Of a DNA stretch of 64,000 bases, positions 1 through 64,000 are shown piece after piece. Numbering within the stretch: the first letter of the stretch is position 1; each line of letters begins with the position of its first letter. This DNA comes from Escherichia phage HY03: the sequence record NC_031047.1. One strand, given 5' to 3'. A program made the position numbers and the translations under genes. The notes under the pieces were generated by a model. It worked only from the letters and a program-made list of their open reading frames with translations. It was not told the origin of the DNA and did not search any database.

Positions 1-7
1 GGTAAGC

Positions 8-553
8 ATGAGAAAAGCACTACTCGCTGGTCTATTGGCCATTTCAATGATGGCACATAGCTCCGAGCATACTTTCAGTAATGTCCAACTCGATAACATG
101 CGTTACGCGTATCAATTCGGGGAACAATTTTCTAAGGATGGAAAATATAAAACACACAAAAATATCCACAAGAGCGGATTAGGTCATATAATGGCTGCTA
201 TTTTATGGCAAGAAAGCTCTGGCGGAGTTAATTTAAAATCTAAACCAAAGCATCACGCTTATGGAATGTTCCAAAATTATTTGCCTACTATGCGAGCGAG
301 AGTTAAGGAACTTGGTTATAATATGACCGATGCTGAAATAAAAAGAATGTTGAATAAACGATCCAATTCAGCTTCCTGGGCGTACATTGAACTTTCTTAT
401 TGGTTAAATATACACAAGGGAGATATAAGAAAAGCAATATCCTCTTATAATTCGGGATGGAATGTTAAAGCTGGTTCTAAATATGCTTCTGAAGTCCTAG
501 AAAAGGCTAATTACCTTAAAAATAATAAACTTTTGGAAATAGTAAATGACTAA
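8..553 (+). CDS. SLT-domain lytic transglycosylase-like protein (T4 vs.1 position)
   Basis: 181-aa ORF; ILWQESSGG...AYGMFQ motif typical of soluble lytic transglycosylase fold; lies upstream of vs/tk. Confidence 0.6.
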   Translation: MRKALLAGLLAISMMAHSSEHTFSNVQLDNMRYAYQFGEQFSKDGKYKTHKNIHKSGLGHIMAAILWQESSGGVNLKSKPKHHAYGMFQNYLPTMRARVKELGYNMTDAEIKRMLNKRSNSASWAYIELSYWLNIHKGDIRKAISSYNSGWNVKAGSKYASEVLEKANYLKNNKLLEIVND

Positions 554-893
554 AATTTTGGTTTTATGTATAGGATTAATTTCATTTTCTGCTTCTGCGT
601 CAGCAGATACATCATATACTGAAATTAGAGAATATGTAAACCGCACTGCGGCAGATTATTGTGGGAAAAATAAAGCATGCCAAGCTGAATTTGCGCAGAA
701 ATTAATATATGCATATAAAGACGGAGAAAGAGATAAATCAAGCAGATACAAAAATGATACTTTATTAAAACGATATGCTAAAAAGTGGAATACCTTAGAA
801 TGTTCAGTTGCGGAGGAGAAAGATAAAGCCGCTTGTCATTCAACGGTTGACCGTTTGGTAGATTCTTATAATCGAGGATTGAGTACTAAATGA
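546..893 (+). CDS. vs: small protein with N-terminal signal-like segment; position of T4 valyl-tRNA synthetase modifier
   Basis: 115-aa ORF overlapping the previous stop; hydrophobic N-terminus; synteny only. Confidence 0.45.
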   Translation: MTKILVLCIGLISFSASASADTSYTEIREYVNRTAADYCGKNKACQAEFAQKLIYAYKDGERDKSSRYKNDTLLKRYAKKWNTLECSVAEEKDKAACHSTVDRLVDSYNRGLSTK

Positions 894-1357
894 TTGTAAA
901 ATATATCAAGGGCGATATTGTCGCCCTTTTCACTGAAGGTAAAAATATTGCGCATGGATGCAATTGTTTTCATACGATGAAAGCTGGAGTCGCAGGTCAA
1001 TTAACCAAAGCTTTCCCTAAAATTTTGGAAGCTGATAAATTACAGACTGAATGGGGTGATGTAACTAAACTTGGTTCTTATTCAGTCTATGAAAAATACT
1101 TTAGGACTCATAAAGCTTACTGCTTTAATCTTTATACTCAATTTCAACCAGGGCCAAATTTTGAATATTCCGCTTTAATGAATTGTATGTTAGAATTAAA
1201 TGAGTTTGGTGAAAATAAACTGATTAAACCTACAATCTATATGCCTAGGATTGGTGCAGGCATAGGTAAAGGGAACTGGGATATTATTGAGGGGATTTTA
1301 GATACATATTCCTCTAAATTAGAAATTGTGATTGTTGATTGGGAACCATTATTATGA
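890..1357 (+). CDS. hypothetical protein with macro-domain-like motif (tk.4 position)
   Basis: 155-aa ORF; HGCNCFHTMKAGVAGQL resembles macro-domain ADP-ribose-binding loop; weak motif-level call. Confidence 0.5.
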   Translation: MIVKYIKGDIVALFTEGKNIAHGCNCFHTMKAGVAGQLTKAFPKILEADKLQTEWGDVTKLGSYSVYEKYFRTHKAYCFNLYTQFQPGPNFEYSALMNCMLELNEFGENKLIKPTIYMPRIGAGIGKGNWDIIEGILDTYSSKLEIVIVDWEPLL

Positions 1358-1566
1358 ATATACATTATCCACATCCATATGACCCAAAGAATAAGGCAGT
1401 AATTATTCGTCAATGGGAACGCATTTGCCGTACTAAATGCCCAATTAATAGTCCGCATGATGTAGATAAAGACTATATTGGAACATTCGTTGAATATACC
1501 TTTATTGATAAGAAAGGTCGTAAACAACACGTAGAAGAATATTGCTTAAAGGTGCAATGGTTATGA
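1354..1566 (+). CDS. hypothetical protein
   Basis: in-frame ATG of track ORF 1339..1566 in ATGA overlap with upstream stop. Confidence 0.45.
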   Translation: MNIHYPHPYDPKNKAVIIRQWERICRTKCPINSPHDVDKDYIGTFVEYTFIDKKGRKQHVEEYCLKVQWL

Positions 1567-1748
1567 GTCTGAGTAAAGGACAAAAAGATAAATTGTTTGA
1601 GCTTATCCATGAACTTCTAGATGAGCATACAGAAGCAAACACCTTTTATGATGAATACGGCCCGCTATCTCCCGAACAGCAAGAAGAATTTGCTGACCGG
1701 TTTGATAAGAAAGAAAACGAATTAATAGCTTATGTGAATACGCTTTAA
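1557..1748 (+). CDS. hypothetical acidic protein
   Basis: track ORF 1542..1748; first in-frame ATG after AAGGTG; start uncertain (1557 or 1563). Confidence 0.45.
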   Translation: MVMSLSKGQKDKLFELIHELLDEHTEANTFYDEYGPLSPEQQEEFADRFDKKENELIAYVNTL

Positions 1749-1757
1749 GAAGGTGAT

Positions 1758-2339
1758 ATGGCGAGTTTAATTTTTACTTATGCAGCAATGAATGCTGGAA
1801 AATCTGCTTCTCTTTTGACTGCTGCGCATAATTATAAAGAACGTGGAATGAGTGTATTAGTTCTTAAGCCTGCTATTGATACTCGTGATTCTGTCTGTGA
1901 AGTCGTTTCTCGCATTGGAATTAAACAGGAAGCTAATATTATTACGGATGATATGGATATTTTTGAGTTCTATAAATGGGCTGAAGCACAAAAAGATATT
2001 CATTGCGTATTTGTAGATGAAGCTCAGTTTTTAAAAACTGAACAAGTGCATCAATTGAGTCGAATTGTTGATACATATAATGTTCCTGTTATGGCTTATG
2101 GATTAAGGACTGATTTCGCTGGAAAATTATTTGAAGGTTCTAAAGAACTTTTGGCGATTGCAGATAAACTTATTGAACTAAAAGCAGTTTGTCATTGTGG
2201 TAAAAAAGCTATTATGACAGCTCGATTAATGGAAGATGGAACACCAGTTAAAGAAGGTAATCAAATCTGTATTGGTGATGAAATTTATGTTTCTTTGTGC
2301 AGAAAACATTGGAATGAATTAACTAAAAAGCTCGGTTAG
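1758..2339 (+). CDS. tk: thymidine kinase
   Basis: 193 aa; P-loop NAGKSASLL and C-terminal Cys cluster; matches recalled T4 Tk. Confidence 0.95.
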   Translation: MASLIFTYAAMNAGKSASLLTAAHNYKERGMSVLVLKPAIDTRDSVCEVVSRIGIKQEANIITDDMDIFEFYKWAEAQKDIHCVFVDEAQFLKTEQVHQLSRIVDTYNVPVMAYGLRTDFAGKLFEGSKELLAIADKLIELKAVCHCGKKAIMTARLMEDGTPVKEGNQICIGDEIYVSLCRKHWNELTKKLG

Positions 2340-2348
2340 TGCAAAAGT

Positions 2349-2356
2349 TATAAATA
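2349..2356 (+). promoter_or_regulatory. T4 late promoter box TATAAATA
   Basis: exact TATAAATA 25 nt upstream of the ATG at 2382. Confidence 0.55.
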
Positions 2357-2381
2357 GGTTTATCTAACTAAAGGGGTATAT

Positions 2382-2594
2382 ATGTTACAATTAACTGAAA
2401 AGCAACTTCGCAATCTTACTGTTCTTCAATTAGATGAAATTCGTAGGGAAGTTGGAAATATCATTTCAGCTTTGCGTCGAGAAGTATCACTCAACCAATC
2501 TCCGGCAGACTATACTAGATTGCGAAATTTTGAAAAATACCTTGATAAAGTTAAGGCCGTGCATCGGCATAAAGTAAATACAGGGCAAAAATGA
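2382..2594 (+). CDS. hypothetical protein (rI.1 position)
   Basis: 70-aa ORF between tk and rI. Confidence 0.6.
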
Positions 2595-2606
2595 TAGGAG
2601 GCCTTT

Positions 2607-2900
2607 ATGGCCTTAAAAGCAACGGCACTATTTGCCATGCTAGGATTGTCATTTGTTTTATCTCCATCGATTGAAGCGAATGTCGATCCTCATTTTGATA
2701 AATTTATGGAATCTGGTATTAGACATGTTTATATGCTTTTTGAAAATAAAAGCGTAGAATCATCTGAACAGTTCTATAGTTTTATGCGAACGACTTATAA
2801 AAATGACCCGTGCTCTTCCGATTTTGAATGTATAGAGCGAGGCGCGGAGATGGCACAATCATACGCTAGAATTATGAACATTAAATTGGAGACTGAATGA
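2607..2900 (+). CDS. rI: lysis inhibition regulator rI
   Basis: 97 aa with N-terminal signal-anchor MALKATALFAMLGLSFVL; matches recalled T4 RI. Confidence 0.9.
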   Translation: MALKATALFAMLGLSFVLSPSIEANVDPHFDKFMESGIRHVYMLFENKSVESSEQFYSFMRTTYKNDPCSSDFECIERGAEMAQSYARIMNIKLETE

Positions 2901-3283
2901 AATTCAGCGACTTTTCACAAAGTGGAAAACCTTCAAAGGCAGATGAATACTTAGGTTTATTAATGGCTGCGCAAGCTTATTTTCATTCTGCGCATTTTGA
3001 AACTAAAAGTTATGCTAGACACAAAGCATACGATTTTATTTTCTCTGAGTTGCCAGATTTGATTGATAAATTTGGTGAGCAATATTTGGGGTATTCTGGT
3101 AGAAAATACACGCCTTCAATTCCAGATGCTAGTAAACTTCCTACCGACACAATTAAAATGATTGATCGCATACTAGACCAATCTAACAGCATTTATAAAG
3201 AAATGCCTCCAGCTATCCAAAGCACGATAGATGATATTACTGGAATGTTTTACCAGAGTAAGTATCTTCTTTCCCTCGAATAA
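2897..3283 (+). CDS. hypothetical protein (rI.-1 position)
   Basis: 128-aa ORF overlapping rI stop. Confidence 0.6.
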
Positions 3284-3287
3284 CATT

Positions 3288-3310
3288 AGTCTCCTTCGGG
3301 AGACTTTTTT
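3288..3310 (+). terminator. rho-independent terminator
   Basis: AGTCTCC-TTCG-GGAGACT hairpin followed by T6. Confidence 0.8.
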
Positions 3311-3320
3311 CATTTTACCG

Positions 3321-3350
3321 GTTTACTTTCCGTTTGAGCTGTGGTACTAT
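3321..3350 (+). promoter_or_regulatory. T4 early promoter
   Basis: GTTTAC, 18-nt spacer, TACTAT; conserved TGGTACTATACAACTATC segment. Confidence 0.75.
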
Positions 3351-3378
3351 ACAACTATCGGATAAAGAGGAGAACATC

Positions 3379-3567
3379 ATGAAAATTGAAGCACTTAATC
3401 AAGAAGGAAATATCTACGTCATCATTAATGGTGATTTTTTCGTCGACATGGATGAAGTTACCAGTGAAGAACTTGTAGAACTTCTTAAGAAACGTTATAA
3501 TATGTGTGATGAAGTTGCAACTCACATGGCGTGTGCAATATTCTCTCTTTCATATGTGGTGGAATAA
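3379..3567 (+). CDS. hypothetical protein
   Basis: 62 aa; AGAGGAG RBS before ATG. Confidence 0.5.
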
Positions 3568-3770
3568 TGATTAGTATCGAACAAGCGGATAAGATTAAAG
3601 AATTGGTAGCTTTAATTCGTAAAGCAGATGAAGAGCTGATTGACTTTGCTTGGTATTCATCGGGTATTTCGAATAAAGGCATTAAAGACTTTGAAACTAA
3701 AGTGGATAATGCTATAGAAGCGTTAGATATGTTTCTTGATGAAATTATTGATCATAATACGAGAGTTTAA
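3567..3770 (+). CDS. hypothetical protein
   Basis: 67 aa; GGTGGA RBS; start overlaps upstream stop. Confidence 0.5.
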   Translation: MISIEQADKIKELVALIRKADEELIDFAWYSSGISNKGIKDFETKVDNAIEALDMFLDEIIDHNTRV

Positions 3771-3772
3771 GT

Positions 3773-3973
3773 ATGTTAACACGTGAACAGTTTGAAAAAA
3801 TCATTAAATTAGCACGTGATGTTGAAATAGATTCATACCAATTGGCAGTTGAGCATTGTGAAGGATATTCATACGACGGTATAGAAGCAGCTAAAAAGGA
3901 TTTGGATAAATCTAAAGCTAAGTTAGTTCAATATCTTGAAATGATTAGGTGGAATAATGAAAACTGTAGTTAA
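3773..3973 (+). CDS. hypothetical protein
   Basis: 66-aa ORF. Confidence 0.5.
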   Translation: MLTREQFEKIIKLARDVEIDSYQLAVEHCEGYSYDGIEAAKKDLDKSKAKLVQYLEMIRWNNENCS

Positions 3974-4967
3974 GTCTTATTTTGGTAGTCATCTTTATGG
4001 AACTTCTACTCCAGAATCTGATGTAGATTTTAAAGAAATCTTTGTTCCTCCTGCTCGTGATATTCTTATCGGAAATGTTAAAGAGCATATGAGTAAAAAC
4101 ACTAACAACACATCATCTAAAAACACCAAAGATGATATTGACCATGAACTATACAGTCTTAAATATTTCTTTAAATTAGCAGCAGATGGTGAAACTGTAG
4201 CATTGGATATGCTCCACACTCCACCTGAACTGGTAGTTAAATCTGATTTGCCTGATGTATGGAAGTTTATTCAAGACAATCGTTCTCGTTTTTATACGAC
4301 TAACATGAAATCCTATTTAGGATATGTTCGCAAGCAAGCTTCTAAATACGGTGTTAAGGGTTCTCGTTTGGCCGCATTACGTGATGTATTGAAAGTAGTT
4401 AATCAAATCCCCGATCAGTGGGTTGATTATCAAGAAGGAATCCCTGATAGACTTCGTCGTACTAAGGTAGAAGATATCAAACACAGACTCCCTGAAAACG
4501 AATTCTGTGAATGGGTGTTCCATAATCATGAGAAAACAGGCCCACAGACGTTTTACACAGTGTTGGGTCGTAAATATCAGACAACTCTTTCTCTTATTGA
4601 GCTTAAGCAGTCACTGAATAAATTAGATGCTGAATACGGTGAACGCGCTCGTAAGGCCGAAGCCAATGAAGGCATTGACTGGAAAGCTCTGAGTCATGCT
4701 TGTCGTGGTGGACTCCAACTATTGGAAATTTACAAAACTGGTGACTTGGTTTATCCACTTCAAGACGCTCCATTTATTCTCGACGTGAAGTTGGGTAAAC
4801 ATCCATTTAAAACCGTTCAAGAGTTTTTGGAAGATGTGGTCGATCAAGTAGAAGCAGCATCTACTGAAGCTTCTAAGAACGGTATGCCTAAAACAGTAGA
4901 CATGAGTTTCTGGGATGACTTCCTTGAGAAGGTCTATCTTGAAAACCACCGAAGTTATTATAAATGA
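3957..4967 (+). CDS. nucleotidyltransferase-fold protein (Pol-beta superfamily motif)
   Basis: 336 aa; N-terminal GSHLYGTSTPESDVDF matches the G[GS]x(9-13)DxD nucleotidyltransferase signature; AGGTGG RBS. Confidence 0.6.
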   Translation: MKTVVKSYFGSHLYGTSTPESDVDFKEIFVPPARDILIGNVKEHMSKNTNNTSSKNTKDDIDHELYSLKYFFKLAADGETVALDMLHTPPELVVKSDLPDVWKFIQDNRSRFYTTNMKSYLGYVRKQASKYGVKGSRLAALRDVLKVVNQIPDQWVDYQEGIPDRLRRTKVEDIKHRLPENEFCEWVFHNHEKTGPQTFYTVLGRKYQTTLSLIELKQSLNKLDAEYGERARKAEANEGIDWKALSHACRGGLQLLEIYKTGDLVYPLQDAPFILDVKLGKHPFKTVQEFLEDVVDQVEAASTEASKNGMPKTVDMSFWDDFLEKVYLENHRSYYK

Positions 4968-4969
4968 TA

Positions 4970-4993
4970 GGGAGCCTTCGGGCTCCCTTTTTT
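4970..4993 (+). terminator. rho-independent terminator
   Basis: GGGAGCC-TTCG-GGCTCCC hairpin plus T6. Confidence 0.8.
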
Positions 4994-5018
4994 ATTTCAA
5001 AAATTTTTTCACAAAGTG

Positions 5019-5048
5019 GTTTACAAGCATAAAGCTTTATGGTACTAT
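5019..5048 (+). promoter_or_regulatory. T4 early promoter with A/T-rich UP region
   Basis: AAAATTTTTTCACAAAG upstream; GTTTAC, 18-nt spacer, TACTAT. Confidence 0.75.
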
Positions 5049-5084
5049 ACAACTATCAAAACAAACACTTAAACGGAAAACAAA

Positions 5085-5234
5085 ATGAAAATTACACCAA
5101 TTGAAGTAAAAAAGTTGATTGACACAGAAGAAATTTCAGAGTGTTTTGAAAGTTTCTTAGAAGATGCAACTGAAGATAATGCAGTTTATCTCGCTCAGAA
5201 AATTATCGAAACTTATTTGGAGAAGAATCAATGA
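5085..5234 (+). CDS. hypothetical small protein
   Basis: 49 aa, below the ORF-track cutoff; ATGA overlap with next gene. Confidence 0.4.
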   Translation: MKITPIEVKKLIDTEEISECFESFLEDATEDNAVYLAQKIIETYLEKNQ

Positions 5235-5494
5235 CAGTTTACGTAGATGTTTTAATGAATCATGGATGGAAACTTCGCGGTCATCCAACTAAAAATTGTC
5301 ATATGTTCACTGATGGAGATATTGAAGAGCTTCACGAAATGGCAGAAGCAATAGGAATGAAACGTTCTTGGTTTCAAGATAAACGCATTAAACATTATGA
5401 CTTACACGCTCGGCGACGCCAAAAAGCTGTAGAACTTGGAGCTGTAGAAGTATCTCGTCGCGAAGCAGTAAAAATTTGGCAAACATTAAAATAA
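5231..5494 (+). CDS. hypothetical protein, DUF4031-like
   Basis: 87 aa; MTVYVD...HMF...LH..A..IG pattern recalled for DUF4031. Confidence 0.5.
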   Translation: MTVYVDVLMNHGWKLRGHPTKNCHMFTDGDIEELHEMAEAIGMKRSWFQDKRIKHYDLHARRRQKAVELGAVEVSRREAVKIWQTLK

Positions 5495-5563
5495 ATTGTT
5501 TACAGCAGGGTAGTAGTGTGATACTATTACCCTATCAAAACAAATGTAAAATTGGAGAATAAA

Positions 5564-6532
5564 ATGAAAACTGTAACTATCAATAAGGGTATCTACTTTG
5601 GTAAAGAAATCTCTGGAACTTTTGAGCTCTTAGGTGAATGGTTCCCAGATAATGCTCCGGTAGATGCACAAGGAGATGGTAAAGTTTTTGTTGAAATTGA
5701 CGGTAAACGTCGCGGTGTTTGGGTTTACAAATCAGACATTTCATATGATGGTGTAAAAGTTGAAGAAGTTAAAGAATCATATGAAGATATGAAAACCCGC
5801 ATTAATAAAAGATTTAATGTTATGGGAATGATGACGAATGGTATTATTAACGGAAACATTCGTTCATTAATTATCTCTGGTGCGGCGGGTATTGGTAAAA
5901 CGTATTCTTTAGATAAAGCTTTAAATAAAGCAAATGATAATGGATACATTGAATATAAAAGCATTAACGGTAAAATCTCTGGTATCGGTCTTTATGAACA
6001 GCTCTGGAATAATCGTGAAGAGAATTCTGTCCTTTTGATTGATGATGTGGATGTTTTCTCTGATATGGACATTCTTAATCTTCTGAAAGCTGCTCTGGAC
6101 ACTGGAGAGACCCGTAAAGTCTGCTGGAGCACCGCATCTTCTTACTTAGAAGAAAAAGGCATTGAGCGTGAGTTTGAATTTAAAGGAACGATTGTTTTTA
6201 TCACAAACGTTGACATTGACCGCGAATTAGACCGTGGTACTAAACTTGCTCCACATTTACAAGCATTAGTGTCCCGCTCAGTTTATTTAGATTTGGGTGT
6301 TCACACTAATGAAGAAATTATGGTCAGGGTTGAAGATGTTATTCTTTCAACCGACATGATGCAAAAGCGTGGTCTTTCTGATGAAGAAACTTATAAAGCA
6401 TTATCATGGATGAAAGTCAATGTTAACCGTTTACGTAATGTTTCACTGCGTACTGCACTTTATCTTGCTGACTTTATTATGACCGACAAAAACGGTTGGG
6501 AAGAAATTGCTGAGGTTACTCTTCTGAAATAA
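5564..6532 (+). CDS. AAA-type ATPase
   Basis: in-frame ATG of track ORF 5552..6532; Walker A GAAGIGKT and Walker B VLLIDDVD. Confidence 0.7.
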   Translation: MKTVTINKGIYFGKEISGTFELLGEWFPDNAPVDAQGDGKVFVEIDGKRRGVWVYKSDISYDGVKVEEVKESYEDMKTRINKRFNVMGMMTNGIINGNIRSLIISGAAGIGKTYSLDKALNKANDNGYIEYKSINGKISGIGLYEQLWNNREENSVLLIDDVDVFSDMDILNLLKAALDTGETRKVCWSTASSYLEEKGIEREFEFKGTIVFITNVDIDRELDRGTKLAPHLQALVSRSVYLDLGVHTNEEIMVRVEDVILSTDMMQKRGLSDEETYKALSWMKVNVNRLRNVSLRTALYLADFIMTDKNGWEEIAEVTLLK

Positions 6533-6634
6533 ATTCATAAGAGGACTTCTAAGACAAAAAGGCAGTTCAGAAATAGATTATATGGACTGCCATTAAAAAG
6601 ATGACTAGAATTAAACTGGTAAATGGAGGTAATG

Positions 6635-6937
6635 ATGTTATACTCAAAGGCTCGTGAAATTTACGAAACTAAGATTAAAGAAGCTGTATTTCAGTTCGCA
6701 ACAACAATGCGATGGACAAATGATTGGGAATATTCAAAAAATCATAAGAAGCCCATGGTGACAAGAAAGGCTCATATGTTAGTGTTAATAGACCGTGAGC
6801 AGATTAAAGCCCGAGAAGCCCTCCAGAATCATAAAAAGGCTGCCTTTGAATGGTTTATGGATAACACTGCTCCTGAGACTAAGAAAGTAGTGAGCGCATG
6901 GTTCAGTGGAAAAAATTGTGAAAGAAGTTTCTTTTAG
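6635..6937 (+). CDS. hypothetical protein
   Basis: track ORF 6623..6937; GGAGG RBS then tandem ATGs; start uncertain. Confidence 0.5.
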   Translation: MLYSKAREIYETKIKEAVFQFATTMRWTNDWEYSKNHKKPMVTRKAHMLVLIDREQIKAREALQNHKKAAFEWFMDNTAPETKKVVSAWFSGKNCERSFF

Positions 6938-6939
6938 TT

Positions 6940-6969
6940 GTTTACAAGACTGTTCCTCTGTGGTACTAT
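6940..6969 (+). promoter_or_regulatory. T4 early promoter
   Basis: GTTTAC, 18 nt, TACTAT; near-identical copy at 62807. Confidence 0.75.
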
Positions 6970-6997
6970 ACAACTATCAACTACGGAGGAACACAAA

Positions 6998-7525
6998 ATG
7001 AACGCTAAAGATATTTTCAACCTGGTAAATTACAACGATGGTAAATTTAAATCTGAAGCACAAAGCAAGTTCTTTAATGACATCTCAATCGGAGGTGAAA
7101 TCACGGTTGATGGAGGACAAATTTACAAATCCCGTTGGAATTGGATCGTTATTATCGATGAGATTGGTATTGTAGAAATTTACAAGAATACGAATAAAAA
7201 TCGTACATTACACTGGTCTCGTGATACTAACGAACAGTACAAAAAGGATAAAGCATCTAAATTATCTCGTGTAACTCAAGAAGATATTGAGTTCATCAAG
7301 AAAGATATTTTAATGTATGATAACTTAATTGCTGAAGAGCAAGCTGTTATTGATAAATTTGACGAGATTAAAGCTTCTCGTGAAATTCCTGATTTTATGA
7401 AAGAATCAGTAAATGAACGATACACTCTCATTTCAGAGCGTATTGAAACTTACAAAAAGCAAAGAGCTGAACGCCAAAATACTCTTCGGAAGTTTGAAGA
7501 ACGGTTAAAGACGGTACTCGCATAA
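6998..7525 (+). CDS. hypothetical protein
   Basis: 175 aa; GGAGGA RBS. Confidence 0.6.
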   Translation: MNAKDIFNLVNYNDGKFKSEAQSKFFNDISIGGEITVDGGQIYKSRWNWIVIIDEIGIVEIYKNTNKNRTLHWSRDTNEQYKKDKASKLSRVTQEDIEFIKKDILMYDNLIAEEQAVIDKFDEIKASREIPDFMKESVNERYTLISERIETYKKQRAERQNTLRKFEERLKTVLA

Positions 7526-7526
7526 C

Positions 7527-7551
7527 TGCTTTATACCAAGGATGGTATAAT
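7527..7551 (+). promoter_or_regulatory. T4 middle promoter (MotA box)
   Basis: TGCTTTA, 12-nt spacer, TATAAT. Confidence 0.6.
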
Positions 7552-7580
7552 GGTTCTAAGCCCTTTTAATTGAGATTATT

Positions 7581-7988
7581 ATGAAACAGTTGATAATTAA
7601 AAGATTGAATTTATTGATATGTTGTTTATGTATAGCAATTGCATATGGTTATTACGCAATTAATGATTATATGCATTATAAAGATTATGATGTTACTGTA
7701 GTTAATACTATTACAGGAACACAAGGAAAGGGGTCTAGTTTATCGTTTATTGCTATATATGAACTCAAAGACGGTTATAGATTTAGTGAATATATTTCCC
7801 CAGAGATGTATTCTTCAATAGAAAAAGGCGATAATATTACTGTAAGTTTACGTCCTTTTGACGTAAAACAGACATTGTTTGATAATATTGTTTGGTTCTT
7901 TGGAATGGTATTAGTTCAATCTGTGTGTGGTGCTTATATAGTCTGTTCCATCATATTCTGTGTATTTAGTAAAATTGAAATTGAGTGA
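7581..7988 (+). CDS. hypothetical membrane protein
   Basis: 135 aa; hydrophobic N- and C-terminal segments. Confidence 0.6.
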   Translation: MKQLIIKRLNLLICCLCIAIAYGYYAINDYMHYKDYDVTVVNTITGTQGKGSSLSFIAIYELKDGYRFSEYISPEMYSSIEKGDNITVSLRPFDVKQTLFDNIVWFFGMVLVQSVCGAYIVCSIIFCVFSKIEIE

Positions 7989-7995
7989 GGAAAAT

Positions 7996-8883
7996 ATGTC
8001 AGTAGCAATTAATAATGTCAATGCAGTAATTAAATCTTTAGTTAATAAAAAATCAAATGAATGGACTGTACTTCAACGCGACGAGTCAGATAAATTTTTT
8101 CATAAATTTAACCCAGTACTAAATTTAAATGTTATTGATAAAGATGTTCATGCTGAAATTTTAGATAAGTTTAAAGTTGATATTGGATTTGGATTAGAAA
8201 AACATTTACAACGAACAAACGGGTCTGGAATGCTTTTATCTAATCGCATCATGAAAGCCCTTAATAAAATTGGAGCATTGTCTCGTATTAATGCGAGTGA
8301 AATCCTTCGCAATTATAATAAAGGATACGACCTTTATGGTCGACTAATGCCGAAATTATCATTTGACCAAATGATCGCAGATTTGTGGGAAAATCAACGA
8401 CGATTATTAGCATTAGGCGCTCGATTGGCTAAAGGTCTAGATAAACAAATGATTTTTAAGACCAATAATACAGAAGACCTTAAATGCTTTAAATTTAGCA
8501 CTCGTGGAGATGATTATTACGTCAGAGCTCACTCTACAGATTATGTTAATATGGGGCATCATCTCTGTTTAGCTTTTGAAATTTTAAAAGAAGCTGGAAC
8601 ATTAGAATATGTGTCTGGTGCTAAATGTCCGATTGGTTCAAATTGCATTTTAATTTATCGCCCGGATGAATCCAGTTCATCTAAATTACCTACAAAACCT
8701 GTACCAGTTCGCAGTAATGAAAAACATTCTGAACAAATTGCTTATTTTAATAAGCAGATTGAAGAGCTAAATATTTCTATTCAGCAATATGATGATGAAA
8801 TTTTCAGACTATCTGGATTGAGTAGTAAAGCTAAATCTGAACGTGAAAAATTAATTAAAATTGTTGATTTACTTAAATCTTAA
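7996..8883 (+). CDS. hypothetical protein
   Basis: 296 aa from in-frame ATG after TGAGGAAAAT RBS. Confidence 0.6.
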   Translation: MSVAINNVNAVIKSLVNKKSNEWTVLQRDESDKFFHKFNPVLNLNVIDKDVHAEILDKFKVDIGFGLEKHLQRTNGSGMLLSNRIMKALNKIGALSRINASEILRNYNKGYDLYGRLMPKLSFDQMIADLWENQRRLLALGARLAKGLDKQMIFKTNNTEDLKCFKFSTRGDDYYVRAHSTDYVNMGHHLCLAFEILKEAGTLEYVSGAKCPIGSNCILIYRPDESSSSKLPTKPVPVRSNEKHSEQIAYFNKQIEELNISIQQYDDEIFRLSGLSSKAKSEREKLIKIVDLLKS

Positions 8884-8891
8884 GGAACACC

Positions 8892-9188
8892 ATGAAAACT
8901 CGTTCTCAAATTGAAGATATGGTTCGTAATGCCAGTTATACTCGTGATGTTATGACATTTTTGTGTGAAAATAATTTAGACCCTGATAAAGTTAATCGTG
9001 TTATTTATCACTTTAAGTATACGAATAGCAGTGAATGGTTACGTCATTTTAGTAAAGCGGGGTATATTACACAAATGACTGCTCGTGAACAGCTCACCGA
9101 TTTCTGTAAAACTATTGATTATAAAAATCCTCTATTTGTTCGAGGCGTTGGTCAAAGTAAGACTGATCTATCAACTGGATTTTTTTAA
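8892..9188 (+). CDS. hypothetical protein
   Basis: 98 aa; ends at TAA directly after a T7 run. Confidence 0.6.
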   Translation: MKTRSQIEDMVRNASYTRDVMTFLCENNLDPDKVNRVIYHFKYTNSSEWLRHFSKAGYITQMTAREQLTDFCKTIDYKNPLFVRGVGQSKTDLSTGFF

Positions 9189-9915
9189 TCCAAATCATTA
9201 TCGTCTTGAATGGAGATTTATTGCTTTATTCCGTAAACAATTAAAGCAAATTTTGTCTACTGCTAGTCGATTAAAAGGCTCTGATATTAACTTAAAGAAT
9301 CTGAAATTTGATGGTTATACTCTTCAGATGGAAGTAAGACCGTTAAAAGAAAATAATAGAACTGCACGAATTAGCTTTAAACCTAATACAAAAAATTCTC
9401 TTTCAATTTGCGAATGCCTTAAATCGCAGTTGACAGAAGCATTTAAGTATATGGATGTTGTTGCTGCTGTTCAATCTAAGATTTTACCTCGTTTTGAGCG
9501 AAATTGGGAACATACAACAACATATGAACTTGATATGATCGTTTCATTTAAATATGAATTTTTGAGAAAGGATGAAATTGTTCAAGAGAAAAAGCAGGAA
9601 GTGCAAGATACCTTAAATTCATCTAATTACTCATCAAACGATCCTAAATTTTGGATGTATAGCTCAAGCAATATAGATGCATGTAAACTTAATAAAGTGA
9701 GTTTTCTTCCTACTGAAAATTCAAATTTTAAACCTGTTGAAAAATGGCACGCGGATGCGATTGAGAAGTCTATCAAGGCAGTAGATGATGAACTCGTTAA
9801 AGCAACTAATGAAGTGTTAGAAGCTGAAAAGATGCTAGAAAAAGCTCAAGAAAAAGTCAAAAATCTCACGAAGCAACGTTCTAAACTGAACAATGCACTA
9901 AATGCACTAAACTAG
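9085..9915 (+). CDS. hypothetical protein, start unresolved (possible frameshift fusion with 8892..9188)
   Basis: track ORF in +1 frame overlaps upstream gene by about 100 nt; no good RBS at in-frame ATG 9328 or TTG 9253. Confidence 0.35.
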   Translation: MNSSPISVKLLIIKILYLFEALVKVRLIYQLDFFNPNHYRLEWRFIALFRKQLKQILSTASRLKGSDINLKNLKFDGYTLQMEVRPLKENNRTARISFKPNTKNSLSICECLKSQLTEAFKYMDVVAAVQSKILPRFERNWEHTTTYELDMIVSFKYEFLRKDEIVQEKKQEVQDTLNSSNYSSNDPKFWMYSSSNIDACKLNKVSFLPTENSNFKPVEKWHADAIEKSIKAVDDELVKATNEVLEAEKMLEKAQEKVKNLTKQRSKLNNALNALN

Positions 9916-9944
9916 TTTACTTCGCCACAAGGATGTGGTATAAT
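9915..9944 (+). promoter_or_regulatory. T4 early promoter
   Basis: GTTTAC, 18 nt, TATAAT. Confidence 0.7.
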
Positions 9945-9972
9945 GTTCTTACTTTCTACTGAGGAGATTAAT

Positions 9973-10899
9973 ATGACTCGTAAACATTATATTGATTATT
10001 TTGACAGTCTTATTACTAAACACCGTAATTATCAGATCGGACGCAGAGCAGTAATCAATAATATTCTTCGTGATTTCCTTCAATATGTTGGCCAGGAAAA
10101 TCATATCTGTAAAGATACTCAAAACGCTTATTCTCATTCGTTAGGCAATTTGCTTCAATGGTTTAAACGTTCTCGTCTGTTATCTTCTACTGTAGCTAGT
10201 GATAACATTAAAAACTTTATGAAGCCGAGCTTCATTAAATCTGAGACATCTATAACCGATTTGGTTGAATTTACTATTGTTAACGATGTTAAAAAGACCC
10301 ATTTGGCTGATTGGTTATCTACCATTCCCGAAACTAAATTTGCTGATAAATTCGCTTGTCAATTCAATGACCAAGTGAATATGCTTTTTAAGCATGCTCG
10401 TAAACTATTTACCGCGGGCGATGACCGTACAAATACAGTTCATGTTAAGGATTGGGTTATTGCTGATGAAGTAACACGCAAGCCAGGTGGTTCATCAGTA
10501 TTAATTAATATCCAGGTTCCTTATTATTACTCACATAATCTCGGCACCATGACAGCTAGAGAAATTAATAAGCACAACAAAATTATTCGTTCGTTGTCTT
10601 ATAAACTCTGCACGATGGTGGAGATGATGGACGTAGTGGAAATGTATGACGAAACCGAAGATAATGGTTCAATGCTGTACAGTTCACGCATTCTAATTAA
10701 ACTGAAGAACCCTAATACATATAAGCAAGTTGTAAAAGAACCTAAAGCAGAAAAGGCTGATAATCTGAGTGAAGAACGTGAATATCTCAATGCTCGTTTG
10801 ATTGAAGTTGAAGCCCAAATTGCAGAACACACCAAATTGTTAAAAGCTCTTAATGCAAAAGCAAATGGTTTACGCAATGCTATTGAGGTATTGAAATGA
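9973..10899 (+). CDS. hypothetical protein with coiled-coil C-terminus
   Basis: in-frame ATG after GAGGAG RBS; track ORF 9943..10899. Confidence 0.6.
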   Translation: MTRKHYIDYFDSLITKHRNYQIGRRAVINNILRDFLQYVGQENHICKDTQNAYSHSLGNLLQWFKRSRLLSSTVASDNIKNFMKPSFIKSETSITDLVEFTIVNDVKKTHLADWLSTIPETKFADKFACQFNDQVNMLFKHARKLFTAGDDRTNTVHVKDWVIADEVTRKPGGSSVLINIQVPYYYSHNLGTMTAREINKHNKIIRSLSYKLCTMVEMMDVVEMYDETEDNGSMLYSSRILIKLKNPNTYKQVVKEPKAEKADNLSEEREYLNARLIEVEAQIAEHTKLLKALNAKANGLRNAIEVLK

Positions 10900-11210
10900 A
10901 AAAGCGTCTATTAGAAGACATTGCAGCTTCAAGTAATTCTAGTCTAATTAAAATTATTATGGCTGGTGAAGAAGACGATTTGGAAATGCGTGGAAAGATT
11001 CATGGTTGTGATGATTATAGCCCTCCTGTTAATTGGGATTCTGTAATGGTCATGGTTAAACGTCGCGAAAGGGCTTCTAAAAACGTTCCTAATTGTCCTG
11101 AATGCGGTACTGAACAGGTACAATTAGTTCATTGGCAGACTAGTAATCTTCGTTATAAATGTCGCCATTGTAAACACCGATTTGACCGAGAAGAAAATGA
11201 CCAAGCGTAA
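10896..11210 (+). CDS. hypothetical zinc-ribbon protein
   Basis: 104 aa; CPECG...CRHCKHRF. Confidence 0.6.
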
Positions 11211-11439
11211 AGAATATATGGAGGCTGCTGAAAAGGCAGTCCGTGAATTAGCAATAGCTTATTATAATGAACATGGTAAATTTCCTGATAGATACAGCGT
11301 GCTTAAATCTGCTTTAACTCGTTCATATAAAAATATGCTATCAGAAGTAAGTGATATTATATACAAACATAAAGAACAAACGGGCCAAAGTCTTGATTAC
11401 GACGAGACTTTTAAACAAGTACTAGGAATTAAGGAATAA
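11197..11439 (+). CDS. hypothetical protein
   Basis: track ORF 11182..11439; start uncertain. Confidence 0.45.
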
Positions 11440-11440
11440 T

Positions 11441-11704
11441 ATGTTTAAAGTATATGGTTATGATAGCAACATTCATAAATGCGTGTATTGCGATAATGCA
11501 AAACGTCTTTTGACCGTGAAGAAACAGCCGTTTGAATTTATCAACATTATGCCGGAAAAAGGTGTTTTTGATGATGAGAAAATTGCTGAGCTTCTGACTA
11601 AACTAGGTCGTGATACTCAAATCGGCTTGACAATGCCTCAGGTATTTGCTCCTGATGGAAGTCATATTGGTGGATTTGACCAATTGCGGGAATACTTTAA
11701 ATGA
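11441..11704 (+). CDS. nrdC: glutaredoxin (phage thioredoxin)
   Basis: 87 aa; CVYC active site; matches recalled T4 NrdC. Confidence 0.9.
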   Translation: MFKVYGYDSNIHKCVYCDNAKRLLTVKKQPFEFINIMPEKGVFDDEKIAELLTKLGRDTQIGLTMPQVFAPDGSHIGGFDQLREYFK

Positions 11705-11916
11705 TGCTCGAAGGAACTGATTATATTCACGATTACCGCGGAAGCGCGGTATATGTAGGTGATGAAGTTGCAGTTTATTATGGGTATGGAACTTTGATGA
11801 CAGCAAAGGTTATTCAAATTAAAAATAATCGTGCTAAACTTGAAGTTTATTATTCTAATGGTGAAAAGTCCATTTCTAAGTGGAAATACGGCGATTGTAT
11901 GGTCAAACTGGGGTAA
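11701..11916 (+). CDS. hypothetical protein
   Basis: 71-aa ORF. Confidence 0.5.
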   Translation: MMLEGTDYIHDYRGSAVYVGDEVAVYYGYGTLMTAKVIQIKNNRAKLEVYYSNGEKSISKWKYGDCMVKLG

Positions 11917-11918
11917 AT

Positions 11919-12089
11919 ATGATTTACGATATTAATGTAGCAAGAGCTCCGTCAATGGTTACTATTCCTGCTGAAGAATTAGATCGTCTTCATAAAATTG
12001 AAGAACTTCTTTGGGAAATTGAATCTGATTTGCCATCAGGATTAGAATCCTGGATTGATTATGAAGAACTTAATAAGCTTCGGGGTTAA
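11919..12089 (+). CDS. hypothetical protein
   Basis: 56 aa from in-frame ATG of track ORF 11880..12089. Confidence 0.45.
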   Translation: MIYDINVARAPSMVTIPAEELDRLHKIEELLWEIESDLPSGLESWIDYEELNKLRG

Positions 12090-12141
12090 ACCCTGGTGGG
12101 CGGTTAGATGGGAAACTGTAGAGCCAGAGCCGGAAGAACCG

Positions 12142-12171
12142 GTTTACACTGATGAAGAAACAGTATATAAT
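12142..12171 (+). promoter_or_regulatory. T4 early promoter
   Basis: GTTTAC, 18 nt, TATAAT in the 120-nt gap. Confidence 0.65.
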
Positions 12172-12211
12172 GAACCTACAATAAATGACTTAATTGATAT
12201 GGAGATGGGAC

Positions 12212-12658
12212 ATGATTACAGTAGATAAGTGGTTTAGAATTAATCGTGCTGATAAAGGGCTGTGTAATTACTGGCCGGAACTTAGTGCAGGTACTGTCTT
12301 TAAAGTTCGTGAACTTGCAAAAGAATGTGAAGATGACATAGAACCTGATACTGGAATTATTGAAATTGAACTTTCTGATGGAAAGATTATTAACATCTAT
12401 GATAAGCCAATTACGTATTGGTGCTTGTGGAATACTGAATCCGCAGAAAATGGCGAAATTGAAGAAGTTGTAGAACGAATTGATCAAGTTATTCGGAAGC
12501 CTGAAGCCGCTTTTCAAGGTGAACGTATTTCATATGCATTAGCTAAATTAGCTGCACAAGAAAATAATGATGGTTATGAAGGAAATTTAATGCAAGCTGC
12601 GGCAGAATATATTGAATGGCTTGAAACTCAAATTTCTTTTTCTGACCGAGCGTTTTAA
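12212..12658 (+). CDS. hypothetical acidic protein (pin/49.x position)
   Basis: 148 aa from ATG with GGAG RBS; track start is an upstream TTG. Confidence 0.55.
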   Translation: MITVDKWFRINRADKGLCNYWPELSAGTVFKVRELAKECEDDIEPDTGIIEIELSDGKIINIYDKPITYWCLWNTESAENGEIEEVVERIDQVIRKPEAAFQGERISYALAKLAAQENNDGYEGNLMQAAAEYIEWLETQISFSDRAF

Positions 12659-12675
12659 TACTTGAAATAATAAAT

Positions 12676-12704
12676 ACCCTTATCTATTTAAGGTAAGGGT
12701 TTTA
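12676..12704 (+). terminator. possible terminator hairpin
   Basis: ACCCTTA / TAAGGGT stem with 11-nt loop then TTTT. Confidence 0.45.
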
Positions 12705-12706
12705 TT

Positions 12707-13180
12707 ATGTTATTGACTGGCAAATTATACAAAGAAGAAAAACAAAAATTTTATAATGCACAAAACGGTAAATGCTTAATTTGCCAACGAGAACTAAATC
12801 CTGATGTTCAAGCTAATCACCTCGACCATGACCATGAATTAAATGGACCAAAAGCAGGAAAGGTGCGTGGATTGCTTTGTAATCTCTGCAATGCCGCAGA
12901 AGGTCAAATGAAGCACAAATTTAATCGTTCTGGCTTAAAGGGACAAGGTGTTGATTATCTTGAATGGTTAGAAAATTTACTTACTTATTTAAAATCCGAT
13001 TACACCCAAAATAATATTCACCCTAACTTCGTTGGAGATAAATCAAAGGAATTTTCTCGTTTAGGAAAAGAGGAAATGATGGCTGAGATGCTTCAAAGAG
13101 GATTTGAATATAATGAATCTGACACCAAAACACAATTAATAGCTTCATTTAAGAAGCAGCTTAGAAAGAGTTTAAAATGA
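12707..13180 (+). CDS. 49: endonuclease VII (Holliday junction resolvase)
   Basis: 157 aa; zinc-binding CLICQ...CNLCN; matches recalled T4 gp49. Confidence 0.9.
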   Translation: MLLTGKLYKEEKQKFYNAQNGKCLICQRELNPDVQANHLDHDHELNGPKAGKVRGLLCNLCNAAEGQMKHKFNRSGLKGQGVDYLEWLENLLTYLKSDYTQNNIHPNFVGDKSKEFSRLGKEEMMAEMLQRGFEYNESDTKTQLIASFKKQLRKSLK

Positions 13181-13714
13181 CAATTGAAAAAGAAATTGAA
13201 GGATTGATTCATAAAACTAATAAAGACCTTTTAAACGAGAATGCTAATAAAGATTCTCGTGTTTTTCCAACTCAACGGGACCTTATGGCCGGTATTGTGT
13301 CTAAACACATTGCCAAAAATATGGTCCCGTCTTTTATTATGAAAGCGCATGAAAGCGGAATTATTCACGTGCATGATATTGATTATTCTCCTGCTCTTCC
13401 GTTTACCAATTGCTGTTTAGTCGATTTAAAGGGGATGCTTGAGAATGGATTTAAATTAGGCAATGCTCAAATTGAAACGCCTAAATCTATTGGCGTTGCT
13501 ACTGCAATTATGGCACAAATTACAGCACAAGTTGCTTCACACCAGTATGGCGGAACTACATTTGCGAATGTCGATAAAGTTCTTTCTCCTTATGTTAAAC
13601 GTACATACGCTAAACATGTTGAAGATGCAGAAAAATGGCAAATCGCTGATGCGTTGAATTATGCTCAATCTAAAACAGAAAAAGATGTATACGATGCATT
13701 CCAGGCGTATGAGT
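13177..13714 (+). CDS. nrdD: anaerobic ribonucleotide reductase NrdD, exon 1
   Basis: N-terminal 179 codons plus one nt; exon ends in U that can wobble-pair with intron guide GCUCAU. Confidence 0.75.
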
Positions 13715-13925
13715 TAATTTAATTCAGGCTCATGTAAAACCGGTCTAAACGGGGAACCTCTCTAGTAGACAATCCCGTGCTAAATGTTCTTTTGAACTAA
13801 ATGCCTAACGACTAACCGTGATGAATGTAGCGGTGTAGAATAGAAGCTAATGCTATTCGAAACGGCCGGCATCGAAAGATGAAGATATAGTCTAATCTGC
13901 ATGGCGACATGCAGCAGTCATCTTG

Positions 13926-13933
13926 TATAAATA
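13926..13933 (+). promoter_or_regulatory. T4 late promoter box TATAAATA
   Basis: exact TATAAATA 29 nt upstream of the intron ORF ATG. Confidence 0.6.
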
Positions 13934-13962
13934 AGATTATCTTATGAATACGAGGTGAAACA

Positions 13963-14733
13963 ATGAAATGGATAAAAAGACGTTGTACTAAAATAAAAGA
14001 TAAAGACGCATTTACATACTTAGTTAAGTTTTCTAATGGCGACATTTATATCGGTTATAAAAAATTTAGAACAATTAAAAACAAGCCCACAAACTGGAAA
14101 ACTTACACAACGTCATCTAAGTATATAAATGAACGCTTAAAAACTGATACACCTACTAAATGGATAATTTTAAAAACATTTGATAGTTATAAAGATGCAT
14201 TAAAACATGAAGAAGAGGTCATACGTAAATATTTTTATAGCAAAAAATGTTTAAATAAATCCATAGGCGGTAAAAAGTTTTATAAGCATCCGGATACTGA
14301 AGAACATATTCAAAAATTAAGAGATGCTCATAAGGGTAAAGTGTTATCCGAATCTCATAAAAACAATATAAAATCTTCTGTGGCTGAATATTATGCTAAA
14401 AACAGAAGATCTAAGGAACATGTGCAAAATAATATCAATAGTCGAAAAAGTAAAAAACAAGTATCGATAAAGCTTAAAAATAAAACTTTTAGAAGTTTTA
14501 AAAAAGCAGCGGAATATTTAAATTGCACTGAAAGTGAAGTCGAAACTCATCCTCTTGTTTTGAGTATTAAGACTACTATTCATAAAGTTCCTGAATATGT
14601 GGTTGTTGACGGTATTAAGTATACGTCTTATATAGAAGCAGCTAAAGCGCTAAATTTTCATCCTAGCACTATAAAAGAACGTTGCATATCTATGGACTAT
14701 CCAAATTTTGTTGTTTCATATAAACGGGCATGA
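13963..14733 (+). CDS. I-TevII: intron-encoded GIY-YIG homing endonuclease
   Basis: 256 aa; GDIYIGYKK motif; inside the nrdD intron. Confidence 0.8.
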   Translation: MKWIKRRCTKIKDKDAFTYLVKFSNGDIYIGYKKFRTIKNKPTNWKTYTTSSKYINERLKTDTPTKWIILKTFDSYKDALKHEEEVIRKYFYSKKCLNKSIGGKKFYKHPDTEEHIQKLRDAHKGKVLSESHKNNIKSSVAEYYAKNRRSKEHVQNNINSRKSKKQVSIKLKNKTFRSFKKAAEYLNCTESEVETHPLVLSIKTTIHKVPEYVVVDGIKYTSYIEAAKALNFHPSTIKERCISMDYPNFVVSYKRA

Positions 14734-14747
14734 ATTTGCGACTCATG

Positions 14748-16039
14748 CTGAATATAATGATGAAGTAAATACACTTTTCAGCTCTAATGGACAGACTCCT
14801 TTTGTAACAATTACATTTGGTACGGGAACTGACTGGACTGAACGAATGATTCAGAAAGCAATTCTGAAAAATCGTATTAAAGGTCTTGGTCGTGATGGGA
14901 TAACTCCTATTTTCCCTAAGCTTGTTATGTTTGTTGAAGAAGGTGTTAATCTTTACAAAGACGATCCGAACTATGATATTAAGCAGCTTGCTCTAGAGTG
15001 CGCAAGCAAAAGAATGTATCCTGATATTATTTCAGCTAAGAACAATAAAGCTATCACTGGTTCATCTATTCCTGTTTCTCCGATGGGATGCCGTAGTTTC
15101 TTGAGTGTATGGAAAGATTCGACTGGTAATGAAATTCTTGATGGACGTAATAATCTTGGTGTTGTAACACTGAATCTTCCTCGTATCGCATTAGATTCTT
15201 ATATTGGAACACAGTTCAATGAACAGAAATTTGTTGAATTGTTCAATGAACGAATGGATTTGTGTTTTGAAGCTTTGATGTGTAGAATTAGTTCCTTAAA
15301 AGGAGTTAAAGCTACTGTTGCTCCTATTCTTTACCAAGAAGGTGCATTCGGGGTTCGTCTTAAACCTGATGACGACATAATTGAGTTATTTAAAAACGGT
15401 AGAAGTTCAGTGTCCCTAGGATACATTGGTATTCATGAATTGAATATTCTTGTCGGTCGTGATATTGGACAGGAAATTTTAACTAAAATGAATGCCCATC
15501 TTAAACAGTGGACTGAAAGAACTGGATTTGCTTTTAGTTTATATTCGACTCCTGCTGAAAACCTTTGTTATCGCTTCTGTAAACTTGATACAGAAAAATA
15601 TGGAAGCGTAAAAGATGTTACCGATAAAGGTTGGTACACTAATAGTTTCCATGTTTCAGTAGAAGAAAATATTACTCCGTTTGAAAAGATTTCTCGTGAA
15701 GCGCCATATCATTTCATTGCGACAGGTGGTCACATTTCTTATGTTGAACTTCCTGATATGAAAAATAACTTAAAAGGTCTTGAGGCCGTATGGGATTATG
15801 CTGCACAGCATTTAGATTATTTTGGTGTTAATATGCCAGTAGATAAATGTTTTACATGTGGAAGTACCCATGAAATGACTCCTACTGAAAACGGATTTGT
15901 TTGTTCTATTTGTGGAGAAACTGATCCTAAAAAGATGAACACCATAAGAAGAACATGCGGATATCTTGGAACTCCTAGCGTTGTCCCATGGAATTTAGGT
16001 AAAATGAAAGAAATGGTAAAACGAGTAAAACATGCATAG
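14748..16039 (+). CDS. nrdD: anaerobic ribonucleotide reductase NrdD, exon 2
   Basis: begins CUGAA (pairs with intron UUCAG); C-terminal glycyl-radical motif RRTCGYLG and Cys cluster. Confidence 0.75.
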
Positions 16040-16862
16040 GTATTATATAATTTATAAAATAACAAATATAATTAATTCAAAGGAATATATCGGTGCGCAT
16101 AGCACCGATAACATAAATGACGGTTATATGGGGTCAGGAACATTGATTCGTGCCGCTTTATTAAAATATGGTAGAAAAAATTTTAATAAAGAAATTTTAC
16201 ATGTTTTTGATAATGAAAAACAAATGTATGATAAAGAAGCTGAACTCGTAACCGAAGAGTATTGTCTAAAAGAAAATACATATAATATTAAACCTGGTGG
16301 CAAAGGTGGAACTGCCTATGAACAGACGCTTGAACATCGCCGCAAAAATAGCTTAGCAAATAAAGGTAAAAAGAGAACAGCAGAAACTAAAATAGCTATT
16401 TCAAATGCTTTAAAGAAATATAAACGTACGTCAGAACATCAAGCAAACTTAAATAAAGCTGTAAGCATAGCCATGAAGCGAAAAGATGTTAGAAGTAAAT
16501 TAACTGGAGCGCGTTCTGAGAAAGATAAATTATCTATATCAAATGGTGTTAAAAAATATTACAATTCTTTGAGCGAAGAAGAACGTGAACTTCATCGCAA
16601 GCGAATTATTGAAGGTAAAAAGAATTCTCCCATGACATTGGAATCCAGACAAAAGCTTTCAAAAGCTTTAAAAGGACTTCAAGTTGGTTCAAAAAATCCA
16701 ATGTATGGAAAAATTTCTCCAACTAGCAAAACCGTTTCAGTTGACGGTATTAAATATGATTCAATTAAAAAGTGCTCAAATGCCATAAAAGTTTCTAGAC
16801 ATCTTATACTAAAACGCTGTAATTCTACTGATGAAGCTTGGAAAAATTGGATATTATTATGA
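16032..16862 (+). CDS. free-standing GIY-YIG homing endonuclease (segH-like, at the T4 mobC position)
   Basis: 276 aa; YYIIYKITNIINSKEYIGAHS motif, NUMOD-like repeats, C-terminal HTH-like segment. Confidence 0.75.
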   Translation: MHRYYIIYKITNIINSKEYIGAHSTDNINDGYMGSGTLIRAALLKYGRKNFNKEILHVFDNEKQMYDKEAELVTEEYCLKENTYNIKPGGKGGTAYEQTLEHRRKNSLANKGKKRTAETKIAISNALKKYKRTSEHQANLNKAVSIAMKRKDVRSKLTGARSEKDKLSISNGVKKYYNSLSEEERELHRKRIIEGKKNSPMTLESRQKLSKALKGLQVGSKNPMYGKISPTSKTVSVDGIKYDSIKKCSNAIKVSRHLILKRCNSTDEAWKNWILL

Positions 16863-17329
16863 ATTATGATAGATTTTATCCTTGCGATTTTGTTAATGGT
16901 CCTGGGTGCAGGACCGTTCTTTTTGTTACTGGATGTTTGCATAAATGCGAAGGGTGTTATAATAAATCAACATGGAATGCTAGAAATGGTATTCCATTCA
17001 CTGGTGAAACACTAGAGCAATTAATTGAATGTTTGAATAATGATTATATAGAAGGATTGACTATAACTGGAGGAGACCCTCTCTATCCTGATAACCGAGA
17101 TGTTATTCATTGCATTGTTCAAACAGTAAAAAATCTTTATCCAAATAAAAGCATTTGGTTGTGGACAGGATATAAGTTTGAGGATATTAAACAACTAGAA
17201 ATGCTTAAATATGTTGATGTTATTATTGATGGGAAGTATGAGAAAAATCTTCCGACTAAAAAGCTGTGGCGAGGATCAGATAATCAGCGACTTTGGTCAA
17301 ATACCGATGGGGTGTGGAAACATGATTAA
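16859..17329 (+). CDS. nrdG: anaerobic ribonucleotide reductase activating protein
   Basis: 156 aa; radical-SAM-like Cys cluster CRTVLFVTGCLHKCEGC. Confidence 0.85.
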   Translation: MNYDRFYPCDFVNGPGCRTVLFVTGCLHKCEGCYNKSTWNARNGIPFTGETLEQLIECLNNDYIEGLTITGGDPLYPDNRDVIHCIVQTVKNLYPNKSIWLWTGYKFEDIKQLEMLKYVDVIIDGKYEKNLPTKKLWRGSDNQRLWSNTDGVWKHD

Positions 17330-17444
17330 ATTGAATTATATTATGGACACTATAAATGATATGATTTTTCATTTTGGTCCAGAGTTTTATTCACAATATA
17401 GTTTAGTGCTTATCAATGCTTGGTTAATCAATTAAGGGTAAAAT

Positions 17445-17657
17445 ATGTATAAATTTCGTAAAGGTTTAGCTGATTTTCTTACAACTGTAACATTCTTTTT
17501 GTTTATGGCAGTTGGAGCTATTTTTCTTATTCCTTTTATTGCTATATTTTTCGTGATTAGTTTGATTTCTCCAGAAAAAGGACTGTCTTCTAGTGAGTTC
17601 AATGAGCGTCTGGATAAAATTACTAACAAACTGAATGCTGCTCTTAGTAAGGAATAG
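17445..17657 (+). CDS. hypothetical membrane protein
   Basis: 70 aa with one hydrophobic helix. Confidence 0.5.
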   Translation: MYKFRKGLADFLTTVTFFLFMAVGAIFLIPFIAIFFVISLISPEKGLSSSEFNERLDKITNKLNAALSKE

Positions 17658-17659
17658 TT

Positions 17660-17968
17660 GTGAAACAGAACAAGATTGAAGTCTATGGAATTCCAGATGA
17701 AGTAGGTCGTTGTCCTGGATGTCAATCAGTTACAAAACTTCTAAAGGAGCTCAATGCTCCTTTTACTTTCTATAAAGTTCTTACAAATAATGGTAAGATT
17801 GAGTATGATCGTCCACTGATTGTATCTCTTGCTAAACGCGCTGGATTCACATCTCTTAATATTCGTTATCCAGTCATTTTCATTAATGATTCTAGACAAA
17901 AGAATATTAAACACTTCAAAGAAACTCTCATTTCACTTGGATATGATAGAGATATCATAGAAGATTAA
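17660..17968 (+). CDS. nrdH: glutaredoxin-like protein
   Basis: 102 aa; CPGC redox motif; GTG start after AAGGAA RBS. Confidence 0.7.
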   Translation: MKQNKIEVYGIPDEVGRCPGCQSVTKLLKELNAPFTFYKVLTNNGKIEYDRPLIVSLAKRAGFTSLNIRYPVIFINDSRQKNIKHFKETLISLGYDRDIIED

Positions 17969-17971
17969 GAC

Positions 17972-17995
17972 GGGCCCTCTGGGCCTTTCTTTCTC
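17972..17995 (+). terminator. possible terminator hairpin
   Basis: GC-rich GGCCC/GGGCC hairpin followed by T-rich tract. Confidence 0.45.
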
Positions 17996-18066
17996 GCATT
18001 CTGTATATTACCATTCTAAGCTATCGTTCCTTTCTTATCATTCCCTAAAATAATTTTCACAAAGTT

Positions 18067-18096
18067 GTTTACAACGAGCTCAAACTGTGGTATTAT
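18067..18096 (+). promoter_or_regulatory. T4 early promoter
   Basis: GTTTAC, 18 nt, TATTAT. Confidence 0.7.
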
Positions 18097-18126
18097 TAAC
18101 ACATGAATTGCCTTTGAGGAATTGAT

Positions 18127-18309
18127 ATGGTTATGATTGATAAAGAAATTAAAAAGGGACAGTATTATCTTATTAATGATAATGTTGTTCGCGTTACTTA
18201 CGTAAATGGTTATGATGTTTATTATCTTATACTTAAGTTACATAAACACATGATTTGTGACCGTGCTGTATTTAGTTCAGTTGCTAAGGAAATTAAACTC
18301 CATGGGTAA
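18127..18309 (+). CDS. hypothetical protein
   Basis: 60-aa ORF. Confidence 0.5.
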   Translation: MVMIDKEIKKGQYYLINDNVVRVTYVNGYDVYYLILKLHKHMICDRAVFSSVAKEIKLHG

Positions 18310-18595
18310 AACGTATCGTCGTAAAGACTTAAAAGTGCGTGATTATGACTATTTCGGAAAGCGTAAAGCTCCTGATGGGGTAAGTCATAAAGATATGGTT
18401 GAAAACATTTTTCGCTCAGATAAATGGCGACGTATGCGAGGTGTTGATTCAGAGGTTAAGAATGAATTGAATCGTCAATTACGTGGTGAAGTAAGAAAGT
18501 TGAAAAAATCAGTTTACATTGACGATGATTTTGATTATAATATTTCTCAACGAGTTGCTAAACGTAAATCAAACGAGTGCTATCGTTACAGCTGA
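18302..18595 (+). CDS. hypothetical basic protein
   Basis: 97 aa from in-frame ATG of track ORF 18257..18595. Confidence 0.5.
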   Translation: MGKTYRRKDLKVRDYDYFGKRKAPDGVSHKDMVENIFRSDKWRRMRGVDSEVKNELNRQLRGEVRKLKKSVYIDDDFDYNISQRVAKRKSNECYRYS

Positions 18596-18602
18596 GGAAA
18601 AT

Positions 18603-18734
18603 ATGAATATCAAACGAATGCTTTTTAAGCAGGGGTTATATACTTTAAATGTTACTCCAAAAGGCGATACGACCAAGTGGTCAGTAAATGACTGGATTAA
18701 ATTTATTGATGAAAACGGTAACTGGAAAATTTAA
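18603..18734 (+). CDS. hypothetical small protein
   Basis: 43 aa from ATG after GAGGAAAAT RBS. Confidence 0.4.
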   Translation: MNIKRMLFKQGLYTLNVTPKGDTTKWSVNDWIKFIDENGNWKI

Positions 18735-18935
18735 ATGAATCCTGAATCTAAATTATCGCAGCGAATTGCTGAAGAACGCGCCAAATTTTTCCAGAACATG
18801 AAACACAATGGTATTGAGGATGAAGTTTTTCTAAATTGGTTCTGGAATAATAAGTATGCAGCATGTGAAGGAGCTTTGTCATTGTCAGTCGCAATGATGT
18901 ACGAAGGCTGGAAGGGTGCCAAAAAGTTTAGCTAA
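18735..18935 (+). CDS. hypothetical protein
   Basis: 66-aa ORF. Confidence 0.5.
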   Translation: MNPESKLSQRIAEERAKFFQNMKHNGIEDEVFLNWFWNNKYAACEGALSLSVAMMYEGWKGAKKFS

Positions 18936-18952
18936 GGGCTTCGGCCCTTTTT
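18934..18952 (+). terminator. UUCG-tetraloop hairpin terminator
   Basis: AAGGGC-TTCG-GCCCTT followed by TTTT. Confidence 0.7.
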
Positions 18953-18987
18953 GGATAATAAAATTTTAACGTAATTGAGGATAATGT

Positions 18988-19314
18988 ATGACTATTCAAA
19001 TTAAAAACGTCATTAATTCTTACGCATATGATAAAGTAGTTTCTTTGCTAGAAAAAGGCGATATTGTAACTCCTCAAATTTTGGATAAATGGGAAAAAGA
19101 GCTTCATCAGATGATGAAACAGAATGATCAGAAGATTGGACGCAATACTGTCCGTGAATTGTTGGTTCAATATATCTTGTCAGAATTTGATGTTAAAGCT
19201 TTTGGTGTAGAATCTAAAGCTTATCAAAAGCATGAAATTTCCGATAAAACTATTCGTCGCATGAAAAATCAACGCAAGAAAAAATTTGCAGACCTGAAAA
19301 TTACTAAGGTATAA
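18988..19314 (+). CDS. hypothetical protein
   Basis: 108-aa ORF. Confidence 0.55.
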   Translation: MTIQIKNVINSYAYDKVVSLLEKGDIVTPQILDKWEKELHQMMKQNDQKIGRNTVRELLVQYILSEFDVKAFGVESKAYQKHEISDKTIRRMKNQRKKKFADLKITKV

Positions 19315-19316
19315 TT

Positions 19317-19532
19317 ATGAACGAAGCTCTTATTAACGATTTGCGTCTTGCTGGATATGAAGTAAATACAAATGGCATTGGTTTAACTCAAATTGAAGGA
19401 AACGGATTCATCCTTGAGTATGAATTTAGCCAATGGTGGTTATATGCTAATTACGGCGAATTGATTGAATATGTTGACCAATTTGATTCACTAGATGCAG
19501 CTCTTGAAGCGGCTAAGTTGATGAATGTATGA
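19317..19532 (+). CDS. hypothetical protein
   Basis: 71-aa ORF. Confidence 0.5.
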   Translation: MNEALINDLRLAGYEVNTNGIGLTQIEGNGFILEYEFSQWWLYANYGELIEYVDQFDSLDAALEAAKLMNV

Positions 19533-19798
19533 AATTTATTAATATTTCTATTACTATTGAAAATTATGGCATTTTCTATGTTGACCAATGCATGAAAATT
19601 TCATTTTTCCCAAATAAGACTGGTGTTGGATATTGGGAAAGTCATGTTTCTGAATTAAATGAAAGTGAATATGTTAGCACACATGAAAAGTTTTTAGACT
19701 TTTTATATCATGCTGATTTAACTAGTCATTATATAGATATTCATGAATTTAAAAAGATGATGGAGAAAGTATTCCAAGCATACTGTTTACTTAGATAA
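19529..19798 (+). CDS. hypothetical protein
   Basis: 89-aa ORF. Confidence 0.5.
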   Translation: MKFINISITIENYGIFYVDQCMKISFFPNKTGVGYWESHVSELNESEYVSTHEKFLDFLYHADLTSHYIDIHEFKKMMEKVFQAYCLLR

Positions 19799-19811
19799 CT
19801 GATATCCTCTA

Positions 19812-19847
19812 TGCTTTAAGATAGATCTTCAAATATTATGATATAAT
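19812..19847 (+). promoter_or_regulatory. possible middle promoter upstream of gene 55
   Basis: TGCTTTA box; candidate -10 AAATAT at 12 nt or TATAAT further downstream. Confidence 0.4.
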
Positions 19848-19876
19848 AGATCTATGAATTGAGCTAAGAGGTGAAA

Positions 19877-20434
19877 ATGTCAGAAACTAAGCCTAAATAT
19901 AATTACGTAAACAATAAAGAGCTTTTACAAGCTATTATTGATTGGAAAACAGAATTAGCAAATAATAAAGACCCAAATAAAGTAGTTCGTCAGAATGATA
20001 CTATCGGATTAGCCATTATGCTTATTGCAGAAGGCTTATCTAAACGTTTCAACTTTTCAGGATACACCCAGTCTTGGAAACAAGAAATGATTGCAGATGG
20101 TATAGAAGCTTCTATTAAGGGGCTTCATAATTTTGATGAAACGAAATATAAAAACCCACATGCGTATATAACTCAAGCTTGTTTTAATGCATTCGTCCAA
20201 CGTATTAAAAAAGAACGTAAGGAAGTTGCAAAGAAATATAGTTACTTCGTTCACAATGTCTATGACAGCCGTGACGACGATATGGTTGCGTTAGTAGATG
20301 AAACTTTTATTCAAGACATCTACGATAAAATGACGCATTACGAAGAATCAACCTATAGAACACCGGGGGCTGAAAAGAAAAGTGTTGTAGACGATTCTCC
20401 TAGTTTGGATTTTTTATATGAGGCTAACGATTAA
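19877..20434 (+). CDS. 55: late-transcription sigma factor gp55
   Basis: 185 aa from ATG after AGAGGTGA RBS; matches recalled T4 gp55. Confidence 0.9.
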
Positions 20435-20636
20435 CCTCTCCGGATTCTTGGAAGAAATACCTGAAGTTGAAGCTATTCCCTATTTACTTAAAATGTATCT
20501 CAGGGAAGTTTTAGCTCTTGACATTGATATTGATCCAGAAAATCCGTATGATACCGCTTTTAAATCTAATGGTGTAGAATTAAACTATCGGTATCATTTA
20601 ACAGATGATGATTTTTATTTTATATTAGAGAAATAA
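20418..20636 (+). CDS. hypothetical protein
   Basis: 72-aa ORF. Confidence 0.5.
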
Positions 20637-20637
20637 T

Positions 20638-20955
20638 ATGACTGATAAACCCGAAATTAATGATGAAGTGGAAAAGCTTATTTCTTCTATTGAAGAAAAG
20701 AACCGTCTTGAAGCAGAAAGAAAAGCAAATAAGTTATTGTCTAAAAACAAACGCGAACTGAATCGTCTTTATAAGCACGCTCAGATTGCGGCTGAAAATA
20801 ATAATTTTGCTCAATACGAGTATGCTATCAAGAAAAGTCGGGATATTCTAAAACAGCCATATAACGATGAACTCATCAGTATTCTTTGGAAGACTACTAG
20901 ATCGCAGATTGAGGATATGATTGATGCTTACACACGTAAAATTCAAGCGTCTTAA
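20638..20955 (+). CDS. hypothetical protein
   Basis: 105-aa ORF. Confidence 0.5.
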   Translation: MTDKPEINDEVEKLISSIEEKNRLEAERKANKLLSKNKRELNRLYKHAQIAAENNNFAQYEYAIKKSRDILKQPYNDELISILWKTTRSQIEDMIDAYTRKIQAS

Positions 20956-21127
20956 AATTAATGCAGGATTTACTGAATCTTTGAACGGTCATCTTTGCGT
21001 GAAAATTTCTGAAAAAGAATACCACGATAGTTCAATTAAAGAAGTTAATCCTCCTATTGTAAGAGCAGACCCTAATATGAAAGTGTGGGTTGATTCTTAT
21101 CAAGTCAAAAAATGGTGGCAGTTATGA
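20921..21127 (+). CDS. hypothetical protein
   Basis: 68-aa ORF; start uncertain. Confidence 0.4.
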   Translation: MMLTHVKFKRLKINAGFTESLNGHLCVKISEKEYHDSSIKEVNPPIVRADPNMKVWVDSYQVKKWWQL

Positions 21128-21264
21128 AAGATGAACACCAGACTTCTGAAATAGATTATAATAAAATTCGTTCCTCTAAAGTAGAAATGATGAGACGCTT
21201 TAAAGAGTCTCATGATAAAGCTAAAGCAGAAGGAACTATAACATATAAGCGTATAAAAATTTAG
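21124..21264 (+). CDS. hypothetical small protein
   Basis: 46 aa; ATGA overlap with previous stop. Confidence 0.35.
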   Translation: MKDEHQTSEIDYNKIRSSKVEMMRRFKESHDKAKAEGTITYKRIKI

Positions 21265-21302
21265 AAGCTCTAACGAGCCTTTGTATGGGCGTATTATGCG
21301 GA

Positions 21303-21320
21303 TAGGAGCTTCGGCTCCTA
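21303..21320 (+). other. UUCG-tetraloop stem-loop
   Basis: TAGGAGC-TTCG-GCTCCTA directly upstream of a MotA box. Confidence 0.5.
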
Positions 21321-21323
21321 TAT

Positions 21324-21348
21324 TGCTTTATAAATTTTTTGATAAAAT
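21324..21348 (+). promoter_or_regulatory. T4 middle promoter (MotA box)
   Basis: TGCTTTA, 12-nt spacer, TAAAAT upstream of alpha-gt. Confidence 0.6.
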
Positions 21349-21372
21349 AAACCAAAACAAAGAGGATATTAA

Positions 21373-22575
21373 ATGAAAGTATGCATTTTTCTGGCTCGGG
21401 GTCTTGAAGGTTGTGGTGTAACTAAATTTTCTCTTGAGCAGCGTGATTGGTTTATTAAAAATGGTCATGAAGTAACTTTGGTTTATGCTAAAGATAAATC
21501 ATTTACTCGTACAAGTTCTCATGACCACAAATCATTTTCAATTCCAGTTATTTTAGCTAAAGAATACGATAAAGCACTTAAACTGATTAATGATTGTGAT
21601 ATTCTAATTATTAATTCTGTTCCTGCTACTTCCGTTCAAGAAGCCACGATTAATAACTATAAAAAACTTTTAGATAATATTAAACCTTCTATTCGTGTTG
21701 TAGTTTATCAGCATGATCATTCTGTTCTTTCTTTGCGTCGAAATTTGGGATTAGAAGAAACTGTTCGTCGAGCTGATGTTATTTTTAGTCATTCTGATAA
21801 TGGCGATTTTAATAAAGTTCTGATGAAAGAATGGTATCCAGAAACTGTTTCTCTGTTTGATGATATTGAAGAAGCACCAACAGTATATAATTTTCAGCCT
21901 CCTATGGATATTGCGAAGGTTCGGTCAACTTATTGGAAAGATGTTTCTGAAATTAACATGAACATCAACCGTTGGATTGGTCGTACGACTACATGGAAAG
22001 GTTTTTATCAGATGTTTGATTTTCACGAAAAATTCTTAAAACCTGCTGGTAAATCCACTGTAATGGAAGGTCTTGAACGTTCCCCTGCTTTTATTGCAAT
22101 TAAGGAAAAAGGTATTCCGTATGAATATTATGGTAATCGTGAGATTGATAAAATGAATCTCACGCCGAATCAACCGGCACAAATCCTAGATTGTTATATT
22201 AATAGTGAAATGCTTGAACGAATGAGTAAATCTGGCTTTGGATATCAGTTGAGTAAACTTAACCAGAAATACTTACAACGCTCACTCGAATATACTCATC
22301 TTGAATTAGGTGCTTGCGGTACAATTCCTGTTTTCTGGAAATCAACAGGTGATAATTTAAAATTCCGTGTTGATAATACTCCTTTGACCTCACATGATAG
22401 CGGTATCATTTGGTTTGATGAAAATGACATGGAATCAACATTCGAGCGTATTAAAGAACTGTCATCTGACCGAGCTCTTTATGACCGTGAGCGAGAAAAA
22501 GCATATGAATTTTTGTATCAGCATCAAGATTCAAGCTTCTGCTTTAAAGAACAGTTTGACATTATTACAAAATAA
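21373..22575 (+). CDS. agt: DNA alpha-glucosyltransferase
   Basis: 400 aa; matches recalled T4 alpha-gt. Confidence 0.9.
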   Translation: MKVCIFLARGLEGCGVTKFSLEQRDWFIKNGHEVTLVYAKDKSFTRTSSHDHKSFSIPVILAKEYDKALKLINDCDILIINSVPATSVQEATINNYKKLLDNIKPSIRVVVYQHDHSVLSLRRNLGLEETVRRADVIFSHSDNGDFNKVLMKEWYPETVSLFDDIEEAPTVYNFQPPMDIAKVRSTYWKDVSEINMNINRWIGRTTTWKGFYQMFDFHEKFLKPAGKSTVMEGLERSPAFIAIKEKGIPYEYYGNREIDKMNLTPNQPAQILDCYINSEMLERMSKSGFGYQLSKLNQKYLQRSLEYTHLELGACGTIPVFWKSTGDNLKFRVDNTPLTSHDSGIIWFDENDMESTFERIKELSSDRALYDREREKAYEFLYQHQDSSFCFKEQFDIITK

Positions 22576-22591
22576 AGGGCTTCGGCCCTTT
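22574..22591 (+). terminator. UUCG-tetraloop hairpin
   Basis: AAAGGGC-TTCG-GCCCTTT overlapping the alpha-gt stop. Confidence 0.6.
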
Positions 22592-22616
22592 AGCTTTATA
22601 CAGAGTTTGATATAAT
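22592..22616 (+). promoter_or_regulatory. middle-type promoter (variant MotA box)
   Basis: AGCTTTA, 12 nt, TATAAT upstream of gene 47. Confidence 0.5.
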
Positions 22617-22755
22617 GATATTTCTTGGATATGTGATACTTTTTCTTGCATTTTATCTATTCGCTAGAGCATGTTGGATTGGGTTCTTTAGCACTCCAGA
22701 TGGATTTATTTCAATAATTTTATTTTGCATTTCAATGACGGTTCTTGATATATGA
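22615..22755 (+). CDS. hypothetical small hydrophobic protein
   Basis: 46-aa membrane-like ORF; ATG inside the -10 element, no obvious RBS. Confidence 0.3.
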   Translation: MIFLGYVILFLAFYLFARACWIGFFSTPDGFISIILFCISMTVLDI

Positions 22756-23771
22756 AAATTTTAAATTTAGGTGATTGGCATTTAGGCGTTAAAGCTGATG
22801 ATGAGTGGATTCGCGGTATTCAAATTGATGGAATTAAACAAGCAATAGAATATTCTAAGAAAAATGGAATTACTGTATGGATTCAATATGGTGATATTTT
22901 TGATGTGCGAAAAGCAATCACACATAAAACTATGGAGTTTGCCCGTGAAATAGTTCAAATGCTTGATGACGCTGGAATCACATTACATACTATTGTAGGA
23001 AATCACGATCTCCACTACAAAAATGTAATGCATCCAAATGCCTCTACTGAGCTTTTGGCTAAATATCCTAATGTTAAAGTATATGATAAGCCTACTACAG
23101 TAGATTTTGACGGATGTTTGATTGATTTAATTCCTTGGATGTGCGAAGAAAATACTGGTGAAATTCTTGAGCACATCAAAACTTCATCTGCTTCTTTTTG
23201 TGTTGGTCACTGGGAACTGAATGGATTTTATTTTTATAAAGGAATGAAATCTCATGGTCTTGAACCCGATTTCCTTAAGACTTATAAAGAGGTGTGGTCT
23301 GGTCACTTCCATACTATCTCTGAGGCTGCTAACGTCAGATATATTGGGACACCATGGACACTAACTGCCGGTGACGAGAATGACCCTCGTGGGTTCTGGA
23401 TGTTTGATACAGAAACAGAACGAATGGAATTTATTCCAAACAATACTACCTGGCATCGTAGAATTCATTATCCATTTAAAGGAAAAATTGACTATAAAGA
23501 TTTTACAAATCTATCAGTACGTGTTATAGTAACTGAAGTAGACAAAAATCTGACGAAGTTCGAATCTGAACTAGAAAAAGTTGTGCATTCATTACGAGTT
23601 GTGTCAAAGATTGATAACTCTGTCGAGTCAGATGACAGTGAAGAAGTTGAAGTTCAATCGCTTCAGACATTAATGGAAGAGTATATTAATGCAATTCCAG
23701 ACATCACTGATTCTGACCGTGAAGCACTTATTCAATATGCAAATCAGCTATATGTAGAGGCAACACAATGA
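22752..23771 (+). CDS. 47: recombination nuclease subunit gp47 (Mre11-like)
   Basis: 339 aa; phosphoesterase motifs GDWHLG, GNHD; matches T4 gp47. Confidence 0.9.
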   Translation: MKILNLGDWHLGVKADDEWIRGIQIDGIKQAIEYSKKNGITVWIQYGDIFDVRKAITHKTMEFAREIVQMLDDAGITLHTIVGNHDLHYKNVMHPNASTELLAKYPNVKVYDKPTTVDFDGCLIDLIPWMCEENTGEILEHIKTSSASFCVGHWELNGFYFYKGMKSHGLEPDFLKTYKEVWSGHFHTISEAANVRYIGTPWTLTAGDENDPRGFWMFDTETERMEFIPNNTTWHRRIHYPFKGKIDYKDFTNLSVRVIVTEVDKNLTKFESELEKVVHSLRVVSKIDNSVESDDSEEVEVQSLQTLMEEYINAIPDITDSDREALIQYANQLYVEATQ

Positions 23772-24031
23772 CTTTTGATGAATTTAAAAATGTTATGATG
23801 AGTCAGCATTTTGAATGCGAAGTAAAAGATGATATTGGGCATAAAGAAATTATTGAATACTGGTTTGAACCGCTAGAAGTTGAAGATAATTGTATTAAAA
23901 AGGTTACAGTCTGCACTGACTGGGCTGTATCTTTTAACTTCAACATTTTAGATAATGACACACCTAAATCATTACGAAATATGGCTGTATCTTGTATTAA
24001 GGATGCATACTGTGAAGTTTTCGACATTTGA
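23768..24031 (+). CDS. hypothetical protein
   Basis: 87-aa ORF. Confidence 0.5.
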   Translation: MTFDEFKNVMMSQHFECEVKDDIGHKEIIEYWFEPLEVEDNCIKKVTVCTDWAVSFNFNILDNDTPKSLRNMAVSCIKDAYCEVFDI

Positions 24032-24218
24032 CATTAATGATGAATTCATAGCAAATATTGATTACACCGAAGAAGATTCTAGATATGTTGGAATAATTTA
24101 TATCACATCAAAAGCAGCACAAGGCGTTGTTTGCACGGCTGAATTTGATGAATACTTTTTAGATTATGATGATATGATAGAATGGTCTAAAAGATACATT
24201 AAAAGGAATCTTTTGTGA
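24003..24218 (+). CDS. hypothetical protein
   Basis: track ORF 23955..24218; start uncertain (ATG 24003 or GTG 24012). Confidence 0.4.
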   Translation: MHTVKFSTFDINDEFIANIDYTEEDSRYVGIIYITSKAAQGVVCTAEFDEYFLDYDDMIEWSKRYIKRNLL

Positions 24219-25897
24219 AGAATTTTAAACTAAACCGAGTTAGGTATCAAAATATAATGTCAGTAGGTGGAAATCCTATTGACATTCAATTAGATAAGGT
24301 TCAAAAAACTCTTATTACTGGACGAAATGGCGGTGGTAAGTCTACTATGTTAGAAGCCATCACATTTGGGCTTTTTGGCAAGCCATTTCGCGATGTAAAG
24401 AAAGGTCAATTAATAAACAGCACAAATAAGAAAGAACTTTTAGTTGAACTGTGGATGGAATATGATGAGAAAAAGTATTATATCAAAAGAGGACAAAAAC
24501 CAAACGTTTTCGAAATCACCGTTAACGGTACACGTCTTAATGAATCTGCCAGCAGTAAAGATTTCCAAGCAGAATTTGAACAGCTTATCGGAATGTCATA
24601 TGCCAGTTTCAAGCAGATTGTTGTCCTTGGTACAGCAGGGTATACCCCTTTCATGGGTTTGTCGACCCCTGCGCGAAGAAAGCTTGTGGAAGACCTGCTC
24701 GAGGTAGGAACATTAGCTGAAATGGATAAGCTTAATAAAGCACTAATACGTGAATTAAATTCACAAAACCAAGTGCTTGATGTTAAAAAAGATAGTATTA
24801 TCCAACAAATTAAAATATATAATGATAATGTTGAACGCCAGAAAAAATTGTCTGGTGACAATCTTACTCGTCTTCAAAATATGTATGATGATTTGGCAAA
24901 AGAAGCTAGAACGCTAAAATCGGAAATAGAAGAAGCTAATGAAAGATTAGTTAATATTGTTTTGGATGAAGACCCTACTGATGCATTTAATAAAATCGGT
25001 CAAGAAGCAGTTTTGATTAAATCAAAAATTGACTCGTATAATAAAGTCATTAATATGTATCACGAAGGTGGATTATGTCCAACCTGTTTGTCACAATTAA
25101 GTTCCGGTGATAAAGTTGTTTCTAAAATTAAAGATAAAGTTTCTGAATGTACGCATTCGTTTGAACAGCTTTCAACACACCGTGATAATTTAAAAGTTCT
25201 TGTTGATGAATACCGAGATAATATTAAAACCCAGCAGTCGTTGGCAAATGATATTCGCAATAAAAAGCAATCTCTGATCGCAGCAGTAGATAAAGCTAAA
25301 AAGGTTAAAGCGGCTATAGAAAAAGCATCTTCTGAGTTTATTGACCATGCTGATGAAATAGCACTGCTTCAAGAAGAACTTGATAAAATTGTTAAGACAA
25401 AAACTAATTTAGTAATGGAAAAATACCACCGAGGAATTTTGACTGATATGCTCAAAGATTCTGGTATTAAAGGTGCTATTATTAAAAAGTACATTCCATT
25501 ATTTAATAAGCAGATTAACCATTATCTTAAAATAATGGAAGCGGATTATGTGTTTACATTAGATGAAGAATTTAATGAGACAATTAAATCCCGTGGTCGT
25601 GAAGATTTTAGTTATGCTTCATTTAGTGAAGGTGAAAAGGCACGAATCGATATTGCTCTTTTATTTACTTGGCGTGATATTGCTTCTATCGTATCTGGTG
25701 TTAGTATTAGTACATTAATTCTTGATGAAGTGTTTGATGGGTCATTTGATGCCGAAGGTATTAAAGGTGTAGCTAATATTATAAATTCAATGAAAAACAC
25801 TAATGTTTTTATAATTTCGCATAAAGACCATGACCCGCAAGAATATGGTCAGCATCTTCAAATGAAGAAAGTCGGTCGATTTACTGTAATGGTTTAA
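24215..25897 (+). CDS. 46: recombination nuclease subunit gp46 (Rad50-like ATPase)
   Basis: 560 aa; Walker A GRNGGGKST, long coiled coil, CPTC zinc hook; GTG start. Confidence 0.9.
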   Translation: MKNFKLNRVRYQNIMSVGGNPIDIQLDKVQKTLITGRNGGGKSTMLEAITFGLFGKPFRDVKKGQLINSTNKKELLVELWMEYDEKKYYIKRGQKPNVFEITVNGTRLNESASSKDFQAEFEQLIGMSYASFKQIVVLGTAGYTPFMGLSTPARRKLVEDLLEVGTLAEMDKLNKALIRELNSQNQVLDVKKDSIIQQIKIYNDNVERQKKLSGDNLTRLQNMYDDLAKEARTLKSEIEEANERLVNIVLDEDPTDAFNKIGQEAVLIKSKIDSYNKVINMYHEGGLCPTCLSQLSSGDKVVSKIKDKVSECTHSFEQLSTHRDNLKVLVDEYRDNIKTQQSLANDIRNKKQSLIAAVDKAKKVKAAIEKASSEFIDHADEIALLQEELDKIVKTKTNLVMEKYHRGILTDMLKDSGIKGAIIKKYIPLFNKQINHYLKIMEADYVFTLDEEFNETIKSRGREDFSYASFSEGEKARIDIALLFTWRDIASIVSGVSISTLILDEVFDGSFDAEGIKGVANIINSMKNTNVFIISHKDHDPQEYGQHLQMKKVGRFTVMV

Positions 25898-25911
25898 TTT
25901 ATAAGAGATTA

Positions 25912-25935
25912 TGCTTTAATTTATTAGAGTATAAT
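25912..25935 (+). promoter_or_regulatory. T4 middle promoter (MotA box) inside an inverted repeat
   Basis: TGCTTTA, 11-12-nt spacer, TATAAT; flanked by AGAGATTAT / ATAATCTCT. Confidence 0.55.
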
Positions 25936-25952
25936 CTCTATGGAGGAAAAAC

Positions 25953-26141
25953 ATGGAATATTCAACTGGACAGCATCTATTAACTATTCCTGAAATAAAA
26001 CGATATATTCTGAGAAATAATTTTTCTAACGAAGAGCATATAGTTACTGAATCTATGCTTAGGAATGCATTTAAATCAGAATATACAAAAATAATGTCCA
26101 ATAGAAATGAAGCTTGGACTGTTACTGATTATTATGACTAA
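25953..26141 (+). CDS. hypothetical protein
   Basis: 62-aa ORF. Confidence 0.5.
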   Translation: MEYSTGQHLLTIPEIKRYILRNNFSNEEHIVTESMLRNAFKSEYTKIMSNRNEAWTVTDYYD

Positions 26142-26150
26142 AGGTGTATT

Positions 26151-26540
26151 ATGACTAAAATTACTGTGAATTATACTGTTGATGTAAAAGATATTCAGCC
26201 AAAACACGTGCGTTCTGAATCAAATCCACAAAACCAAAATAAAATTCGTCGAGCATGGGTTTTGTCTCTTTCTGATAACGCAATGGAAGTTATTCAGAAC
26301 AAAATTAAATCTGCACCTGCTCGTCATGCGTATTATGAAGCTATCGATCGTGAAGTAAGTAATAAATGGATTGAACTAATGCGCAAACATACTACAGAAT
26401 CTCTAAACGCTGGTGCTAAATTTATTATGACTTCATGTGGTGAACGCCTTGAAGATGATTATTGCGGTAATGCAGATGAACGTCTAATTGTTGCTGCTCA
26501 AATTATTGCGGAAACAATTGCGGCTGATTTTAATCGTTAA
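26151..26540 (+). CDS. rpbA: RNA polymerase binding protein A
   Basis: 129 aa between 46 and 45; size and position as in T4. Confidence 0.75.
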
Positions 26541-26541
26541 T

Positions 26542-26566
26542 TGCTTTATTAAATTAGTTATAAAAA
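26542..26566 (+). promoter_or_regulatory. T4 middle promoter (MotA box)
   Basis: TGCTTTA, 12 nt, TAAAAA upstream of gene 45. Confidence 0.55.
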
Positions 26567-26595
26567 TAAATCTCATTTGAATTGAAGGAAATTAC

Positions 26596-27282
26596 ATGAA
26601 ACTGTCTAAAGATACACTGAATATTTTGAAAAATTTCGCTACTATTAACTCCGGTATTATGCTTAAATCCGGTCAATTTATTATGACTCGCGCAGTTAAT
26701 GGTACAACTTATGCGGAAGCAAATATTTCTGACGTTATTGATTTTGATGTAGCAATTTACGATTTGAACGGTTTTCTCGGTATTCTGTCTTTAGTTAATG
26801 ATGATGCAGAAATTTCCCAGTCAGAAGATGGTAATATTAAAATTGCTGATGCTCGCTCAACAATTTTTTGGCCAGCAGCCGATCCGAGTACAGTAGTTGC
26901 TCCTAATAAACCAATTCCATTCCCGGTAGCATCTGTTGTTACTGAAATTAAAGCTGAAGACCTTCAACAACTGTTGCGTGTATCTCGTGGTCTGCAAATT
27001 GATACAATTGCTATCACGGTAAAAGAAGGTAAAATCGTAATTAACGGTTTTAATAAAGTAGAAGATTCTGCTCTGACCCGTGTTAAATATTCTTTGACTC
27101 TTGGTGATTATGATGGTGAAAATACATTTAATTTCATTATCAATATGGCAAATATGAAAATGCAACCAGGAAATTATAAACTTCTGCTCTGGGCAAAAGG
27201 TAAACAAGGTGCTGCTAAATTTGAAGGTGAACACGCGAATTATGTAGTAGCTCTTGAAGCTGATTCTACCCACGACTTTTAA
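26596..27282 (+). CDS. 45: sliding clamp gp45
   Basis: 228 aa; matches recalled T4 gp45. Confidence 0.9.
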   Translation: MKLSKDTLNILKNFATINSGIMLKSGQFIMTRAVNGTTYAEANISDVIDFDVAIYDLNGFLGILSLVNDDAEISQSEDGNIKIADARSTIFWPAADPSTVVAPNKPIPFPVASVVTEIKAEDLQQLLRVSRGLQIDTIAITVKEGKIVINGFNKVEDSALTRVKYSLTLGDYDGENTFNFIINMANMKMQPGNYKLLLWAKGKQGAAKFEGEHANYVVALEADSTHDF

Positions 27283-27284
27283 TA

Positions 27285-27300
27285 GAGGGCTTCGGCCCTT
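27285..27300 (+). terminator. UUCG-tetraloop hairpin
   Basis: AGGGC-TTCG-GCCCT followed by a TATAAT-like hexamer. Confidence 0.55.
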
Positions 27301-27333
27301 TATAATTTACACTAAAACTTGAATGAGGAAATT

Positions 27334-28293
27334 ATGATTACTGTAAATGAAAAAGAACACATTCTTGAACAGAAATATCGTCCATCTACTATCGATGAAT
27401 GTATTCTTCCCGCCTTTGATAAAGAAACCTTTAAATCTATTACAAGTAAAGGTAAGATTCCACATATTATTCTTCATTCTCCTTCTCCGGGAACAGGTAA
27501 AACAACTGTAGCAAAAGCATTGTGTCATGATGTAAATGCTGATATGATGTTTGTGAATGGATCAGATTGTAAAATTGATTTCGTTCGCGGTCCTTTGACC
27601 AATTTTGCTAGTGCAGCTTCATTTGATGGTCGTCAAAAAGTAATCGTTATTGATGAATTTGACCGTTCAGGGTTAGCAGAGTCTCAGCGACATCTTCGTT
27701 CCTTTATGGAAGCTTATAGTTCAAACTGTAGTATTATTATTACTGCTAACAATATTGATGGTATTATTAAACCACTTCAGTCACGCTGCCGAGTTATTAC
27801 ATTCGGTCAACCGACCGATGAAGATAAAATTGAAATGATGAAGCAGATGATTCGTCGATTGACTGAAATCTGCAAGCGTGAAGGAATTGCTATAGCTGAT
27901 ATGAAAGTTGTAGCAGCTTTGGTTAAAAAGAATTTTCCTGATTTTCGTAAAACTATTGGCGAGCTCGATAGTTATTCATCTAAAGGTGTTTTGGATGCTG
28001 GTATTTTATCACTGGTTACTAACGATCGTGGTGCTATTGATGATGTTCTTGAGTCTCTCAAAAATAAAGATGTTAAACAGCTCAGAGCTTTAGCACCAAA
28101 ATATGCAGCTGATTATTCGTGGTTCGTAGGTAAACTTGCCGAAGAAATCTATACACGCGTAACTCCGCAAAGTATTATTCGTATGTATGAAATTGTTGGT
28201 GAAAATAACCAGTATCATGGAATTGCGGCTAATACTGAATTACATTTAGCATATCTTTTCATTCAATTGGCATGTGAAATGCAGTGGAAGTGA
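27334..28293 (+). CDS. 44: clamp loader large subunit gp44
   Basis: 319 aa; Walker [11 protein letters not shown]; track start is an upstream TTG. Confidence 0.9.
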
Positions 28294-28294
28294 T

Positions 28295-28858
28295 ATGAGC
28301 TTATTTGAAGATGATATTCAATTAAACGAGCATCAAGTTGCTTGGTATTCAAAAGATTGGACAGCTGTCCAATCTGCTGCTGATTCTTTTAAGGAAAAAG
28401 CTGAAAATGAATTTTTTGAAATAATTGGAGCGATCAATAATAAAACTAAATGCTCTATTGCTCAAAAAGATTATTCAAAATACATGGTTGAGAATGCATT
28501 ATCACAATTTCCTGAGTGCATGCCAGCTGTATATGCTATGAATTTAATTGGATCAGGTTTAAGCGATGAAGCCCATTTTAATTATCTGATGGCTGCTGTT
28601 CCTCGTGGTAAAAGATATGGTAAATGGGCAAAACTGGTTGAAGATTCTACCGAAGTATTGATTATTAAGTTACTTGCTAAGCGGTATCAAGTTAATACAA
28701 ATGATGCAATTAACTATAAATCAATTCTTACTAAAAATGGAAAACTTCCTTTAGTATTAAAAGAACTAAAAGGTTTAGTCACGGATGATTTTTTGAAAGA
28801 AGTGACTAAGAACGTAAAAGAACAGAAACAACTCAAAAAACTAGCATTGGAATGGTAA
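28295..28858 (+). CDS. 62: clamp loader small subunit gp62
   Basis: 187 aa; start 1 nt after gene 44 stop. Confidence 0.9.
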
Positions 28859-28859
28859 A

Positions 28860-29228
28860 ATGATTGAAATTACTCTTAAAAAACCTGAAGATTTTCTGAA
28901 AGTTAAAGAAACTCTGACTCGTATGGGAATTGCTAATAATAAAGATAAAGTTCTGTATCAATCCTGTCATATTCTCCAGAAAAAAGGACTATACTATATC
29001 GTTCATTTTAAAGAAATGCTTCGTATGGATGGTCGCCAGGTTGAAATGACAGAAGAAGATGAAGTTCGTCGTGATTCGATTGCATGGCTGTTAGAAGATT
29101 GGGGACTGATTGAAATCGCTCCCGGTCAAAGAACTTTTATGAAAGATTTAACTAATAACTTCCGAGTTATTTCTTTTAAACAAAAACACGAATGGAAACT
29201 CGTTCCTAAATATACGATTGGTAATTAA
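28860..29228 (+). CDS. regA: translational repressor RegA
   Basis: 122 aa; matches recalled T4 RegA. Confidence 0.9.
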   Translation: MIEITLKKPEDFLKVKETLTRMGIANNKDKVLYQSCHILQKKGLYYIVHFKEMLRMDGRQVEMTEEDEVRRDSIAWLLEDWGLIEIAPGQRTFMKDLTNNFRVISFKQKHEWKLVPKYTIGN

Positions 29229-29230
29229 GC

Positions 29231-29248
29231 AAGGGGCTTCGGCCCCTT
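29231..29248 (+). terminator. UUCG-tetraloop hairpin
   Basis: AAGGGGC-TTCG-GCCCCTT. Confidence 0.55.
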
Positions 29249-29270
29249 AATTGGAGTATAATATATCAAG

Positions 29271-29306
29271 AGCCTAATAACTCGGGCTATAAACTAAGGA
29301 ATATCT
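29271..29306 (+). promoter_or_regulatory. gene 43 translational operator (autoregulatory hairpin plus RBS)
   Basis: AGCCU-AAUAACUC-GGGCU (5-bp stem, 8-nt loop) followed by AAGGAA RBS, as described for T4 gp43 autoregulation. Confidence 0.6.
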
Positions 29307-32003
29307 ATGAAAGAATTTTATATCTCTATTGAAACAGTCGGAAATAACATTGTTGAACGTTATATTGATGAAAACGGAAAGGAACGTACTCGCGAAGTAG
29401 AATATCTTCCAACTATGTTTAGACATTGTAAGGAAGAGTCAAAATACAAAGACATTTATGGTAAAAACTGCGCTCCTCAAAAATTTCCATCAATGAAAGA
29501 TGCTCGAGACTGGATGAAGCGAATGGAAGACATCGGTCTCGAAGCTCTCGGTATGAACGATTTTAAACTCGCTTATATCAGTGATACATATGGTTCAGAA
29601 ATTGTTTATGACCGAAAATTTGTTCGTGTAGCTAACTGTGACATTGAGGTTACTGGCGATAAATTTCCTGACCCAATGAAAGCAGAATATGAAATTGATG
29701 CTATCACTCATTATGATTCAATTGACGACCGTTTTTACGTCTTTGATTTGTTGAATTCAATGTACGGTTCAGTATCAAAATGGGATGCAAAGTTAGCTGC
29801 TAAGCTTGACTGTGAAGGTGGTGATGAAGTTCCTCAAGAAATTCTTGACCGAGTAATTTATATGCCATTTGATAATGAGCGTGATATGCTCATGGAATAT
29901 ATCAATCTTTGGGAACAGAAACGACCTGCTATTTTTACTGGTTGGAATATTGAGGGATTTGACGTTCCGTATATCATGAATCGCGTTAAAATGGTTCTCG
30001 GTGAACGTAGTATGAAACGCTTCTCTCCAATCGGTCGAGTAAAATCTAAACTAATTCAAAATGTGTACGGTAGCAAAGAAATTTATTCTATTGATGGCGT
30101 ATCTATTCTTGATTATTTAGATTTGTATAAGAAATTCGCATTTACTAATTTGCCGTCATTCTCTTTGGAATCAGTTGCTCAACATGAAACCAAAAAAGGT
30201 AAATTACCGTACGATGGTCCTATTAATAAACTTCGTGAAACTAATCATCAACGATACATTAGTTATAACATCATTGACGTAGAATCAGTTCAAGCAATTG
30301 ATAAAATTCGCGGGTTTATCGATCTAGTTTTAAGTATGTCTTATTATGCTAAAATGCCTTTTTCTGGTGTAATGAGTCCTATTAAAACTTGGGATGCTAT
30401 TATTTTTAACTCATTGAAAGGTGAACATAAGGTTATTCCTCAACAAGGTTCGCACGTTAAACAGAGTTTTCCGGGTGCATTTGTGTTTGAACCTAAACCA
30501 ATTGCTCGTCGATATATTATGAGTTTTGACTTGACGTCTCTGTATCCTAGCATTATTCGTCAGGTTAACATTAGTCCTGAGACTATTCGTGGGCAGTTTA
30601 AAGTTCATCCAATTCATGAATATATTGCAGGAACAGCTCCTAAACCGAGTGATGAATATTCTTGTTCTCCGAATGGATGGATGTATGATAAGCATCAAGA
30701 AGGTATCATTCCAAAGGAAATCGCTAAAGTATTTTTCCAGCGTAAAGACTGGAAAAAGAAAATGTTCGCTGAAGAAATGAATGCCGAAGCTATTAAAAAG
30801 ATTATTATGAAAGGCGCAGGGTCTTGTTCAACTAAACCAGAAGTTGAACGATATGTTAAGTTCAGTGATGATTTCTTAAATGAACTATCGAATTACACCG
30901 AATCCGTTCTCAATAGTCTGATTGAAGAATGTGAAAAAGCGGCTACACTCGCTAACACAAATCAACTGAACCGTAAAATTCTTATTAACAGTCTTTATGG
31001 CGCTCTTGGTAATATTCATTTCCGTTACTATGATTTGCGAAATGCTACTGCTATCACAATTTTCGGCCAAGTTGGTATTCAGTGGATTGCTCGTAAAATT
31101 AATGAATATCTGAATAAAGTATGCGGAACTAATGGCGAAGATTTCATTGCAGCAGGTGATACTGATTCGGTATATGTTTGTGTAGATAAAGTTATTGAAA
31201 AAGTTGGTCTTGACCGATTCAAAGAGCAGAACGATTTAGTTGAATTCATGAATCAGTTCGGTAAGAAAAAGATGGAACCTATGATTGATGTTGCATATCG
31301 TGAGTTATGTGATTATATGAATAACCGCGAGCATCTGATGCATATGGACCGTGAAGCTATTTCTTGCCCTCCACTTGGTTCAAAGGGTGTTGGTGGATTT
31401 TGGAAAGCGAAAAAGCGTTATGCTCTGAACGTTTATGATATGGAAGATAAACGATTTGCTGAACCACATCTAAAAATCATGGGTATGGAAACTCAGCAGA
31501 GTTCAACACCAAAAGCAGTGCAAGAAGCTCTCGAAGAAAGTATTCGTCGTATTCTTCAGGAAGGTGAAGAGTCTGTCCAAGAATACTACAAGAACTTCGA
31601 GAAAGAATATCGTCAACTTGACTATAAAGTTATTGCTGAAGTAAAAACTGCGAACGATATAGCGAAATATGATGATAAAGGTTGGCCAGGATTTAAATGC
31701 CCGTTCCATATTCGCGGTGTGCTAACTTATCGTCGAGCTGTTAGTGGTCTGGGTGTAGCTCCAATTTTGGATGGAAATAAAGTAATGGTTCTTCCATTAC
31801 GTGAAGGAAATCCATTCGGTGACAAGTGCATTGCTTGGCCATCGGGTACAGAACTTCCAAAAGAAATTCGTTCTGATGTGCTATCTTGGATTGACCACTC
31901 AACTTTGTTCCAAAAATCGTTTGTTAAACCGCTTGCAGGTATGTGTGAATCGGCTGGCATGGACTATGAAGAAAAAGCTTCGTTAGACTTCCTGTTTGGC
32001 TGA
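29307..32003 (+). CDS. 43: DNA polymerase gp43 (family B)
   Basis: 898 aa; exonuclease and polymerase motifs (DTDS, SLYPS); matches T4 gp43. Confidence 0.95.
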   Translation: MKEFYISIETVGNNIVERYIDENGKERTREVEYLPTMFRHCKEESKYKDIYGKNCAPQKFPSMKDARDWMKRMEDIGLEALGMNDFKLAYISDTYGSEIVYDRKFVRVANCDIEVTGDKFPDPMKAEYEIDAITHYDSIDDRFYVFDLLNSMYGSVSKWDAKLAAKLDCEGGDEVPQEILDRVIYMPFDNERDMLMEYINLWEQKRPAIFTGWNIEGFDVPYIMNRVKMVLGERSMKRFSPIGRVKSKLIQNVYGSKEIYSIDGVSILDYLDLYKKFAFTNLPSFSLESVAQHETKKGKLPYDGPINKLRETNHQRYISYNIIDVESVQAIDKIRGFIDLVLSMSYYAKMPFSGVMSPIKTWDAIIFNSLKGEHKVIPQQGSHVKQSFPGAFVFEPKPIARRYIMSFDLTSLYPSIIRQVNISPETIRGQFKVHPIHEYIAGTAPKPSDEYSCSPNGWMYDKHQEGIIPKEIAKVFFQRKDWKKKMFAEEMNAEAIKKIIMKGAGSCSTKPEVERYVKFSDDFLNELSNYTESVLNSLIEECEKAATLANTNQLNRKILINSLYGALGNIHFRYYDLRNATAITIFGQVGIQWIARKINEYLNKVCGTNGEDFIAAGDTDSVYVCVDKVIEKVGLDRFKEQNDLVEFMNQFGKKKMEPMIDVAYRELCDYMNNREHLMHMDREAISCPPLGSKGVGGFWKAKKRYALNVYDMEDKRFAEPHLKIMGMETQQSSTPKAVQEALEESIRRILQEGEESVQEYYKNFEKEYRQLDYKVIAEVKTANDIAKYDDKGWPGFKCPFHIRGVLTYRRAVSGLGVAPILDGNKVMVLPLREGNPFGDKCIAWPSGTELPKEIRSDVLSWIDHSTLFQKSFVKPLAGMCESAGMDYEEKASLDFLFG

Positions 32004-32016
32004 TAGAATAAATCTA

Positions 32017-32037
32017 GGGACCTCCAGGTCCCTTTTT
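32017..32037 (+). terminator. rho-independent terminator
   Basis: GGGACC-TCCA-GGTCCC hairpin plus T5. Confidence 0.8.
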
Positions 32038-32121
32038 CATACAAGTAATATAAATCTATACTTATGAAAAAGAGATGATTCTGGACCCTTTGGATTCCCT
32101 AAAAATTTTTTTCACAAAACT

Positions 32122-32151
32122 GTTTACATCCCTGTTCTTCTATGGTACTAT
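32122..32151 (+). promoter_or_regulatory. T4 early promoter with UP region
   Basis: AAAAATTTTTTTCACAAAAC upstream; GTTTAC, 18 nt, TACTAT. Confidence 0.75.
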
Positions 32152-32184
32152 ACAACTATCAACTGATATGGATTGGAGAATAAA

Positions 32185-32421
32185 ATGAAAATTGTTTATG
32201 GTTGTTTAGCAGTGTGTTTAGTTGCATTAGCAGCTGTTCCATTTATTGATATTGAAAATGATACTCAGAATGTGATTGAATCTAATACTGTTATTCACAT
32301 GAATGGTAAAGTATCAACAAAAATTGATGATAATCTTCATATGAATACTAATGGAACGCTGGGTGTTCAATTAGGTAATATCTGTGTAAGCACTACTGGA
32401 GTAATTACTACTTGTATTTGA
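32185..32421 (+). CDS. hypothetical secreted/membrane protein
   Basis: 78 aa; signal-like N-terminus. Confidence 0.5.
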   Translation: MKIVYGCLAVCLVALAAVPFIDIENDTQNVIESNTVIHMNGKVSTKIDDNLHMNTNGTLGVQLGNICVSTTGVITTCI

Positions 32422-32431
32422 GGAAATTATT

Positions 32432-32812
32432 ATGAAAATCGCTATTTTGGTTATTGCATTAGGTCTTACTGGTTGTGTAGCTCAAGGACCGGTAGTAAAT
32501 CAGTCTGATGTAGGAAAAATTGTAAACTGTTCAAGCAAATTTTATAATCCTAATGTCAAGTGCTATAAAGAAGCTCCAAAACAGACAGTAGAACAAATGC
32601 AGGCGAATTTTGACGAAGCTATTCGTCCAGATGAATCTGCTCAAGCGTATCGTAATTCAGATGTAATTACACGCGAAGAAAAAATTGAAAACTACTGTGC
32701 CGAACTTTGGGCTAATTGGGCTAATAATTACCAATGGCGTACAGGTAAAAATGCTCCGATGGAGTATGTAGTGAATTCTTATAATTCATGTGTAAAAAAT
32801 TTGACTAAGTGA
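32432..32812 (+). CDS. putative lipoprotein
   Basis: 126 aa; lipobox LTGC at N-terminus. Confidence 0.6.
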   Translation: MKIAILVIALGLTGCVAQGPVVNQSDVGKIVNCSSKFYNPNVKCYKEAPKQTVEQMQANFDEAIRPDESAQAYRNSDVITREEKIENYCAELWANWANNYQWRTGKNAPMEYVVNSYNSCVKNLTK

Positions 32813-32819
32813 GGAAAAC

Positions 32820-33071
32820 ATGGAAACTTTAGTAGCAGGTTCAATTTTTATGGTTTTAGTTTCAGGCGTGTTGGCTATTATTATATACATGCTTCCATGG
32901 TTTATCGCCTTGATGCGTGGGTCAAAATCGACAGTAGGAATCTTTTTCACATCTTTACTGTTTAACTGGTCAATTATTGGTTGGTTTATTACATTTATTT
33001 GGTCAATTGCAGGTGAAACTAAAAAGTCTGCGCAGCCAAATCAGGTAATTATCATCAGAGAGAAGGAATGA
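32820..33071 (+). CDS. imm: superinfection immunity membrane protein
   Basis: 83 aa, two hydrophobic helices; size and position as in T4. Confidence 0.8.
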   Translation: METLVAGSIFMVLVSGVLAIIIYMLPWFIALMRGSKSTVGIFFTSLLFNWSIIGWFITFIWSIAGETKKSAQPNQVIIIREKE

Positions 33072-33217
33072 AAAGCAAAATTATAACAGCATTGCTTTTA
33101 ATCTTGATGGTTATAATAAGTATATACTATAGTGTAACGGTTCCTCTTATGATTCCAACTATTGTTTTAGGTTGGAGTTTATTACTGTTACAAGTTAAAT
33201 ATGAATGTATCAATTGA
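33068..33217 (+). CDS. hypothetical small membrane protein
   Basis: 49-aa hydrophobic ORF; ATGA overlap with imm stop. Confidence 0.4.
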   Translation: MKSKIITALLLILMVIISIYYSVTVPLMIPTIVLGWSLLLLQVKYECIN

Positions 33218-33224
33218 GGTTTAA

Positions 33225-33965
33225 ATGATTAGTGACTCTATGACAGTTGAAGAAATCCGTCTTCATTTGGGGCTTGCATTAAAGGAAAAAGATTTCGTAG
33301 TTGATAAAACTGGCGTTAAAACTATTGAAATTATTGGCGCATCATTTGTAGCAGATGAACCGTTTATTTTTGGCGCTCTTAATGATGAATACATTCAGCG
33401 TGAACTTGAATGGTATAAGTCTCAAAGTCTGTTTGTTAAAGATATTCCAGGTGAAACACCGAAGATTTGGCAGCAGGTAGCATCTTCTAAAGGTGAAATT
33501 AACTCGAATTATGGTTGGGCTATCTGGTCAGAAGATAACTATGCTCAATATGATATGTGTTTAGCTGAACTTGGTCAAAATCCTGATTCTCGACGTGGTA
33601 TCATGATTTATACTCGTCCATCTATGCAGTTTGACTACAATAAAGATGGCATGTCAGATTTCATGTGTACGAATACAGTACAGTACCTGATTCGTGATAA
33701 GAAAGTCAATGCGGTTGTTAGCATGAGAAGCAATGATTGCTGGGCAGGCTATCGTAATGATTATGCTTGGCAAAAATACGTACTAGATAAATTAGTATCT
33801 GATTTGAATGCAGGCGACCCATCGCGGCAATATAAAGCAGGTTCTATTATATGGAACGTTGGAAGTCTTCATGTGTACGAAAATCAGTTTTATTTAGTTG
33901 ACCATTGGTGGAACACCGGTGAGACTCATATTGCTAAAAAGGATTATACTGGAAAATGGAAGTAA
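33225..33965 (+). CDS. 42: dCMP hydroxymethylase
   Basis: 246 aa; thymidylate-synthase-like fold; matches recalled T4 gp42. Confidence 0.9.
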   Translation: MISDSMTVEEIRLHLGLALKEKDFVVDKTGVKTIEIIGASFVADEPFIFGALNDEYIQRELEWYKSQSLFVKDIPGETPKIWQQVASSKGEINSNYGWAIWSEDNYAQYDMCLAELGQNPDSRRGIMIYTRPSMQFDYNKDGMSDFMCTNTVQYLIRDKKVNAVVSMRSNDCWAGYRNDYAWQKYVLDKLVSDLNAGDPSRQYKAGSIIWNVGSLHVYENQFYLVDHWWNTGETHIAKKDYTGKWK

Positions 33966-34597
33966 ATGTGCCGCATGTTTATAAGTATAAACATCCTAAA
34001 ACTAAAAAGTGGTATATAGGAAGTCATGATGGTCACAACCCGAATTATGATGGTTCGGGTGTAGTTTGGCAACATGCTAAAAAGAAATATGGAATAAAAT
34101 CCTTTAATAAAGAAATATTATATGAAGGACCAATGTTTAGACAGGTTGAAGAAATTATTTTAACTTGTTTAGATGCTGCTAATTGTCCGGATTCATATAA
34201 TTTAAAGAATGAAGCATGGGGAGGAAGTTTTCCAGGCAAATTAAATGGAATGTACGGTAAAAAACTATCTCCAGAAGAAAGATATAAGTGCGGAAATGCC
34301 TTTCGTGGAATCAAGCGTCCTGATCATTCTAAAAGAATGAAAGGCGAAGGTAATCCAATGTATGGTAAAAATGAGCAGGCATATGGAATTATAAATCGAG
34401 CCAAGGAAAATTCTGGTAAAACTTATGAAGAAATTTTTGGCGTAGAAAAAGCTAAAATAATTAAAGAAACGATGTCTAAAAATCGTAAAGGAAAACCTCA
34501 TAATTTGATAGAAAAAATATGTCCGCATTGCGGACTAAAAGGACGTGGGCCAAATATGACAAGATACCATTTTGACAAATGTAAGGCACTTAAATGA
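33956..34597 (+). CDS. free-standing GIY-YIG homing endonuclease
   Basis: 213 aa; HVYKYKHPKTKKWYIGSH motif; NUMOD-like repeats; C-terminal CPHCG...C zinc motif; overlaps gene 42 stop. Confidence 0.75.
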   Translation: MEVNVPHVYKYKHPKTKKWYIGSHDGHNPNYDGSGVVWQHAKKKYGIKSFNKEILYEGPMFRQVEEIILTCLDAANCPDSYNLKNEAWGGSFPGKLNGMYGKKLSPEERYKCGNAFRGIKRPDHSKRMKGEGNPMYGKNEQAYGIINRAKENSGKTYEEIFGVEKAKIIKETMSKNRKGKPHNLIEKICPHCGLKGRGPNMTRYHFDKCKALK

Positions 34598-35436
34598 TTC
34601 AATTCGTAATTCCAAGTTATCAGCGTGTAGGGGCAGTTTCTGCCCTTAATATGTTTCCGACTGATTATGAACCCCATATTGTAGTGCGTGAACACGAAGA
34701 AAAAGCTTATTATGATGCTTATGGGTCTAGAGCTAAAATTGTAACTATTCCTGATGATGTTAATGGAATTTCCGGTACTCGTAAAGCAATTACTGATATG
34801 TATGCAGGTCAACGAATCTGGATGATTGATGATGATACTACTATTCGTATGAGTTCAATACGAAAGAGAGACGATAAACGGCGCGTAGATAAAATTAATC
34901 AATTAACTCGTGAACAGTTCTATGAATTAATTCAATACGTTGAGGATGCTATGGATTGCGGGTATTATCACGGTCATGCTCGTCTACCAATTTTTAAAAT
35001 TACTTCATCTTGGGGTAATTATCGTGAAAACTCATATGGATTCACGAATACATGGTATGACCTCGGAAAACTTACGGCAGAACAAATTGGGTATGGAAAA
35101 ATTGATTTATGCGAAGATATGTATGCATTTCTCAATTTAATTAATCAAGGTTATCCGCATTTGGCCTTGTTCAAATATCTAGTTGTATCTGGAAAATCAC
35201 ACGCTCCCGGTGGGTGTAGTTCAATTCGTAGTAATTCTAAACATAATAGAGCGCTTGAGCAAATCAATAGAGAGTTTCCAGAGCAAGCTCGTTGGAAAAC
35301 TTCAAATATTGAAAAACGAAAATCGTTGGGTGAAGAAGACGAGCCATTAAAGGTTCTTCGCATGTGTGTTTCGCGTAAAGAAAAATCAGAAGCATTTCAT
35401 AAGTTTAATGCTATTCATCCAATAGCAGTTGATTAA
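34594..35436 (+). CDS. putative glycosyltransferase (not T4 beta-gt; possibly beta-alpha-gt-like)
   Basis: 280 aa; acidic IWMIDDD motif; occupies the T4 beta-gt slot but does not match recalled T4 beta-gt. Confidence 0.55.
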   Translation: MIQFVIPSYQRVGAVSALNMFPTDYEPHIVVREHEEKAYYDAYGSRAKIVTIPDDVNGISGTRKAITDMYAGQRIWMIDDDTTIRMSSIRKRDDKRRVDKINQLTREQFYELIQYVEDAMDCGYYHGHARLPIFKITSSWGNYRENSYGFTNTWYDLGKLTAEQIGYGKIDLCEDMYAFLNLINQGYPHLALFKYLVVSGKSHAPGGCSSIRSNSKHNRALEQINREFPEQARWKTSNIEKRKSLGEEDEPLKVLRMCVSRKEKSEAFHKFNAIHPIAVD

Positions 35437-35513
35437 TGCCTAAATTTATTGTGTTATAATTACCCTATCTTTAACCAGTGAGGAAAATATAATGATGCCT
35501 ATGGAAAAAATGA

Positions 35514-36443
35514 ATGTCTATTGCAGATTTAAAATCCCGTTTGATTAAAGCTTCCACTTCTAAAATGACTGCAGAGCTTACTAAAAGCAAGTTCTTTAAT
35601 GAAAAGGATGTGGTTCGTACTAAAATTCCAATGCTGAATATTGCAATTAGCGGTGCGTTGGACGGTGGCATGCAGTCTGGTTTAACTATTTTCGCAGGGC
35701 CTTCTAAACATTTTAAATCTAATATGTCACTGACAATGGTAGCAGCTTATTTGAATAAGTATCCTGATGCTATCTGTTTGTTCTATGACTCAGAGTTTGG
35801 TATCACTCCGGCTTATCTTAAGTCTATGGGTGTTGACCCGGAACGAGTAATTCATACGCCAATCCAATCAGTTGAACAGCTGAAAATTGATATGGTGAAT
35901 CAGCTTGAAACTATTGAGCGTGGTGAAAAGGTTATTGTATTCATCGACTCAATTGGTAATATGGCTTCTAAGAAAGAAACGGAAGATGCCTTGAATGAAA
36001 AATCTGTGGCAGATATGACTCGTGCTAAATCACTGAAGTCATTATTCCGTATTGTTACTCCTTATTTTAGTATTAAAAACATTCCATGTGTTGCGGTTAA
36101 CCATACAATTGAAACAATTGAACTGTTTAGTAAAACCGTGATGACAGGTGGTTGTGTTATTGCTGGTACTAAAATCCAGATGTCCGATGGTTCTACTAAA
36201 GCAGTTGAAGATATTCGTCCAGGTGAACGTGTTAAAACCATGGTCGGTGATAATGAAGTAACTTATGTTTGGGACCCAGAAACTCTGGCTGAAGGTACTC
36301 CTGAATGTTTCGAAATTGAATTCGAAGACGGTTATAAAGTAACTACTTCAGATACCCACAAGTTCCTGGTAATGGTTAAAGACATTCCAACTTGGGTTGA
36401 AGCTAAAGATTTAGTAGCTGGAATGGATTGTGTTGTAAGGTAA
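35514..36443 (+). CDS. uvsX: UvsX recombinase N-terminal extein (213 aa) fused to N-terminal intein fragment (96 aa)
   Basis: matches T4 UvsX to ...FSKTVMTGG, then CVIAGTKIQMSDGS (intein block A) and TSDTHKFLV (block B); ends at double stop TAA TAA. Confidence 0.85.
   Translation: MSIADLKSRLIKASTSKMTAELTKSKFFNEKDVVRTKIPMLNIAISGALDGGMQSGLTIFAGPSKHFKSNMSLTMVAAYLNKYPDAICLFYDSEFGITPAYLKSMGVDPERVIHTPIQSVEQLKIDMVNQLETIERGEKVIVFIDSIGNMASKKETEDALNEKSVADMTRAKSLKSLFRIVTPYFSIKNIPCVAVNHTIETIELFSKTVMTGGCVIAGTKIQMSDGSTKAVEDIRPGERVKTMVGDNEVTYVWDPETLAEGTPECFEIEFEDGYKVTTSDTHKFLVMVKDIPTWVEAKDLVAGMDCVVR
36153..36440 (+). other. intein N-terminal fragment (Hint blocks A and B)
   Basis: starts at Cys codon directly after extein TGG; 96 codons. 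Confidence 0.8.
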
Positions 36444-36446
36444 TAA

Positions 36447-36488
36447 ATATGGGTACCGGACTAATGTATATTTTTGAGGTACCCATAT
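36447..36488 (+). promoter_or_regulatory. stem-loop occluding the endonuclease start codon
   Basis: perfect 11-bp inverted repeat ATATGGGTACC / GGTACCCATAT, 20-nt loop; right arm overlaps the GAGG RBS and the AT of the ATG at 36487. Confidence 0.65.
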
Positions 36489-37209
36489 GAATTTTGTCTA
36501 TAAAATTGTGTTCAACGATAGAATTAAAAACGGCACTCCGCCGTATTACTACATAGGAAGCAAGACAAATGCTTCTTATGTAGACGGTAAGATTATTGAC
36601 GCCCGTGGTCGCGAGTACTATGGCTCATCGAGATATCCCGGATATCATGATTTTATCAATAATGTTACTGTTGAAATACTGGAGCAATATGATGATATTA
36701 AACATGCTAAACTGCTAGAGCGCGAAAATTTCTATCAGAAACAAGTAAACGTTAAAACAAATCCAGATTATTTTAATTTGGATTATGCTTGTGGACATAA
36801 TTCATATGCTAATGCTGATTTTGCATCATACAAGCATCATATAACAGGTAAATGTATTCGTCTTGAAAGAAACCATCCGCTTGTTAAATCTGGTGTGTAT
36901 GTTGGCGTCACAAAAGGCGTGAAATCTTCTGATGAACACCGTAAGCACATATCAGAAGGTATTACAGGAGAAAACAATGGGTTCTATGGTAAGAAACACA
37001 CCAAAGAAACAATTAATGAAATATCAGAAAAAGCAAAGAAAAGATTAAAGCATTCTCATCCTAGACAAAAAGGCGTTATCATAAACGGTATTGAATACCG
37101 GGGCGTCAGACCTGCTGCAAGAGCGCTGGGAATTAATCCTAACACAATTATCAACAAAATTAAAGCTAACACAAAAGGATGGGCTTATGCAGTAGATGCA
37201 CGTGGTTAA
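36487..37209 (+). CDS. free-standing GIY-YIG homing endonuclease between the split intein halves
   Basis: 240 aa; VYKIVFNDRIKNGTPPYYYIGSK motif; ENNGFYGKKHTKETINEISEKAKK and C-terminal segment resemble I-TevI linker/DNA-binding region. Confidence 0.8.
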   Translation: MNFVYKIVFNDRIKNGTPPYYYIGSKTNASYVDGKIIDARGREYYGSSRYPGYHDFINNVTVEILEQYDDIKHAKLLERENFYQKQVNVKTNPDYFNLDYACGHNSYANADFASYKHHITGKCIRLERNHPLVKSGVYVGVTKGVKSSDEHRKHISEGITGENNGFYGKKHTKETINEISEKAKKRLKHSHPRQKGVIINGIEYRGVRPAARALGINPNTIINKIKANTKGWAYAVDARG

Positions 37210-37351
37210 GGCATTCCAATGCGAGTTCTTTACGGGTTCGCACTACATTCGAAGATATGGTAAAAGAATTTGGAATGAACGCGACAATCAAGATTATGCT
37301 TTCATGAAATATGTATATTGAAACTAGCTACTACGAAACACAAGGTAAAGT

Positions 37352-37456
37352 ATGAAAATTAAATCTGTTAAATCTGTTGGTAAAAAAGAAGTCTATGATT
37401 TGTCTGTTGCTGACGTAGAGCATTATGTTTTAGAAAATGGTATCGTTACACACAAT
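37352..37456 (+). other. intein C-terminal fragment (Hint blocks F and G)
   Basis: ends ...THN followed by Thr as +1 extein residue. Confidence 0.8.
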
Positions 37457-37999
37457 ACAGGCGTAATGTATTCGGCTGATACTGTATTCATTATCGGTAA
37501 GCGTCAGATTAAAGATGGTTCTGATCTTCAGGGGTATCAATTTGTTCTAAATGTAGAAAAATCTCGTACCGTTAAAGAAAAAAGTAAATTCTTTATTGAT
37601 GTTAAATTTGACGGTGGTATCGATCCTTATTCTGGATTGTTAGATATGGCTCTAGAATTAGGATTTGTAGTAAAACCAAAAAATGGCTGGTATGCTCGTG
37701 AATTTCTTGATGAAGAAACCGGCGAGATGATTCGCGAAGAAAAATCTTGGCGTGCAAAAGATACCAACTGCACTACATTCTGGGGTCCTTTATTTAAGCA
37801 TCAACCATTCCGAGATGCTATTAAACGTGCTTATCAGTTAGGTGCTATTGATAGTAATGAAATTGTTGAAGCTGAAGTTGATGAATTGATTAACTCAAAG
37901 GTTGAAAAATTTAAATCTCCAGAAAGTAAAAGTAAATCAGCAGCTGATTTAGAAACTGACCTCGAGCAGTTAAGTGATATGGAAGAATTTAATGAATAA
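37352..37999 (+). CDS. uvsX: C-terminal intein fragment (35 aa) fused to UvsX C-terminal extein (180 aa)
   Basis: own ATG and AAGGT RBS; VYDLSVADVEHYVLENGIVTHN (blocks F/G) then TGVMYSADTVFIIGKRQ... matching T4 UvsX C-terminus. Confidence 0.85.
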   Translation: MKIKSVKSVGKKEVYDLSVADVEHYVLENGIVTHNTGVMYSADTVFIIGKRQIKDGSDLQGYQFVLNVEKSRTVKEKSKFFIDVKFDGGIDPYSGLLDMALELGFVVKPKNGWYAREFLDEETGEMIREEKSWRAKDTNCTTFWGPLFKHQPFRDAIKRAYQLGAIDSNEIVEAEVDELINSKVEKFKSPESKSKSAADLETDLEQLSDMEEFNE

Positions 38000-38336
38000 A
38001 GATGATTTAGACTTAGATCTAGAAATTATCGATGAATCCCCCTCTTCGGAGGGGGAAGAAGAAAGAAAAGAACGTCTTTTTAATGAGTCTCTTAAGATAA
38101 TTAAATCTGCCATGGAAAATGTTATCCAGGAGATTGTCATTAAACTAGAAGATGGTTCTACACACATTGTGTATGTGACAAAATTAGATTGGGTTGATGG
38201 AAAGGTTGTAATGGACTTTGCTGTTCTTGACCAAGAAAGAAAAGCTGAGTTAGCTCCTCATGTAGAAAAATGTATTACAATGCAACTACAAGATGCATTC
38301 AATAAAAGGTCAAAGAAAAAGTTTAAATTCTTTTAA
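37992..38336 (+). CDS. 40: head vertex assembly chaperone gp40
   Basis: 114 aa directly downstream of uvsX; size and position as in T4. Confidence 0.7.
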   Translation: MNKDDLDLDLEIIDESPSSEGEEERKERLFNESLKIIKSAMENVIQEIVIKLEDGSTHIVYVTKLDWVDGKVVMDFAVLDQERKAELAPHVEKCITMQLQDAFNKRSKKKFKFF

Positions 38337-38345
38337 GGAGTAAGT

Positions 38346-39773
38346 GTGGTAGAAATTATTCTTTCCCATCTCATATTTGATCAAGCTTATTTTTCAAAAG
38401 TTTGGCCATATATGGATTCAGAATATTTTGAAAGTGGTCCAGCTAAAAATACATTCAAATTAATTAAATCTCATGTTAATGAGTACCATAGCGTTCCATC
38501 TATTAATGCGTTAAATGTTGCATTAGAAAATAGTTCATTTACTGAAACAGAATATTCTGGTGTAAAAACACTTATTTCAAAACTGGCTGATTCTCCGGAA
38601 GACCACAGCTGGTTAGTAAAAGAAACAGAAAAATATGTTCAGCAAAGGGCGATGTTTAATGCTACGTCTAAAATAATCGAAATTCAAACTAATGCTGAGC
38701 TTCCTCCGGAAAAACGAAATAAGAAAATGCCGGATGTTGGTGCTATTCCTGACATCATGCGCCAAGCATTATCAATTTCATTTGATAGCTACGTTGGTCA
38801 TGATTGGATGGATGACTACGAAGCACGTTGGCTATCTTATATGAATAAAGCTCGTAAGGTTCCATTTAAACTCAGAATTCTAAACAAAATTACTAAAGGC
38901 GGAGCTGAGACTGGAACACTGAACGTTTTAATGGCTGGCGTTAACGTTGGTAAGTCATTAGGATTGTGTTCATTGGCAGCAGATTATTTGCAGCTCGGAC
39001 ATAATGTTCTTTACATTTCCATGGAAATGGCAGAAGAAGTCTGTGCTAAACGTATTGACGCTAATATGCTTGATGTTTCTCTTGATGACATTGATGATGG
39101 GCATATTTCTTACGCTGAATATAAAGGAAAAATGGAAAAATGGCGTGAGAAATCTACTCTCGGTCGTTTAATCGTTAAACAGTATCCTACTGGTGGAGCA
39201 GACGCTAATACATTTCGATCACTTTTAAACGAATTGAAGCTCAAGAAGAATTTTGTTCCAACAATCATTATTGTCGACTATCTAGGTATTTGTAAATCTT
39301 GCCGCATTAGAGTTTATTCAGAAAATAGTTACACAACTGTTAAAGCTATTGCAGAGGAATTGCGTGCTCTGGCTGTTGAAACCGAAACTGTTCTTTGGAC
39401 TGCAGCACAGGTTGGTAAACAAGCTTGGGATTCTTCTGATGTTAACATGAGCGATATTGCAGAATCTGCCGGTCTTCCAGCAACAGCTGATTTTATGCTT
39501 GCGGTCATTGAAACCGAGGAGCTAGCAGCTGCTGAACAACAACTCATTAAGCAAATCAAATCACGATACGGTGATAAGAATAAATGGAATAAGTTTTTGA
39601 TGGGTGTTCAAAAAGGAAATCAGAAATGGGTAGAAATTGAACAAGATTCTACTCCAACTGAAGTGAACGAAGTAGCAGGTTCACAGCAAATTCAGGCTGA
39701 ACAGAATCGCTATCAAAGAAACGAATCCGCTCGAGCTCAGTTAGATGCTTTGGCAAATGAATTAAAATTTTAG
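38346..39773 (+). CDS. 41: replicative DNA helicase gp41 (DnaB-like)
   Basis: 475 aa; Walker A GVNVGKS; GTG start; matches T4 gp41. Confidence 0.95.
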   Translation: MVEIILSHLIFDQAYFSKVWPYMDSEYFESGPAKNTFKLIKSHVNEYHSVPSINALNVALENSSFTETEYSGVKTLISKLADSPEDHSWLVKETEKYVQQRAMFNATSKIIEIQTNAELPPEKRNKKMPDVGAIPDIMRQALSISFDSYVGHDWMDDYEARWLSYMNKARKVPFKLRILNKITKGGAETGTLNVLMAGVNVGKSLGLCSLAADYLQLGHNVLYISMEMAEEVCAKRIDANMLDVSLDDIDDGHISYAEYKGKMEKWREKSTLGRLIVKQYPTGGADANTFRSLLNELKLKKNFVPTIIIVDYLGICKSCRIRVYSENSYTTVKAIAEELRALAVETETVLWTAAQVGKQAWDSSDVNMSDIAESAGLPATADFMLAVIETEELAAAEQQLIKQIKSRYGDKNKWNKFLMGVQKGNQKWVEIEQDSTPTEVNEVAGSQQIQAEQNRYQRNESARAQLDALANELKF

Positions 39774-39802
39774 TTTACAAGCTGACAAGACTATGGTATA
39801 GT
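39773..39802 (+). promoter_or_regulatory. T4 early promoter with inverted repeat around the -10
   Basis: GTTTAC overlapping gene 41 stop, 18 nt, TATAGT; flanked by ACAAGACTA / TAGTCTTGT. Confidence 0.7.
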
Positions 39803-39831
39803 AGTCTTGTTGGTTAAATGAGGAGATTGTT

Positions 39832-40014
39832 ATGGAATTGGTAAAGGTAGTTTTTATGGGGTTGTTTAAGAACGAAAGCATGTTTACTAAAGAGATCACA
39901 ATGATGAAAGATGACGTTCAATGGGCTACTACTCAATATGCTGAAGTTAATAAAGCATTAGTTAAAGCTTTCATTGATGACAAGAAAGTATGTGAAGTGG
40001 ATTGCCGAGGATAA
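39832..40014 (+). CDS. dmd: Dmd (discriminator of mRNA degradation; antitoxin against RnlA/LsoA)
   Basis: 60 aa; matches recalled T4 Dmd. Confidence 0.85.
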   Translation: MELVKVVFMGLFKNESMFTKEITMMKDDVQWATTQYAEVNKALVKAFIDDKKVCEVDCRG

Positions 40015-40015
40015 T

Positions 40016-40273
40016 ATGCATATTGTTTTATTTAAACCTACTCCGTATAACGTCAGGAAAAATACGCAATTCAAAGCACTTATTGCCGATACGTGGGAAT
40101 TGGTGTTAGATATTCCAGCAGAAGAAAGTCCTCCATTTGGTCGAGTGGAATTTATTAAGTTTGCTGTTCGCCCTACGAAGCGGCAGATTCGTCAGTGTAA
40201 AAGGTATTTTCGTAAGATCGTTAAGCTAGAGAAACAGTTTGTAACATGTGATTACGCAAAAGTTTTAAAATAA
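40016..40273 (+). CDS. hypothetical protein (61.4 position)
   Basis: 85 aa from ATG after GAGGA RBS; track start is upstream. Confidence 0.6.
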   Translation: MHIVLFKPTPYNVRKNTQFKALIADTWELVLDIPAEESPPFGRVEFIKFAVRPTKRQIRQCKRYFRKIVKLEKQFVTCDYAKVLK

Positions 40274-40275
40274 CT

Positions 40276-40305
40276 GTTTACTTTTATTGGAAATTGAGAT
40301 ACTAT
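40276..40305 (+). promoter_or_regulatory. T4 early promoter
   Basis: GTTTAC, 18 nt, TACTAT. Confidence 0.65.
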
Positions 40306-40334
40306 ATAAACATAAACTACTGAGGAGATTAATC

Positions 40335-40628
40335 ATGAAAAAATTTGTTTTTGCTGCAATTTTTGCTTTAGCTTCTTGTGCTGCTCAGCCTGCTATGGCA
40401 GGTTATGATAAAGATTTGTGCGAATGGTCTATGACTGCGGATCAGACTGAGGTTGAAACTCAAATTGAAGCAGATATTATGAATATCGTTGAGCGTGATC
40501 GTCCTGAAATGAAAGCTGAAGTGCAAAAACAGCTTAAGTCTGGTGGTGTAATGCAGTATAATTATGTTCTGTATTGCGATAAAAACTTTAATAATAAAAA
40601 TATCATCGCTGAAGTGGTAGGTGAATAA
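40335..40628 (+). CDS. sp: spackle periplasmic protein
   Basis: 97 aa with signal peptide MKKFVFAAIFALASCAAQPAMA; GAGGAG RBS. Confidence 0.8.
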   Translation: MKKFVFAAIFALASCAAQPAMAGYDKDLCEWSMTADQTEVETQIEADIMNIVERDRPEMKAEVQKQLKSGGVMQYNYVLYCDKNFNNKNIIAEVVGE

Positions 40629-40640
40629 TTAGAGGTTAAT

Positions 40641-40997
40641 ATGTATAGTTCTGAATTTTCATATTTAAAAATGGAAAAAATTTCATACGATTTTATAGAT
40701 GAAAAGGTTTATTACAGTTTCCATGAGCCGCGTTTTAATAGTGAGGTTGGGTTTATTGTAGTAAAAGATAATTTTATTTTAAAAATATATTCAGCATTAA
40801 AGGATTTTCACTACGAAAATATTAACCTAAAATTTGATAAAGAAAACGTTCGTAATTGTGCAGTAACAATTACAGGAAATAAAGGCACATGTGTTATGCT
40901 ATCTGATGAAATTAATGATTTGCTAAATGATGCCGAAAAGGTTGCTATTCCATCTATTGATGACCAAATTTTTAATGCTTTTATGAATAGAGGTTAA
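40641..40997 (+). CDS. hypothetical protein (61.2 position)
   Basis: 118 aa; GAGGT RBS. Confidence 0.6.
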   Translation: MYSSEFSYLKMEKISYDFIDEKVYYSFHEPRFNSEVGFIVVKDNFILKIYSALKDFHYENINLKFDKENVRNCAVTITGNKGTCVMLSDEINDLLNDAEKVAIPSIDDQIFNAFMNRG

Positions 40998-41162
40998 TAT
41001 GAAAACATTTAAAGAATTTATCAAAGAAGATATGGTCGCTGGAGATTCAGGTGGTAATCCTGAAAATATCTCTACTGGAACAACATCAGGCGCTGTAGTA
41101 AATAAAGGTCCTGAACAGATTCCTAAAAAGAAAAAAGAGGAATCTAAAGAAAAAGAAGAGTA
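40998..41162 (+). CDS. hypothetical small protein (61.1 position)
   Basis: 54 aa, below the track cutoff; lysine-rich C-terminus. Confidence 0.45.
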
Positions 41163-41165
41163 AAA

Positions 41166-42194
41166 ATGTCATCAATACCTTGGATTGATAATGAGTTTGC
41201 ATACCGTGCATTAGCTCATTTACCTAAATTCACACAAGTAAATAATAGTTCAACTTTTAAATTGCGGTTTAGATGCCCTGTTTGTGGAGATTCAAAAACC
41301 GACCAAAATAAAGCCCGTGGATGGTATTATGGTGATAATAATGAAGGAAATATTCATTGTTATAACTGTAACTATCATGCACCAATCGGAATATATTTAA
41401 AGGAGTTTGAACCCGATTTATATCGTGAGTATATCTTTGAAATAAGAAAAGAAAAAGGTAAAAGTCGTCCAGTAGAAAAACCTAAAGAACTTCCTAAACA
41501 ACCTGAGAAGAAAATAATTAAATCTCTTCCGTCATGTGTTAGATTAGATAAACTGGCGGAAGACCATCCAATTATAAAATATGTAAAAGCTCGTTGTATT
41601 CCAAAGGATAAATGGAAATATCTTTGGTTTACAACTGAATGGCCTAAATTGGTTAATAGCATAGCACCGGGAACATATAAAAAGGAAATTTCTGAGCCTC
41701 GTCTTGTTATTCCAATTTATAATGCTAATGGAAAAGCTGAGTCTTTTCAAGGACGTGCATTAAAGAAAGATGCTCCTCAAAAATATATCACCATCAAAGC
41801 TTATCCTGAGGCAACAAAAATCTATGGAGTCGAACGAGTTAAAGATGGTGATGTATATGTTCTAGAAGGACCTATAGATTCACTTTTTATTGAAAATGGT
41901 ATAGCTATTACGGGTGGTCAATTAGACCTAGAAGTTGTTCCATTTAAAGATAGACGAGTGTGGGTTTTAGATAATGAACCTCGTCACCCTGACACTATCA
42001 AACGAATGACTAAATTAGTTGATGCAGGAGAAAGGGTTATGTTTTGGGATAAATCTCCCTGGAAATCAAAAGATGTTAATGATATGATTAGAAAGGAAGG
42101 TGCAACCCCTGAACAAATTATGGAATATATGAAAAATAATATTGCACAGGGGTTGATGGCTAAAATGCGGCTATCTAAATATGCTAAGATTTAA
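41166..42194 (+). CDS. 61: DNA primase gp61
   Basis: 342 aa; N-terminal zinc ribbon CPVCGDS...CYNC and Toprim region. Confidence 0.9.
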   Translation: MSSIPWIDNEFAYRALAHLPKFTQVNNSSTFKLRFRCPVCGDSKTDQNKARGWYYGDNNEGNIHCYNCNYHAPIGIYLKEFEPDLYREYIFEIRKEKGKSRPVEKPKELPKQPEKKIIKSLPSCVRLDKLAEDHPIIKYVKARCIPKDKWKYLWFTTEWPKLVNSIAPGTYKKEISEPRLVIPIYNANGKAESFQGRALKKDAPQKYITIKAYPEATKIYGVERVKDGDVYVLEGPIDSLFIENGIAITGGQLDLEVVPFKDRRVWVLDNEPRHPDTIKRMTKLVDAGERVMFWDKSPWKSKDVNDMIRKEGATPEQIMEYMKNNIAQGLMAKMRLSKYAKI

Positions 42195-42391
42195 ATTAAC
42201 CCAACTAAAGCAAATGCTAAATCTACGAATGTATCAAGAGTAACTACTGGAATACTAACGCCATGAGCAATAGCAACTGGCGATAAAACAAAATTCCAAA
42301 GTAAAATTCCTATCATAGCAGAAATAGTAAAAGCTATGCGCCTTTTATTACCTTTGATGGCATTAACAAGTGCCATTAATTTTTGTACCAT
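42191..42391 (-). CDS. hypothetical small membrane protein on the opposite strand
   Basis: 66 aa, two hydrophobic helices; AAAGGAGG RBS 4 nt upstream of ATG on the minus strand; only minus-strand ORF lying in an otherwise non-coding gap. Confidence 0.45.
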   Translation of the reverse strand: MVQKLMALVNAIKGNKRRIAFTISAMIGILLWNFVLSPVAIAHGVSIPVVTLDTFVDLAFALVGLI

Positions 42392-42426
42392 ATGTCCTCC
42401 TTTAAATTAATATTTATCATAAATTT

Positions 42427-42456
42427 GTTTACTTTCTCAGCTTGTTATGATATTAT
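42427..42456 (+). promoter_or_regulatory. T4 early promoter
   Basis: GTTTAC, 18 nt, TATTAT. Confidence 0.65.
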
Positions 42457-42478
42457 AAAATAAATTGCTGAGGATGAT

Positions 42479-43821
<1,343 letters not shown>

Positions 43822-43881
43822 TTGCTTACATATTCAAATGATATAATTATTTAACTTATTAATGAATTGAAAGGAAAAATA

Positions 43882-44400
43882 ATGGCTTACTTTAACGAAT
43901 GTAGTCAACTGATCGAAGGCGCTGATAAAGCTCAAAATGAATACTGGGATATTCTTGGTGATGAAAAAGACCCGCTGCAGGTAATGCTTGACATGCAGAA
44001 ATCTCTGCAGATTCGTTTAGCTAAAGATAAACCTGAATATAACCGTCATCCTGATGATTTGGCTACCGCAGGTGAAGTTGTTGATTGGCTGCGCAATCAG
44101 AAAGACTATATTGATGATGAATTCCGCGAACTTCTGACTTCTCTTGGTGGTATGAGCAATGGCGAAAAAGATGCATCTGCTGTATGGAAACCTTGGAAGT
44201 CGCAGCATGGTGAACGCCGTGAAACTCTGATTACTGATTTGTCTCCACAAGACCAATTGGAAATTAAATTTGAAATGATTGATATTCTCCATTTCGTTCT
44301 GAACATGTTCCAAGGTCTTGGTCTTACAGCAGAAGAAATTTTTAAACTTTATTATCTGAAAAATGCTGAAAACTTTGCTCGTCAAGACCGAGGTTATTAA
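43882..44400 (+). CDS. 56: dCTPase/dUTPase gp56 (MazG-like)
   Basis: 172 aa; matches recalled T4 gp56; track start is upstream. Confidence 0.85.
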   Translation: MAYFNECSQLIEGADKAQNEYWDILGDEKDPLQVMLDMQKSLQIRLAKDKPEYNRHPDDLATAGEVVDWLRNQKDYIDDEFRELLTSLGGMSNGEKDASAVWKPWKSQHGERRETLITDLSPQDQLEIKFEMIDILHFVLNMFQGLGLTAEEIFKLYYLKNAENFARQDRGY

Positions 44401-44600
44401 TGGCTCGTTTAAATAAACGTCAACTTAAGAAAGCCCACAAGAAACGTATTGACCAGCTATTTAAAAATTATGACAAGGAGCTCACATACGAGCTCTTATC
44501 TAATCAGCTCCACAAAGCTTACACAATTAAAACTGGACATATACAATTAGGTAAGGTGCATGAAGAAGCCTTAAAATTAATTATAGAGCATTCAAAATGA
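44400..44600 (+). CDS. hypothetical basic protein
   Basis: 66-aa ORF. Confidence 0.5.
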   Translation: MARLNKRQLKKAHKKRIDQLFKNYDKELTYELLSNQLHKAYTIKTGHIQLGKVHEEALKLIIEHSK

Positions 44601-44806
44601 AATTTGATTTTTATGCATGGCAAAAAGCCGGGAGACCGGCTAGTCGAGCATTTGGTTCTGATGGATATAATATTAGAGCTCATTGGAAGTTTAATGCTCC
44701 AGCCGATTATTCTCCGGTAATTATTAACGGTGATGTTGTTATATTAACTAAAATTGGGTATTTTAACGTTCCGCAAGAATTTATTATAAATAATCATGTA
44801 ATTTAA
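44597..44806 (+). CDS. hypothetical protein
   Basis: 69-aa ORF. Confidence 0.5.
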   Translation: MKFDFYAWQKAGRPASRAFGSDGYNIRAHWKFNAPADYSPVIINGDVVILTKIGYFNVPQEFIINNHVI

Positions 44807-44822
44807 ATAAAAGGAGAATTAC

Positions 44823-45065
44823 ATGGCTAGTACTCGCGGTTATGTTAATATTAAAACATTTGAGCAGAAATTAGATGGAAATAAGAAAATTGAAGGAAAG
44901 GAAATTTCTGTAGCTTTCCCTCTTTATTCTGACGTTCATAAAATTTCTGGTGCTCATTACCAGACATTCCCTTCAGAAAAAGCAGCATACACTACTGTGT
45001 ATGAAGAAAATCAACGTGATGCATGGATTACTGCAAACGAAGATTTGTGGAAAGTAACTGGTTAA
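44823..45065 (+). CDS. soc: small outer capsid protein
   Basis: 80 aa; matches recalled T4 Soc. Confidence 0.85.
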   Translation: MASTRGYVNIKTFEQKLDGNKKIEGKEISVAFPLYSDVHKISGAHYQTFPSEKAAYTTVYEENQRDAWITANEDLWKVTG

Positions 45066-45073
45066 TAATTCAA

Positions 45074-45097
45074 GGACTCCTTCGGGAGTCCTTTTTT
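45074..45097 (+). terminator. rho-independent terminator
   Basis: GGACTCC-TTCG-GGAGTCC hairpin plus T6. Confidence 0.8.
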
Positions 45098-45107
45098 CAT
45101 TTTACCG

Positions 45108-45138
45108 GTTTACTTTCCAAAATGAGTATGGTATAATA
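45108..45138 (+). promoter_or_regulatory. T4 early promoter
   Basis: GTTTAC then TGGTATAAT; same terminator-promoter module as at 3288..3350. Confidence 0.7.
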
Positions 45139-45163
45139 GAATTATCTTATAGAGGAGAGCACT

Positions 45164-45370
45164 ATGTTAAATCGCTGGATTAAACCGAATGAAGATTTAG
45201 ATATTATCATTTCACGACATGTAATGAAAAAATATGAACTGCAGCCATGGTCTACAGAAGTTGTTGTGCATTCATTTATGATGTACGCAGATGGTTCTGT
45301 CGAATTTAATGCAGAGATTCGATATGATTATGGTGAGAAGCAAGTTGAATTCAAGAGAGGCTTTTTGTAA
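45164..45370 (+). CDS. hypothetical protein
   Basis: 68-aa ORF. Confidence 0.5.
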   Translation: MLNRWIKPNEDLDIIISRHVMKKYELQPWSTEVVVHSFMMYADGSVEFNAEIRYDYGEKQVEFKRGFL

Positions 45371-45711
45371 TGTTTATCTTTAATTGGTTTAAAAGTTTCT
45401 TTACGGATTTTTTCTCTACAGCTCCTGGAGAAGGTTTAGTTCCTATTTCAAACGACTACCTTCCTTTAACTGTAGTTGAATATGTTTATATGGGAGATGG
45501 AACAGTAGAAGCAGTTACTATGACTTATGAAGAAGCCCAAGAATATTATAAAAATCCTTGGCGTTGGTCAGTACCTACTACATCATCTAATGCACAGAAT
45601 ACACAGTCTAGTTCTGACTCATATGACACTAATGTTCCTGTTCATGTATGGGCGGGCGATTCATGTGGAAGTTCTTGTGATTCTAGTTGTTCATCTACAT
45701 CTTGTGATTGA
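45370..45711 (+). CDS. hypothetical Ser/Cys-rich protein
   Basis: 113-aa ORF. Confidence 0.5.
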
Positions 45712-45719
45712 GGAAAATT

Positions 45720-46205
45720 ATGGAAGCGATTTTGTTTGAAATGTATATTAGCAGTAATAGTATGTCGTTTGTCAAGGATGTTCCAATTACCGTAGCAGTA
45801 ATGATTGATAAAAGATATGATAATAACATGTATCTAGTAGAAGATTTTATTTCAATGCCAGTTCCAGAAGATGTTGAAATAAAACTTAAAAAGATCGGAA
45901 TTATTGAAACTGTACGAAATTCTCCATTTATGTCAATTCAAGCATTTACTAAATCTAACTATATTGATGTTGCTGAAGCATATTATAATAATAAACCGTT
46001 ATCCTTCTATTCATATGATTCAATATATGATTGGAAAATAGATAAAGGAAATAAATTTATAATTACGGACGAAAGCGCGCTATCATATTTTATTACCTCT
46101 TTATGGAATAATTTAAATCCAAATTTGCTAAAAATTCATAAATTTAACGATGCTCCTACTATTGTTTTAGGTAAAATAAATGAAAGCTTTCAAGAAGATT
46201 CTTGA
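45720..46205 (+). CDS. hypothetical protein (mrh position)
   Basis: 161 aa from ATG after TGAGGAAAATT RBS. Confidence 0.55.
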
Positions 46206-46383
46206 ATGGTTCAATAGACCAAACTCAATGTACATTGATGATGGTTGGGTTGAACAGGCAAATAAAGAAATGCAGAACGAATCGGAAGAATGGATGAAAT
46301 CAATGATTAGTGCTGAGAAAGAAAAGAAATTAGAACGCTCAGCGCTTAAATTGATGAGAGACATCTATGGGGATAAATCGTGA
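46180..46383 (+). CDS. hypothetical protein
   Basis: 67-aa ORF. Confidence 0.5.
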
Positions 46384-46391
46384 ACAGAGAT

Positions 46392-46544
46392 ATGACGTTA
46401 GAAGAGGCCAAGGCTAAAGCAAATGAAGCACTGGATTTGCTTCTTAAAATTGGCAGTAAAATGATGGAAGAAAATGAGAAATATATCCAGGAAAACAAAA
46501 TTCCCGATGGTCCATTAGTAGGCAAAAGGAAATCACATGATTGA
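46392..46544 (+). CDS. hypothetical small protein
   Basis: 50 aa, below track cutoff. Confidence 0.35.
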
Positions 46545-47007
46545 AGTAGCAAAACACTATTCAATAGAATTTATGTCTAAAGAAGGTAAATCAGTAAATA
46601 CGCTTGATAAAAATTGCTCATTGATTATTCCTTTAGCAGAAAATCCGGATATTTTAATTAAAGATATAAAAGAAAGAAAATATCCAGAAAATATTATTCT
46701 AATTATAAAGCATACTGAAGATATTTTGCAGAATACTGATTCACCGTTTTCTTCTTCTGAAGCTTTAACTATTAAAGGCTATAAAAGAGCTCATGAATAT
46801 GGTCTTTTTGACCTGTTTGAAGACGATAAAGTTAAATTAGCGAGTCAACCTTCTAAAAGTAAAACATTCATTATTGAAGATATTAAAGATATAAATGCAT
46901 TTGTTAGGATGGTCTGGGCTCATTTTGATGTTGGACTACGCTGGAGAATGTCCGAAGAAGAAAGAAAGATTGCTGAAGCTAATCGTCATTTTGGTTTTTA
47001 TCGCTAG
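46537..47007 (+). CDS. hypothetical protein
   Basis: 156-aa ORF. Confidence 0.55.
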
Positions 47008-47015
47008 GAATTAAT

Positions 47016-47198
47016 ATGGATTTATTTGAGATGTTAGAAGATAATCATTCTACGAATAACCAGAATGATTCTAGTGATTATAAGAAAGAGTACCGTATAG
47101 TATTACAGAATTATGGAATTGAAGCCCCAGATGCTCTTCTAGAAGAACTAGCTTCATACCATCTTGACCCTCCGCCTTGGGCTCCCTGGGCAAAATAA
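47016..47198 (+). CDS. hypothetical acidic protein
   Basis: 60-aa ORF. Confidence 0.45.
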   Translation: MDLFEMLEDNHSTNNQNDSSDYKKEYRIVLQNYGIEAPDALLEELASYHLDPPPWAPWAK

Positions 47199-47209
47199 TT
47201 CAAAAAGTT

Positions 47210-47239
47210 GTTTACTTTCCTTTCTAACGATGATATGAT
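47210..47239 (+). promoter_or_regulatory. T4 early promoter
   Basis: GTTTAC, 18 nt, TATGAT. Confidence 0.65.
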
Positions 47240-47265
47240 AGCTTCTGAAGTATACGGAGGCTATC

Positions 47266-47889
47266 ATGATTATTAATCTTGCAGATGTTGAACAGTTATC
47301 TATAAAAGCTGAAAGCGTTGATTTTCAATATGATATGTATAAAAAAGTCTGTGAAAAATTTACTGACTTTGAGCAGTCAATTCTTTGGCAGTGTATGGAA
47401 GCCAAAAAGAATGAAGCTCTTCATCGGCAATTGAATAAAATCATTAAAAAGCATTTAACTAAATCACCATATCAGTTATATCGTGGTATATCAAAATCAA
47501 CAGAAGAACTTATTAAAGATTTACAAGTTGGAGAAGTGTTTTCAACGAACAGGGTAGATTCATTTACTACTAGTTTGCACACAGCATGTGGTTTTTCTTA
47601 TGTTGAGTATTTCACTGAAATAATATTTCGCTTAAAAACTGATAAAGCTTTTAATTATTCTGACCATATCAGCGACATTATACTTTCTTCTCCTAATACT
47701 GAGTTTAAGTATACATATGAAGATACTGATGGATTAGATTCAGAACGTACTGATAACTTAATGATGATTGTGCGTGAACAAGAATGGATGATTCCAATTG
47801 GAAAGTATAGAATAACTTCTATTTCAAAAGAAAAATTACACGATTCATTTGGAACATTTAAAGTGTATGATATTGAGGTAGTTGAATGA
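47266..47889 (+). CDS. modB: ADP-ribosyltransferase, Mod family
   Basis: 207 aa; R-S-E motif YRGIS, STN, EQEWMIP; modB versus modA assigned from length and order only. Confidence 0.6.
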   Translation: MIINLADVEQLSIKAESVDFQYDMYKKVCEKFTDFEQSILWQCMEAKKNEALHRQLNKIIKKHLTKSPYQLYRGISKSTEELIKDLQVGEVFSTNRVDSFTTSLHTACGFSYVEYFTEIIFRLKTDKAFNYSDHISDIILSSPNTEFKYTYEDTDGLDSERTDNLMMIVREQEWMIPIGKYRITSISKEKLHDSFGTFKVYDIEVVE

Positions 47890-48488
47890 AATATTCAGCA
47901 ATGCAATTAAAAGATTTTAAAATCAAATCAATGGATGCATCGGTGCGTGCTTCTATTCGTGAAGAATTACTTTCTGAAGGATTTAATTTATCTGAAATTG
48001 AACTTTTAATTCATTGTATTACTAATAAGCCAGACGATCATTCTTGGTTAAATGAAATAATCAAATCTCGTTTGGTTCCAAACGATAAACCTCTTTGGAG
48101 AGGTGTTCCAGTTGAGACTAAACAGGTGTTAAATCAAGGAATTGATATTATTACATTTGATAAAGTAGTATCAGCTTCATATGATAAAAATATAGCTCTA
48201 CATTTTGCTTCCGGTTTAGAGTATAACACACAAGTTATTTTTGAATTCAAAGCTCCTATGGTATTCAATTTCCAGGAGTATGCTATAAAAGCTCTACGCT
48301 GTAAAGAATATAGTCCAAGTTTTAAGTTTCCGGATAGCCATCGTTATCGTAATATGGAATTAGTTTCAGATGAACAAGAAGTAATGATACCAGCTGGAAG
48401 TGTATTTAGAATTGCAGATAGATATGAGTACAAAAAGTATTCAACATATACTATCTATACTCTTGATTTTGAAGGATTTAATCTATAA
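47886..48488 (+). CDS. modA: ADP-ribosyltransferase, Mod family
   Basis: 200 aa; R-S-E motif LWRGV, SAS, EQEVMIP; paralog of the upstream gene. Confidence 0.6.
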   Translation: MKYSAMQLKDFKIKSMDASVRASIREELLSEGFNLSEIELLIHCITNKPDDHSWLNEIIKSRLVPNDKPLWRGVPVETKQVLNQGIDIITFDKVVSASYDKNIALHFASGLEYNTQVIFEFKAPMVFNFQEYAIKALRCKEYSPSFKFPDSHRYRNMELVSDEQEVMIPAGSVFRIADRYEYKKYSTYTIYTLDFEGFNL

Positions 48489-48544
48489 TGGAAGGACTTA
48501 GATTCATTATACCATGAAAGTTTTAAAGCATTTTTCATAAAGTT

Positions 48545-48574
48545 GTTTACAAGCTGAAGTAAAAATGTTATAGT
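48545..48574 (+). promoter_or_regulatory. T4 early promoter
   Basis: GTTTAC, 18 nt, TATAGT. Confidence 0.65.
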
Positions 48575-48604
48575 ATAAGTAGTTAACCCGTCCGTGAGAA
48601 AAAT

Positions 48605-49351
48605 ATGAAGCTGTCTAATAACCAAATTCGTAAAATTAAACGTCGTCTAGAGCATACTCAGGCATCTGCAAAAAGACGTTCTAAAGATTTTAACTTAGAC
48701 TTCAATTACATTAAGAACATTTTAGATCAAAAAGTTTGTGCTTACTCGGGAGAACCTTTTGATAATCGTATTGAAGGAGAGAAATTATCGTTAGAACGTT
48801 TTGATAATAACGTTGGATACATTAAAGGGAATGTTATTGCAGTAAAGAAAAAGTATAATACATTTCGTTCTGATTATACTTTAGAAGAGTTGATTGAAAA
48901 GCGTGATTTATTTGCTTTGCGAATTGGTCGTTCATCTGCGAAAAAAGTTCATAAACTAAATTTAGATGAAAAGAAATGGGCTAAAATCAAAAAGACTTAT
49001 AATCAAATTAAAGCTATACAGAAAAAACGTGAAAACCGAATTGAACACATTTCTCAGCTTTCTAAATCAAAACAGACCTCTGACATTAAGCTAAGAATTA
49101 TAGCACTTAAAGCACGTATTGATGGTTCTCGCATAGCAGAAGGCGCTGAAGTTGTTAAATTGAACGTTCTTCTTAAAGGCTCGGATTGGAAAATTGTGAA
49201 AAAGCTGTCAGAAGCAGAAATGCAATATGATATGTGTGATAAAATTATTCAAGGTGTAGAGCGGTATCAAAATTTGTCTTTTATTGATAAACTTAAACTG
49301 AAAAGAGGATACCCGCTAAATTGTTCAATTTTTAAACTTATCCGAGGATAA
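48605..49351 (+). CDS. srd: hypothetical basic protein (T4 srd position)
   Basis: 248 aa between modA and dda.1; synteny only. Confidence 0.45.
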   Translation: MKLSNNQIRKIKRRLEHTQASAKRRSKDFNLDFNYIKNILDQKVCAYSGEPFDNRIEGEKLSLERFDNNVGYIKGNVIAVKKKYNTFRSDYTLEELIEKRDLFALRIGRSSAKKVHKLNLDEKKWAKIKKTYNQIKAIQKKRENRIEHISQLSKSKQTSDIKLRIIALKARIDGSRIAEGAEVVKLNVLLKGSDWKIVKKLSEAEMQYDMCDKIIQGVERYQNLSFIDKLKLKRGYPLNCSIFKLIRG

Positions 49352-49352
49352 T

Positions 49353-49664
49353 ATGGTTTATGTATATGCGATAGTTTACCGAGACAAAGACGGATTTACG
49401 GCGCCAGTTCCACTTGATGAACATCGTCCTGCTGTATTTTTTGAATGGAAGATTGCTGATAAAGTATTTACCACTCTTAAAGAGCAGTATCGACTAGCTT
49501 TAGGTAAAGGAATTCCAAGATTAGTTGAGACTCCACGTAAATTTTGGTTTAATAAAATAGAAGTTAAACATGTTAAGCCTGATGTAGATACACAAAGATT
49601 ATATCAACGAATTCTAGATACTGGGCGTATTGTTAGTATTCCAATTGCAGGGACTTTCCGATGA
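49353..49664 (+). CDS. hypothetical protein (dda.1 position)
   Basis: 103-aa ORF. Confidence 0.5.
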   Translation: MVYVYAIVYRDKDGFTAPVPLDEHRPAVFFEWKIADKVFTTLKEQYRLALGKGIPRLVETPRKFWFNKIEVKHVKPDVDTQRLYQRILDTGRIVSIPIAGTFR

Positions 49665-50980
49665 CATTTGATGATTTGACAGAAGGCCAGAAAAATGCCT
49701 TTAACATCGTTATGAGGGCTATTAAAGAAAAGAAACATCATGTAACTATTAATGGACCTGCTGGTACCGGTAAGACTACTCTTACTAAGTTCATCATTGA
49801 AGCTTTAATATCTACGGGTGAAACTGGTATTATTTTAGCAGCTCCTACTCATGCAGCTAAAAAGATTCTTTCAAAACTATCAGGGAAAGAAGCAAGTACT
49901 ATTCATAGCATTCTTAAAATTAACCCAGTAACATATGAAGAAAATGTCCTCTTTGAGCAGAAGGAAGTACCAGATTTAGCTAAATGCAGGGTATTAATCT
50001 GCGATGAAGTGTCAATGTATGATAGAAAGCTATTTAAAATTCTGCTTTCAACTATTCCACCTTGGTGTACTATAATTGGAATAGGGGATAATAAGCAAAT
50101 TAGACCTGTTGACCCAGGAGAAAACACTGCTTATATCAGTCCATTCTTTACACACAAAGATTTTTATCAGTGTGAACTCACTGAAGTTAAACGCAGTAAT
50201 GCTCCTATTATTGATGTAGCTACTGACGTTCGCAACGGTAAGTGGATTTATAATAAAATTGTTGACGGGCATGGAGTACGTGGATTTACTGGTGATACCG
50301 CTTTACGCGATTTTATGGTAAATTATTTTTCAATCGTCAAATCTCTAGATGATTTGTTTGAAAATCGTGTAATGGCATTTACGAATAAATCTGTTGATAA
50401 GTTAAATAGCATTATTCGTAAAAAGATTTTTGAAACTGATAAAGATTTTATTGTCGGTGAAATTATTGTAATGCAGGAACCATTAATTAAAACATATAAA
50501 ATTGATGGAAAGCCTGTGTCAGAAATTATTTTTAATAACGGACAATTAGTTCGTATTATAGAAGCAGAGTATACATCAACATTTGTTAAAGCTCGTGGTG
50601 TTTCTGGAGAATATCTAATTCGTCATTGGGATTTAACAGTAGAAACTTACGGCGATGATGAATATTATCGTGAAAAGATTAAAATAATTTCATCTGATGA
50701 AGAGCTGTATAAGTTTAACTTATTTTTAGGTAAAACTGCAGAAACTTACAAAAATTGGAATAAAGGTGGAAAAGCTCCGTGGAGTGATTTTTGGGATGCT
50801 AAATCACAGTTTAGTAAAGTGAAAGCACTTCCTGCATCAACATTCCATAAAGCTCAGGGTATGTCTGTAGACCGTGCTTTCATTTATACGCCTTGTATTC
50901 ATTATGCAGATGCTGAATTGGCCCAACAACTTCTTTATGTTGGTGTTACCCGTGGTCGTTATGATGTATTTTATGTATGA
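49661..50980 (+). CDS. dda: Dda DNA helicase (SF1B)
   Basis: 439 aa; Walker A GPAGTGKTT; matches T4 Dda. Confidence 0.9.
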   Translation: MTFDDLTEGQKNAFNIVMRAIKEKKHHVTINGPAGTGKTTLTKFIIEALISTGETGIILAAPTHAAKKILSKLSGKEASTIHSILKINPVTYEENVLFEQKEVPDLAKCRVLICDEVSMYDRKLFKILLSTIPPWCTIIGIGDNKQIRPVDPGENTAYISPFFTHKDFYQCELTEVKRSNAPIIDVATDVRNGKWIYNKIVDGHGVRGFTGDTALRDFMVNYFSIVKSLDDLFENRVMAFTNKSVDKLNSIIRKKIFETDKDFIVGEIIVMQEPLIKTYKIDGKPVSEIIFNNGQLVRIIEAEYTSTFVKARGVSGEYLIRHWDLTVETYGDDEYYREKIKIISSDEELYKFNLFLGKTAETYKNWNKGGKAPWSDFWDAKSQFSKVKALPASTFHKAQGMSVDRAFIYTPCIHYADAELAQQLLYVGVTRGRYDVFYV

Positions 50981-51001
50981 TTAAATTTGAGGAAGCTATT
51001 C

Positions 51002-51247
51002 GTGGAAATAACTAAAGATCAGTTTTATCTTCTTCAAGATAAAGTTAGCGAAATTTATGAAATTGCTCATGGTAAAAATCGTAAAACTGTAAAAATTGAA
51101 TCTAGTAAGTTGATGCTTCAATTAGAAGAAATTGAACGAGATTTAATTGCGTTAGAATTCTTTTGTGGTGAAGTGAAAACTGTTACAATTAATGATTATG
51201 TTTTAGGCGAAATTAGCTATCTTTATGAGGCGGTTATTAATGATTGA
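51002..51247 (+). CDS. hypothetical protein (dexA.2 position)
   Basis: 81 aa from in-frame GTG after GAGGAAG; start uncertain. Confidence 0.4.
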   Translation: MEITKDQFYLLQDKVSEIYEIAHGKNRKTVKIESSKLMLQLEEIERDLIALEFFCGEVKTVTINDYVLGEISYLYEAVIND

Positions 51248-51482
51248 ATTAAGTTGGTGGCAGTTTAAATCTCTTATAACAAATGTTAAAGATGTCATTG
51301 AAGAAAATCCAGGTCCTGAAAATATTACTATTCGCGAAAAAGCTTCAAAGATAGTATACAGTCTTGAAGAGATACAAAAAGACATTGAATCTGTGGCAAA
51401 ATTTATTGATGAGCCCATTAATAAAGTTTATATTCAAGACTATACTGTAGGTCAAATTCGCGATTTAGCAAGGAAAATTTAA
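51240..51482 (+). CDS. hypothetical protein (dexA.1 position)
   Basis: 80 aa; paralogous to the upstream ORF. Confidence 0.45.
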   Translation: MIELSWWQFKSLITNVKDVIEENPGPENITIREKASKIVYSLEEIQKDIESVAKFIDEPINKVYIQDYTVGQIRDLARKI

Positions 51483-52165
51483 TGTTTGATTTTATTATAG
51501 ATTTTGAAACAATGGGAAGTGGTGAAAAGGCAGCTGTTATTGATTTGGCTGTTATTGCCTTTGACCCTAATCCAGAAGTAGTTGAAACATTTGATGAATT
51601 AGTTTCACGTGGCATTAAAATCAAATTTGATTTAAAAAGCCAAAAAGGACATCGTCTTTTTACTAAAAGCACTATTGAATGGTGGAAAAATCAGTCTCCT
51701 GAAGCTCGAAAAAATATTGCACCATCAGATGAAGATGTAAGCACCATTGATGGTATTGCAAAATTTAATGATTACATCAATGCACATAACATCGATCCTT
51801 GGAAATCTCAAGGCTGGTGCCGTGGAATGTCGTTTGATTTTCCAATTTTAGTCGATCTCATTCGCGATATTCAACGTCTTAACGGCGTTTCCGAGAATGA
51901 GCTTGATACATTTAAGTTAGAACCGTGTAAATTTTGGAATCAGCGTGATATTCGTACCAGAATTGAAGCGCTTCTACTTGTTCGTGATATGACCACGTGT
52001 CCCCTTCCAAAGGGAACTTTAGATGGATTTGTTGCGCATAATTCTATTCATGACTGTGCGAAAGACATCCTGATGATGAAGTATGCTTTGCGATACGCTA
52101 TGGGTCTTGAAGATGCTCCGTCAGAGGAAGATTGCGATCCTCTGTCTCTTCCAACAAAACGATAA
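51482..52165 (+). CDS. dexA: exonuclease A (DEDD-type 3-5 exonuclease)
   Basis: 227 aa; DFET exonuclease motif; matches T4 DexA. Confidence 0.85.
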   Translation: MFDFIIDFETMGSGEKAAVIDLAVIAFDPNPEVVETFDELVSRGIKIKFDLKSQKGHRLFTKSTIEWWKNQSPEARKNIAPSDEDVSTIDGIAKFNDYINAHNIDPWKSQGWCRGMSFDFPILVDLIRDIQRLNGVSENELDTFKLEPCKFWNQRDIRTRIEALLLVRDMTTCPLPKGTLDGFVAHNSIHDCAKDILMMKYALRYAMGLEDAPSEEDCDPLSLPTKR

Positions 52166-52171
52166 AAAGTT

Positions 52172-52201
52172 GTTTACTTCCTCGGTTAGTTGTGGTATTA
52201 T
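52172..52201 (+). promoter_or_regulatory. T4 early promoter
   Basis: GTTTAC, 18 nt, TATTAT. Confidence 0.7.
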
Positions 52202-52228
52202 AACACCATAGCTACTGAGGATAATAAA

Positions 52229-52729
52229 ATGAAAATTTATCGTGTTGAATCATCGTTTAGTATTCTTAATAATGAAGATGCTATAACAATACGTCGAAAT
52301 CTTTGTGTTCAAATAACGCCGTACAGGAGTATAATAGATTCATGGAGCGAAGAGTGGCTATTACACGTAGGTTATGACAGACCTAATTTTATGCATCATA
52401 GCGATAATAATAAAAGAATTCCTTTACCACACGAAGACAAATTATTAGTTAAAAACGCTAATATAGCAATTAATACTAAGTTCAAGAAAGATTATGTTGG
52501 AGTAGAATATCATATTCCAGGATGGTTTATAGCTCTTTATCATTTTGCTTTCGCTAGTGAATATGATATGATGAGATGGTTCACACGAGAAGAGCGTGAA
52601 GAATTATCTTCTAAAGGATTTTATCTTGCTGTATACGAAGTGCCAGATGACCAAGTTATCATTGGCGGACATCAAGTAATGTTCCGTAAATCCCATGCTG
52701 AACTTATAGATTTTATTGAAATGAGATAA
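52229..52729 (+). CDS. hypothetical protein (motB.2 position)
   Basis: 166 aa from in-frame ATG of track ORF 52190..52729. Confidence 0.55.
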   Translation: MKIYRVESSFSILNNEDAITIRRNLCVQITPYRSIIDSWSEEWLLHVGYDRPNFMHHSDNNKRIPLPHEDKLLVKNANIAINTKFKKDYVGVEYHIPGWFIALYHFAFASEYDMMRWFTREEREELSSKGFYLAVYEVPDDQVIIGGHQVMFRKSHAELIDFIEMR

Positions 52730-52731
52730 TT

Positions 52732-53271
52732 ATGAAATTTAATTATAATCCTGAATACACACCAAATCCGGTAGCTAAACTGATTGATTTTGATGTTGTA
52801 AGCACTTATGTATGCCCTGTTAAACCACTGGAAATTAAGGAACCTACTATGACTACCGCTATTGAAATCGGCAAAATCTACAAACTGGTTGAAACTGAAA
52901 TTAAAACTAATGCCTTGATTTCTGGTCATAAAACTCTGACTGATGTTTTTGGCGAAGGCGAGTTTGTGGTTAAAAGTTTTTCAAAAAGTAATTGGTATGA
53001 TAAGAATAAAGCTTACGTGATTCGAGCACAACGCTTAGATAATGATGAAGTAATTAAAACTATAGTCTTTGAAGCAGAGCTTATCCTCTTCCAAGAATGC
53101 GATCCTACTGACCTTTTGACTCGTGCTGTAGCTATCAAGACACCATTTATTTCGGTCTGTGGTTGGGTAACAGACCAGTGGATTGAAGATGGTGTTGAAC
53201 TCCTGAACGTTGTTCATGCAGGTGATTTTAGCGTAGTACCTCGTAGTGCAGTAGTAGCTATTTTGAATTAA
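52732..53271 (+). CDS. hypothetical protein, MotB paralog (motB.1 position)
   Basis: 179 aa; C-terminal CGWVTDQWIEDGVEL similar to downstream ORF. Confidence 0.55.
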   Translation: MKFNYNPEYTPNPVAKLIDFDVVSTYVCPVKPLEIKEPTMTTAIEIGKIYKLVETEIKTNALISGHKTLTDVFGEGEFVVKSFSKSNWYDKNKAYVIRAQRLDNDEVIKTIVFEAELILFQECDPTDLLTRAVAIKTPFISVCGWVTDQWIEDGVELLNVVHAGDFSVVPRSAVVAILN

Positions 53272-53273
53272 TA

Positions 53274-53303
53274 GTTTACAAACTCTTGGGACCAGAGTAT
53301 AAT
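53274..53303 (+). promoter_or_regulatory. T4 early promoter with inverted repeat around the -10
   Basis: GTTTAC, 18 nt, TATAAT; GGACCA / TGGTCC arms flank the -10. Confidence 0.7.
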
Positions 53304-53347
53304 GGTCCTGTGGAGTATAAAATCTTTTTAACAAGTGAGAGATAACT

Positions 53348-53845
53348 ATGATTATTAATATTGGTGAAATTGCTCGTGTATCTGATAAATCCCGTTCTAA
53401 AGCAGCAGGAAAATTGGTTGAAATTGTAAGCATTCAGCTTAAACACGGTGTTAAAGATGAAGATTCTGAAGTAAAAGTGCGTATCATTCCTAAAGATGGA
53501 AAGTCTAAACCCCAGTTTGGCTATGTTCGTGCGAAATTTCTTGAGTCTGCGTTTTTGAAAGCTGTTCCTGCTAAAGGAATTGAAACGATTGATACTTCGC
53601 ATGTAGGTGTAGACTTTAAGTGGAAACTCGGTCAAGCTATTAAGTTCGTCGCTCCTTATGAATTTGAATTTACTGAAGATGAGGAAGGGGTTGTTCAAAA
53701 ACGCCGTACTCGTGCTATGTGCGCATACATTACCGATCAGTGGGTAGAAGATGGTGTTAAGCTGTACAACGCGGTATTTTTAGGAACATACAAAGTCATT
53801 CCTGAAAGTTGGATTAAACACTATAGCAAAGCTCGCTGTGCATAA
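53348..53845 (+). CDS. motB: MotB-like transcription modifier
   Basis: 165 aa; position dexA-motB-cef as in T4. Confidence 0.55.
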   Translation: MIINIGEIARVSDKSRSKAAGKLVEIVSIQLKHGVKDEDSEVKVRIIPKDGKSKPQFGYVRAKFLESAFLKAVPAKGIETIDTSHVGVDFKWKLGQAIKFVAPYEFEFTEDEEGVVQKRRTRAMCAYITDQWVEDGVKLYNAVFLGTYKVIPESWIKHYSKARCA

Positions 53846-53869
53846 AGTTTAAAATTTTTTCATAAAACT

Positions 53870-53899
53870 ATATACATCAGTAGTTGATTATGGTACTAT
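53870..53899 (+). promoter_or_regulatory. possible promoter with 11-bp inverted repeat around TACTAT
   Basis: CAGTAGTTGAT / ATCAACTACTG flank TATGGTACTAT; -35 is only TATACA. Confidence 0.4.
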
Positions 53900-54016
53900 A
53901 TCAATATCAACTACTGATACAGAAAACAACTTGGAGAATAAAATGGAAATTCGCCAAAGGTGCTGATACTCTTCTGAAACGCATCGCTCCAATGTTTAAT
54001 TAATGAGGAAATTGTA

Positions 54017-54232
54017 ATGAAACGTAAAATTGTTCAGAATTGCACTAATGATGAATTTGAAGATGTATTATTCGATCCAGATTTGGTAGTAGTTCAAAAG
54101 GAACATACTAGCAAGTTTACTCACTTGACTTCTGTTTATGTGTATGAGAAAGTCGGTGATAAACAACCAATTTATGGTGTATTTCGTGAAATTACTGAAA
54201 ATGGCACAACTTATTGGAAGGAAATTTATTAA
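54017..54232 (+). CDS. cef: Cef (modifier of suppressor tRNAs)
   Basis: 71 aa; size and position as in T4. Confidence 0.6.
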
Positions 54233-54645
54233 TGGCTATTAAATTTGAAGTTAATAAATGGTATCAATTCAAAAATAAACAAGCTCAAGAAAATTTTATT
54301 AAAGACCATACTGATAACGGAATCTATGCGCGGCGTTTAGGTATGGAACCTTTTAAAATTTTAGATGTTGACTATTACGGGCGTCCTACTAAAATTGTGA
54401 CATCTACTGGCATAGTTGGATATTCATCACGAGGTACAGTCATTGACGAAAACTTTATCTGGCTTTCTAGCAACGAAGCCGAGTTCTTTAATGAAGTGGA
54501 AAATCCATATCAGGCTGCTGAAGAGCAGGAAGACCCTGCACCAGTAACTGAACCATCTGAATTCCCGGTAATGAAAGTTACTATTGAAAATAATGAACAA
54601 GCATGGTCCTTGTATCAGATGTTGAAAGCTCACTTTAAGGAATAA
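54232..54645 (+). CDS. hypothetical protein (T4 goF position)
   Basis: 137 aa from in-frame ATG of track ORF 54214..54645. Confidence 0.5.
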
Positions 54646-54647
54646 TT

Positions 54648-54824
54648 ATGCCGCTTTATGATTATAAATGTCAATCCAAAGACTGTGCAAAAGAATACGA
54701 AAAAATCAAGAAAATTTCTGAAAGAGATACTGATGTATGTCCTGATTGTCATCGGATTGCTATTCGGTTAGTTTCCGCTCCTAAGCATGTGAACGGTGGA
54801 TTTTACGACTTACTTAAAGGGTAA
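54648..54824 (+). CDS. zinc-ribbon protein (39.2 position)
   Basis: 58 aa; CxxC...CxxC (CQSKDC...CPDC). Confidence 0.5.
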   Translation: MPLYDYKCQSKDCAKEYEKIKKISERDTDVCPDCHRIAIRLVSAPKHVNGGFYDLLKG

Positions 54825-54826
54825 TT

Positions 54827-55084
54827 ATGAAATATGTTAATCGTTCTATCGCAGCATTAGTATTAGCAGTGTCTTTAGTAGGATGTACTGATGCTGATAA
54901 TGCAACCAAAGTTTTGTCTTCAAGCGGTTTTACTAATATTGAAATCACTGGATATAATTGGTTCGGTTGCTCTGAAAATGATTTCCAGCATACTGGATTT
55001 CGTGCTATTGGGACCTACTGGGCAGAAAGTAGAAGGAACAGTATGTTCTGGACTATTCTTCAAGGATTCGACTATCCGTTTTAA
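54827..55084 (+). CDS. putative lipoprotein (39.1 position)
   Basis: 85 aa; lipobox LVGC. Confidence 0.55.
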   Translation: MKYVNRSIAALVLAVSLVGCTDADNATKVLSSSGFTNIEITGYNWFGCSENDFQHTGFRAIGTYWAESRRNSMFWTILQGFDYPF

Positions 55085-55087
55085 ATA

Positions 55088-55105
55088 AAAGGCCTTCGGG
55101 CCTTT
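55088..55105 (+). terminator. UUCG-tetraloop hairpin
   Basis: AAAGGCC-TTCG-GGCCTTT. Confidence 0.55.
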
Positions 55106-55130
55106 AGCTTTATGATTACCGGAGTATAAT
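55106..55130 (+). promoter_or_regulatory. middle-type promoter (variant MotA box)
   Basis: AGCTTTA, 12 nt, TATAAT upstream of gene 39. Confidence 0.5.
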
Positions 55131-55157
55131 ATTCCCGAAACCAAACGAGGATAAGTG

Positions 55158-56708
55158 ATGATTAAGAATGAAATTAAAATTCTGAGCGATATTGAACATA
55201 TCAAAAAGCGTAGCGGCATGTACATTGGCTCTTCTGCTAATGAAATGCATGAGCGCTTTCTGTTTGGTAAATGGGAAAGTGTTCAGTATGTACCTGGTCT
55301 TGTTAAGCTTATTGATGAAATTATCGATAACTCAGTAGATGAAGGTATTCGTACTAAGTTTAAATTCGCAAATAAAATTAATGTTACTATTAAAAACAAT
55401 CAAGTAACAGTTGAAGATAACGGTCGCGGTATTCCACAGGCGATGGTTAAAACACCTACCGGTGAAGAAATTCCTGGTCCTGTTGCTGCGTGGACTATTC
55501 CAAAAGCAGGTGGTAACTTCGGTGATGATAAAGAACGCGTCACTGGCGGTATGAATGGTGTTGGTTCTAGTTTGACAAACATTTTTTCTGTGATGTTTGT
55601 CGGTGAAACTGGTGATGGTCAAAATAATATTGTAGTTCGTTGTTCAAATGGCATGGAAAATAAATCATGGGAAGATATTCCCGGAAAATGGAAAGGAACT
55701 CGTGTTACTTTCATTCCTGATTTTATGTCATTTGAAACTAATGAGTTGTCCCAAGTTTATCTTGACATTACATTAGATCGTCTCCAGACACTTGCTGTTG
55801 TTTATCCTGATATTCAATTTACCTTTAATGGTAAAAAGGTTCAGGGCAATTTTAAGAAATATGCACGCCAATATGATGAACATGCTATCGTTCAAGAACA
55901 AGAAAATTGTTCTATTGCGGTCGGTCGTTCACCGGATGGTTTTCGTCAATTAACATACGTCAATAACATTCACACTAAGAATGGTGGTCATCACATTGAC
56001 TGTGTTATGGATGATATTTGTGAAGACCTTATTCCACAAATCAAACGTAAGTTCAAAATTGATGTAACTAAAGCACGTGTCAAAGAATGTTTGACTATCG
56101 TTATGTTTGTTCGTGATATGAAAAACATGCGATTTGATTCTCAAACTAAAGAACGACTTACTTCTCCTTTTGGTGAAATTCGTAGTCATATTCAACTTGA
56201 TGCTAAAAAGATTTCACGTGCTATTTTAAATAATGAAGCAATTTTAATGCCGATTATTGAAGCTGCTTTGGCTCGTAAATTGGCGGCAGAAAAAGCAGCA
56301 GAAACTAAAGCAGCTAAAAAGGCTTCTAAAGCTAAGGTTCATAAACATATTAAAGCGAATCTTTGCGGTAAAGATGCTGACACTACTCTTTTCTTGACTG
56401 AGGGTGATTCGGCTATCGGATATCTTATTGATGTTCGTGATAAAGAACTTCACGGCGGTTATCCATTGCGTGGTAAAGTTCTTAATAGCTGGGGTATGTC
56501 ATATGCTGATATGCTTAAAAACAAAGAACTATTTGATATTTGCGCAATCACTGGATTAGTTCTTGGTGAAAAAGCGTTTGAAGAAAAAGAAGACGGTGAG
56601 TGGTTTACTCTCGAACTAAATGGTGATACAATTATTGTAAATGAAAATGATGAAGTACAGATTAATGGTAAATGGATAACAGTAGGTGAATTACGAAAAA
56701 ATCTATAA
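55158..56708 (+). CDS. 39: DNA topoisomerase II large subunit gp39 (ATPase plus Toprim N-part)
   Basis: 516 aa; GHKL ATPase motifs; matches T4 gp39. Confidence 0.9.
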   Translation: MIKNEIKILSDIEHIKKRSGMYIGSSANEMHERFLFGKWESVQYVPGLVKLIDEIIDNSVDEGIRTKFKFANKINVTIKNNQVTVEDNGRGIPQAMVKTPTGEEIPGPVAAWTIPKAGGNFGDDKERVTGGMNGVGSSLTNIFSVMFVGETGDGQNNIVVRCSNGMENKSWEDIPGKWKGTRVTFIPDFMSFETNELSQVYLDITLDRLQTLAVVYPDIQFTFNGKKVQGNFKKYARQYDEHAIVQEQENCSIAVGRSPDGFRQLTYVNNIHTKNGGHHIDCVMDDICEDLIPQIKRKFKIDVTKARVKECLTIVMFVRDMKNMRFDSQTKERLTSPFGEIRSHIQLDAKKISRAILNNEAILMPIIEAALARKLAAEKAAETKAAKKASKAKVHKHIKANLCGKDADTTLFLTEGDSAIGYLIDVRDKELHGGYPLRGKVLNSWGMSYADMLKNKELFDICAITGLVLGEKAFEEKEDGEWFTLELNGDTIIVNENDEVQINGKWITVGELRKNL

Positions 56709-57504
56709 TGACTTAATAGCGCGGGGTAAAACTCGCGTTTCTAAATTTAAAGGTGAAATTCACCATATCCTTCCAAGATCAATGGGAGGTTCTGATGATA
56801 AAGAAAATTTGGTAAAACTGACTTTTCGTGAACACTTTTTAGCACATTTTCTACTATATAAAATTCATCGTAATCGTGAAATGGCATATGCGATGAATAG
56901 AATGTTAAACACTGAAAAATATTTACGTTCTAGTAAATTATATGAAATTGCTAGAATTTACCATCAAAGAGCAGTATCTGAATGGTCAAAAAACTTTATG
57001 AAAGATAAAGTTTTAATGAGAAGTATTAAATCGGGTAAATGCGCCTTATTAATTAAAGGATCATTTAACCCAAAGGAATGGTGCGGTGTTAATAAAGGTG
57101 TTAAGCTTCCTGGAATTAAAGGCATGACATGCTTTAAAAATGAAAAAGGCGAAGTTTTTCGTCTTCATGTTAATGATCCACGCATTAAAGCTGAAAAATT
57201 AGTTGGTATTGGAAATACTGTTGCTGCTACTGCAAAAGCAGCTGAACTTGAAAAAGCGAAACCATGGTATAATAAATCAGCGACAAATCCAGAGGCTGTA
57301 AAATTAATACCAAATTTATATGAATGGTACGTCACGAAATATGACCCCGATCATTATAAACGAACGGGAGTTGCTAAATGGAAATCAGTTAATAATATAA
57401 CTGTGAATTCAAAATTATTCGGCCGAGCATTTAATGAATTTAAACGCGGCTGGATTCCTGATGAAAAGTTCTACGAGGTGTATAATGAAATTTGTAAAAA
57501 TTGA
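56686..57504 (+). CDS. mobA: HNH homing endonuclease
   Basis: HNH motif EIHHILPRSMGGSDDKENLVKLTFREHFLAH; inserted between 39 and 60; start (GTG 56686) uncertain. Confidence 0.65.
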   Translation: MNYEKIYNDLIARGKTRVSKFKGEIHHILPRSMGGSDDKENLVKLTFREHFLAHFLLYKIHRNREMAYAMNRMLNTEKYLRSSKLYEIARIYHQRAVSEWSKNFMKDKVLMRSIKSGKCALLIKGSFNPKEWCGVNKGVKLPGIKGMTCFKNEKGEVFRLHVNDPRIKAEKLVGIGNTVAATAKAAELEKAKPWYNKSATNPEAVKLIPNLYEWYVTKYDPDHYKRTGVAKWKSVNNITVNSKLFGRAFNEFKRGWIPDEKFYEVYNEICKN

Positions 57505-57622
57505 TTCTTCTAGCATTGATATGAAAAAATATAAATCGCAGAACAATGTCCGTCGTTCTATTAAATCCTCTTCAATGAACTATGCGAATGTCGCTATTAT
57601 GACAGACGCAGATCACGATGGA
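57485..57622 (+). CDS. 60: topoisomerase II subunit gp60, codons 1-46 (before bypass)
   Basis: MKFVKIDSSS...DADHDG ending at take-off GGA followed by TAG. Confidence 0.85.
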
Positions 57623-57672
57623 TAGCCTTCGGGCTATCTATAGAAATACCTCATAATTAAGAGATTATTGGA
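57620..57672 (+). promoter_or_regulatory. gene 60 translational bypass element (take-off GGA, 50-nt gap, landing GGA)
   Basis: GGA UAG then UAGCC-UUCG-GGCUA hairpin; landing GGA exactly 50 nt after take-off; reading frame resumes UUA GGU UCU. Confidence 0.85.
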
Positions 57673-58017
57673 TTAGGTTCTATTTATCCTTCTCTGCTCG
57701 GATTTTTTAGTAATTGGCCAGAATTGTTTGAGCAAGGACGAATTCGTTTTGTCAAAACTCCTGTAATCATCGCTCAGGTCGGTAAAAAACAAGAATGGTT
57801 TTATACAGTCGCTGAATATGAGAGTGCCAAAGATGCTCTACCTAAACATAGCATCCGTTATATTAAAGGACTTGGTTCTTTGGAAAAATCTGAATATCGT
57901 GAGATGATTCAAAACCCAGTATATGATGTTGTTAAACTTCCTGAGAATTGGAAAGAGCTTTTTGAAATGCTCATGGGAGATAATGCTGACCTTCGTAAAG
58001 AATGGATGAGCCAGTAG
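57673..58017 (+). CDS. 60: topoisomerase II subunit gp60, codons 47-160 (after bypass)
   Basis: LGSIYPSLLGFFSNWPELFEQGRIRFVK... matches T4 gp60. Confidence 0.85.
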   Translation, partial: LGSIYPSLLGFFSNWPELFEQGRIRFVKTPVIIAQVGKKQEWFYTVAEYESAKDALPKHSIRYIKGLGSLEKSEYREMIQNPVYDVVKLPENWKELFEMLMGDNADLRKEWMSQ

Positions 58018-58046
58018 TTTACTTTACCACAAGGATGTGGTATAAT
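58017..58046 (+). promoter_or_regulatory. T4 early promoter
   Basis: GTTTAC overlapping gene 60 stop, 18 nt, TATAAT. Confidence 0.7.
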
Positions 58047-58071
58047 TAATTGGGCAAATGAGGATATTGAA

Positions 58072-58275
58072 ATGAAATCATATAGAGTAAATTTAGAACT
58101 TTTTGATAAAGCAGTTCATCGAGAATATAGAATCATTCAACGCTTTTTCGATATGGGAGAAGCCGAAGAATTTAAAAACCGCTTTAAGGATATTAGAGAT
58201 AAAATTCAATCCGACACCGCAACTAAAGATGAACTACTAGAAGTTGCTGAAGTTATTAAACGCAATATGAATTAA
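58072..58275 (+). CDS. hypothetical protein (rIIA.1 position)
   Basis: 67-aa ORF. Confidence 0.55.
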
Positions 58276-58285
58276 TGAGGAAATT

Positions 58286-60463
58286 ATGATTATCACCACT
58301 GAAAAAGAAACAATTCTTGGTAATGGTTCTAAATCAAAAGCATTTAGCATCACAGCATCTCCTAAAGTATTTAAAATTCTGTCATCTGATTTGTATACAA
58401 ACAAAATTCGCGCAGTAGTCCGTGAATTAATTACTAACATGATTGATGCTCATGCACTTAATGGAAATCCTGAAAAATTTATTATACAAGTTCCTGGACG
58501 TTTAGACCCACGATTTGTTTGTCGAGATTTTGGTCCGGGTATGAGTGATTTTGATATTCAAGGTGATGATAATTCTCCTGGTCTGTATAATTCATACTTC
58601 AGTTCATCTAAGGCTGAATCTAACGATTTCATTGGCGGATTTGGTTTAGGTTCTAAATCTCCATTTAGTTATACTGATACATTTAGTATTACTTCGTATC
58701 ATAAAGGTGAAATTCGTGGTTATGTAGCTTACATGGATGGTGATGGTCCACAGATTAAACCTACATTCGTAAAAGAAATGGGTCCAGATGATAAAACTGG
58801 TATTGAAATCGTAGTTCCAGTTGAAGAAAAAGACTTTAGAAACTTTGCTTATGAAGTTTCTTATATCATGCGACCGTTCAAAGATTTGGCTATCATTAAT
58901 GGTCTTGACCGCGAAATTGATTATTTTCCGGATTTTGATGACTATTACGGTGTAAATCCAGAAAGATACTGGCCAGATCGTGGTGGATTGTATGCTATCT
59001 ATGGTGGTATTGTTTATCCTATTGATGGTGTTATTAGAGACCGTAACTGGCTAAGCATTCGCAATGAAGTGAATTACATTAAGTTTCCAATGGGTTCACT
59101 TGATATTGCTCCATCACGTGAAGCTCTTTCATTGGATGATCGTACTCGTAAAAATATTATTGAACGAGTTAAAGAGCTTAGTGAGAAAGCATTTAATGAA
59201 GATGTAAAACGATTTAAAGAATCTACATCTCCTCGTCACACATACCGTGAATTGATGAAGATGGGGTATTCTGCTCGAGATTATATGATTAGTAATTCAG
59301 TCAAATTCACGACTAAAAATCTGTCATATAAAAAGATGCAGAGCATGTTTGAACCTGACAGTAAGTTATGCAATGCAGGGGTTGTGTATGAAGTAAATCT
59401 TGACCCTCGACTGAAACGCATTAAGCAAAGTCATGAAACTTCAGCCGTCGCATCAAGTTATCGTCTGTTTGGTATTAATACAACAAAAATTAATATCGTT
59501 ATTGATGATATTAAAAATCGTGTTAATATTGTTCGTGGATTAGCACATGCGTTAGATGATAGTGAATTTAATAACACTTTAAATATTCATCACAATGAGC
59601 GTCTTCTGTTTATTAATCCAGAAGTAGAATCGCAGATTGATTTACTCCCTGATATTATGGCGATGTTTGAAAGTGATGAAGTTAACATTCATTATTTGTC
59701 AGAAATCGAAGCTTTAGTTAAAAGCTATATTCCAAAGGTAGTTAAAAGTAAAGCTCCTCGTCCTAAAGCTGCTACAGCATTTAAGTTTGAAATTAAAGAC
59801 GGGCGCTGGGAAAAAGAGGAATTATTTACGCTCACATCAGAAGCAGATGAAATTACTGGTTATGTAGCGTATATGCATCGTTCTGATATTTTCTCTATGG
59901 ATGGTACTACATCTCTTTGTCATCCATCTATGAATATTTTGATTCGTATGGCTAATCTTATTGGCATTAATGAATTTTATGTTATTCGTCCGCTTTTACA
60001 GAAAAAGGTAAAAGAACTCGGTCAGTGCCAATGTATTTTTGAAACTTTGCGTGATTTATATGTAGATGCTTTTGATGATGTAGATTATGATAAGTACGTA
60101 GGTTATTCAAGTTCAGCTCAACGATATATTGATAAAATTATCAAGTATCCTGAGTTAGATTTTATGATGAAGTACTTCAGTACAGATGAAGTTTCTGAAG
60201 AATATACACGACTCGCTAATATAGTTAGTTCATTGCGCGGTGTATATTTTAATGGTGGAAAAGATACCATTGGTCATGACATCTGGACAGTAACTAATCT
60301 TTTTGATGTATTATCAAATAATGCTTCAAAAAACAGTGATAAAATGGTTGCTGAGTTTACCAAGAAATTCCGCATTGTTTCCGACTTCATCGGTTATCGC
60401 AACTCTTTAAGTGATGATGAAGTTTCTCAAATCGCTAAAACTATGAAGGCCCTTGCGGCCTAA
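58286..60463 (+). CDS. rIIA: rIIA membrane-associated protein
   Basis: 725 aa; GHKL-like N-terminal ATPase motifs; matches T4 rIIA. Confidence 0.9.
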
Positions 60464-60474
60464 TAAGGAAAATT

Positions 60475-61413
60475 ATGTACAATATTAAATGCCTGACCAA
60501 AAACGAACAAGCTGAAATTGTTAAACTGTATTCAAGCGGTAATTATACCCAACAGGAATTGGCTGATTGGCAAGGTGTATCGGTTGACACAATCCGTCGT
60601 GTTTTGAAAAATGCTGAAGAAGCTAAACACCCTAAAGTTACTATTAGCGGTGACATTACAGTTGAAGTTAAGAGTGATGTAGCTATTGCTCCAGTTGCTA
60701 AATCTGACATTATTTGGAATGCATCTAAAAAATTCATTTCAATTACTGTTGACGGTGTAACTTATAACGCAACTCCTAATACTCATTCAAACTTCCAGGA
60801 AATTCTTAATCTGCTTGTAGCGGATAAGCTGGAAGAAGCAGCACAAAAAATTAATGTTCGTCGCGCCGTTGAAAAATATATTTCCGGCGATGTTCGAATT
60901 GAAGGTGGAAGCTTGTTCTATCAAAATATCGAATTGCGGTCTGGTTTGGTTGATCGTATTCTTGACTCGATGGAAAAAGGCGAAAACTTTGAATTTTATT
61001 TTCCGTTCTTGGAAAATCTGCTGGAAAACCCAAGCCAAAAAGCGGTATCTCGACTCTTTGATTTCTTGGTAGCAAACGATATTGAAATTACAGAAGATGG
61101 TTACTTCTATGCTTGGAAAGTAGTTCGCAGCAATTACTTTGACTGTCACTCAAACACCTTTGATAACAGTCCTGGTAAAGTAGTTAAAATGCCACGTACT
61201 CGTGTGAATGACGATGATACACAAACTTGTTCTCGTGGTCTGCATGTGTGTTCTAAATCTTATATTCGTCACTTTGGCAGTTCAACCAGTCGAGTTGTAA
61301 AAGTTAAAGTACATCCGCGTGATGTAGTATCAATTCCGATTGATTACAACGATGCTAAAATGCGTACCTGCCAATACGAAGTAGTTGAAGACGTTACTGA
61401 ACAATTTAGATAA
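60475..61413 (+). CDS. rIIB: rIIB protein
   Basis: 312 aa; initiation region GGAAAATTATGTACAAT as in T4 rIIB. Confidence 0.9.
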   Translation: MYNIKCLTKNEQAEIVKLYSSGNYTQQELADWQGVSVDTIRRVLKNAEEAKHPKVTISGDITVEVKSDVAIAPVAKSDIIWNASKKFISITVDGVTYNATPNTHSNFQEILNLLVADKLEEAAQKINVRRAVEKYISGDVRIEGGSLFYQNIELRSGLVDRILDSMEKGENFEFYFPFLENLLENPSQKAVSRLFDFLVANDIEITEDGYFYAWKVVRSNYFDCHSNTFDNSPGKVVKMPRTRVNDDDTQTCSRGLHVCSKSYIRHFGSSTSRVVKVKVHPRDVVSIPIDYNDAKMRTCQYEVVEDVTEQFR

Positions 61414-61429
61414 GGGCTTCGGCCCTTAT
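61410..61429 (+). other. UUCG-tetraloop stem-loop
   Basis: ATAAGGGC-TTCG-GCCCTTAT overlapping rIIB stop; no U-run. Confidence 0.5.
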
Positions 61430-61445
61430 CACATTAAGGAAAATT

Positions 61446-61640
61446 ATGTTAGGTTATCAAGCACGAGTAAAAGAAGAATACGACCAATTAATGCTCAAAA
61501 TTAATGCACTGAGCAAATTTTTAGAAAGTACAAAGTTTCTAACGATTAATGAAGTTGAGCAAGAACTGTTGTTTTCGCAGTTTATCTCAATGAAATCTTA
61601 TGCAGAGTGTTTAGAGAAAAGAATCGCACAATTCAAATAA
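61446..61640 (+). CDS. hypothetical protein
   Basis: 64-aa ORF. Confidence 0.5.
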   Translation: MLGYQARVKEEYDQLMLKINALSKFLESTKFLTINEVEQELLFSQFISMKSYAECLEKRIAQFK

Positions 61641-61643
61641 AGT

Positions 61644-61667
61644 AAAGGGCTTCGGCCCTTTTGTTTT
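61644..61667 (+). terminator. rho-independent terminator
   Basis: AAAGGGC-TTCG-GCCCTTT followed by TGTTTT. Confidence 0.75.
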
Positions 61668-61726
61668 AAGAGAAACTATGATTTATTATATGAATATCAG
61701 TGATTCCGACGTAAAAGGAAAGTTTA

Positions 61727-62284
61727 ATGCAGAAAACGAATCCGGGTTTACAGAGACTATTTCAGATTCCGACATTTACCCTATCGAACAGTGACTTGAC
61801 TAGTGAAATGAAGGTCAAAATTGCTGATACTGCAAGATACTCTTTAAAACAAAACCCGAACCAGGATAAAGCAGAAGTTATTGAAAGATGCCGTATCGCG
61901 GTGTACGCAGAGTTTTTTGTAGCAGATTGGCTAAGCGGGTATGTTAACAAAGGTCAAGAAGATGTCGATGATCCGTACACATATGCATGGGATGTATTGG
62001 CGCATCCAAGATACTGCGGGCTTCGTGTAGAAGTTAAGACACACCAAACTGACTCACGTTGGATTTCTGTAACAACAGGATGCAGCGGAGAGTATCCATA
62101 CGGTTCTGGAATAAATCTAGGGCCCATTCTGAATCATCAGGTCGCTGACTGTATAATTATATTCAACACTAAAGAAATTCATCCAGGTGTCATCCAGTAC
62201 ACTCCGAAGTTCATCGGTGATAGAGAAGACCTTCGTAAGGTTGTAAGAAAAAGCAACTACAACGGATGGTATCTTTCCATTTAA
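61727..62284 (+). CDS. denB: endonuclease IV (DenB)-like protein
   Basis: 185 aa between rIIB and ndd; size and synteny. Confidence 0.6.
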   Translation: MQKTNPGLQRLFQIPTFTLSNSDLTSEMKVKIADTARYSLKQNPNQDKAEVIERCRIAVYAEFFVADWLSGYVNKGQEDVDDPYTYAWDVLAHPRYCGLRVEVKTHQTDSRWISVTTGCSGEYPYGSGINLGPILNHQVADCIIIFNTKEIHPGVIQYTPKFIGDREDLRKVVRKSNYNGWYLSI

Positions 62285-62300
62285 AAATTTTCACAAAACA

Positions 62301-62330
62301 GTTTACATACCACAAGGACTGTGGTACTAT
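62301..62330 (+). promoter_or_regulatory. T4 early promoter with UP region
   Basis: GTTTAC, 18 nt, TACTAT. Confidence 0.75.
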
Positions 62331-62357
62331 ACAACTATCAGCTACGGAGGAGTAAAA

Positions 62358-62621
62358 ATGAAATTTAAATTCTTTTATGTTAAACATAAAATCACAGGTG
62401 AATTTGTTTATGTACAATATTCTGAAATTGACGATGCAACATCATTTATTTCATTGGGATTGTCTAAATATGAATCAGACCAACCATATCTTACTGATAA
62501 ATTGCAACAAGAGCGTTTGTTGAATGGTGATTTAAACAATTCTTGGGAAGTTCTTATTTACGATGATTTAAAGAAAGCTATTAAAGAAAATAATCTTGAA
62601 ATCATTGAGATTGAACTATGA
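62358..62621 (+). CDS. hypothetical protein
   Basis: 87 aa; GGAGGAG RBS. Confidence 0.5.
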   Translation: MKFKFFYVKHKITGEFVYVQYSEIDDATSFISLGLSKYESDQPYLTDKLQQERLLNGDLNNSWEVLIYDDLKKAIKENNLEIIEIEL

Positions 62622-62806
62622 GTTCATTATGGTGGTGTTTTGTTTGGTTAATTAGTATTCCAATAATTTGTTTAACATTTACTTTTGTGATGAGGTTATT
62701 ATGAAAATTTTGAATTCTGTACTTATTGCGTGTGCGTGGTGGGTTGCGCAAGTTTCGGCGGTAGTAGTTGGTATTCACATTTATTACGAATATTTTTAAA
62801 AAAGTT

Positions 62807-62836
62807 GTTTACAAGACTGTTCCTCTGTGGTATTAT
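62807..62836 (+). promoter_or_regulatory. T4 early promoter
   Basis: GTTTAC, 18 nt, TATTAT; duplicate of the 6940 module. Confidence 0.7.
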
Positions 62837-62864
62837 TATCCTATCAACTACGGAGGAACAGAAA

Positions 62865-62978
62865 ATGAAAAAGATTATTAAAGCTATATGGAATGTAGTT
62901 ATAATACTAGTAGTTTTGAGTATATTCCCAATCGTTTTAATGATTGATGTATTAAACGCTTACTTTGGATTTATGTGA
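62865..62978 (+). CDS. hypothetical small membrane protein
   Basis: 37-aa hydrophobic ORF after GGAGGA RBS. Confidence 0.35.
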   Translation: MKKIIKAIWNVVIILVVLSIFPIVLMIDVLNAYFGFM

Positions 62979-62985
62979 GGAAAAT

Positions 62986-63183
62986 ATGAAGCGTAAACGC
63001 AGTGCTTTTACATTTATGGAATGGTTTTTCGATAATATTTTTCCGGCTTTATTCATTTTCATGTTGATTTTCGCCTTGGGTTCAGTTGTAGTTGGAATCT
63101 ATTTGATGACAGTAGTCGGAATTGATATTCATCAAAATGGTTTAAAATCTGTGGTTGAAACAATTTGGAATGGTGTAAAATGA
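62986..63183 (+). CDS. hypothetical membrane protein
   Basis: 65 aa from ATG after GAGGAAAAT; hydrophobic core. Confidence 0.45.
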   Translation: MKRKRSAFTFMEWFFDNIFPALFIFMLIFALGSVVVGIYLMTVVGIDIHQNGLKSVVETIWNGVK

Positions 63184-63298
63184 TGAATTTACTAAACATT
63201 TGGTTTTATATTCTTATGTTTTACATTGGTGCAAATTTCCCATATTGGATGGGATGGTCAACAACTGCATTTGGATTTTATACTCCCTGAGGTGAATT

Positions 63299-63514
63299 AT
63301 GAAAATTTTTAAAGATGTAAAAGTTGGTGAAATTTTCTGTTTAGATAACGGTGATCAGTTAATTCGTATTTCACCTCTTAAGAGCACTAACGAGAAACCG
63401 ACAGTTAATGCTACTTTAGCAAATAACAGTAATGAACGTTTCTGTATTGAAAATGATACTGAAACTTATACCGTAGAAGAATTCTGGGAATTGAGCGTCG
63501 ACTGCGACGAGTAA
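63299..63514 (+). CDS. hypothetical protein
   Basis: 71-aa ORF. Confidence 0.5.
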   Translation: MKIFKDVKVGEIFCLDNGDQLIRISPLKSTNEKPTVNATLANNSNERFCIENDTETYTVEEFWELSVDCDE

Positions 63515-63574
63515 TTTAATGGCCGTGTGTATTCATGCGGCCTTGGAGTAGAAAATAATTTAGAGGAAATTAAT

Positions 63575-64000
63575 ATGAAATATATGACTGTTACTGATCT
63601 GAATAATGCAGGCGCAACTGTTATTGGTACAATCAAGAACGGTGAATGGTTTTTGGGAGTTCCACATAAAGATATTTTATCTAAACCTGGATTTTACTTT
63701 TTAGTAAGTAAATTAGATGGTCGTCCATTTAGTAATCCATGTGTGTCTGCACGATTTTATGTAGGTAATCAGCGTTCTAAGCAAGGATTCAGTGCGGTTT
63801 TAAGTCATATTCGCCAGCGTCGATCTCAGCTTGCGCGTACTATTGCAAATAACAATGTTCCATACACGGTATTTTATCTACCTGCTTCTAAGATGAAACC
63901 TCTGACGACGGGATTTGGAAAAGGTCAGTTAGCTTTAGCGTTTACTCGTAATCATCATTCTGAGTATCAAACGCTTGAAGAAATGAATCGTATGTTGGCT
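63575..64000 (+). CDS. ndd: nucleoid disruption protein Ndd (3-prime end beyond window)
   Basis: [18 protein letters not shown]... matches recalled T4 Ndd N-terminus; runs off the window. Confidence 0.8.

Follow-up and report, generated by a model that had tools for sequence, protein, structure and literature searches.

The closest described counterpart of the gene considered here is segH, which a 2005 paper in Nucleic Acids Res 33:6203 by Sandegren, Nord & Sjoberg reportedly described in the T4 relatives RB3 and LZ2, and also in U5. In that work segH is said to have replaced mobC in 3 of the 18 phages screened, and its product reportedly cuts DNA near its own locus, in genomes with segH as well as in those without it; homing of segH in mixed infections is likewise said to have been observed. 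The GenBank entries for RB3 (AY262138.2) and LZ2 (AY262139.2) annotate the order nrdD, segH and nrdG, with the product named "SegH, homing endonuclease" (type proteins ABI48949.1 and ABI48951.1, respectively). In T4, the same intergenic position holds mobC (NC_000866, 42906-43538), which is also a free-standing endonuclease gene that overlaps its neighbors, although its product belongs to a different nuclease family, HNH. The T4 Seg proteins are free-standing GIY-YIG endonucleases of the same family and build as SegH, but they are encoded at other loci, presumably have other targets, and are only 22-33% identical to the protein studied here. The model for SegH is the mechanism known from I-TevI and from the Seg enzymes of T4 (PMC2790892, PMC2988022).

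Identity of the gene between nrdD and nrdG of HY03

The window, that is, the whole stretch of DNA analyzed, comprises 64,000 nucleotides of Escherichia phage HY03 (NC_031047.1), and the coordinates given below for nrdD, segH, nrdG and their parts all refer to its plus strand. An ORF at 16032-16862, taken from the ORF listing, starts with ATG, ends with TGA and encodes 276 amino acids. The initial annotation had placed a GIY-YIG endonuclease gene at these positions, in tight overlap with nrdD upstream and nrdG downstream, and both the coordinates and the overlaps, which measure 8 nt and 4 nt, proved to be exact. The last 8 nt of nrdD exon 2, which include its stop codon (16037-16039), are shared with segH, whose start codon occupies 16032-16034, and the overlap ATGCATAG (16032-16039) is read as ...AAA CAT GCA TAG in nrdD and as ATG CAT AGG in segH. 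At the other end, segH and nrdG share the 4-nt overlap ATGA (16859-16862), which reproduces the nrdD/nrdG ATGA overlap of phages that carry no insert. The flanking nrdD spans 13177-16039, including an intron-like insert with an I-TevII-like ORF (13963-14733), and nrdG spans 16859-17329. A TTG at 16838 was considered as an upstream start of nrdG and was rejected because the ATG at 16859 is the annotated start in RB3, LZ2 and PP01. With a G+C content of about 32%, the calculated chance of a stop-free run of 276 codons is about 3e-10 per start, and the ORF is therefore not a product of chance. Two ORFs on the minus strand, at 16124-16303 and 16679-16942, were without support and were dismissed.

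The encoded protein is identical to RB3 SegH at 270 of 276 positions (98%), and the gene is 97.6-97.7% identical to the two type records at the DNA level. SegH of RB3 and LZ2 has the same length of 276 amino acids, and its gene occupies the same slot, overlaps its neighbors likewise by 8 nt and 4 nt, and is linked with the same alternative nrdD tail, which is described below. We are confident that the HY03 ORF is segH, a free-standing GIY-YIG (I-TevI-like) homing endonuclease gene that had already been described at exactly the nrdD/nrdG position. The presence of mobC at this position in T4, which the initial annotation had mentioned along with the replacement of mobC by a GIY-YIG gene in T4 relatives, is confirmed by the T4 coordinates, and in the RB3 and LZ2 records segH occupies it. 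T4 MobC gave no blastp match to HY03 SegH at E <= 10.

When 50,697 phage records were searched with megablast, segH was matched in 71 of them, 69 of which contain all 831 nt, and the identity was nearly always 95-99%. The mobC gene was found in 32 phage records, always with at least 99% identity, and the insert-less nrdD-ATGA-nrdG junction in about 608. These counts indicate that the segH state is represented in roughly a tenth of the sequenced T-even-type (T4-like) genomes. The nrdD/nrdG slot is a clean natural example of a locus with three states, in which it is empty or holds either the GIY-YIG gene segH or the HNH gene mobC.

Another name for the same gene is found in the databases. It is called "segD" in KM606994-KM606999 and NC_025419, which represent RB3, RB5, RB6, RB7, RB9, RB10 and ACG-C40, with the ACG-C40 entry also noting "SegD", and in the homology search against SegH and other Seg proteins that had been proposed as a check, T4 SegD was indeed the closest of the T4 paralogs tested (32% identity over 264 amino acids, E 9e-34). 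It is nevertheless very unlikely that the HY03 gene is an orthologue of T4 segD rather than a separate segH because the identity amounts to only 32%, because T4 segD has its place on the opposite strand, flanked by genes 23 and 24, and because the describing authors' own GenBank records say segH. The "segD" label most likely arose through annotation transfer from a best hit. The gene should be named segH, in place of "segD" and of the designations "hypothetical protein" or "NUMOD3 motif protein" used in records.

Domain organization and predicted fold of SegH

HY03 SegH is built of three parts: a GIY-YIG nuclease domain comes first, NUMOD3 repeats occupy a helical linker, and a helix-turn-helix forms the C-terminal part. 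The catalytic domain (aa 1-93, 16032-16310), delimited by the structural model, its fold matches and a sequence alignment, has the order beta-beta-alpha-beta-alpha and contains YYIIYKITN...KEYIGAHS, whose core "IIY...YIG" is a degenerate GIY-YIG motif with IIY and not GIY as its first part. The GIY-YIG reading, which a lack of profile matches had been said to refute, is supported, the profile evidence for it being indirect: homologs, fold and invariant residues agree with it, but the Pfam profiles GIY-YIG (PF01541, E 0.42) and SegE_GIY-YIG (PF19835, E 0.0024) both remained below their cutoffs. Among the 381 SegH relatives retrieved by a search of 5.8 billion proteins, PF01541 or PF19835 is common in those that are 55-65% identical over the N-terminal ~95 residues. 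In an alignment of 40 sequences, Y8, Y19, G21, H23, E69 and N85, together with a GG motif, are invariant. The catalytic R27 of I-TevI has no clearly invariant counterpart; SegH has R40, but the column is variable, and it is H23 that is invariant instead. A profile of the PHROG collection, PHROG 314 "homing endonuclease," also matched HY03 SegH, with an E-value of 5.6e-59.

The AlphaFold model of SegH has a mean pLDDT of 83.8, with values of 90-97 over aa 1-90, where strands are predicted at 4-12, 18-25 and 51-59 and helices at 37-46 and 62-72. The four best PDB matches obtained with Foldseek all belong to I-TevI, namely 1mk0 and chains A and B of 1ln0 for the catalytic domain and 1i3j for the DNA-binding domain; their probabilities are 0.99-1.00, but their E-values are weak, being 4.8e-3 at best. 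The TM scores on the target are 0.59-0.63 for the matches of the catalytic domain to 1mk0 and 1ln0. The assignment of the N-terminal domain to the GIY-YIG fold is thus supported by the homologs that carry the domain, by the invariance of Y8, Y19, E69 and N85, and by the I-TevI matches of the predicted model. A phmmer search for relatives in the PDB yielded matches at chance level only, and a scan of IMG/VR found no close relative of SegH, the GIY-YIG proteins detected there being 54% identical or less.

The helical linker (aa ~98-228, 16323-16715), recognized from Pfam and the model, is predicted to form seven helices, at 100-110, 117-129, 134-148, 151-158, 163-179, 182-198 and 203-213. Its end coincides with a Pfam NUMOD3 match (aa 200-228, 16629-16715; E 2e-7), which scored 31.3 bits against a cutoff of 20.4, and several weaker helices of the form S/T-x-E-x-x-x-K-[IL]-S lie upstream of this match. 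The remainder of the protein is an I-TevI-type helix-turn-helix DNA-binding module (aa 226-273, 16707-16850), which was located by a sub-threshold Pfam match and by its fold. The I-TevI_DNA-bd profile matched this region with an E-value of 8.5e-4, which is below the Pfam cutoff, and AlphaFold predicts a small beta/helix-turn-helix unit with pLDDT values of 88-92, exceeding 90 for aa 240-270. This unit is the part that matches 1i3j, the structure of the I-TevI DNA-binding domain bound to DNA. The NUMOD-like repeats and the C-terminal helix-turn-helix-like segment that had been noticed in the initial annotation were both recovered, the former above the Pfam cutoff and the latter through 1i3j and the sub-threshold profile.

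The architecture is reminiscent of that of I-TevI, which likewise possesses an N-terminal GIY-YIG domain of ~95 amino acids, a long flexible linker, and a C-terminal module with a helix-turn-helix, although the identity between the two proteins is about 25% in the aligned domains. The linker of SegH consists of NUMOD3-like helices, unlike that of I-TevI, and a zinc finger was not detected in SegH. Moreover, I-TevI is encoded in an intron, the td intron of T4, whereas SegH is free-standing. The possibility that the HY03 gene is also intron-borne, or belongs to an intein, was considered because the best curated family for the protein is TIGR01453, "group I intron endonuclease" (aa 7-274, E 2.1e-12, 47.5 bits, which is below the cutoff of 56.05), its structural relatives are domains of I-TevI, and the neighboring nrdD is interrupted by an intron-like insert, in which an I-TevII-like ORF is found. 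Such an origin is, however, extremely improbable because segH overlaps the stop codon of nrdD and the start codon of nrdG, and thus lies between two complete genes, and because in phages without an insert an ATGA links nrdD and nrdG directly. No Rfam family reached the gathering threshold in 13500-17500, the nrdD intron included.

Borders of the mobile unit and expression of segH

The last part of nrdD (15958-16039), which contains the start codon of segH, is an alternative 3' end linked with segH, as was found by comparing 11 phages and T4. The linked tail encodes TPSVVPWNLGKMKEMVKRVKHA in place of NPNERGFNLGKNKEIMHRVKHQ, and ~35 of its 82 nucleotide positions differ between the segH-linked and insert-less types of nrdD. 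The switch from one allele to the other begins at, or right after, the codons of the glycyl-radical motif RRTCGYLG. All eight segH phages compared, HY03, RB3, LZ2, FL44, PP01, F2, ACG-C40 and moha, have the alternative tail, which is absent from the insert-less phages SP1, JB75 and pSe_SNUABM_01 and also from T4, whose nrdD tail is of the insert-less type despite the mobC insert. In the phage records, the 82-nt tail allele was found in 79, as compared with the 71 that have segH. Because the start codon of segH sits within the linked tail, the mobile unit, as judged from these comparisons, is a segment of ~0.9 kb (roughly 15958-16862) and not the ORF alone. segH therefore brings along a replacement for the 3' end of its neighbor nrdD.

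The opposite border is placed differently among the phages. RB3, FL44, PP01, F2 and ACG-C40 share a variant of the first ~33 nt of nrdG (...DRIYPCC...), whereas the nrdG start of HY03, like that of LZ2 and moha, is of the insert-less type (...DRFYPCD...). The 5' end of nrdG was thus ruled out as a part of the cassette in HY03, where the exchanged tract stops at the segH/nrdG boundary. In phages with and without segH alike, nt 12-90 of nrdG, that is, most of its first ~90 nt, form the most polymorphic stretch of the locus.

The segH gene appears to be a promoter-less cassette that is coupled to nrdD, and the ATGA overlap would then couple nrdG to segH. The promoter-less appearance arises from the lack of a late promoter nearby and of a convincing middle promoter: the T4 late promoter TATAAATA was not found between 13926 and 18200, and AATGCTTTA at 16404, which resembles a MotA box, was rejected as a middle promoter because a properly spaced -10 element is missing. 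A scan for sigma-70-like sites returned fewer sites than were found in shuffled sequences. Since only a weak GAG, 7-9 nt away, precedes the ATG of segH, translation likely starts by coupling or re-initiation. The gene would then be transcribed together with nrdD and nrdG, and its coupling to nrdD would give a low level of translation. Several free-standing endonuclease genes of T4 are similarly promoter-less and coupled by overlaps (PMC2988022).

Allelic variation, spread and a possible homing mechanism

HY03 SegH differs from RB3 SegH by six amino acids, A117E, N125R, S133P, T158A, A160E and T202S (in the direction HY03 to RB3), all of which are in the NUMOD linker, and aa 1-116 and 203-276 are 100% identical between the two. 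At the DNA level, ~19 differences, all in nt 270-615 of the gene, which correspond to the linker, are common to none of the seven alleles fetched, and both gene ends are identical to those of RB3. A117 and N125 also occur in SegH of Salmonella phage KM16, which is 90% identical to the HY03 protein. With its differences confined to the linker, its RB3-like ends and the two residues shared with KM16, the HY03 allele has the appearance of a mosaic between two types of segH. A protein identical to that of HY03 was absent from a public collection of 15 billion protein sequences.

segH is under purifying selection. The dN/dS values against the HY03 allele are 0.11-0.21 in seven comparisons, ~0.13 being the value quoted together with the 19 linker-confined substitutions, and all eight alleles compared are intact and full length. 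These observations bear on the idea that segH of HY03 is a decaying or domesticated remnant, intact but inactive, which is kept for its coupling to nrdG or for the nrdD tail that it provides. A precedent exists in T4, where I-TevIII is described as a defunct endonuclease in the title of PMC2790892, and the ATGA coupling of nrdG to segH, the six linker substitutions, which are private to the HY03 allele or rare, and the absence of the exact protein from public data would be compatible with such a fate. We consider it improbable, however, given that the catalytic and C-terminal parts are completely identical to those of RB3 SegH, that the dN/dS values are low, the alleles full length and the motif residues conserved, and that the presence of nearly identical copies in two genera suggests a recent spread. 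The gene is instead regarded as segH with the function of a homing endonuclease, while the nuclease activity of the HY03 allele is extrapolated from RB3, LZ2 and U5.

The spread concerns the phage genera Tequatrovirus and Mosigvirus, the latter being represented by phage moha, whose segH is 97% identical to that of HY03. Over about 14800-17400, the identity of moha to HY03 is mostly 93-100% (87-100% per 100-nt block), compared with 72-85% across most of the 16 kb around this tract. Such a pattern would be expected if nrdD exon 2, segH and nrdG had recently been exchanged across the genus border, and strong conservation of nrdD could also have contributed to the tract of high identity. A more distant, full-length relative (P0004, 47% identical) is encoded 53 nt after nrdD on an unrelated 175-kb phage contig, where nrdG is 2 kb away, and the association of the SegH family is thus with the 3' end of nrdD.

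A homing mechanism can be proposed from the published, near-identical alleles of RB3, LZ2 and U5 and from the general mechanism of Seg enzymes and I-TevI. SegH would bind DNA through its C-terminal and linker modules, and the GIY-YIG domain would cut nearby. In a mixed infection, SegH would introduce a double-strand break into the co-infecting genome, near the segH locus, and recombination-dependent repair would then copy segH and the flanking nrdD and nrdG sequences from the segH-carrying genome. The outcome would be homing accompanied by local marker exclusion. One candidate for the cut site is the conserved stretch that encodes RRTCGYLG, at the left edge of the cassette, which would fit self-cleavage because it is found whether or not a genome carries segH. 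The other candidate is the polymorphic region of the first ~90 nt of nrdG.

Taken together, SegH-type endonucleases of distant phage lineages might all specialize in the 3' end of nrdD, recognizing the DNA that encodes RRTCGYLG and bringing their own replacement for the NrdD tail, in which 13 of 22 codons are changed. This joint reading is offered tentatively, and we think it rather doubtful. If it were true, the replacement tail would keep the host gene functional while destroying the native context of the target, the confinement of substitutions to the linker in the HY03 allele could mean that the distance between binding and cleavage has been tuned, and the mobile unit would have to be seen as a gene tail plus an endonuclease, rather than as an endonuclease gene alone. 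Apart from such considerations, segH of HY03 is an already known and ordinary gene. Its locus, where segH crosses genus borders along with the nrdD tail, is useful for studying the mosaicism that homing endonucleases shape in T4-like phages, but it raises no new question and matters little beyond annotation.

The statement in the initial annotation that the window holds five homing endonuclease genes is valid at the level of families. Besides segH, PHROG homing-endonuclease families were matched by the I-TevII-like ORF in the nrdD insert (13963-14733), by GIY-YIG-like ORFs at 33956-34597 and 36487-37209, and by a mobA-like ORF at 56782-57504. The ORF in the nrdD insert is only 56% identical to T4 I-TevII. 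PHROG 314 is common to segH, the I-TevII-like ORF and the two other GIY-YIG ORFs. More noteworthy than segH is the uvsX region elsewhere in the window (35514-37999), where a split intein breaks the gene in two and a GIY-YIG gene sits between the halves.

The segH tract in Mosigvirus phages and nrdG of T4

Phage moha (MN850590.1), a member of Mosigvirus, carries a close counterpart of the region around segH, the free-standing GIY-YIG homing endonuclease gene located between nrdD and nrdG. When positions 6477-9357 of moha were compared with 14760-17645 of the window, identity across a tract of ~2.5 kb around segH was for the most part 93-100%, with 87-100% in individual 100-nt blocks, and identity over most of the genome surrounding this tract was 72-85%. 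Judged from these alignments, the segH tract looks like the product of an exchange between genera, i.e., Mosigvirus and the Tequatrovirus-like window, with the endonuclease gene at its center. Another Mosigvirus phage, FL18 (PP400780.1), has a different arrangement at 1909-3400, where nrdD is gone and a 222-aa GIY-YIG-like ORF (MNVVYKLSF…PPYYYIGSKTN…), which resembles the ORF located in uvsX of the window, is fused in frame to TPSVVPWNLGKMKEMVKRVKHA, the alternative NrdD tail linked to segH. The fused ORF is followed by segH and then by an orphan nrdG.

The nrdG gene of T4, which has the HNH gene mobC in place of segH, is of the common type in its first 104 nt, as is the 3′ end of nrdD, and from nt ~105 onward it diverges sharply from that of every other phage compared. 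The protein sequence in this part reads …NGQLFTMNTVKELASHLSKS… in T4 versus …NGIPFTGETLEQLIECLNND… in the other phages compared. The sequence pattern marks nt ~105 of T4 nrdG as a mosaic boundary just downstream of mobC.

A hairpin in the 5′ end of nrdG

A 10-bp hairpin, AAUGGUCCUG-GGUG-CAGGACCGUU, followed by CTTTTTGTT, is found at 16895-16918, inside the 5′ end of nrdG (nt 37-60). With a free energy of −17.4 kcal/mol and a z of −2.6, it is at a level reached by 21 of 500 shuffles, and 97.8% of the cells in an alignment of 12 phages are paired. One compensatory change from C-G to U-A, made at the price of V19T in NrdG, and a change from G.U to G-C were observed. On this weak evidence, the hairpin could be a terminator/attenuator, a translational element, or part of an endonuclease target.

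Fractured uvsX and other endonuclease ORFs

The uvsX gene is split into two pieces within 35514-37999. In the N-terminal piece (35514-36443), the RecA part stops at …TVMTGG and is followed by a 99-aa intein N-half (CVIAGTKIQ…) with Hint/Vint matches. In the C-terminal piece (37352-37999), an intein C-half (MKIKS…GIVTHN) comes first, and TGVMYSAD… and the UvsX C-domain come after it. A free-standing GIY-YIG/NUMOD3 ORF (36487-37209) sits between the two pieces. Dassa et al. 2009 (PMC2677866) described this "fractured gene" layout; UvsX is not among the hosts on their list. The layout is also present in seven phage records (≥80% coverage), among them ELT1, where the annotation is only "recombination protein x2".

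The intron-like insert of nrdD contains an ORF (13963-14733) that is an I-TevII-like variant, with only 56% identity (144/257) to T4 I-TevII. In SP1, JB75, FL44, and pSe_SNUABM_01, an ORF that is likewise 771 nt long is annotated at this position. The late-promoter sequence TATAAATA lies at 13926, and no group I intron was detected at the Rfam gathering threshold within 13500-17500.

Gene 42 overlaps at its end with a 213-aa GIY-YIG-like ORF (33956-34597; PHROG 314, E 2e-31), which precedes a 280-aa TAGT-family glycosyltransferase, annotated in related records as beta-glucosyl-HMC-alpha-glucosyltransferase. In the region 55158-58280, the 516-aa gene 39 is followed by a mobA-like HNH ORF (56782-57504; PHROG 655, E 2e-38). 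Between the latter and rIIA, no ORF of at least 90 aa was found. This would fit a split 39/60 topoisomerase gene of the T4 type, including the gene-60 bypass arrangement.

Naming of segH in GenBank records

In GenBank (KM606994-KM606999, NC_025419, and JN986846), segH is wrongly named "segD" in the genomes of RB3, RB5, RB6, RB7, RB9, RB10, and ACG-C40, and other records call it "hypothetical protein" or "NUMOD3 motif protein". The segH product shares only 32% identity with T4 SegD, and T4 segD is at another locus.

Follow-up and report, generated by a model that had tools for sequence, protein, structure and literature searches.

What occupies the interval between gene 42 and uvsX in Escherichia phage HY03, and has a homing endonuclease had any part in deciding which glucosyltransferase is found there? 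The T4 beta-glucosyltransferase (beta-gt) is a protein of 351 aa with a GT-B fold. The preliminary description of the locus correctly placed its gene in the corresponding interval of T4 but omitted segA, a GIY-YIG homing endonuclease gene that shares this interval and flanks the glucosyltransferase gene on its uvsX side. In HY03 (NC_031047.1, of which a window of 64,000 nucleotides was analysed) the interval holds a GIY-YIG endonuclease gene of 213 codons (33956..34597, here HEG1), followed by a gene for a 280-aa protein (34594..35436, ba-gt), and it had been suggested that the endonuclease drove an exchange of cassettes and that the phage carries a different second-step sugar modification of hydroxymethylcytosine (hmC). 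Taken jointly, the observations are very probably best explained by hmC modification along the route of phages T2 and T6 together with an optional Seg-type endonuclease that is not the source of the difference between beta-gt and ba-gt phages. All coordinates refer to the window; gene 42, HEG1, ba-gt and alpha-gt, with the parts of them described below, lie on its plus strand.

The endonuclease ORF was confirmed at these coordinates, as was its overlap of 10 nt with the end of gene 42, and it shares a further 4 nt (ATGA) with the start of ba-gt. Its GIY-YIG domain (approximately residues 7-86) is followed by a NUMOD3-like linker and by a C-terminal C-x2-C...H-x3-C motif (residues 189-209, 34520..34582). 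HEG1 matches the PHROG family 314 (“homing endonuclease,” E 2.3e-31) and resembles T4 SegA (32% identity, E 4e-9) and SegC (35% identity over 132 aa), and can thus be classified as a free-standing homing endonuclease gene of the Seg type. The Pfam GIY-YIG model did not match the protein, and two further models stayed below their family cut-offs (NUMOD3, 18 vs. 20.4 bits; TIGR01453, 24 vs. 56 bits). Like T4 SegA, SegC, SegF, and SegG, it combines an N-terminal GIY-YIG domain with a NUMOD-type tail, and as with the T4 Seg endonucleases its gene stands free amid conserved genes and is polymorphic in presence and absence among T-even phages. It differs from the Seg enzymes in its CCHC motif, from SegA and SegC in sharing only 32-35% identity with them, and from SegA also in its slot, which is 42/ba-gt instead of beta-gt/uvsX. 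HEG1 is not a chance ORF, as seen from its conservation across phage records and from a dN/dS of 0.17 against the orthologue of a Klebsiella phage, a comparison in which the synonymous distance is saturated. We found no name or characterisation for an endonuclease of the 42/ba-gt slot in the literature, which is weak evidence given a coverage that is thin for subscription journals.

Compared to T2-type phages, HY03 carries approximately 630 nt of extra DNA (33966..34591, plus strand) whose ends are visible in the junction sequences. In T2 the stop codon of gene 42 directly overlaps the ba-gt start (TGGAAATGA), and in HY03 the insertion sits exactly in this zero-length boundary, with the final sense codon of gene 42 on one side and the start of ba-gt on the other, and thereby destroys the TGGAAATGATTC junction; the ATGA start overlap of ba-gt is accordingly made with the endonuclease ORF in HY03 but with gene 42 in T2. 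These junctions were established by direct reading and by ungapped per-window identity, after a three-way MAFFT alignment had misplaced the tail of T2 gene 42. The population sample was taken from GenBank phage records (a scan of IMG/VR for loci with ba-gt gave only five). Of 477 Tequatrovirus records with ba-gt, 76 contain HEG1; the other 401, T2 among them, lack it, and in these homology to the window picks up again at 34592. It thus comes and goes between otherwise collinear phages, and we regard it as an optional, selfish, free-standing insertion. The same 42/ba-gt slot holds a HEG1 homologue in Klebsiella phages of the genus Jiaodavirus. A recent transfer of the gene between the two genera is unsupported, since its synonymous distance (dS ∼1.4, saturated, which makes this a low-power test) equals those of gene 42 and ba-gt. 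A scan of 33100..35600 for sigma-70 promoters and terminators revealed no enrichment (10 found vs. 10.6 expected from shuffled sequences).

The presence of the endonuclease gene is mirrored in the gene upstream. Gene 42 (33225..33965, Pfam Thymidylat_synt) encodes a dCMP hydroxymethylase of 246 aa, the source of hmC for both glucosyltransferases, and is collinear with and approximately 91% identical to the T2 and T4 genes. When seven endonuclease-bearing loci were compared with ten endonuclease-free ones, 38 fixed differences were found, all of them within nt 502-738 of gene 42, a tail of approximately 240 nt (33726..33962), while none fell in nt 1-501 of the gene or in the 843 nt of ba-gt. 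The linkage is complete, as the recoded tail (at ≥95% identity) is found in exactly 76 records, and these are the 76 records with HEG1. The differences are densest in the first 27 nt of the tail (33726..33752), where 18 positions are fixed between the two classes: endonuclease-free alleles, including those of T4 and T2, which are identical here, read CGCTCAAATGACGTGGTCTTCGGATTC (R-S-N-D-V-V-F-G-F), and HY03 reads AGAAGCAATGATTGCTGGGCAGGCTAT (R-S-N-D-C-W-A-G-Y). Four amino acids are altered by the block (VVFGF to CWAGY), so that selection on the gene 42 protein is possible. Arg168 and Ser169, however, are kept through swaps between their six-fold codon families, which indicates selection at the nucleotide level. 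In Jiaodavirus the HEG1 homologue is independently linked to the same amino-acid signature in gene 42, with the same breakpoint. Phages of the BYEP01 type, represented by eight records, finally, have the recoded block without HEG1, beside an empty junction, the state that a short conversion tract would leave.

From this distribution, and by analogy with the intronless homing of SegF and SegG, we infer that the HEG1 target in endonuclease-free alleles of gene 42 lies near nt 502-528, at the position of the densest block (33726..33752); the placement of the target was made by population genetics only. In a mixed infection the enzyme would cleave gene 42 where the conserved R-S-N-D motif of the active site is encoded, some 210-240 bp upstream of the site at which HEG1 is inserted, and repair from the endonuclease-bearing genome would copy the recoded, cleavage-immune tail of gene 42 into the recipient, usually together with HEG1 itself. 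Free-standing endonucleases of T4 have been documented to cut some way off from where their genes are inserted (PMC2988022). A distant target in a neighbouring essential gene, with a co-converted tract, would be a further trait shared with the T4 Seg enzymes, although the target of SegA is uvsX and that proposed for HEG1 is gene 42.

Alternatively, HEG1 could recognize the empty gene 42/ba-gt junction itself, in the manner of intron-encoded enzymes, and the recoded tail could have hitch-hiked along from a foreign donor allele. The precise insertion and the destroyed TGGAAATGATTC junction would fit such a target, as would the observation that endonuclease-bearing alleles of the two genera resemble one another at 0.82-0.83 in the tail, compared to 0.58-0.83 (mostly 0.65-0.75) in the 5′ part of the gene. 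But hitch-hiking is expected to decay with distance, and the block furthest from the junction (240 bp away) is the densest of all and is kept in all 76 endonuclease-bearing records, with free recombination just upstream of it and in ba-gt. Neither the synonymous swaps at Arg168 and Ser169 nor the BYEP01-type genomes, which retain the block next to an empty junction, would be expected from it, and we therefore consider a junction target unlikely. A target within gene 42 turns the pattern into a testable cut-site prediction (nt ∼502-528 of gene 42) for an uncharacterised Seg-type endonuclease, which is a modest new element of this analysis.

Did the endonuclease then drive the exchange of beta-gt for ba-gt, as the preliminary description held plausible? 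It could be imagined that HEG1 drove, or still drives, this replacement by cutting gene 42 of a T4-type phage, with repair extending to uvsX and swapping beta-gt-segA for HEG1-ba-gt. T4 gene 42 has the endonuclease-free, presumably sensitive block, marker exclusion with co-conversion is known for free-standing endonucleases (PMC2988022), and all 76 HEG1 copies adjoin ba-gt and none beta-gt, as obligatory co-transfer predicts. This adjacency would fit equally well, however, if HEG1 circulated only among ba-gt phages, and ba-gt occupies the slot in the 401 records that lack the endonuclease (including T2, RB5, and RB14) and occurs in other genera as well, beta-gt being the rare state (∼29 records vs. 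∼473 with ba-gt). Moreover, the tract linked to HEG1 extends upstream into gene 42 and not into ba-gt, and the lack of any fixed ba-gt difference between phages with and without the endonuclease means that ba-gt does not travel with it. Since most of the genus has ba-gt in this slot, the beta-gt/ba-gt difference was, on these sequence comparisons, not created by HEG1, and a role of the endonuclease as origin of the exchange is not supported; a replacement driven by it, past or present, appears quite improbable. In a mixed infection with T4 the situation could be special. Downstream of HEG1 the two genomes share no homology until past the glucosyltransferase gene, so that homing might there necessarily take ba-gt with it: T4 would be sensitive but has no ba-gt homologue, and homing into a T4-type phage would thus have to replace beta-gt-segA. 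It is interesting to speculate that HEG1 cuts the R-S-N-D stretch and carries its immune gene 42 tail in Tequatrovirus as well as Jiaodavirus, and that on meeting T4 its homing replaces beta-gt-segA with HEG1-ba-gt. We hold this full scenario to be doubtful, but if true, a selfish nuclease would switch the type of DNA hypermodification of the recipient phage.

Y9 (VYKY), Y20-I-G22, E66, and N82 of HEG1 are invariant in SegA, the endonuclease borne by uvsX (see below), and the Klebsiella-phage homologue, and Y9, Y20, E66, and N82 align with Y6, Y17, E75, and N90 of I-TevI. A search of the PDB with a Seg profile retrieved only the catalytic domain of I-TevI, with the GIY, YIG, Glu, and Asn positions in register, albeit with a marginal score (E 0.086); with the single HEG1 sequence only a spurious sugar-binding protein was obtained (E 0.52). 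No residue of HEG1 could be aligned with the catalytic arginine of I-TevI (R27), a position that falls into an insert relative to the Seg profile. The arginine that is not found might suggest a relic gene whose product has lost its cleavage activity, and decay has indeed occurred elsewhere: the gene is split into two ORFs in REP2 and REP3 (127 + 86 aa) and in PYps5T (110 + 117 aa), and Klebsiella phage GF retains just its last ∼30 codons. SegA, however, also lacks an arginine alignable at the R27 position and is an active enzyme (PMC2988022). The ORF is furthermore intact in HY03 and in most other copies (70 of 76 at ≥99% identity), its GIY, YIG, Glu, and Asn positions are kept, and the dN/dS of 0.17 was maintained over a saturated synonymous distance. 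That HEG1 is a relic is therefore very unlikely.

A further endonuclease gene is found immediately downstream. In HY03 uvsX is split by a split intein that carries its own endonuclease gene, in the order of an ORF with the N-extein and IntN (96 aa), a GIY-YIG endonuclease ORF of 240 aa, and an ORF with IntC (35 aa) and the C-extein. The intein begins with Cys1 at nt 36153 and ends in ...VTHN, followed by Thr+1 at nt 37457, and in-silico splicing of the exteins yields a protein of 393 aa that is identical to T2 UvsX at 386 of 393 positions, with no gaps. The curated models matched the intein below their cut-offs throughout (Hint, E 1.5e-4; Vint, E 3.5e-4; Intein_splicing, E 5.6e-3 for the N part and 1.4e-4 for the C part). 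The arrangement of a split intein with a free-standing endonuclease resembles, as judged by gene organisation, the “fractured genes” recovered from metagenomes (Dassa et al., 2009, PMC2677866), where the affected genes encode gp41, NrdA, NrdJ, IMPDH, DnaE, ligase, and terminase and UvsX is merely a neighbouring ORF (PMC2677866); it differs from them in that the host gene is uvsX and that it occurs in cultured enterobacterial T4-like phages. Nothing specific on a split intein in uvsX of coliphages was found in the literature, again weak evidence with subscription journals thinly covered. With HEG1, SegA in other phages, and the endonuclease of the uvsX intein, the locus represents a compact natural case of homing endonucleases competing around three genes.

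The 280-aa protein that follows HEG1 had been described as carrying an acidic DDD motif and as unlike T4 beta-gt, and rightly so: there is no detectable similarity between the two (best BLASTP E = 4.2), and it is not a diverged beta-gt. The comparison with the T2/T6 enzyme proposed at the same time reveals what it is. The protein aligns over its full 280 residues with the beta-glucosyl-HMC-alpha-glucosyltransferase of phage T2 at 268 identical positions (96%), i.e., with 12 amino-acid substitutions. It matches the Pfam family TAGT (PF20691) at 40.2 bits (gathering score 27.5; model positions 2-205 of 205) and PHROG 842 (E 3.4e-87), and RefSeq holds the exact sequence under this very name (YP_009284145). 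NCBIfam has no model for either ba-gt or alpha-gt, and a sequence search of the PDB gave nothing at E ≤ 1. Homologues are encoded in 687 phage records, 473 of them at ≥90% identity, and the gene is under purifying selection (dN/dS 0.10 vs. T2, 0.22 vs. the Klebsiella-phage orthologue), so that this ORF, too, is not a chance ORF. D79-D80-D81 (WMIDDDTT; 34828..34836), a DxD-type motif, is invariant in 10 homologues with identities down to 31%. An AF2 model of moderate quality (pLDDT 69, pTM 0.71) had only GT-A enzymes (WrtF, TarS, TarP) as its top Foldseek matches in the PDB, at weak scores (TM ∼0.4, E ∼1e-3), and T4 beta-gt entries were absent from the top 50. As a putative GT-A-like DxD enzyme, ba-gt is most probably an inverting transferase that uses UDP-glucose and a divalent metal. 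With T4 beta-gt it shares the syntenic slot and the modification of hmC DNA after replication, but the acceptor of beta-gt is free hmC and that of ba-gt would be alpha-glucosyl-hmC.

The genes for the preceding steps are present. HY03 encodes gene 42 as well as an alpha-gt of 400 aa (21373..22575), which had been described as T4-like and is indeed 98% identical to the T4 enzyme over 400 of 400 residues, and ba-gt lies between gene 42 and uvsX; with the T2/T6 enzymes it shares length, slot, the partner alpha-gt, and the invariant DDD. Reviews place ba-gt of T2, T6, and every close T-even relative at the position that corresponds to beta-gt in T4, and the product of the T2/T6-type enzyme is gentiobiosyl-hmC (PMC2993671; PMC13390438; PMC13216743). 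Gene 42 of HY03 would thus supply hm-dCMP, alpha-gt would put an alpha-glucose on hmC in the DNA, making the acceptor for ba-gt, and ba-gt would add a second, beta-1,6-linked glucose to some of these residues to give gentiobiosyl-hmC. The extent of the last step differs among phages, with approximately 5% of cytidines gentiobiosylated in T2 and 72% in T6 (PMC13390438). That the protein represents a new kind of glycosyltransferase with a novel second-step sugar modification is extremely improbable. Unrelated as it is to T4 beta-gt, and without a sequence match among solved structures, it is nearly identical to, and under purifying selection relative to, a biochemically defined T2 enzyme whose name is already in RefSeq and whose family, slot, and product are in the literature.

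By its sequence, the protein is the long-known enzyme that adds the second glucose in T2 and T6, and the finding, while real, is ordinary and of little consequence beyond correct annotation. The suggestion of a second-step modification different from that of T4 should nevertheless hold, only that the pathway is the classical T2/T6 one and not new. HY03 DNA should accordingly contain alpha-glucosyl- and gentiobiosyl-hmC in place of the alpha- and beta-monoglucosyl-hmC of T4, and beta-monoglucosyl-hmC is expected to be absent. Host defences specific for glucosylated DNA include GmrSD-family enzymes and Brig1 (PMC13216743), and a modification of the T2/T6 type would therefore affect the sensitivity of the phage to them, which bears on the choice of phages for therapy.

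Between gene 42 (dCMP hydroxymethylase, 33225..33965) and uvsX, two ORFs lie on the plus strand exactly where the preliminary description had placed them: a 213-aa ORF (HEG1, 33956..34597) whose start lies 10 nt ahead of the stop of gene 42, and a 280-aa ORF (ba-gt, 34594..35436) starting in an ATGA overlap with the HEG1 stop. The 280-aa protein has the acidic motif ascribed to it (D79-D80-D81 in WMIDDDTT), which is invariant among homologues as distant as 31% identity, and shows no detectable similarity to the T4 beta-glucosyltransferase (beta-gt; best BLASTP E = 4.2). The alpha-glucosyltransferase gene (alpha-gt, 21373..22575) is T4-like, with 98% identity. Both ORFs are under purifying selection (dN/dS 0.17 for HEG1 and 0.22 for ba-gt, against Klebsiella-phage orthologues), and the earlier observation is therefore confirmed. 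It left out that T4 carries, besides beta-gt, segA between gene 42 and uvsX, a GIY-YIG homing endonuclease gene on the opposite side of the glucosyltransferase gene. A small ORF of 49 aa (33068..33217) between imm and gene 42 is named 42.1 in RB5 and RB14, also found in ELT1, and unannotated in the T2 and T4 records.

The 280-aa protein is identical in 268/280 residues to the beta-glucosyl-HMC-alpha-glucosyltransferase of phage T2, whose gene occupies the same position between gene 42 and uvsX, and it matches Pfam PF20691 (TET-associated glycosyltransferase, TAGT; 40.2 bits, gathering score 27.5) and PHROG 842 "beta-glucosyl-HMC-alpha-glucosyltransferase" (E 3.4e-87). Homologues are encoded in 687 phage records (473 of them at least 90% identical), and T4-type beta-gt at 90% identity or above is found in only about 29. 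Since close T-even relatives are also all like T2 and T6 here, T4 having been the sole member known to combine alpha-gt with beta-gt (PMC2993671), the window represents what is usual in the genus, and it is T4 that departs from it. Two 2026 papers likewise describe the T2/T6-type enzyme as TAGT PF20691 "at the position syntenic with" T4 beta-GT (PMC13390438, PMC13216743). The proposed second modification step thus does differ from that of T4, but it is not new, being that of a T2-type enzyme described in the literature. The features at this locus are already known and annotated in public records: an exact-sequence look-up found ba-gt, HEG1 and three uvsX-region proteins in Escherichia phage HY03 (AKJ72813-17), whose RefSeq entry already names the ba-gt protein. 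In Enterobacter phage myPSH1140 and similar Karamvirus-type records, a beta-gt homologue (∼49% identical to T4 beta-gt) stands directly beside a ba-gt homologue, a combination noted by Petrov et al. (2010) for phage CC31 (PMC2993671). A terminator-like hairpin with a 9-bp stem (TAGGGGCAG-TTT-CTGCCCTTA, 34628..34648) was flagged 35 nt within the ba-gt coding region; T2 and Klebsiella phage GF share its GGGGCAG/CTGCCC stem.

No solved structure for the 280-aa protein was detectable by sequence search. An AlphaFold model based on 10 homologues was of moderate quality (pLDDT 69, pTM 0.71), and its best PDB matches were all GT-A enzymes (WrtF, TarS, TarP) with weak scores (TM about 0.4); none of the top 50 was a T4 beta-gt entry. 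TarS and TarP are inverting GT2 beta-GlcNAc transferases. Together with the family assignment, these matches fit a DxD- and metal-dependent reaction with inversion, in which glucose from UDP-alpha-glucose would be joined through a beta-1,6 bond.

The HEG1 product matches PHROG 314 "homing endonuclease" (E 2.3e-31). Its identity with T4 SegA is 32% (E 4e-9) and, over its N-terminal 132 residues, 35% with SegC. When the protein was aligned with SegA, with the endonuclease borne by uvsX and with a Klebsiella-phage homologue, Y9, Y20, G22, E66 and N82 proved invariant. Searched against the whole PDB, the profile of these four proteins retrieved only the GIY-YIG catalytic domain of I-TevI, at a marginal E of 0.086 and with the GIY, YIG, Glu75 and Asn90 of I-TevI in register. 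The Pfam GIY-YIG model gave no match, and scores stayed below the curated cut-offs of NUMOD3 (18 vs 20.4 bits) and TIGR01453 (24 vs 56 bits). No canonical catalytic Arg is alignable, as is also the case for SegA, an active enzyme (PMC2988022). The C-terminus contains a C-x2-C...H-x3-C motif. On these similarities we file the protein as a putative Seg-type free-standing GIY-YIG homing endonuclease, for which no name or characterisation was found in the literature searched.

HEG1 is optional and precisely inserted. The stop of gene 42 overlaps the ba-gt start in T2 (TGGAAATGATTC), whereas in the window about 630 nt separate the two, and the stop codon of HEG1 itself restores the ATGA coupling to ba-gt. 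The HEG1/ba-gt boundary was spanned in 76 records in a junction query, and copies of HEG1 at a level of at least 95% were also found in 76; in a further 401 records homology to the ba-gt region starts at window position 34592, which implies that the endonuclease gene is absent there. Klebsiella Jiaodavirus phages carry a 70% identical homologue in the same slot. The partial genome of Klebsiella phage vB_KpnM_GF (MK421971, ∼1164..1900) has a gene 42 that breaks off at residue 214, and of the HEG1 homologue just the final ∼30 codons are left upstream of ba-gt, owing either to a deletion reaching into this essential gene or to an assembly artefact.

When seven endonuclease-positive loci were compared with ten negative ones, T2 and T4 among the latter, all 38 fixed differences fell in gene 42 nt 502-738; neither nt 1-501 nor the 843-nt ba-gt contained any. 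They are densest in nt 502-528 (33726..33752), where negative alleles read CGC-TCA-AAT-GAC-GTG-GTC-TTC-GGA-TTC and the window AGA-AGC-AAT-GAT-TGC-TGG-GCA-GGC-TAT. For Arg168 and Ser169 the six-fold codon family is swapped with the amino acids unchanged, and VVFGF becomes CWAGY. Within this block lie the codons for R-S-N-D, a motif of the thymidylate-synthase superfamily; conserved active-site-coding sequences are typical targets of homing endonucleases (PMC2988022). In the entire phage collection, exactly 76 records have the recoded tail at 95% identity or higher; 424 others match it at 80-90%, and all those sampled align only from just past the block. The pattern is repeated independently in Jiaodavirus with the same identity breakpoint as in Tequatrovirus: KP185 and Roth78, which have the endonuclease, encode CWAGY and QNQ, and KP179 and PhiKR1, which lack it, VVFGY and ERH.

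From this distribution we consider, with slightly better than even confidence, that HEG1 targets the nt 502-528 region of endonuclease-free gene 42 alleles. Free-standing T4 endonucleases are known to cleave at a distance and co-convert the DNA between ("intronless homing"; PMC2988022). The main rival explanation is that HEG1 cleaves the empty gene 42/ba-gt junction and the recoded tail only hitch-hikes. Eight endonuclease-free records that keep the recoded block (CWAGY/ENQ type) are intermediate. Among such records, Escherichia phage BYEP01 (OR757453, 1110..1850) is in the positive state at 32/38 sites and returns to T2-type sequence after about nt 690, and its junction is empty and intact. 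A short repair tract or later crossover would leave this pattern if the break lay near the block and not at the insertion point; records of this type are footprints left either by short conversion tracts or by loss of the endonuclease.

More unusual than the ba-gt/HEG1 finding is the uvsX gene directly downstream, a "fractured gene" (35514..37999) of two ORFs with a split intein and an endonuclease gene between the halves. The first ORF (35514..36443) encodes UvsX residues 1-213 and a 96-aa IntN (36153..36440, Cys1 at nt 36153), and the second (37352..37999) a 35-aa IntC (37352..37456, ending ...VTHN) followed by UvsX residues 214-393, with Thr+1 at 37457; between them lies a free-standing 240-aa GIY-YIG/NUMOD endonuclease gene (36487..37209). 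In-silico splicing yields a protein of 393 aa that aligns without gaps to T2 UvsX, 386/393 residues being identical. Twenty-three phage records carry the element. They are scattered across several Straboviridae genera and come from phages of Escherichia, Salmonella, Proteus, Enterobacter, Klebsiella, Pseudomonas, Shewanella, Vibrio and Yersinia; their annotation goes no further than "uvsX_1/uvsX_2" or "recombination protein (x2)" plus endonuclease, and no paper describing it was found in the literature searched. It shares the architecture of the fractured genes of Dassa et al. (2009), among whose host genes UvsX is not listed (PMC2677866). Within the N-extein, a patch of ∼300 nt (35557..35860) shares just 73-87% identity with ELT1 and with T2, although over this stretch those two agree with each other at 95-100%; elsewhere ELT1 matches the window at 98-100%. 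The N-extein of 213 residues has just 6 amino-acid differences, so this divergence is mostly synonymous. Because T4 SegA cuts in uvsX, this might be a further mosaic or immunity patch related to an endonuclease.

HEG1 is not the cause of the different second step. The suggestion that the exchange of beta-gt for ba-gt originated through the endonuclease is not supported, as 84% of ba-gt-bearing records lack it and none of the ba-gt haplotypes shows linkage to it. Endonucleases and cassettes assort independently of each other: Shigella phage ESh36 (ON528746, 1503..3015) has the order 42 / ba-gt / SegA / uvsX, with a SegA 99% identical to that of T4, which is therefore found beside a T2-type transferase too. 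T4 gene 42 carries sensitive-looking sequence at the recoded block and T4 is without a ba-gt homologue, so that homing into T4 would need to extend to uvsX. The adjacency of HEG1 and ba-gt in 76/76 records is compatible with an obligatory swap in T4 and does not demand one. As a predicted corollary, if HEG1 homed into T4, beta-gt-segA would be swapped for HEG1-ba-gt.

Follow-up and report, generated by a model that had tools for sequence, protein, structure and literature searches.

A start-codon hairpin and an overlapping late-promoter-like box point to probable late-limited translation of a homing endonuclease gene within split uvsX of T4-like phages

The window, i.e. the whole 64,000-nucleotide stretch of Escherichia phage HY03 (NC_031047.1) analysed here, belongs to a T4-like phage in which an intein divides uvsX, with an I-TevI-like homing endonuclease gene (HEG) lying between the two intein halves. 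This HEG starts inside an 11-bp hairpin, and a late-promoter-like box overlaps the 5' arm of that hairpin. We consider it quite likely that the hairpin and the late promoter together act as a T4-type translational switch that keeps the HEG off early and turns it on late; the endonuclease is probably made only late in infection, because the hairpin hides the HEG's ribosome-binding site. Such a switch, like that of the T4 intron endonucleases, had been proposed in the original prediction and is supported at the level of sequence by covariation in the stem, by replacement of the stem, by the variant of the late box, and by a drop in the energy needed to open the start site.

The features of the locus are collected in Table 1. 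When the two exteins are joined in silico they give the T4 UvsX sequence, and the reconstituted intein matches the DnaE split inteins and gp41-1; its N-terminal half contains the SDTH motif of block B and then ends at a stop codon. Putative trans-splicing would restore an active host protein, which is indirectly supported by the viability of the carriers as isolated phages. No relevant account of a UvsX intein or of a split uvsX came up in literature searches.

Table 1. Features of the split uvsX locus and of the HEG leader (positions in the window).
Feature	Position	Strand	Description
Candidate MotA-type middle promoter 5' of uvsX	35437..35460	+	TGCCTAA, 11-nt spacer, TATAAT; pattern match
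UvsX N-extein	35514..36152	+	213 aa, ending ...VMTGG; Pfam RecA 7.6e-09; junction mapped
Intein N-half	36153..36443	+	96 aa, Cys1 (CVIAGTK...); TAA stop 36441-36443; matches to Hint, Vint, Intein_splicing and TIGR01445 intein_Nterm
Late-promoter-like box AATAAATA	36442..36449	+	positions -13 to -6; 3-nt overlap with 5' arm; overlaps TAA stop
5' arm ATATGGGTACC	36447..36457	+	perfect inverted repeat, folding, compensatory changes
Homing-site mimic GGTACCGGACTAATGTAT	36452..36469	+	15/18 identical to uvsX across the intein insertion point; candidate operator
Predicted late +1	36455	+	6 nt past box; placed from box position by the -13 to -6 rule
Loop GGACTAATGTATATTTTTGA	36458..36477	+	20 nt
Shine-Dalgarno (SD) GAGG	36476..36479	+	7 nt 5' of ATG; last two G's in stem, GA at loop edge
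3' arm GGTACCCATAT	36478..36488	+	spans SD-GG, spacer and AU of AUG
HEG	36487..37209	+	240 aa, free-standing, I-TevI-like, of NUMOD3 and putative GIY-YIG type; NUMOD3 2.9e-09
Candidate MotA-type middle promoter just 5' of intein-C ORF	37297..37319	+	TGCTTTC...TATATT; candidate by pattern match
Intein C-half	37352..37456	+	35 aa, ending ...IVTHN; TIGR01443 intein_Cterm 4.4e-07; Pfam Intein_splicing
UvsX C-extein	37457..37999	+	starts at Thr+1, TGVMYSADT...; Pfam T4_UVSX_C 1.9e-39; junction mapped

No start codon precedes the ATG at 36487 in its ORF, and this ATG opens the N-terminus M-x-x-[VI]-Y-K common to all HEG homologues; judged by its sequence, it is the correct HEG start. Pfam GIY-YIG gives no match to the HEG at E <= 0.01, the score against TIGR01453 ('group I intron endonuclease') is 55.0 bits vs a cutoff of 56.05, and the NUMOD1 match is weak. 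PHROG homing endonuclease families match at 1e-25, and the motifs VYK...YYIGS...ERENF...YFN, which we take to be the equivalents of the I-TevI catalytic residues, are invariant across the family alignment. The HEG family profile also matches the I-TevI DNA-binding domain (1I3J/1T2T) in its C-terminal domain (residues 35-113, E = 2e-4). The association with an intein that was originally predicted for this endonuclease holds, and its wording can be sharpened to a free-standing HEG, probably of GIY-YIG type, between split-intein halves.

Searching with the MotA-type consensus established for T4 middle promoters yields one candidate 5' of uvsX, which may be the source of long transcripts carrying the whole hairpin, and another just 5' of the intein-C ORF (Table 1). 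The second site is kept in 6 of 7 close carriers (window counted) and is missing in RPN226. A further candidate within the HEG (36570-36593) was dropped, as relatives do not conserve the site.

The perfect 11-bp inverted repeat with a 20-nt loop that the original prediction placed at 36447-36488 is borne out by the sequence and by folding, i.e. the stem is found in both the MFE and the centroid structures when 36430-36510 is folded as RNA. Its right arm was said to cover both the GAGG and the first two nucleotides of the ATG. The latter is correct; only the two 3' G's of the GAGG are covered. The fold has an energy of -18.3 kcal/mol (about -16.9 for the hairpin by itself) and a z of -2.0, which is modest in this 81-nt context, with 6 of 200 dinucleotide shuffles folding equally well. 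Six distinct perfect hairpins of at least 11 bp with loops of 3-40 nt exist in the window, the one at the HEG start being the most GC-rich, and overlapping 11-mer hairpin matches number 9 vs ~1.4 expected under a first-order Markov model. An Rfam search with the hairpin matched no family at E <= 1.

Comparison with relatives draws on phage genomes, IMG/VR, and metagenomes and covers 21 distinct lineages that have a split uvsX, with HEG identities of roughly 35-100%. A hairpin reaches the SD or the AUG in every one of these 21 HEG leaders, and the stem sequences are unrelated between lineages. Because the same kind of hairpin is found in all of them, its position on the start site is not due to chance. 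Among close relatives, compensatory changes affect 4 of the 11 stem pairs, and five distinct sequences have 96% of cells paired; this level is matched by 1 of 500 shuffles, and slid registers fall to 19-54%. For example, pair 7 changes from G-C to A-U in RPN226 and the CF-SP2 group, while two pairs are altered in Pm5461 and another two in SEA1. In 17 of 21 lineages the sense strand gives a better fold than the antisense one (Wilcoxon p = 0.003; 39 G-U pairs), which is what an RNA structure, and not a DNA palindrome, should show. Counts among the 21 are not independent events, since the lineages are relatives of one another.

A late-promoter box one mismatch from the consensus had also been predicted upstream of the hairpin. 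The single mismatch is correct and the location needs a small correction, as the box overlaps the 5' arm by 3 nt along with the stop codon of the preceding ORF, and RNA from the predicted +1 retains only ACC (3 nt) of that arm. T4-like phages have A or T at position -13 of late promoters (Nolan et al. 2006, PMC1524935). By its sequence, AATAAATA is an accepted late-promoter variant, and we infer that it acts as a late promoter at the HEG. The 8-mer has only 2 copies in the 64 kb, vs ~15 expected, and the second copy fronts gene 49, which the same 8-mer precedes in T4 as well. This gene 49 box is reportedly a late-promoter box (reviews PMC2988022, PMC3014915); the T4 RefSeq record has no regulatory features annotated, hence no entry for a gene 49 late promoter. 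More generally, NATAAATA words are depleted 5-6 fold in the window (8 observed vs 41-50 expected under first- and third-order models), and all five copies of [T/A]ATAAATA lie on the + strand, 25-40 nt 5' of start codons. The box at the HEG coincides with the tandem stop sequence TAATAA, so part of it could exist for another reason.

All 21 leaders have a late box, which lies in the loop, inside the 5' arm, or immediately 5' of that arm. A perfect TATAAATA is found in ten, each placed so that late initiation would take away the 5' arm; among the others are AATAAATA in L026 and L053, GATAAATA in CF-SP2, and, in a Vibrio phage, a box of the CTAAATA type. The boxes of Pm5461 (ATTAAATA) and SEA1 (AATAAATG) are degraded and the stem persists in both; in L041, which has no more than a remnant of the HEG, the box has mutated and the hairpin is still present.

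The cost of opening the SD-AUG region of the HEG falls from 12.9-13.6 kcal/mol in long RNA to 2.2-2.3 kcal/mol in RNA starting at 36455, and the value of 12.9 ranks 6th among 41 gene starts in the window. Three genes of the same window, all with the same geometry, served as positive controls, and their costs fall from 16.3 to 3.0 kcal/mol for gene 49, which has the AATAAATA box, from 12.6 to 2.8 kcal/mol for an I-TevII-like HEG, and from 8.6 to 4.3 kcal/mol for soc. Across the 21 lineages the median cost is 12.7 kcal/mol in long RNA vs 3.4 kcal/mol from the predicted late +1, with boxes assigned by hand in L049, L053, Pm5461, and EniLVp02. The drop amounts to at least 4 kcal/mol in 16 lineages, and little or no early-late difference is predicted in the remaining 5 (Pm5461, SEA1, EniLVp02, L054, and L060). 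Hairpin switches at the ribosome-binding site have been validated in the literature for gene 49, soc, e, and I-TevI (PMC3014915, PMC2988022).

Under the proposed switch, early and middle transcription from upstream promoters would produce a long uvsX mRNA that runs through the HEG to the second uvsX half. Ribosome loading at the HEG would be poor on this mRNA because the 11-bp stem would bury the 3' part of the SD, the spacer, and the start codon; both uvsX halves would be made and the endonuclease would not. Late in infection, the gp55-dependent promoter AATAAATA would fire and RNA would begin at about 36455 with 3 nt of the 5' arm left, i.e. nearly without that arm because the box overlaps it. 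The stem could not form in such RNA, the ribosome-binding site would be free, and the endonuclease would be translated. We infer promoter activity, the actual 5' ends of the transcripts, and the timing of translation from these features. The stop codon of the preceding ORF lies 3 nt 5' of the stem; ribosomes terminating there should, given the known size of the ribosome footprint, transiently melt about half of it, which could leak some early translation.

The DNA at 36452-36469, in the 5' arm and the first 12 nt of the loop, may have a dual use, i.e. it may also be an autorepressor operator to which the endonuclease would bind by way of its I-TevI-like DNA-binding domain, shutting its own late promoter. 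We regard this as a tentative reading, with the odds somewhat against it, and it would add a second layer of control atop the hairpin switch rather than replace it. The I-TevI operator agrees with the homing site at 15/20 positions and overlaps the late promoter of I-TevI (PMC2988022). The mimic in the window covers the predicted late +1, and its 15/18 identity is found with T4, with four close relatives that lack the intein, and with the joined exteins of the window itself, a score equalled by 2 of 200 dinucleotide shuffles (p ~0.01). In the window's type, the best extein match of each of the six leaders falls across the junction in one and the same register, and the L020 leader matches its own extein at 14/18 (extended, 20/28). 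Counted by hand, matches to the own vs the other's extein are 15 vs 8 of 18 for the window and 14 vs 11 of 18 for L020. An inverted copy of the extein stretch from +7 to +25 is common to PM2, EniLVp02, and L052, so that the mimic is present in the window's family and in these four lineages. Five close leaders keep the loop motif CTAATG unchanged, and pairing does not explain this constancy because the motif is unpaired and the stems have changed. The I-TevI domain matched by the C-terminal part of the HEG has been solved on both homing site and operator (1I3J/1T2T).

Against the operator, the mimic is undetectable in L048, L049, L053, L026, L027, and TG1. A universal mimic was rejected, as most of eight further lineages failed, and the operator idea is thus kept as a secondary hypothesis. 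Combining the per-lineage shuffle results by hand gives an overall significance that is borderline, and lineages with a mimic signal may owe it to common descent. Instead of being a selected binding site, the mimic could be a fossil of the insertion event or reflect gene conversion with the neighbouring C-extein as donor. Its reading as a conserved reading-frame relic was rejected: read in the extein frame, the window's mimic encodes GTGLMYIFEVPI and then a stop that overlaps the HEG ATG, a frame relation that is lost in CF-SP2, where the loop is 4 nt shorter. Compared with intein-less relatives, the exteins of carriers show no immunising substitutions within 28 nt of the junction. That the complete I-TevI circuit of hairpin and operator has been rebuilt in a split-intein context, with a decoy co-evolving with its own extein, is likewise conceivable and somewhat doubtful.

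The hairpin might instead be a constitutive attenuator, keeping endonuclease translation on the uvsX polycistronic mRNA low at all times, with AATAAATA being no working promoter but just a run of tandem stop codons and A/T-rich sequence. The overlap of the box with TAA-TAA, its one mismatch to the consensus, and the retention of hairpins in Pm5461, SEA1, and L041 where boxes are degraded or mutated fit this reading; the identical 8-mer in front of gene 49 in both the window and T4 argues against it, as do the strong avoidance of ATAAATA-containing words elsewhere in the window, the perfect TATAAATA at the equivalent place in ten leaders, and the normality of A or T at -13 in T4-like phages. 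We therefore consider it unlikely.

Translational coupling is another reading, in which ribosomes ending at 36441-36443 melt the lower stem and some of them initiate on the HEG, which would tie its synthesis to translation of uvsX and not to late transcription. Going by the known footprint size, about 6 positions at the start of the stem would be covered by a ribosome at this stop, and the 3-nt spacing between stop and stem is found in both the window's type and the CF-SP2 group. However, the spacing varies elsewhere, amounting to ~9 nt in Pm5461 and, in TG1, PM2, L019, and others, to 10-30 nt; a stop ~9 nt before the stem is present in gene 49 too, for which early repression is known from experiment; and coupling leaves the late box without explanation, which together make this reading quite improbable.

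A chance repeat, an intrinsic terminator, or an RNA-processing or stability element unrelated to HEG translation has very little likelihood: the genome is AT-rich and rich in hairpins, as the six perfect stems above indicate, and a short UUUU follows the stem by 3 nt, but covariation, conservation, and the constant SD/AUG placement in 21 lineages speak against chance, and a terminator is rejected because it would cut off the essential second uvsX half and, further, because of the 20-nt loop, the lack of an adjoining U-run of 5 or more, and a + strand scan of 35300-38400 that detected no terminator-like site, thus none between uvsX and the HEG.

Control of the type favoured here, by a hairpin and a late promoter, is already known for I-TevI, mobE, segB, and 'fractured genes', with e, soc, gene 49, I-TevII, and I-TevIII also in its class, and the HEG hairpin is a new, well-conserved example of it. 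The control of I-TevI is said to have been worked out in a series of earlier studies. In the td intron of T4, I-TevI has a hairpin at the ribosome-binding site, an internal late promoter, and an autorepressor operator (PMC2988022, PMC3014915). The endonuclease of the window is probably of the same GIY-YIG family and would likewise be embedded in an early/middle transcription unit; in both, SD and AUG are buried on the long RNA and a late promoter gives RNA without the 5' arm (both predicted in our case), and a homing-site-like sequence lies by the late promoter (15/18 in the window vs 15/20 in I-TevI). By contrast, the host element is here a split intein in uvsX and there a group I intron in td; as such, the rationale given for I-TevI, i.e. 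shielding intron folding and splicing from ribosomes, is inapplicable. The box also differs, being the candidate AATAAATA here and TATAAATA there, and the operator-like mimic is missing from several related split-uvsX lineages.

The endonuclease gene mobE reportedly splits nrdA of Aeromonas phage Aeh1. As proposed for the window, a HEG divides an essential gene into two ORFs on a single transcript, and its ribosome-binding site is sequestered by a hairpin that contains or adjoins a late promoter; late-limited translation has reportedly been demonstrated by experiment for mobE. The differences are that mobE encodes an HNH enzyme and that nrdA is split without an intein, whereas the UvsX halves would be rejoined by putative protein trans-splicing. 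In T4 gene 49 (endonuclease VII), SD and AUG are buried by a stem that follows the same AATAAATA box, and the gene 49 leader of the window folds at -18.2 vs -18.3 kcal/mol for the HEG leader. Gene 49 is, however, an ordinary phage gene that is not mobile, and the box lies within its stem, whereas only the last 3 nt of the box are in the HEG stem.

Fractured genes (e.g. gp41-1, NrdJ-1, and IMPDH-1) have the same order of host-N plus intein-N, HEG, and intein-C plus host-C in the sections of Dassa et al. 2009 (PMC2677866) that treat these loci. According to those sections, their HEGs are free-standing and GIY-YIG or Vsr-like, and a hairpin precedes the start in 15 of 16 HEG 5' UTRs, with TATAAATA in ten. 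The host types listed there do not include uvsX, and the loci described there come from marine metagenomes, whereas the uvsX element is found in cultured coliphages and in other enterobacterial, Pseudomonas, and Vibrio T4-like phages. The overlap between the HEG and the intein-C ORF differs too: 15 loci given by Dassa et al. overlap by 6-69 bp, whereas a 142-nt spacer (37210-37351) separates the two ORFs in the window. Distant uvsX lineages do overlap, and an overlap of the HEG 3' end with the intein-C ORF is seen in CF-SP2, UFV01, Lion_ER11, SEA1, EniLVp02, and TG1. Such overlap is a frequent rather than a defining feature of fractured genes.

The mechanism is textbook T4 biology and no concept is changed by it. 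What the locus offers is a clean, conserved, and experimentally tractable example in culturable coliphages (ELT1, pSe_SNUABM_01, SYGD1, and others), in which the host gene, uvsX, is needed by the endonuclease's own homing reaction. A rule put forward on metagenome data, that gene-fracturing HEGs bring along a late-only expression cassette of their own, is extended by it to a further host gene and to phages that have been isolated. The UvsX split intein (96 + 35 aa, Cys1/Thr+1) may interest protein engineers, and the possible homing-site decoy would provide a second test case for endonuclease autorepression. If the operator is real, two-layer control would operate in a widespread, so far undescribed family of UvsX split inteins.

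The hairpin at the start of the homing endonuclease gene (HEG) in uvsX and the late-promoter box beside it probably act as a T4-type switch, for which we infer promoter activity, transcript ends, and timing from the sequence. On abundant early and middle uvsX mRNA, the stem would keep the endonuclease untranslated, and a short late transcript would allow its translation. Such T4-like control, with a start that is buried early and exposed late, was the original prediction, and it is supported by structure, conservation, box placement, and the predicted change in accessibility. The perfect 11-bp inverted repeat read from the sequence is recovered by RNA folding of 36430-36510, where the minimum-energy structure and the centroid both contain the stem (-18.3 kcal/mol, z = -2.0; about -16.9 kcal/mol for the isolated hairpin), and 6 of 200 dinucleotide shuffles of this stretch match its fold stability. 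The 3' arm was expected to cover the GAGG ribosome-binding site (RBS) and the first two nt of the ATG (36487); it covers the latter and the spacer, but only the last two G's of GAGG (36476-36479). Likewise, the box AATAAATA, described as upstream of the stem, shares 3 nt with the 5' arm and is thus not wholly upstream; it also shares positions with the TAA stop of the ORF before it. The window holds six distinct perfect hairpins of at least 11 bp with loops of 3-40 nt, this one being the most GC-rich, and overlapping 11-mer inverted-repeat matches number 9 vs. about 1.4 expected.

The window comes from a Tequatrovirus (T4-like) genome and reads along the direction of early transcription; the gene around the hairpin is uvsX, encoding a RecA-like recombinase, in pieces (see table). 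Joined, the exteins give an uninterrupted T4 UvsX sequence, and the reconstituted intein matches DnaE split inteins and the gp41-1 split intein. The HEG carries NUMOD3 and weak NUMOD1 motifs, matches PHROG homing-endonuclease families, and has a C-terminal domain matching the I-TevI DNA-binding domain (PDB 1I3J/1T2T); against TIGR01453, an I-TevI-type model, it scores 55.0 bits (cutoff 56.05). The whole insertion is present in only 7 of 624 matching phage records, with uvsX uninterrupted in the others, and the architecture (split intein plus GIY-YIG-type HEG) is found in at least 21 lineages across Straboviridae.

Features of the split uvsX locus, late-promoter boxes, and other genes of the window
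Feature	Coordinates	Strand	Details
UvsX N-extein	35514-36152		
Intein N-half	36153-36443		96 aa, Cys1
[T/A]ATAAATA copy, HEG in uvsX	36442-36449	+	AATAAATA
HEG-start hairpin	36447-36488		ATATGGGTACC / GGTACCCATAT, 20 nt between arms
Homing-site mimic	36452-36469		GGTACCGGACTAATGTAT
HEG	36487-37209		240 aa
Second inverted repeat, HEG coding region	36549-36583		CTACATAGGAAGCA / TGCTTCTTATGTAG; 14 nt, 93% complementary, 7-nt loop
MotA/-10-like site inside HEG	36570-36593		
HEG stop to intein-C start	37210-37351		142-nt spacer
MotA/-10-like site upstream of intein-C/UvsX-C ORF	37297-37319		
Intein C-half	37352-37456		35 aa, ends THN
UvsX C-extein	37457-37999		starts at Thr
[T/A]ATAAATA copy, small ORF		+	before ORF at 2382
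[T/A]ATAAATA copy, gene 49 (endonuclease VII)	12669	+	AATAAATA
Gene 49 leader	12669-12709		stem over SD/AUG after box; -18.2 kcal/mol, z = -3.1
[T/A]ATAAATA copy, I-TevII-like GIY-YIG endonuclease	13926	+	perfect TATAAATA; gene start 13963
I-TevII-like GIY-YIG/NUMOD1 endonuclease	13926-14733		256 aa, RBS hairpin
[T/A]ATAAATA copy, soc		+	
246-aa ORF	33225-33965		
Second seg-like endonuclease	33956-34597		213 aa

The second inverted repeat spans the YIGS motif codons of the HEG. A 34-nt segment of the spacer (about 37212-37245) is missing from SP21535, SYGD1, and BYEP01, the spacer is only 38 nt in RPN226, and the HEG and intein-C ORFs of more distant lineages overlap. A MotA-box/-10-like pattern (TGCTTY, N11-14, TANNNT) is enriched in the window (30 found vs. 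11 expected); the site just upstream of the intein-C/UvsX-C ORF could give the second uvsX half its own middle promoter, and conservation in relatives was not found for the site inside the HEG. At L029/L030 (1-2100), uvsX is intact and intein-less and is followed by a strong terminator hairpin and then a free-standing HEG relative that lacks a late box; at L041 (1420-1730) the HEG is a 42-aa remnant between intein halves, with the box mutated (TATGAATA) and the hairpin kept; these loci look like snapshots of gain and decay.

The late-promoter word is rare in the window. TATAAATA has 3 copies vs. about 11 expected, AATAAATA has 2 vs. about 15, and TGTAAATA and TATATATA are absent from both strands. 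Taken over the whole window and both strands, the four NATAAATA words occur 8 times vs. 41-50 expected under first- and third-order Markov models, a 5-6 fold depletion that fits counterselection of stray late promoters, and their counts suggest that position -13 matters little. In T4-like phages the box lies at -13 to -6, with -13 commonly A or T (Nolan et al. 2006, PMC1524935). Each of the five [T/A]ATAAATA copies precedes a start codon by 25-40 nt on the + strand, and T4 gene 49 is also preceded by AATAAATA. Among homologous leaders, ten lineages have a perfect TATAAATA box, with AATAAATA in L026 and L053, GATAAATA in CF-SP2, CATAAATA in L060, and TATAAATG in L019; the box of a Vibrio phage leader fits the Aeh1-type CTAAATA (Nolan et al. 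2006, PMC1524935). The box always lies just 5' of the 5' arm, inside the arm, or in the following loop. A constitutive attenuator, with the box not a working promoter, is unlikely: gene 49 provides a precedent, the word is avoided in the rest of the window, and relatives carry perfect boxes.

Placing the box at -13 to -6 puts the predicted late start at 36455, and RNA from there would keep only ACC of the 5' arm. The computed cost of opening the HEG Shine-Dalgarno (SD)-AUG region is 12.9-13.6 kcal/mol in long RNA vs. 2.2-2.3 in RNA from 36455. In-window controls change from 16.3 to 3.0 kcal/mol (gene 49), 12.6 to 2.8 (I-TevII-like gene), and 8.6 to 4.3 (soc). In occlusion, the HEG start ranks 6th among 41 plus-strand gene starts in the window (median 5.2 kcal/mol). 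Across the 21 lineages, the median cost goes from 12.7 to 3.4 kcal/mol; 16 of them drop by 4 kcal/mol or more, and Pm5461, SEA1, EniLVp02, L054, and L060 do not. Long transcripts with the whole stem are expected because a middle-promoter-like site precedes uvsX, a terminator scan found no + strand terminator between that site and the HEG, and the second uvsX half lies downstream of the HEG. A coupling gate, in which ribosomes terminating 3 nt upstream open the hairpin, is improbable given that stop-to-stem spacing is not conserved and that gene 49 has a similar upstream stop.

Related arrangements occur elsewhere in the window. The gene 49 leader serves as an internal positive control, and the I-TevII-like endonuclease is, by prediction, a second endonuclease with the same switch. 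At the gene starts 6998, 52229, 47266, and 42479, strong hairpins sequester the SD (opening cost 12-17 kcal/mol), and their 5' arms coincide with or immediately precede an early-promoter-like GTTTAC...TAnnAT pair; occlusion would affect read-through transcripts only and spare those from the proximal promoter, putatively the same switch logic on early promoters. Proteins from these four starts have no Pfam matches. The second seg-like endonuclease (PHROG homing endonuclease, weak NUMOD3) overlaps by 10 nt the end of the 246-aa ORF, which we take from T4 gene order to be gene 42, dCMP hydroxymethylase. No box or hairpin was noted at this endonuclease gene, so its expression design appears unlike that of the uvsX HEG.

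Close carriers have nearly identical leaders, except RPN226 (about 8% diverged), where a G in the 5' arm is replaced by A and its C partner in the 3' arm by T. Distant HEG relatives (roughly 35-69% protein identity) share the split-uvsX architecture and come from phages of Proteus, Salmonella, Enterobacter, Klebsiella, Pseudomonas, Vibrio, and Yersinia, and from IMG/VR and metagenome contigs. Folding places a hairpin reaching the SD or start codon in the leaders of all 21 lineages. In the alignable group (the window, RPN226, Pm5461, CF-SP2, and SEA1), 4 of 11 pairs show compensatory change with pairing kept, 96% of cells are paired, and covariation as high as observed arises in 1 of 500 column shuffles; when the 3' partner is shifted by 1-3 columns, pairing falls to 19-54%. 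Stems of other lineages are unrelated in sequence (e.g. GCTCCGAT, TAAGTCCAG, CATTAGTTTAT, GCTGTGTACATACA, and CCTAAGTAGGTT) and the same in position. The sense fold is more stable than the antisense in 17 of 21 lineages (Wilcoxon P = 0.003), which, being related, are not independent events, and 39 of 424 pairs across these stems are G-U; both argue for structure in RNA over a palindrome in DNA. A chance repeat, terminator, or processing site is highly improbable given the covariation in close leaders, the terminator scan, and the lack of an Rfam match. In the Salmonella phage SEA1 (L012, 1446-1503), two more compensatory pairs (GCGGATAC/GTATCCGC) preserve the stem, an insertion of about 17 nt separates it from the ATG, no SD is visible, and the database CDS starts at an ATG within the hairpin; regulation may be decaying there, or the start may lie elsewhere.

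The 5' arm and half of the loop also resemble the uvsX homing site, a feature outside the original prediction: 15 of 18 positions agree with the uvsX sequence that spans the precise intein insertion point. This mimic matches both the T4 junction between GGT and ACTGGACCGATGTAT and that between GGT and ACAGGCGTAATGTAT in the window's own exteins and four intein-less relatives; 2 of 200 dinucleotide shuffles reach this identity. All six window-type leaders have their best match in the same register across the junction. By hand count, the window leader matches its own extein at 15/18 and that of L020 at 8/18, while the L020 leader matches its own, different extein at 14/18 (20/28 extended) and the window's at 11/18. 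Extein positions +7 to +25 recur as a shared inverted copy in PM2, EniLVp02, and L052, and five leaders with changed stems all keep the loop motif CTAATG. In I-TevI, an operator identical to the homing site at 15/20 positions overlaps the late promoter and mediates autorepression (PMC2988022). This parallel, i.e. a homing-site-like sequence at a late promoter (15/18 here), and the I-TevI-like DNA-binding domain of the HEG make it possible, if doubtful, that the mimic is an operator, a second control layer added to the switch and not replacing it. However, the mimic is undetectable in the L048, L049, L053, L026, L027, and TG1 leaders, the per-lineage shuffle results combined by hand are only borderline significant, and the mimic may be a fossil of the insertion event or have arisen from the C-extein by gene conversion.

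Genes e, soc, 49, and I-TevI are the standard cases of a start buried in a helix early and freed late (PMC3014915; PMC2988022), and the principle is also established for I-TevII, I-TevIII, segB, and mobE of Aeh1 (PMC2988022; PMC3014915). The sections of Dassa et al. 2009 (PMC2677866) on which we draw describe "fractured genes", with a free-standing GIY-YIG or Vsr-like HEG between split-intein halves, and report hairpins in 15 of 16 HEG 5' UTRs, ten with TATAAATA. Judged by sequence features, the uvsX case has the defining features of both a T4-type switch and a fractured gene. It differs from the latter in its host gene, uvsX not being among the host types listed in those sections, in its occurrence in cultured enterobacterial and other T4-like phages, and in the window's 142-nt spacer in place of an HEG/intein-C overlap. 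The literature searched contained no description of a uvsX split intein, an absence that is not proof of novelty. With the control principle already known, what is new lies mostly in the surrounding split-intein element and the possible operator decoy.

Follow-up and report, generated by a model that had tools for sequence, protein, structure and literature searches.

A conserved gene for a predicted membrane microprotein, convergent with the primase gene of T-even phages and most likely read from a late-type promoter

In the window analysed here (the whole stretch of 64,000 nucleotides from Escherichia phage HY03, NC_031047.1), the DNA primase gene 61 (41166-42194, plus strand, 342 aa) is followed by a gap of 284 nt, and the next plus-strand ORF begins at 42479. 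The gap is entered from the other side by a minus-strand frame of 66 codons, which runs from an ATG at 42391-42389 to a TAA at 42193-42191 and thus faces the primase gene. The sequence TTTAAA is common to both stop codons, and the two coding sequences overlap by 4 nt. The plus-strand neighbourhood comprises sp, 61.2, 61.1, gene 61, an ORF of 187 aa (42479-43042), dam (43042-821), gene 56 and soc. The small ORF is the sole minus-strand ORF of this neighbourhood outside the plus-strand genes, and the remainder of the 64-kb window consists of plus-strand genes. A first-pass annotation of the sequence had described a 66-aa minus-strand ORF in the 284-nt gap after gene 61, in an otherwise plus-strand region, with a stop that overlaps that of gene 61 and a near-consensus ribosome-binding site 4 nt before its ATG; the coordinates are borne out and all of these features are present, the ribosome-binding site being AAAGGAGG, read from 42403 to 42396. 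From 42100 to 42560 the sequence matches Salmonella phage SG1 (Tequatrovirus, NC_054936.1) at 100% identity, and many T2- and T4-like phages at 94-98%. The features of the locus are collected in Table 1.

Table 1. Features of the small ORF and its surroundings, in window coordinates
Feature	Position	Strand	Remarks
CDS, 66-aa small membrane protein (predicted)	42191..42391	-	phrog_2024; YP_010075196.1 in SG1
Gene 61 (DNA primase) stop TAA	42192..42194	+	overlaps the stop of the small ORF in TTTAAA
Codons 52-65, C-terminal hydrophobic helix with conserved D53 and D57 (predicted)	42197..42238	-	follows conserved loop HG-x2-P
Codons 19-42, transmembrane helix ending in the family-wide WNF-x3-P-x2-A (predicted)	42266..42337	-	AF2 helix 16-42, hydropathy
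Codons 1-18, basic amphipathic N-terminal segment with conserved AIKGNKK motif	42338..42391	-	predicted cytoplasmic
Terminator-like hairpin plus T-run	42354..42384	+ (gene 61 strand)	inside codons 3-13 of the ORF
Shine-Dalgarno sequence AAAGGAGG	42396..42403	-	followed by ACAT and the ATG; spacer 4 nt
Predicted late transcription start	42405	-	6th nt after the box, 14-nt leader; inferred from the -13..-6 placement of late boxes (PMC2988020)
T4 late-promoter-like box GATAAATA	42411..42418	-	consensus TATAAATA, one deviation at -13; 19 nt before the ATG
Early-type promoter	42427..42456	+	GTTTAC (42427-42432), 18 nt, TGaTATTAT; for the 187-aa ORF and dam

The gene has been catalogued before, as a hypothetical protein. 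The first-pass annotation had suggested a look at the interval between gene 61 and dam in related phages, and the ORF is indeed annotated as a hypothetical protein in SG1, T2, RB69 (ORF029w) and VR7 (ORF033w), the T2 entry bearing the text 'similar to RB69ORF029w; RB32030w'. In the T4 reference record, AF158101.6, the ORF is found at 17738-17938 (plus strand) with 92% identity, and nothing is annotated between dam and gene 61. Annotation is likewise absent from the records of JS98 and IME08, and in those of T6, UPEC01 and Klebsiella phage EI the ORF stands under spurious names, 'head morphogenesis protein' and 'DNA packaging ATPase' among them. Literature searches returned no paper on the ORF of the RB69ORF029w / ORF030w family, nor any record, from any phage, of a 5' end of its transcript, of a ribosome footprint on it or of a peptide from it. 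A T4 dRNA-seq preprint gives 150 phage transcription start sites, 22 of them antisense (bioRxiv 10.1101/2024.04.04.588121).

Comparison between phages shows the small ORF to be a genuine and strongly conserved protein-coding gene. Firstly, Nei-Gojobori dN/dS values for the ORF lie at 0.10-0.21 inside Tequatrovirus and around 0.3 from genus to genus (0.10-0.34 overall). Secondly, variable sites are distributed 43/20/57 over the three codon positions. Thirdly, synonymous sites are saturated between SG1 and RB69 (pS 0.79), while the two proteins are still 52% identical. The frame is open over 65-66 codons in the orthologues of T4, T2, T6, RB69 and VR7 and in those from metagenomic contigs. Given this purifying selection and the conservation across genera, the ORF lies far beyond what chance would produce.

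The product matches phrog_2024 over almost its full length (E 1.9e-30, residues 2-66 against profile positions 1-65 of 65). The orthologues in this family, RB69ORF029w, RB32 ORF030w and VR7ORF033w, have the same size and are convergent with gene 61. Nothing sets the window ORF apart from the other members, and the family is without a Pfam model or a solved structure. Absence from relatives had been named at first pass as one outcome that would refute the ORF; it is decisively contradicted by the roughly 1,000 phage records, spread over at least nine Tevenvirinae genera, in which relatives were found. Three subtypes can be distinguished, B and C having been identified from the region downstream of gene 61 in more distant relatives. 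Subtype A, the SG1/T4 type, is present in 691 phage records (tblastn) of Tequatrovirus, Mosigvirus and Gaprivervirus. Subtype B (138 phage records, tblastn) occurs in Dhakavirus, Kanagawavirus, Mosugukvirus and the unclassified Klebsiella phage HMGUkp2 and as the second Gaprivervirus copy, and subtype C (165 phage records, tblastn) in Gelderlandvirus, Moonvirus and Jiaodavirus. The subtypes are homologous, since hhalign aligns A to B plus C with 97.6% probability (E 4e-12), and phrog_2024 is also matched by all nine subtype B and C members tested. They share the core W-N-[FLY]-x3-P-x-A-x3-G-x2-P-x3-[DE], and in the Gapriverviruses an A and a B copy, the latter a diverged paralogue, stand in tandem.

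Within Tequatrovirus the ORF is kept by essentially every genome in GenBank: 501 records carry it at 80% identity or more, compared with 500 that carry gp61 at 95% identity or more. Outside the clade no member was encountered: among 1.84 billion representative proteins a profile search matched six, all from the same family. In Karamvirus EnA02 and Pseudotevenvirus GAP161 plus-strand genes occupy its position. When the family HMM was run against all six-frame ORFs of the window, it found the ORF itself and no paralogue.

The position of the gene is fixed. In all 23 loci compared, from nine named genera as well as unclassified and metagenomic relatives, it lies directly downstream of gene 61 and convergent with it. 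The overlap with the gene 61 stop is usually 4 nt, with some loci showing an overlap of 14-24 nt and some a gap of 9-18 nt. The neighbour on the upstream side varies, and may be the 187-aa ORF plus dam, dam alone, a homing endonuclease, gene 56 or a small plus-strand ORF. Each of the 18 family members examined for a ribosome-binding site has GGAGG, GGAG or GGTGG ahead of the ATG.

A short distance upstream of the Shine-Dalgarno sequence lies GATAAATA, and the promoter of the ORF is most likely this T4 late-type box and not one of the sigma-70 type. The T4 late promoter is TATAAATA, from which late transcripts of either polarity are possible; a list of 50 such T4 sites contains 32 with the perfect sequence, nine with A at -13 and otherwise sites that deviate at some other single position (PMC2988020). 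The box is followed directly by an AT-rich segment, TTAATTTAAA. ATAAATA is present in the interval from -32 to -18 ahead of the ORF in 11 of 14 lineages, whereas 20,000 composition-preserving shuffles gave 0.32 on average and never more than 4; positions -60 to -31 are only 30% identical between lineages. Three lineages, those of HMGUkp2, ZX14 and Kosakonia phage 305, have a perfect TATAAATA. The equivalent box reads GATAAATA in T4, AATAAATA in the T6 type, RB69 and JS98, and CATAAATA in VR7 and KP179. In the 64-kb window ATAAATA is rare, with eight occurrences, both strands together, and neither of the other two minus-strand sites (57687 and 9008) has a ribosome-binding site and ATG behind it.

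The gap between dam and gene 61 in T4 corresponds to positions 42392-42420 of SG1 joined to positions 42963-43050 of SG1, a deletion of about 540 bp with respect to SG1, and the late box is retained because the deletion junction falls 2 nt upstream of it. In the record of phage Lutter a promoter is annotated on each strand here, including an 8-bp feature at the position of the box.

Several observations temper this assignment. SG1 and T4 carry G at -13, which is a rarer deviation than A. The box is no more than TATTAATA in the metagenomic lineage L018, and it reads ATTAAATA in the representatives of Moonvirus and Gelderlandvirus. In KP179, Kos305, PM2 and ZX14 the box is only 3-6 nt from GGAGG, so that transcription beginning at the canonical distance, 6 nt beyond the box, would remove part of the Shine-Dalgarno sequence. 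Compared with T4 late genes, which are read from the gp55-type TATAAATA, the ORF is alike in its 8-bp box one helical turn upstream of the expected start, in the AT-rich segment downstream, in the lack of a -35 element and in an orientation opposite to that of the early genes. It differs in that -13 is G (SG1, T4), A or C in many lineages and not T, and in that the leader from the predicted start would be unusually short.

Two other readings of the upstream region were rejected. A sigma-70 promoter for the ORF would have to be the one minus-strand match at 42501-42474 (9 of 12 positions), which is weak and lies inside the 187-aa ORF; moreover, other lineages have a different sequence in the upstream flank. 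Nor does ATAAATA look like a part of a promoter on the opposite strand: its offset to the MotA-box-like or early elements, judged by eye, differs between T6, RB69 and SG1, and what is constant instead is its distance to the ATG of the ORF.

We infer that the ORF is a late gene, whose promoter stands back-to-back with the early promoter of the plus strand. The late-type box is divergent from that promoter and lies 8 bp from its -35 element. The first-pass annotation had described two divergent and overlapping promoters; the control regions are back-to-back as it proposed, but the core elements abut, 8 bp apart, and do not overlap. The plus-strand element that it had placed at 42427 is indeed a good promoter of the T4 early type. 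The late and early promoters would serve different times of infection. In other lineages the neighbouring element resembles a middle promoter.

The distribution of charge in the protein is highly asymmetric, with all five K/R residues ahead of residue 19 and no acidic residues other than D53 and D57. A clear transmembrane segment is formed by residues 19-42, with a Kyte-Doolittle mean over 19 residues of up to 2.0. Residues 44-66 reach a hydropathy of about 1.6-1.9 in SG1, yet they include D53 and D57; in subtypes B and C the hydropathy of the C-terminal segment is far lower, at 0.4-1.2, and it may therefore fail to cross the membrane. The two hydrophobic helices noted at first pass are therefore found in SG1, while in the other two subtypes the second is weak. 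The AlphaFold2 model, built from an alignment of 11 sequences, has a mean pLDDT of 80 and contains helices at residues 2-12, 16-42 (about 80) and 52-65. The last of these is predicted to be interfacial, re-entrant or a short second span. The most economical topology suggested by the model has the N-terminus inside, one span and an interfacial helix on the periplasmic side; a two-span hairpin is a possible alternative. Sequence searches of Pfam, NCBIfam and the PDB gave no significant relatives, and a fold search with the AF2 model returned only family members and noise from BFVD and nothing from the PDB.

We consider it probable that this is a conserved accessory gene of enterobacterial T-even phages, encoding a cytoplasmic-membrane microprotein of 63-69 aa that is most likely made late. 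After the onset of replication, RNA polymerase with gp55/gp33 and the gp45 clamp would start at GATAAATA, around 42405, and the 14-nt leader with AAAGGAGG should allow efficient translation. Judging by charge distribution, hydropathy and the AF2 model, the protein would insert into the membrane by one helix (residues 19-42), with the basic N-terminus in the cytoplasm. The conserved surface WNF..P..A.(H/Q)G..P...(D/E) and the acidic-faced C-terminal helix would then be exposed on the periplasmic side. Since it is a small protein conserved at one membrane-proximal surface, it most likely acts by binding another membrane protein, of the phage or the host, and not by catalysis. It is tempting to guess, by analogy and with low confidence, that it modulates late envelope events, either the timing or inhibition of lysis or the exclusion of superinfecting phage; no link to lysis or exclusion genes was found by homology or in the neighbourhood.

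One specific form of such a role, that of a holin, antiholin or other lysis-timing factor, appears unlikely. The protein is small, it is predicted to be membrane-embedded and its promoter is of the late type, and the UniProt entry of the OE5505 orthologue is named 'Holin', a name that also occurs in UniRef and BFVD. T-even lysis control involves several small envelope proteins, namely T, RI, RIII and Sp. However, the label on the OE5505 entry carries no attached evidence, and no holin family of Pfam, NCBIfam or PHROG is matched even at permissive thresholds. T-even phages already possess a holin, T, to which the protein is unrelated. Its C-terminus (...DLAFALVGLI) is hydrophobic and without a charged tail, there is no K/R after residue 18, and across the family only a single segment is clearly transmembrane. 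The protein resembles class II holins and pinholins in its small size (about 65 aa), its hydrophobic helices and its probable late expression, but it has neither a family match nor the charged C-terminal tail, its second hydrophobic segment is weak in two of the three subtypes, and its gene does not adjoin an endolysin or spanin gene.

A membrane-level part in defence or counter-defence, whether late superinfection exclusion or the block of a host abortive-infection effector that acts at the membrane, is likewise improbable. It would fit a neighbourhood rich in host-interaction accessory genes (dmd, sp and 61.2). The family is also limited to enterobacterial Tevenvirinae, with six representatives in 1.8 billion proteins, and such a narrow distribution is typical of host-specific accessory functions. 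Against this, its near-universal retention in Tequatrovirus would be unusual for an arms-race gene, and the known T4 exclusion proteins are early and not late. T4 Imm, the 83-aa membrane protein of superinfection immunity, is similarly a small inner-membrane protein of T-even phages. However, the family HMM detected no similarity to Imm (32820-33071) among the six-frame ORFs of the window, and Imm is early and encoded on the plus strand, while the ORF has a late-type promoter and lies on the other strand.

The convergent arrangement also has consequences at the level of RNA. The hairpin at 42354-42379, followed by TTTTT, has an RNA folding energy of -12.4 kcal/mol (z = -2.8); it was detected only in the Tequatrovirus lineage, the corresponding sequences of RB69 and VR7 giving no significant structure. 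A terminator is annotated at its place in the fPS-2 record, and the hairpin at 42354-42384 is likely to be the gene 61 terminator in Tequatroviruses. A gene 61 3'UTR that ends there would be antisense to almost the whole ORF. On the minus strand, a scan for terminators from 39500 to 42250, which covers 2.7 kb downstream of the ORF, found none, and late transcription is therefore expected to continue into gene 61 in the antisense direction. The convergent transcripts should thus overlap extensively, and mutual interference is plausible. The two genes of the convergent pair may therefore depress each other, the late transcript being predicted to be antisense to gene 61 and, in SG1 and T4, the gene 61 3'UTR to the ORF. 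There is some likeness here to type I toxin-antitoxin systems, in that a small hydrophobic peptide is encoded by an mRNA with predicted full complementarity, in this case to the 3'UTR of the convergent gene 61 up to the hairpin. The antisense partner of the ORF differs in being an mRNA tail, predicted from the hairpin, and not a dedicated sRNA, and the hairpin is confined to Tequatroviruses and absent in RB69 and VR7.

It might be supposed that the locus acts mainly at this level, with a convergent late promoter that shuts down primase and early-gene mRNA late in infection and a protein of secondary importance. The conservation of the late-type box, always directed into gene 61, would agree with this, as would the absence of a minus-strand terminator over the distance scanned. 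We regard it as quite improbable as the main role, because an antisense promoter alone needs no 66 selected codons, no strong ribosome-binding site and no tandem paralogue. Moreover, the metagenomic relative L018 has a hairpin with a T-run between the convergent genes, which would stop read-through. An RNA-level role and a protein role are mutually compatible.

A chance open frame in a regulatory spacer, conserved on account of RNA or DNA elements and without a protein, is a very remote prospect: short ORFs are plentiful in AT-rich phage DNA, the gene 61 terminator-like hairpin sits within this one and the T4 reference annotation leaves the interval empty, but the idea is effectively refuted by the frame-specific pattern of substitutions (pS 0.23 against pN 0.03 in the ORF frame, and the opposite in the other two frames), and it is also at odds with an amino-acid motif kept between genera with saturated synonymous sites, the retention of the ORF without the hairpin in RB69 and VR7, the diverged tandem paralogue of the Gapriverviruses and the strong Shine-Dalgarno sequence kept in all members.

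For genome annotation, the result supports the consistent calling of this ORF. T4 is among the best-annotated viruses, and a gene that is missing from its reference record and has homologues in at least eight genera besides Tequatrovirus is worth noting. In other respects it is an ordinary hypothetical gene. The most useful additions to its description are the late-promoter assignment, the breadth of the family with its fixed synteny, the A plus B tandem of Gaprivervirus and the gap in the T4 annotation.

In its strongest form, the interpretation would be that T-even phages, T4 included, carry a near-universal late inner-membrane microprotein with a specific role at the late envelope, and that its convergent promoter could also help to silence primase mRNA; this is speculative, and we think it rather doubtful as a whole. 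In such a role the protein could, for example, be a fourth participant in the timing or inhibition of lysis, or serve late in exclusion. Genetic testing should be easy, because the promoter and the start codon lie in the intergenic spacer. If the late membrane-protein reading is true, one component of the late envelope programme of T4 has so far gone unstudied.

The interval between gene 61 and dam varies among relatives of SG1. In T4 (AF158101.6), a deletion of approximately 540 bp, corresponding to about 42421-42962 in SG1 (T4 locus 2380-2500 vs window 42392-43050), has removed both the 187-aa gene and the early promoter. What survives of the 187-aa gene is approximately 70 nt from its 3' end, out of frame and located upstream of dam.

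The small protein itself also differs between phages. In the Gapriverviruses UPEC01 and VR7, it is present as two diverged tandem paralogues, subtype A (the SG1/T4 type) followed by subtype B; the subtype B copy begins 8 nt after the subtype A copy and has a GGTGG of its own. The VR7 subtype B copy differs at its C-terminus and reads through into gene 61, a sign that it may be frameshifted. In T6 (NC_054907.1, locus position 1501), the start position is occupied by ATT, while all other orthologues have ATG, and the CDS in the T6 record is annotated from five codons further downstream. The ATT may be either a sequencing error or a genuine non-canonical start.

In a metagenomic relative (L018), gene 61 and the small ORF are separated by a hairpin instead of overlapping. 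The hairpin is a possible terminator between the two convergent genes and has no counterpart in SG1 or T4.

Coordinates of features in the window and in related loci
Feature	Location	Strand	Remark
Tandem small-protein pair	UPEC01 locus (L016) 1495-1901		
Tandem small-protein pair	VR7 locus (L014) 1495-1970		
Hairpin	L018 2699-2740		CTAGGG-cttgt-CCCTAG then ATTTT
TATAAATA box	window 2349	+	ATG ORF at 2382
TATAAATA box	window 13926	+	ATG ORF at 13963
TATAAATA box	window 44785	+	ATG ORF at 44823
Further ORF, 77 aa	window 13812-14045	-	ATG start

A further minus-strand ORF lies partly inside a 240-nt gap (13723-13962), near the plus-strand TATAAATA box at 13926. Only three perfect boxes occur in the 64-kb window, each 25-30 nt upstream of an ATG ORF, and they are probably markers of late or dual-expressed genes inside the early region.
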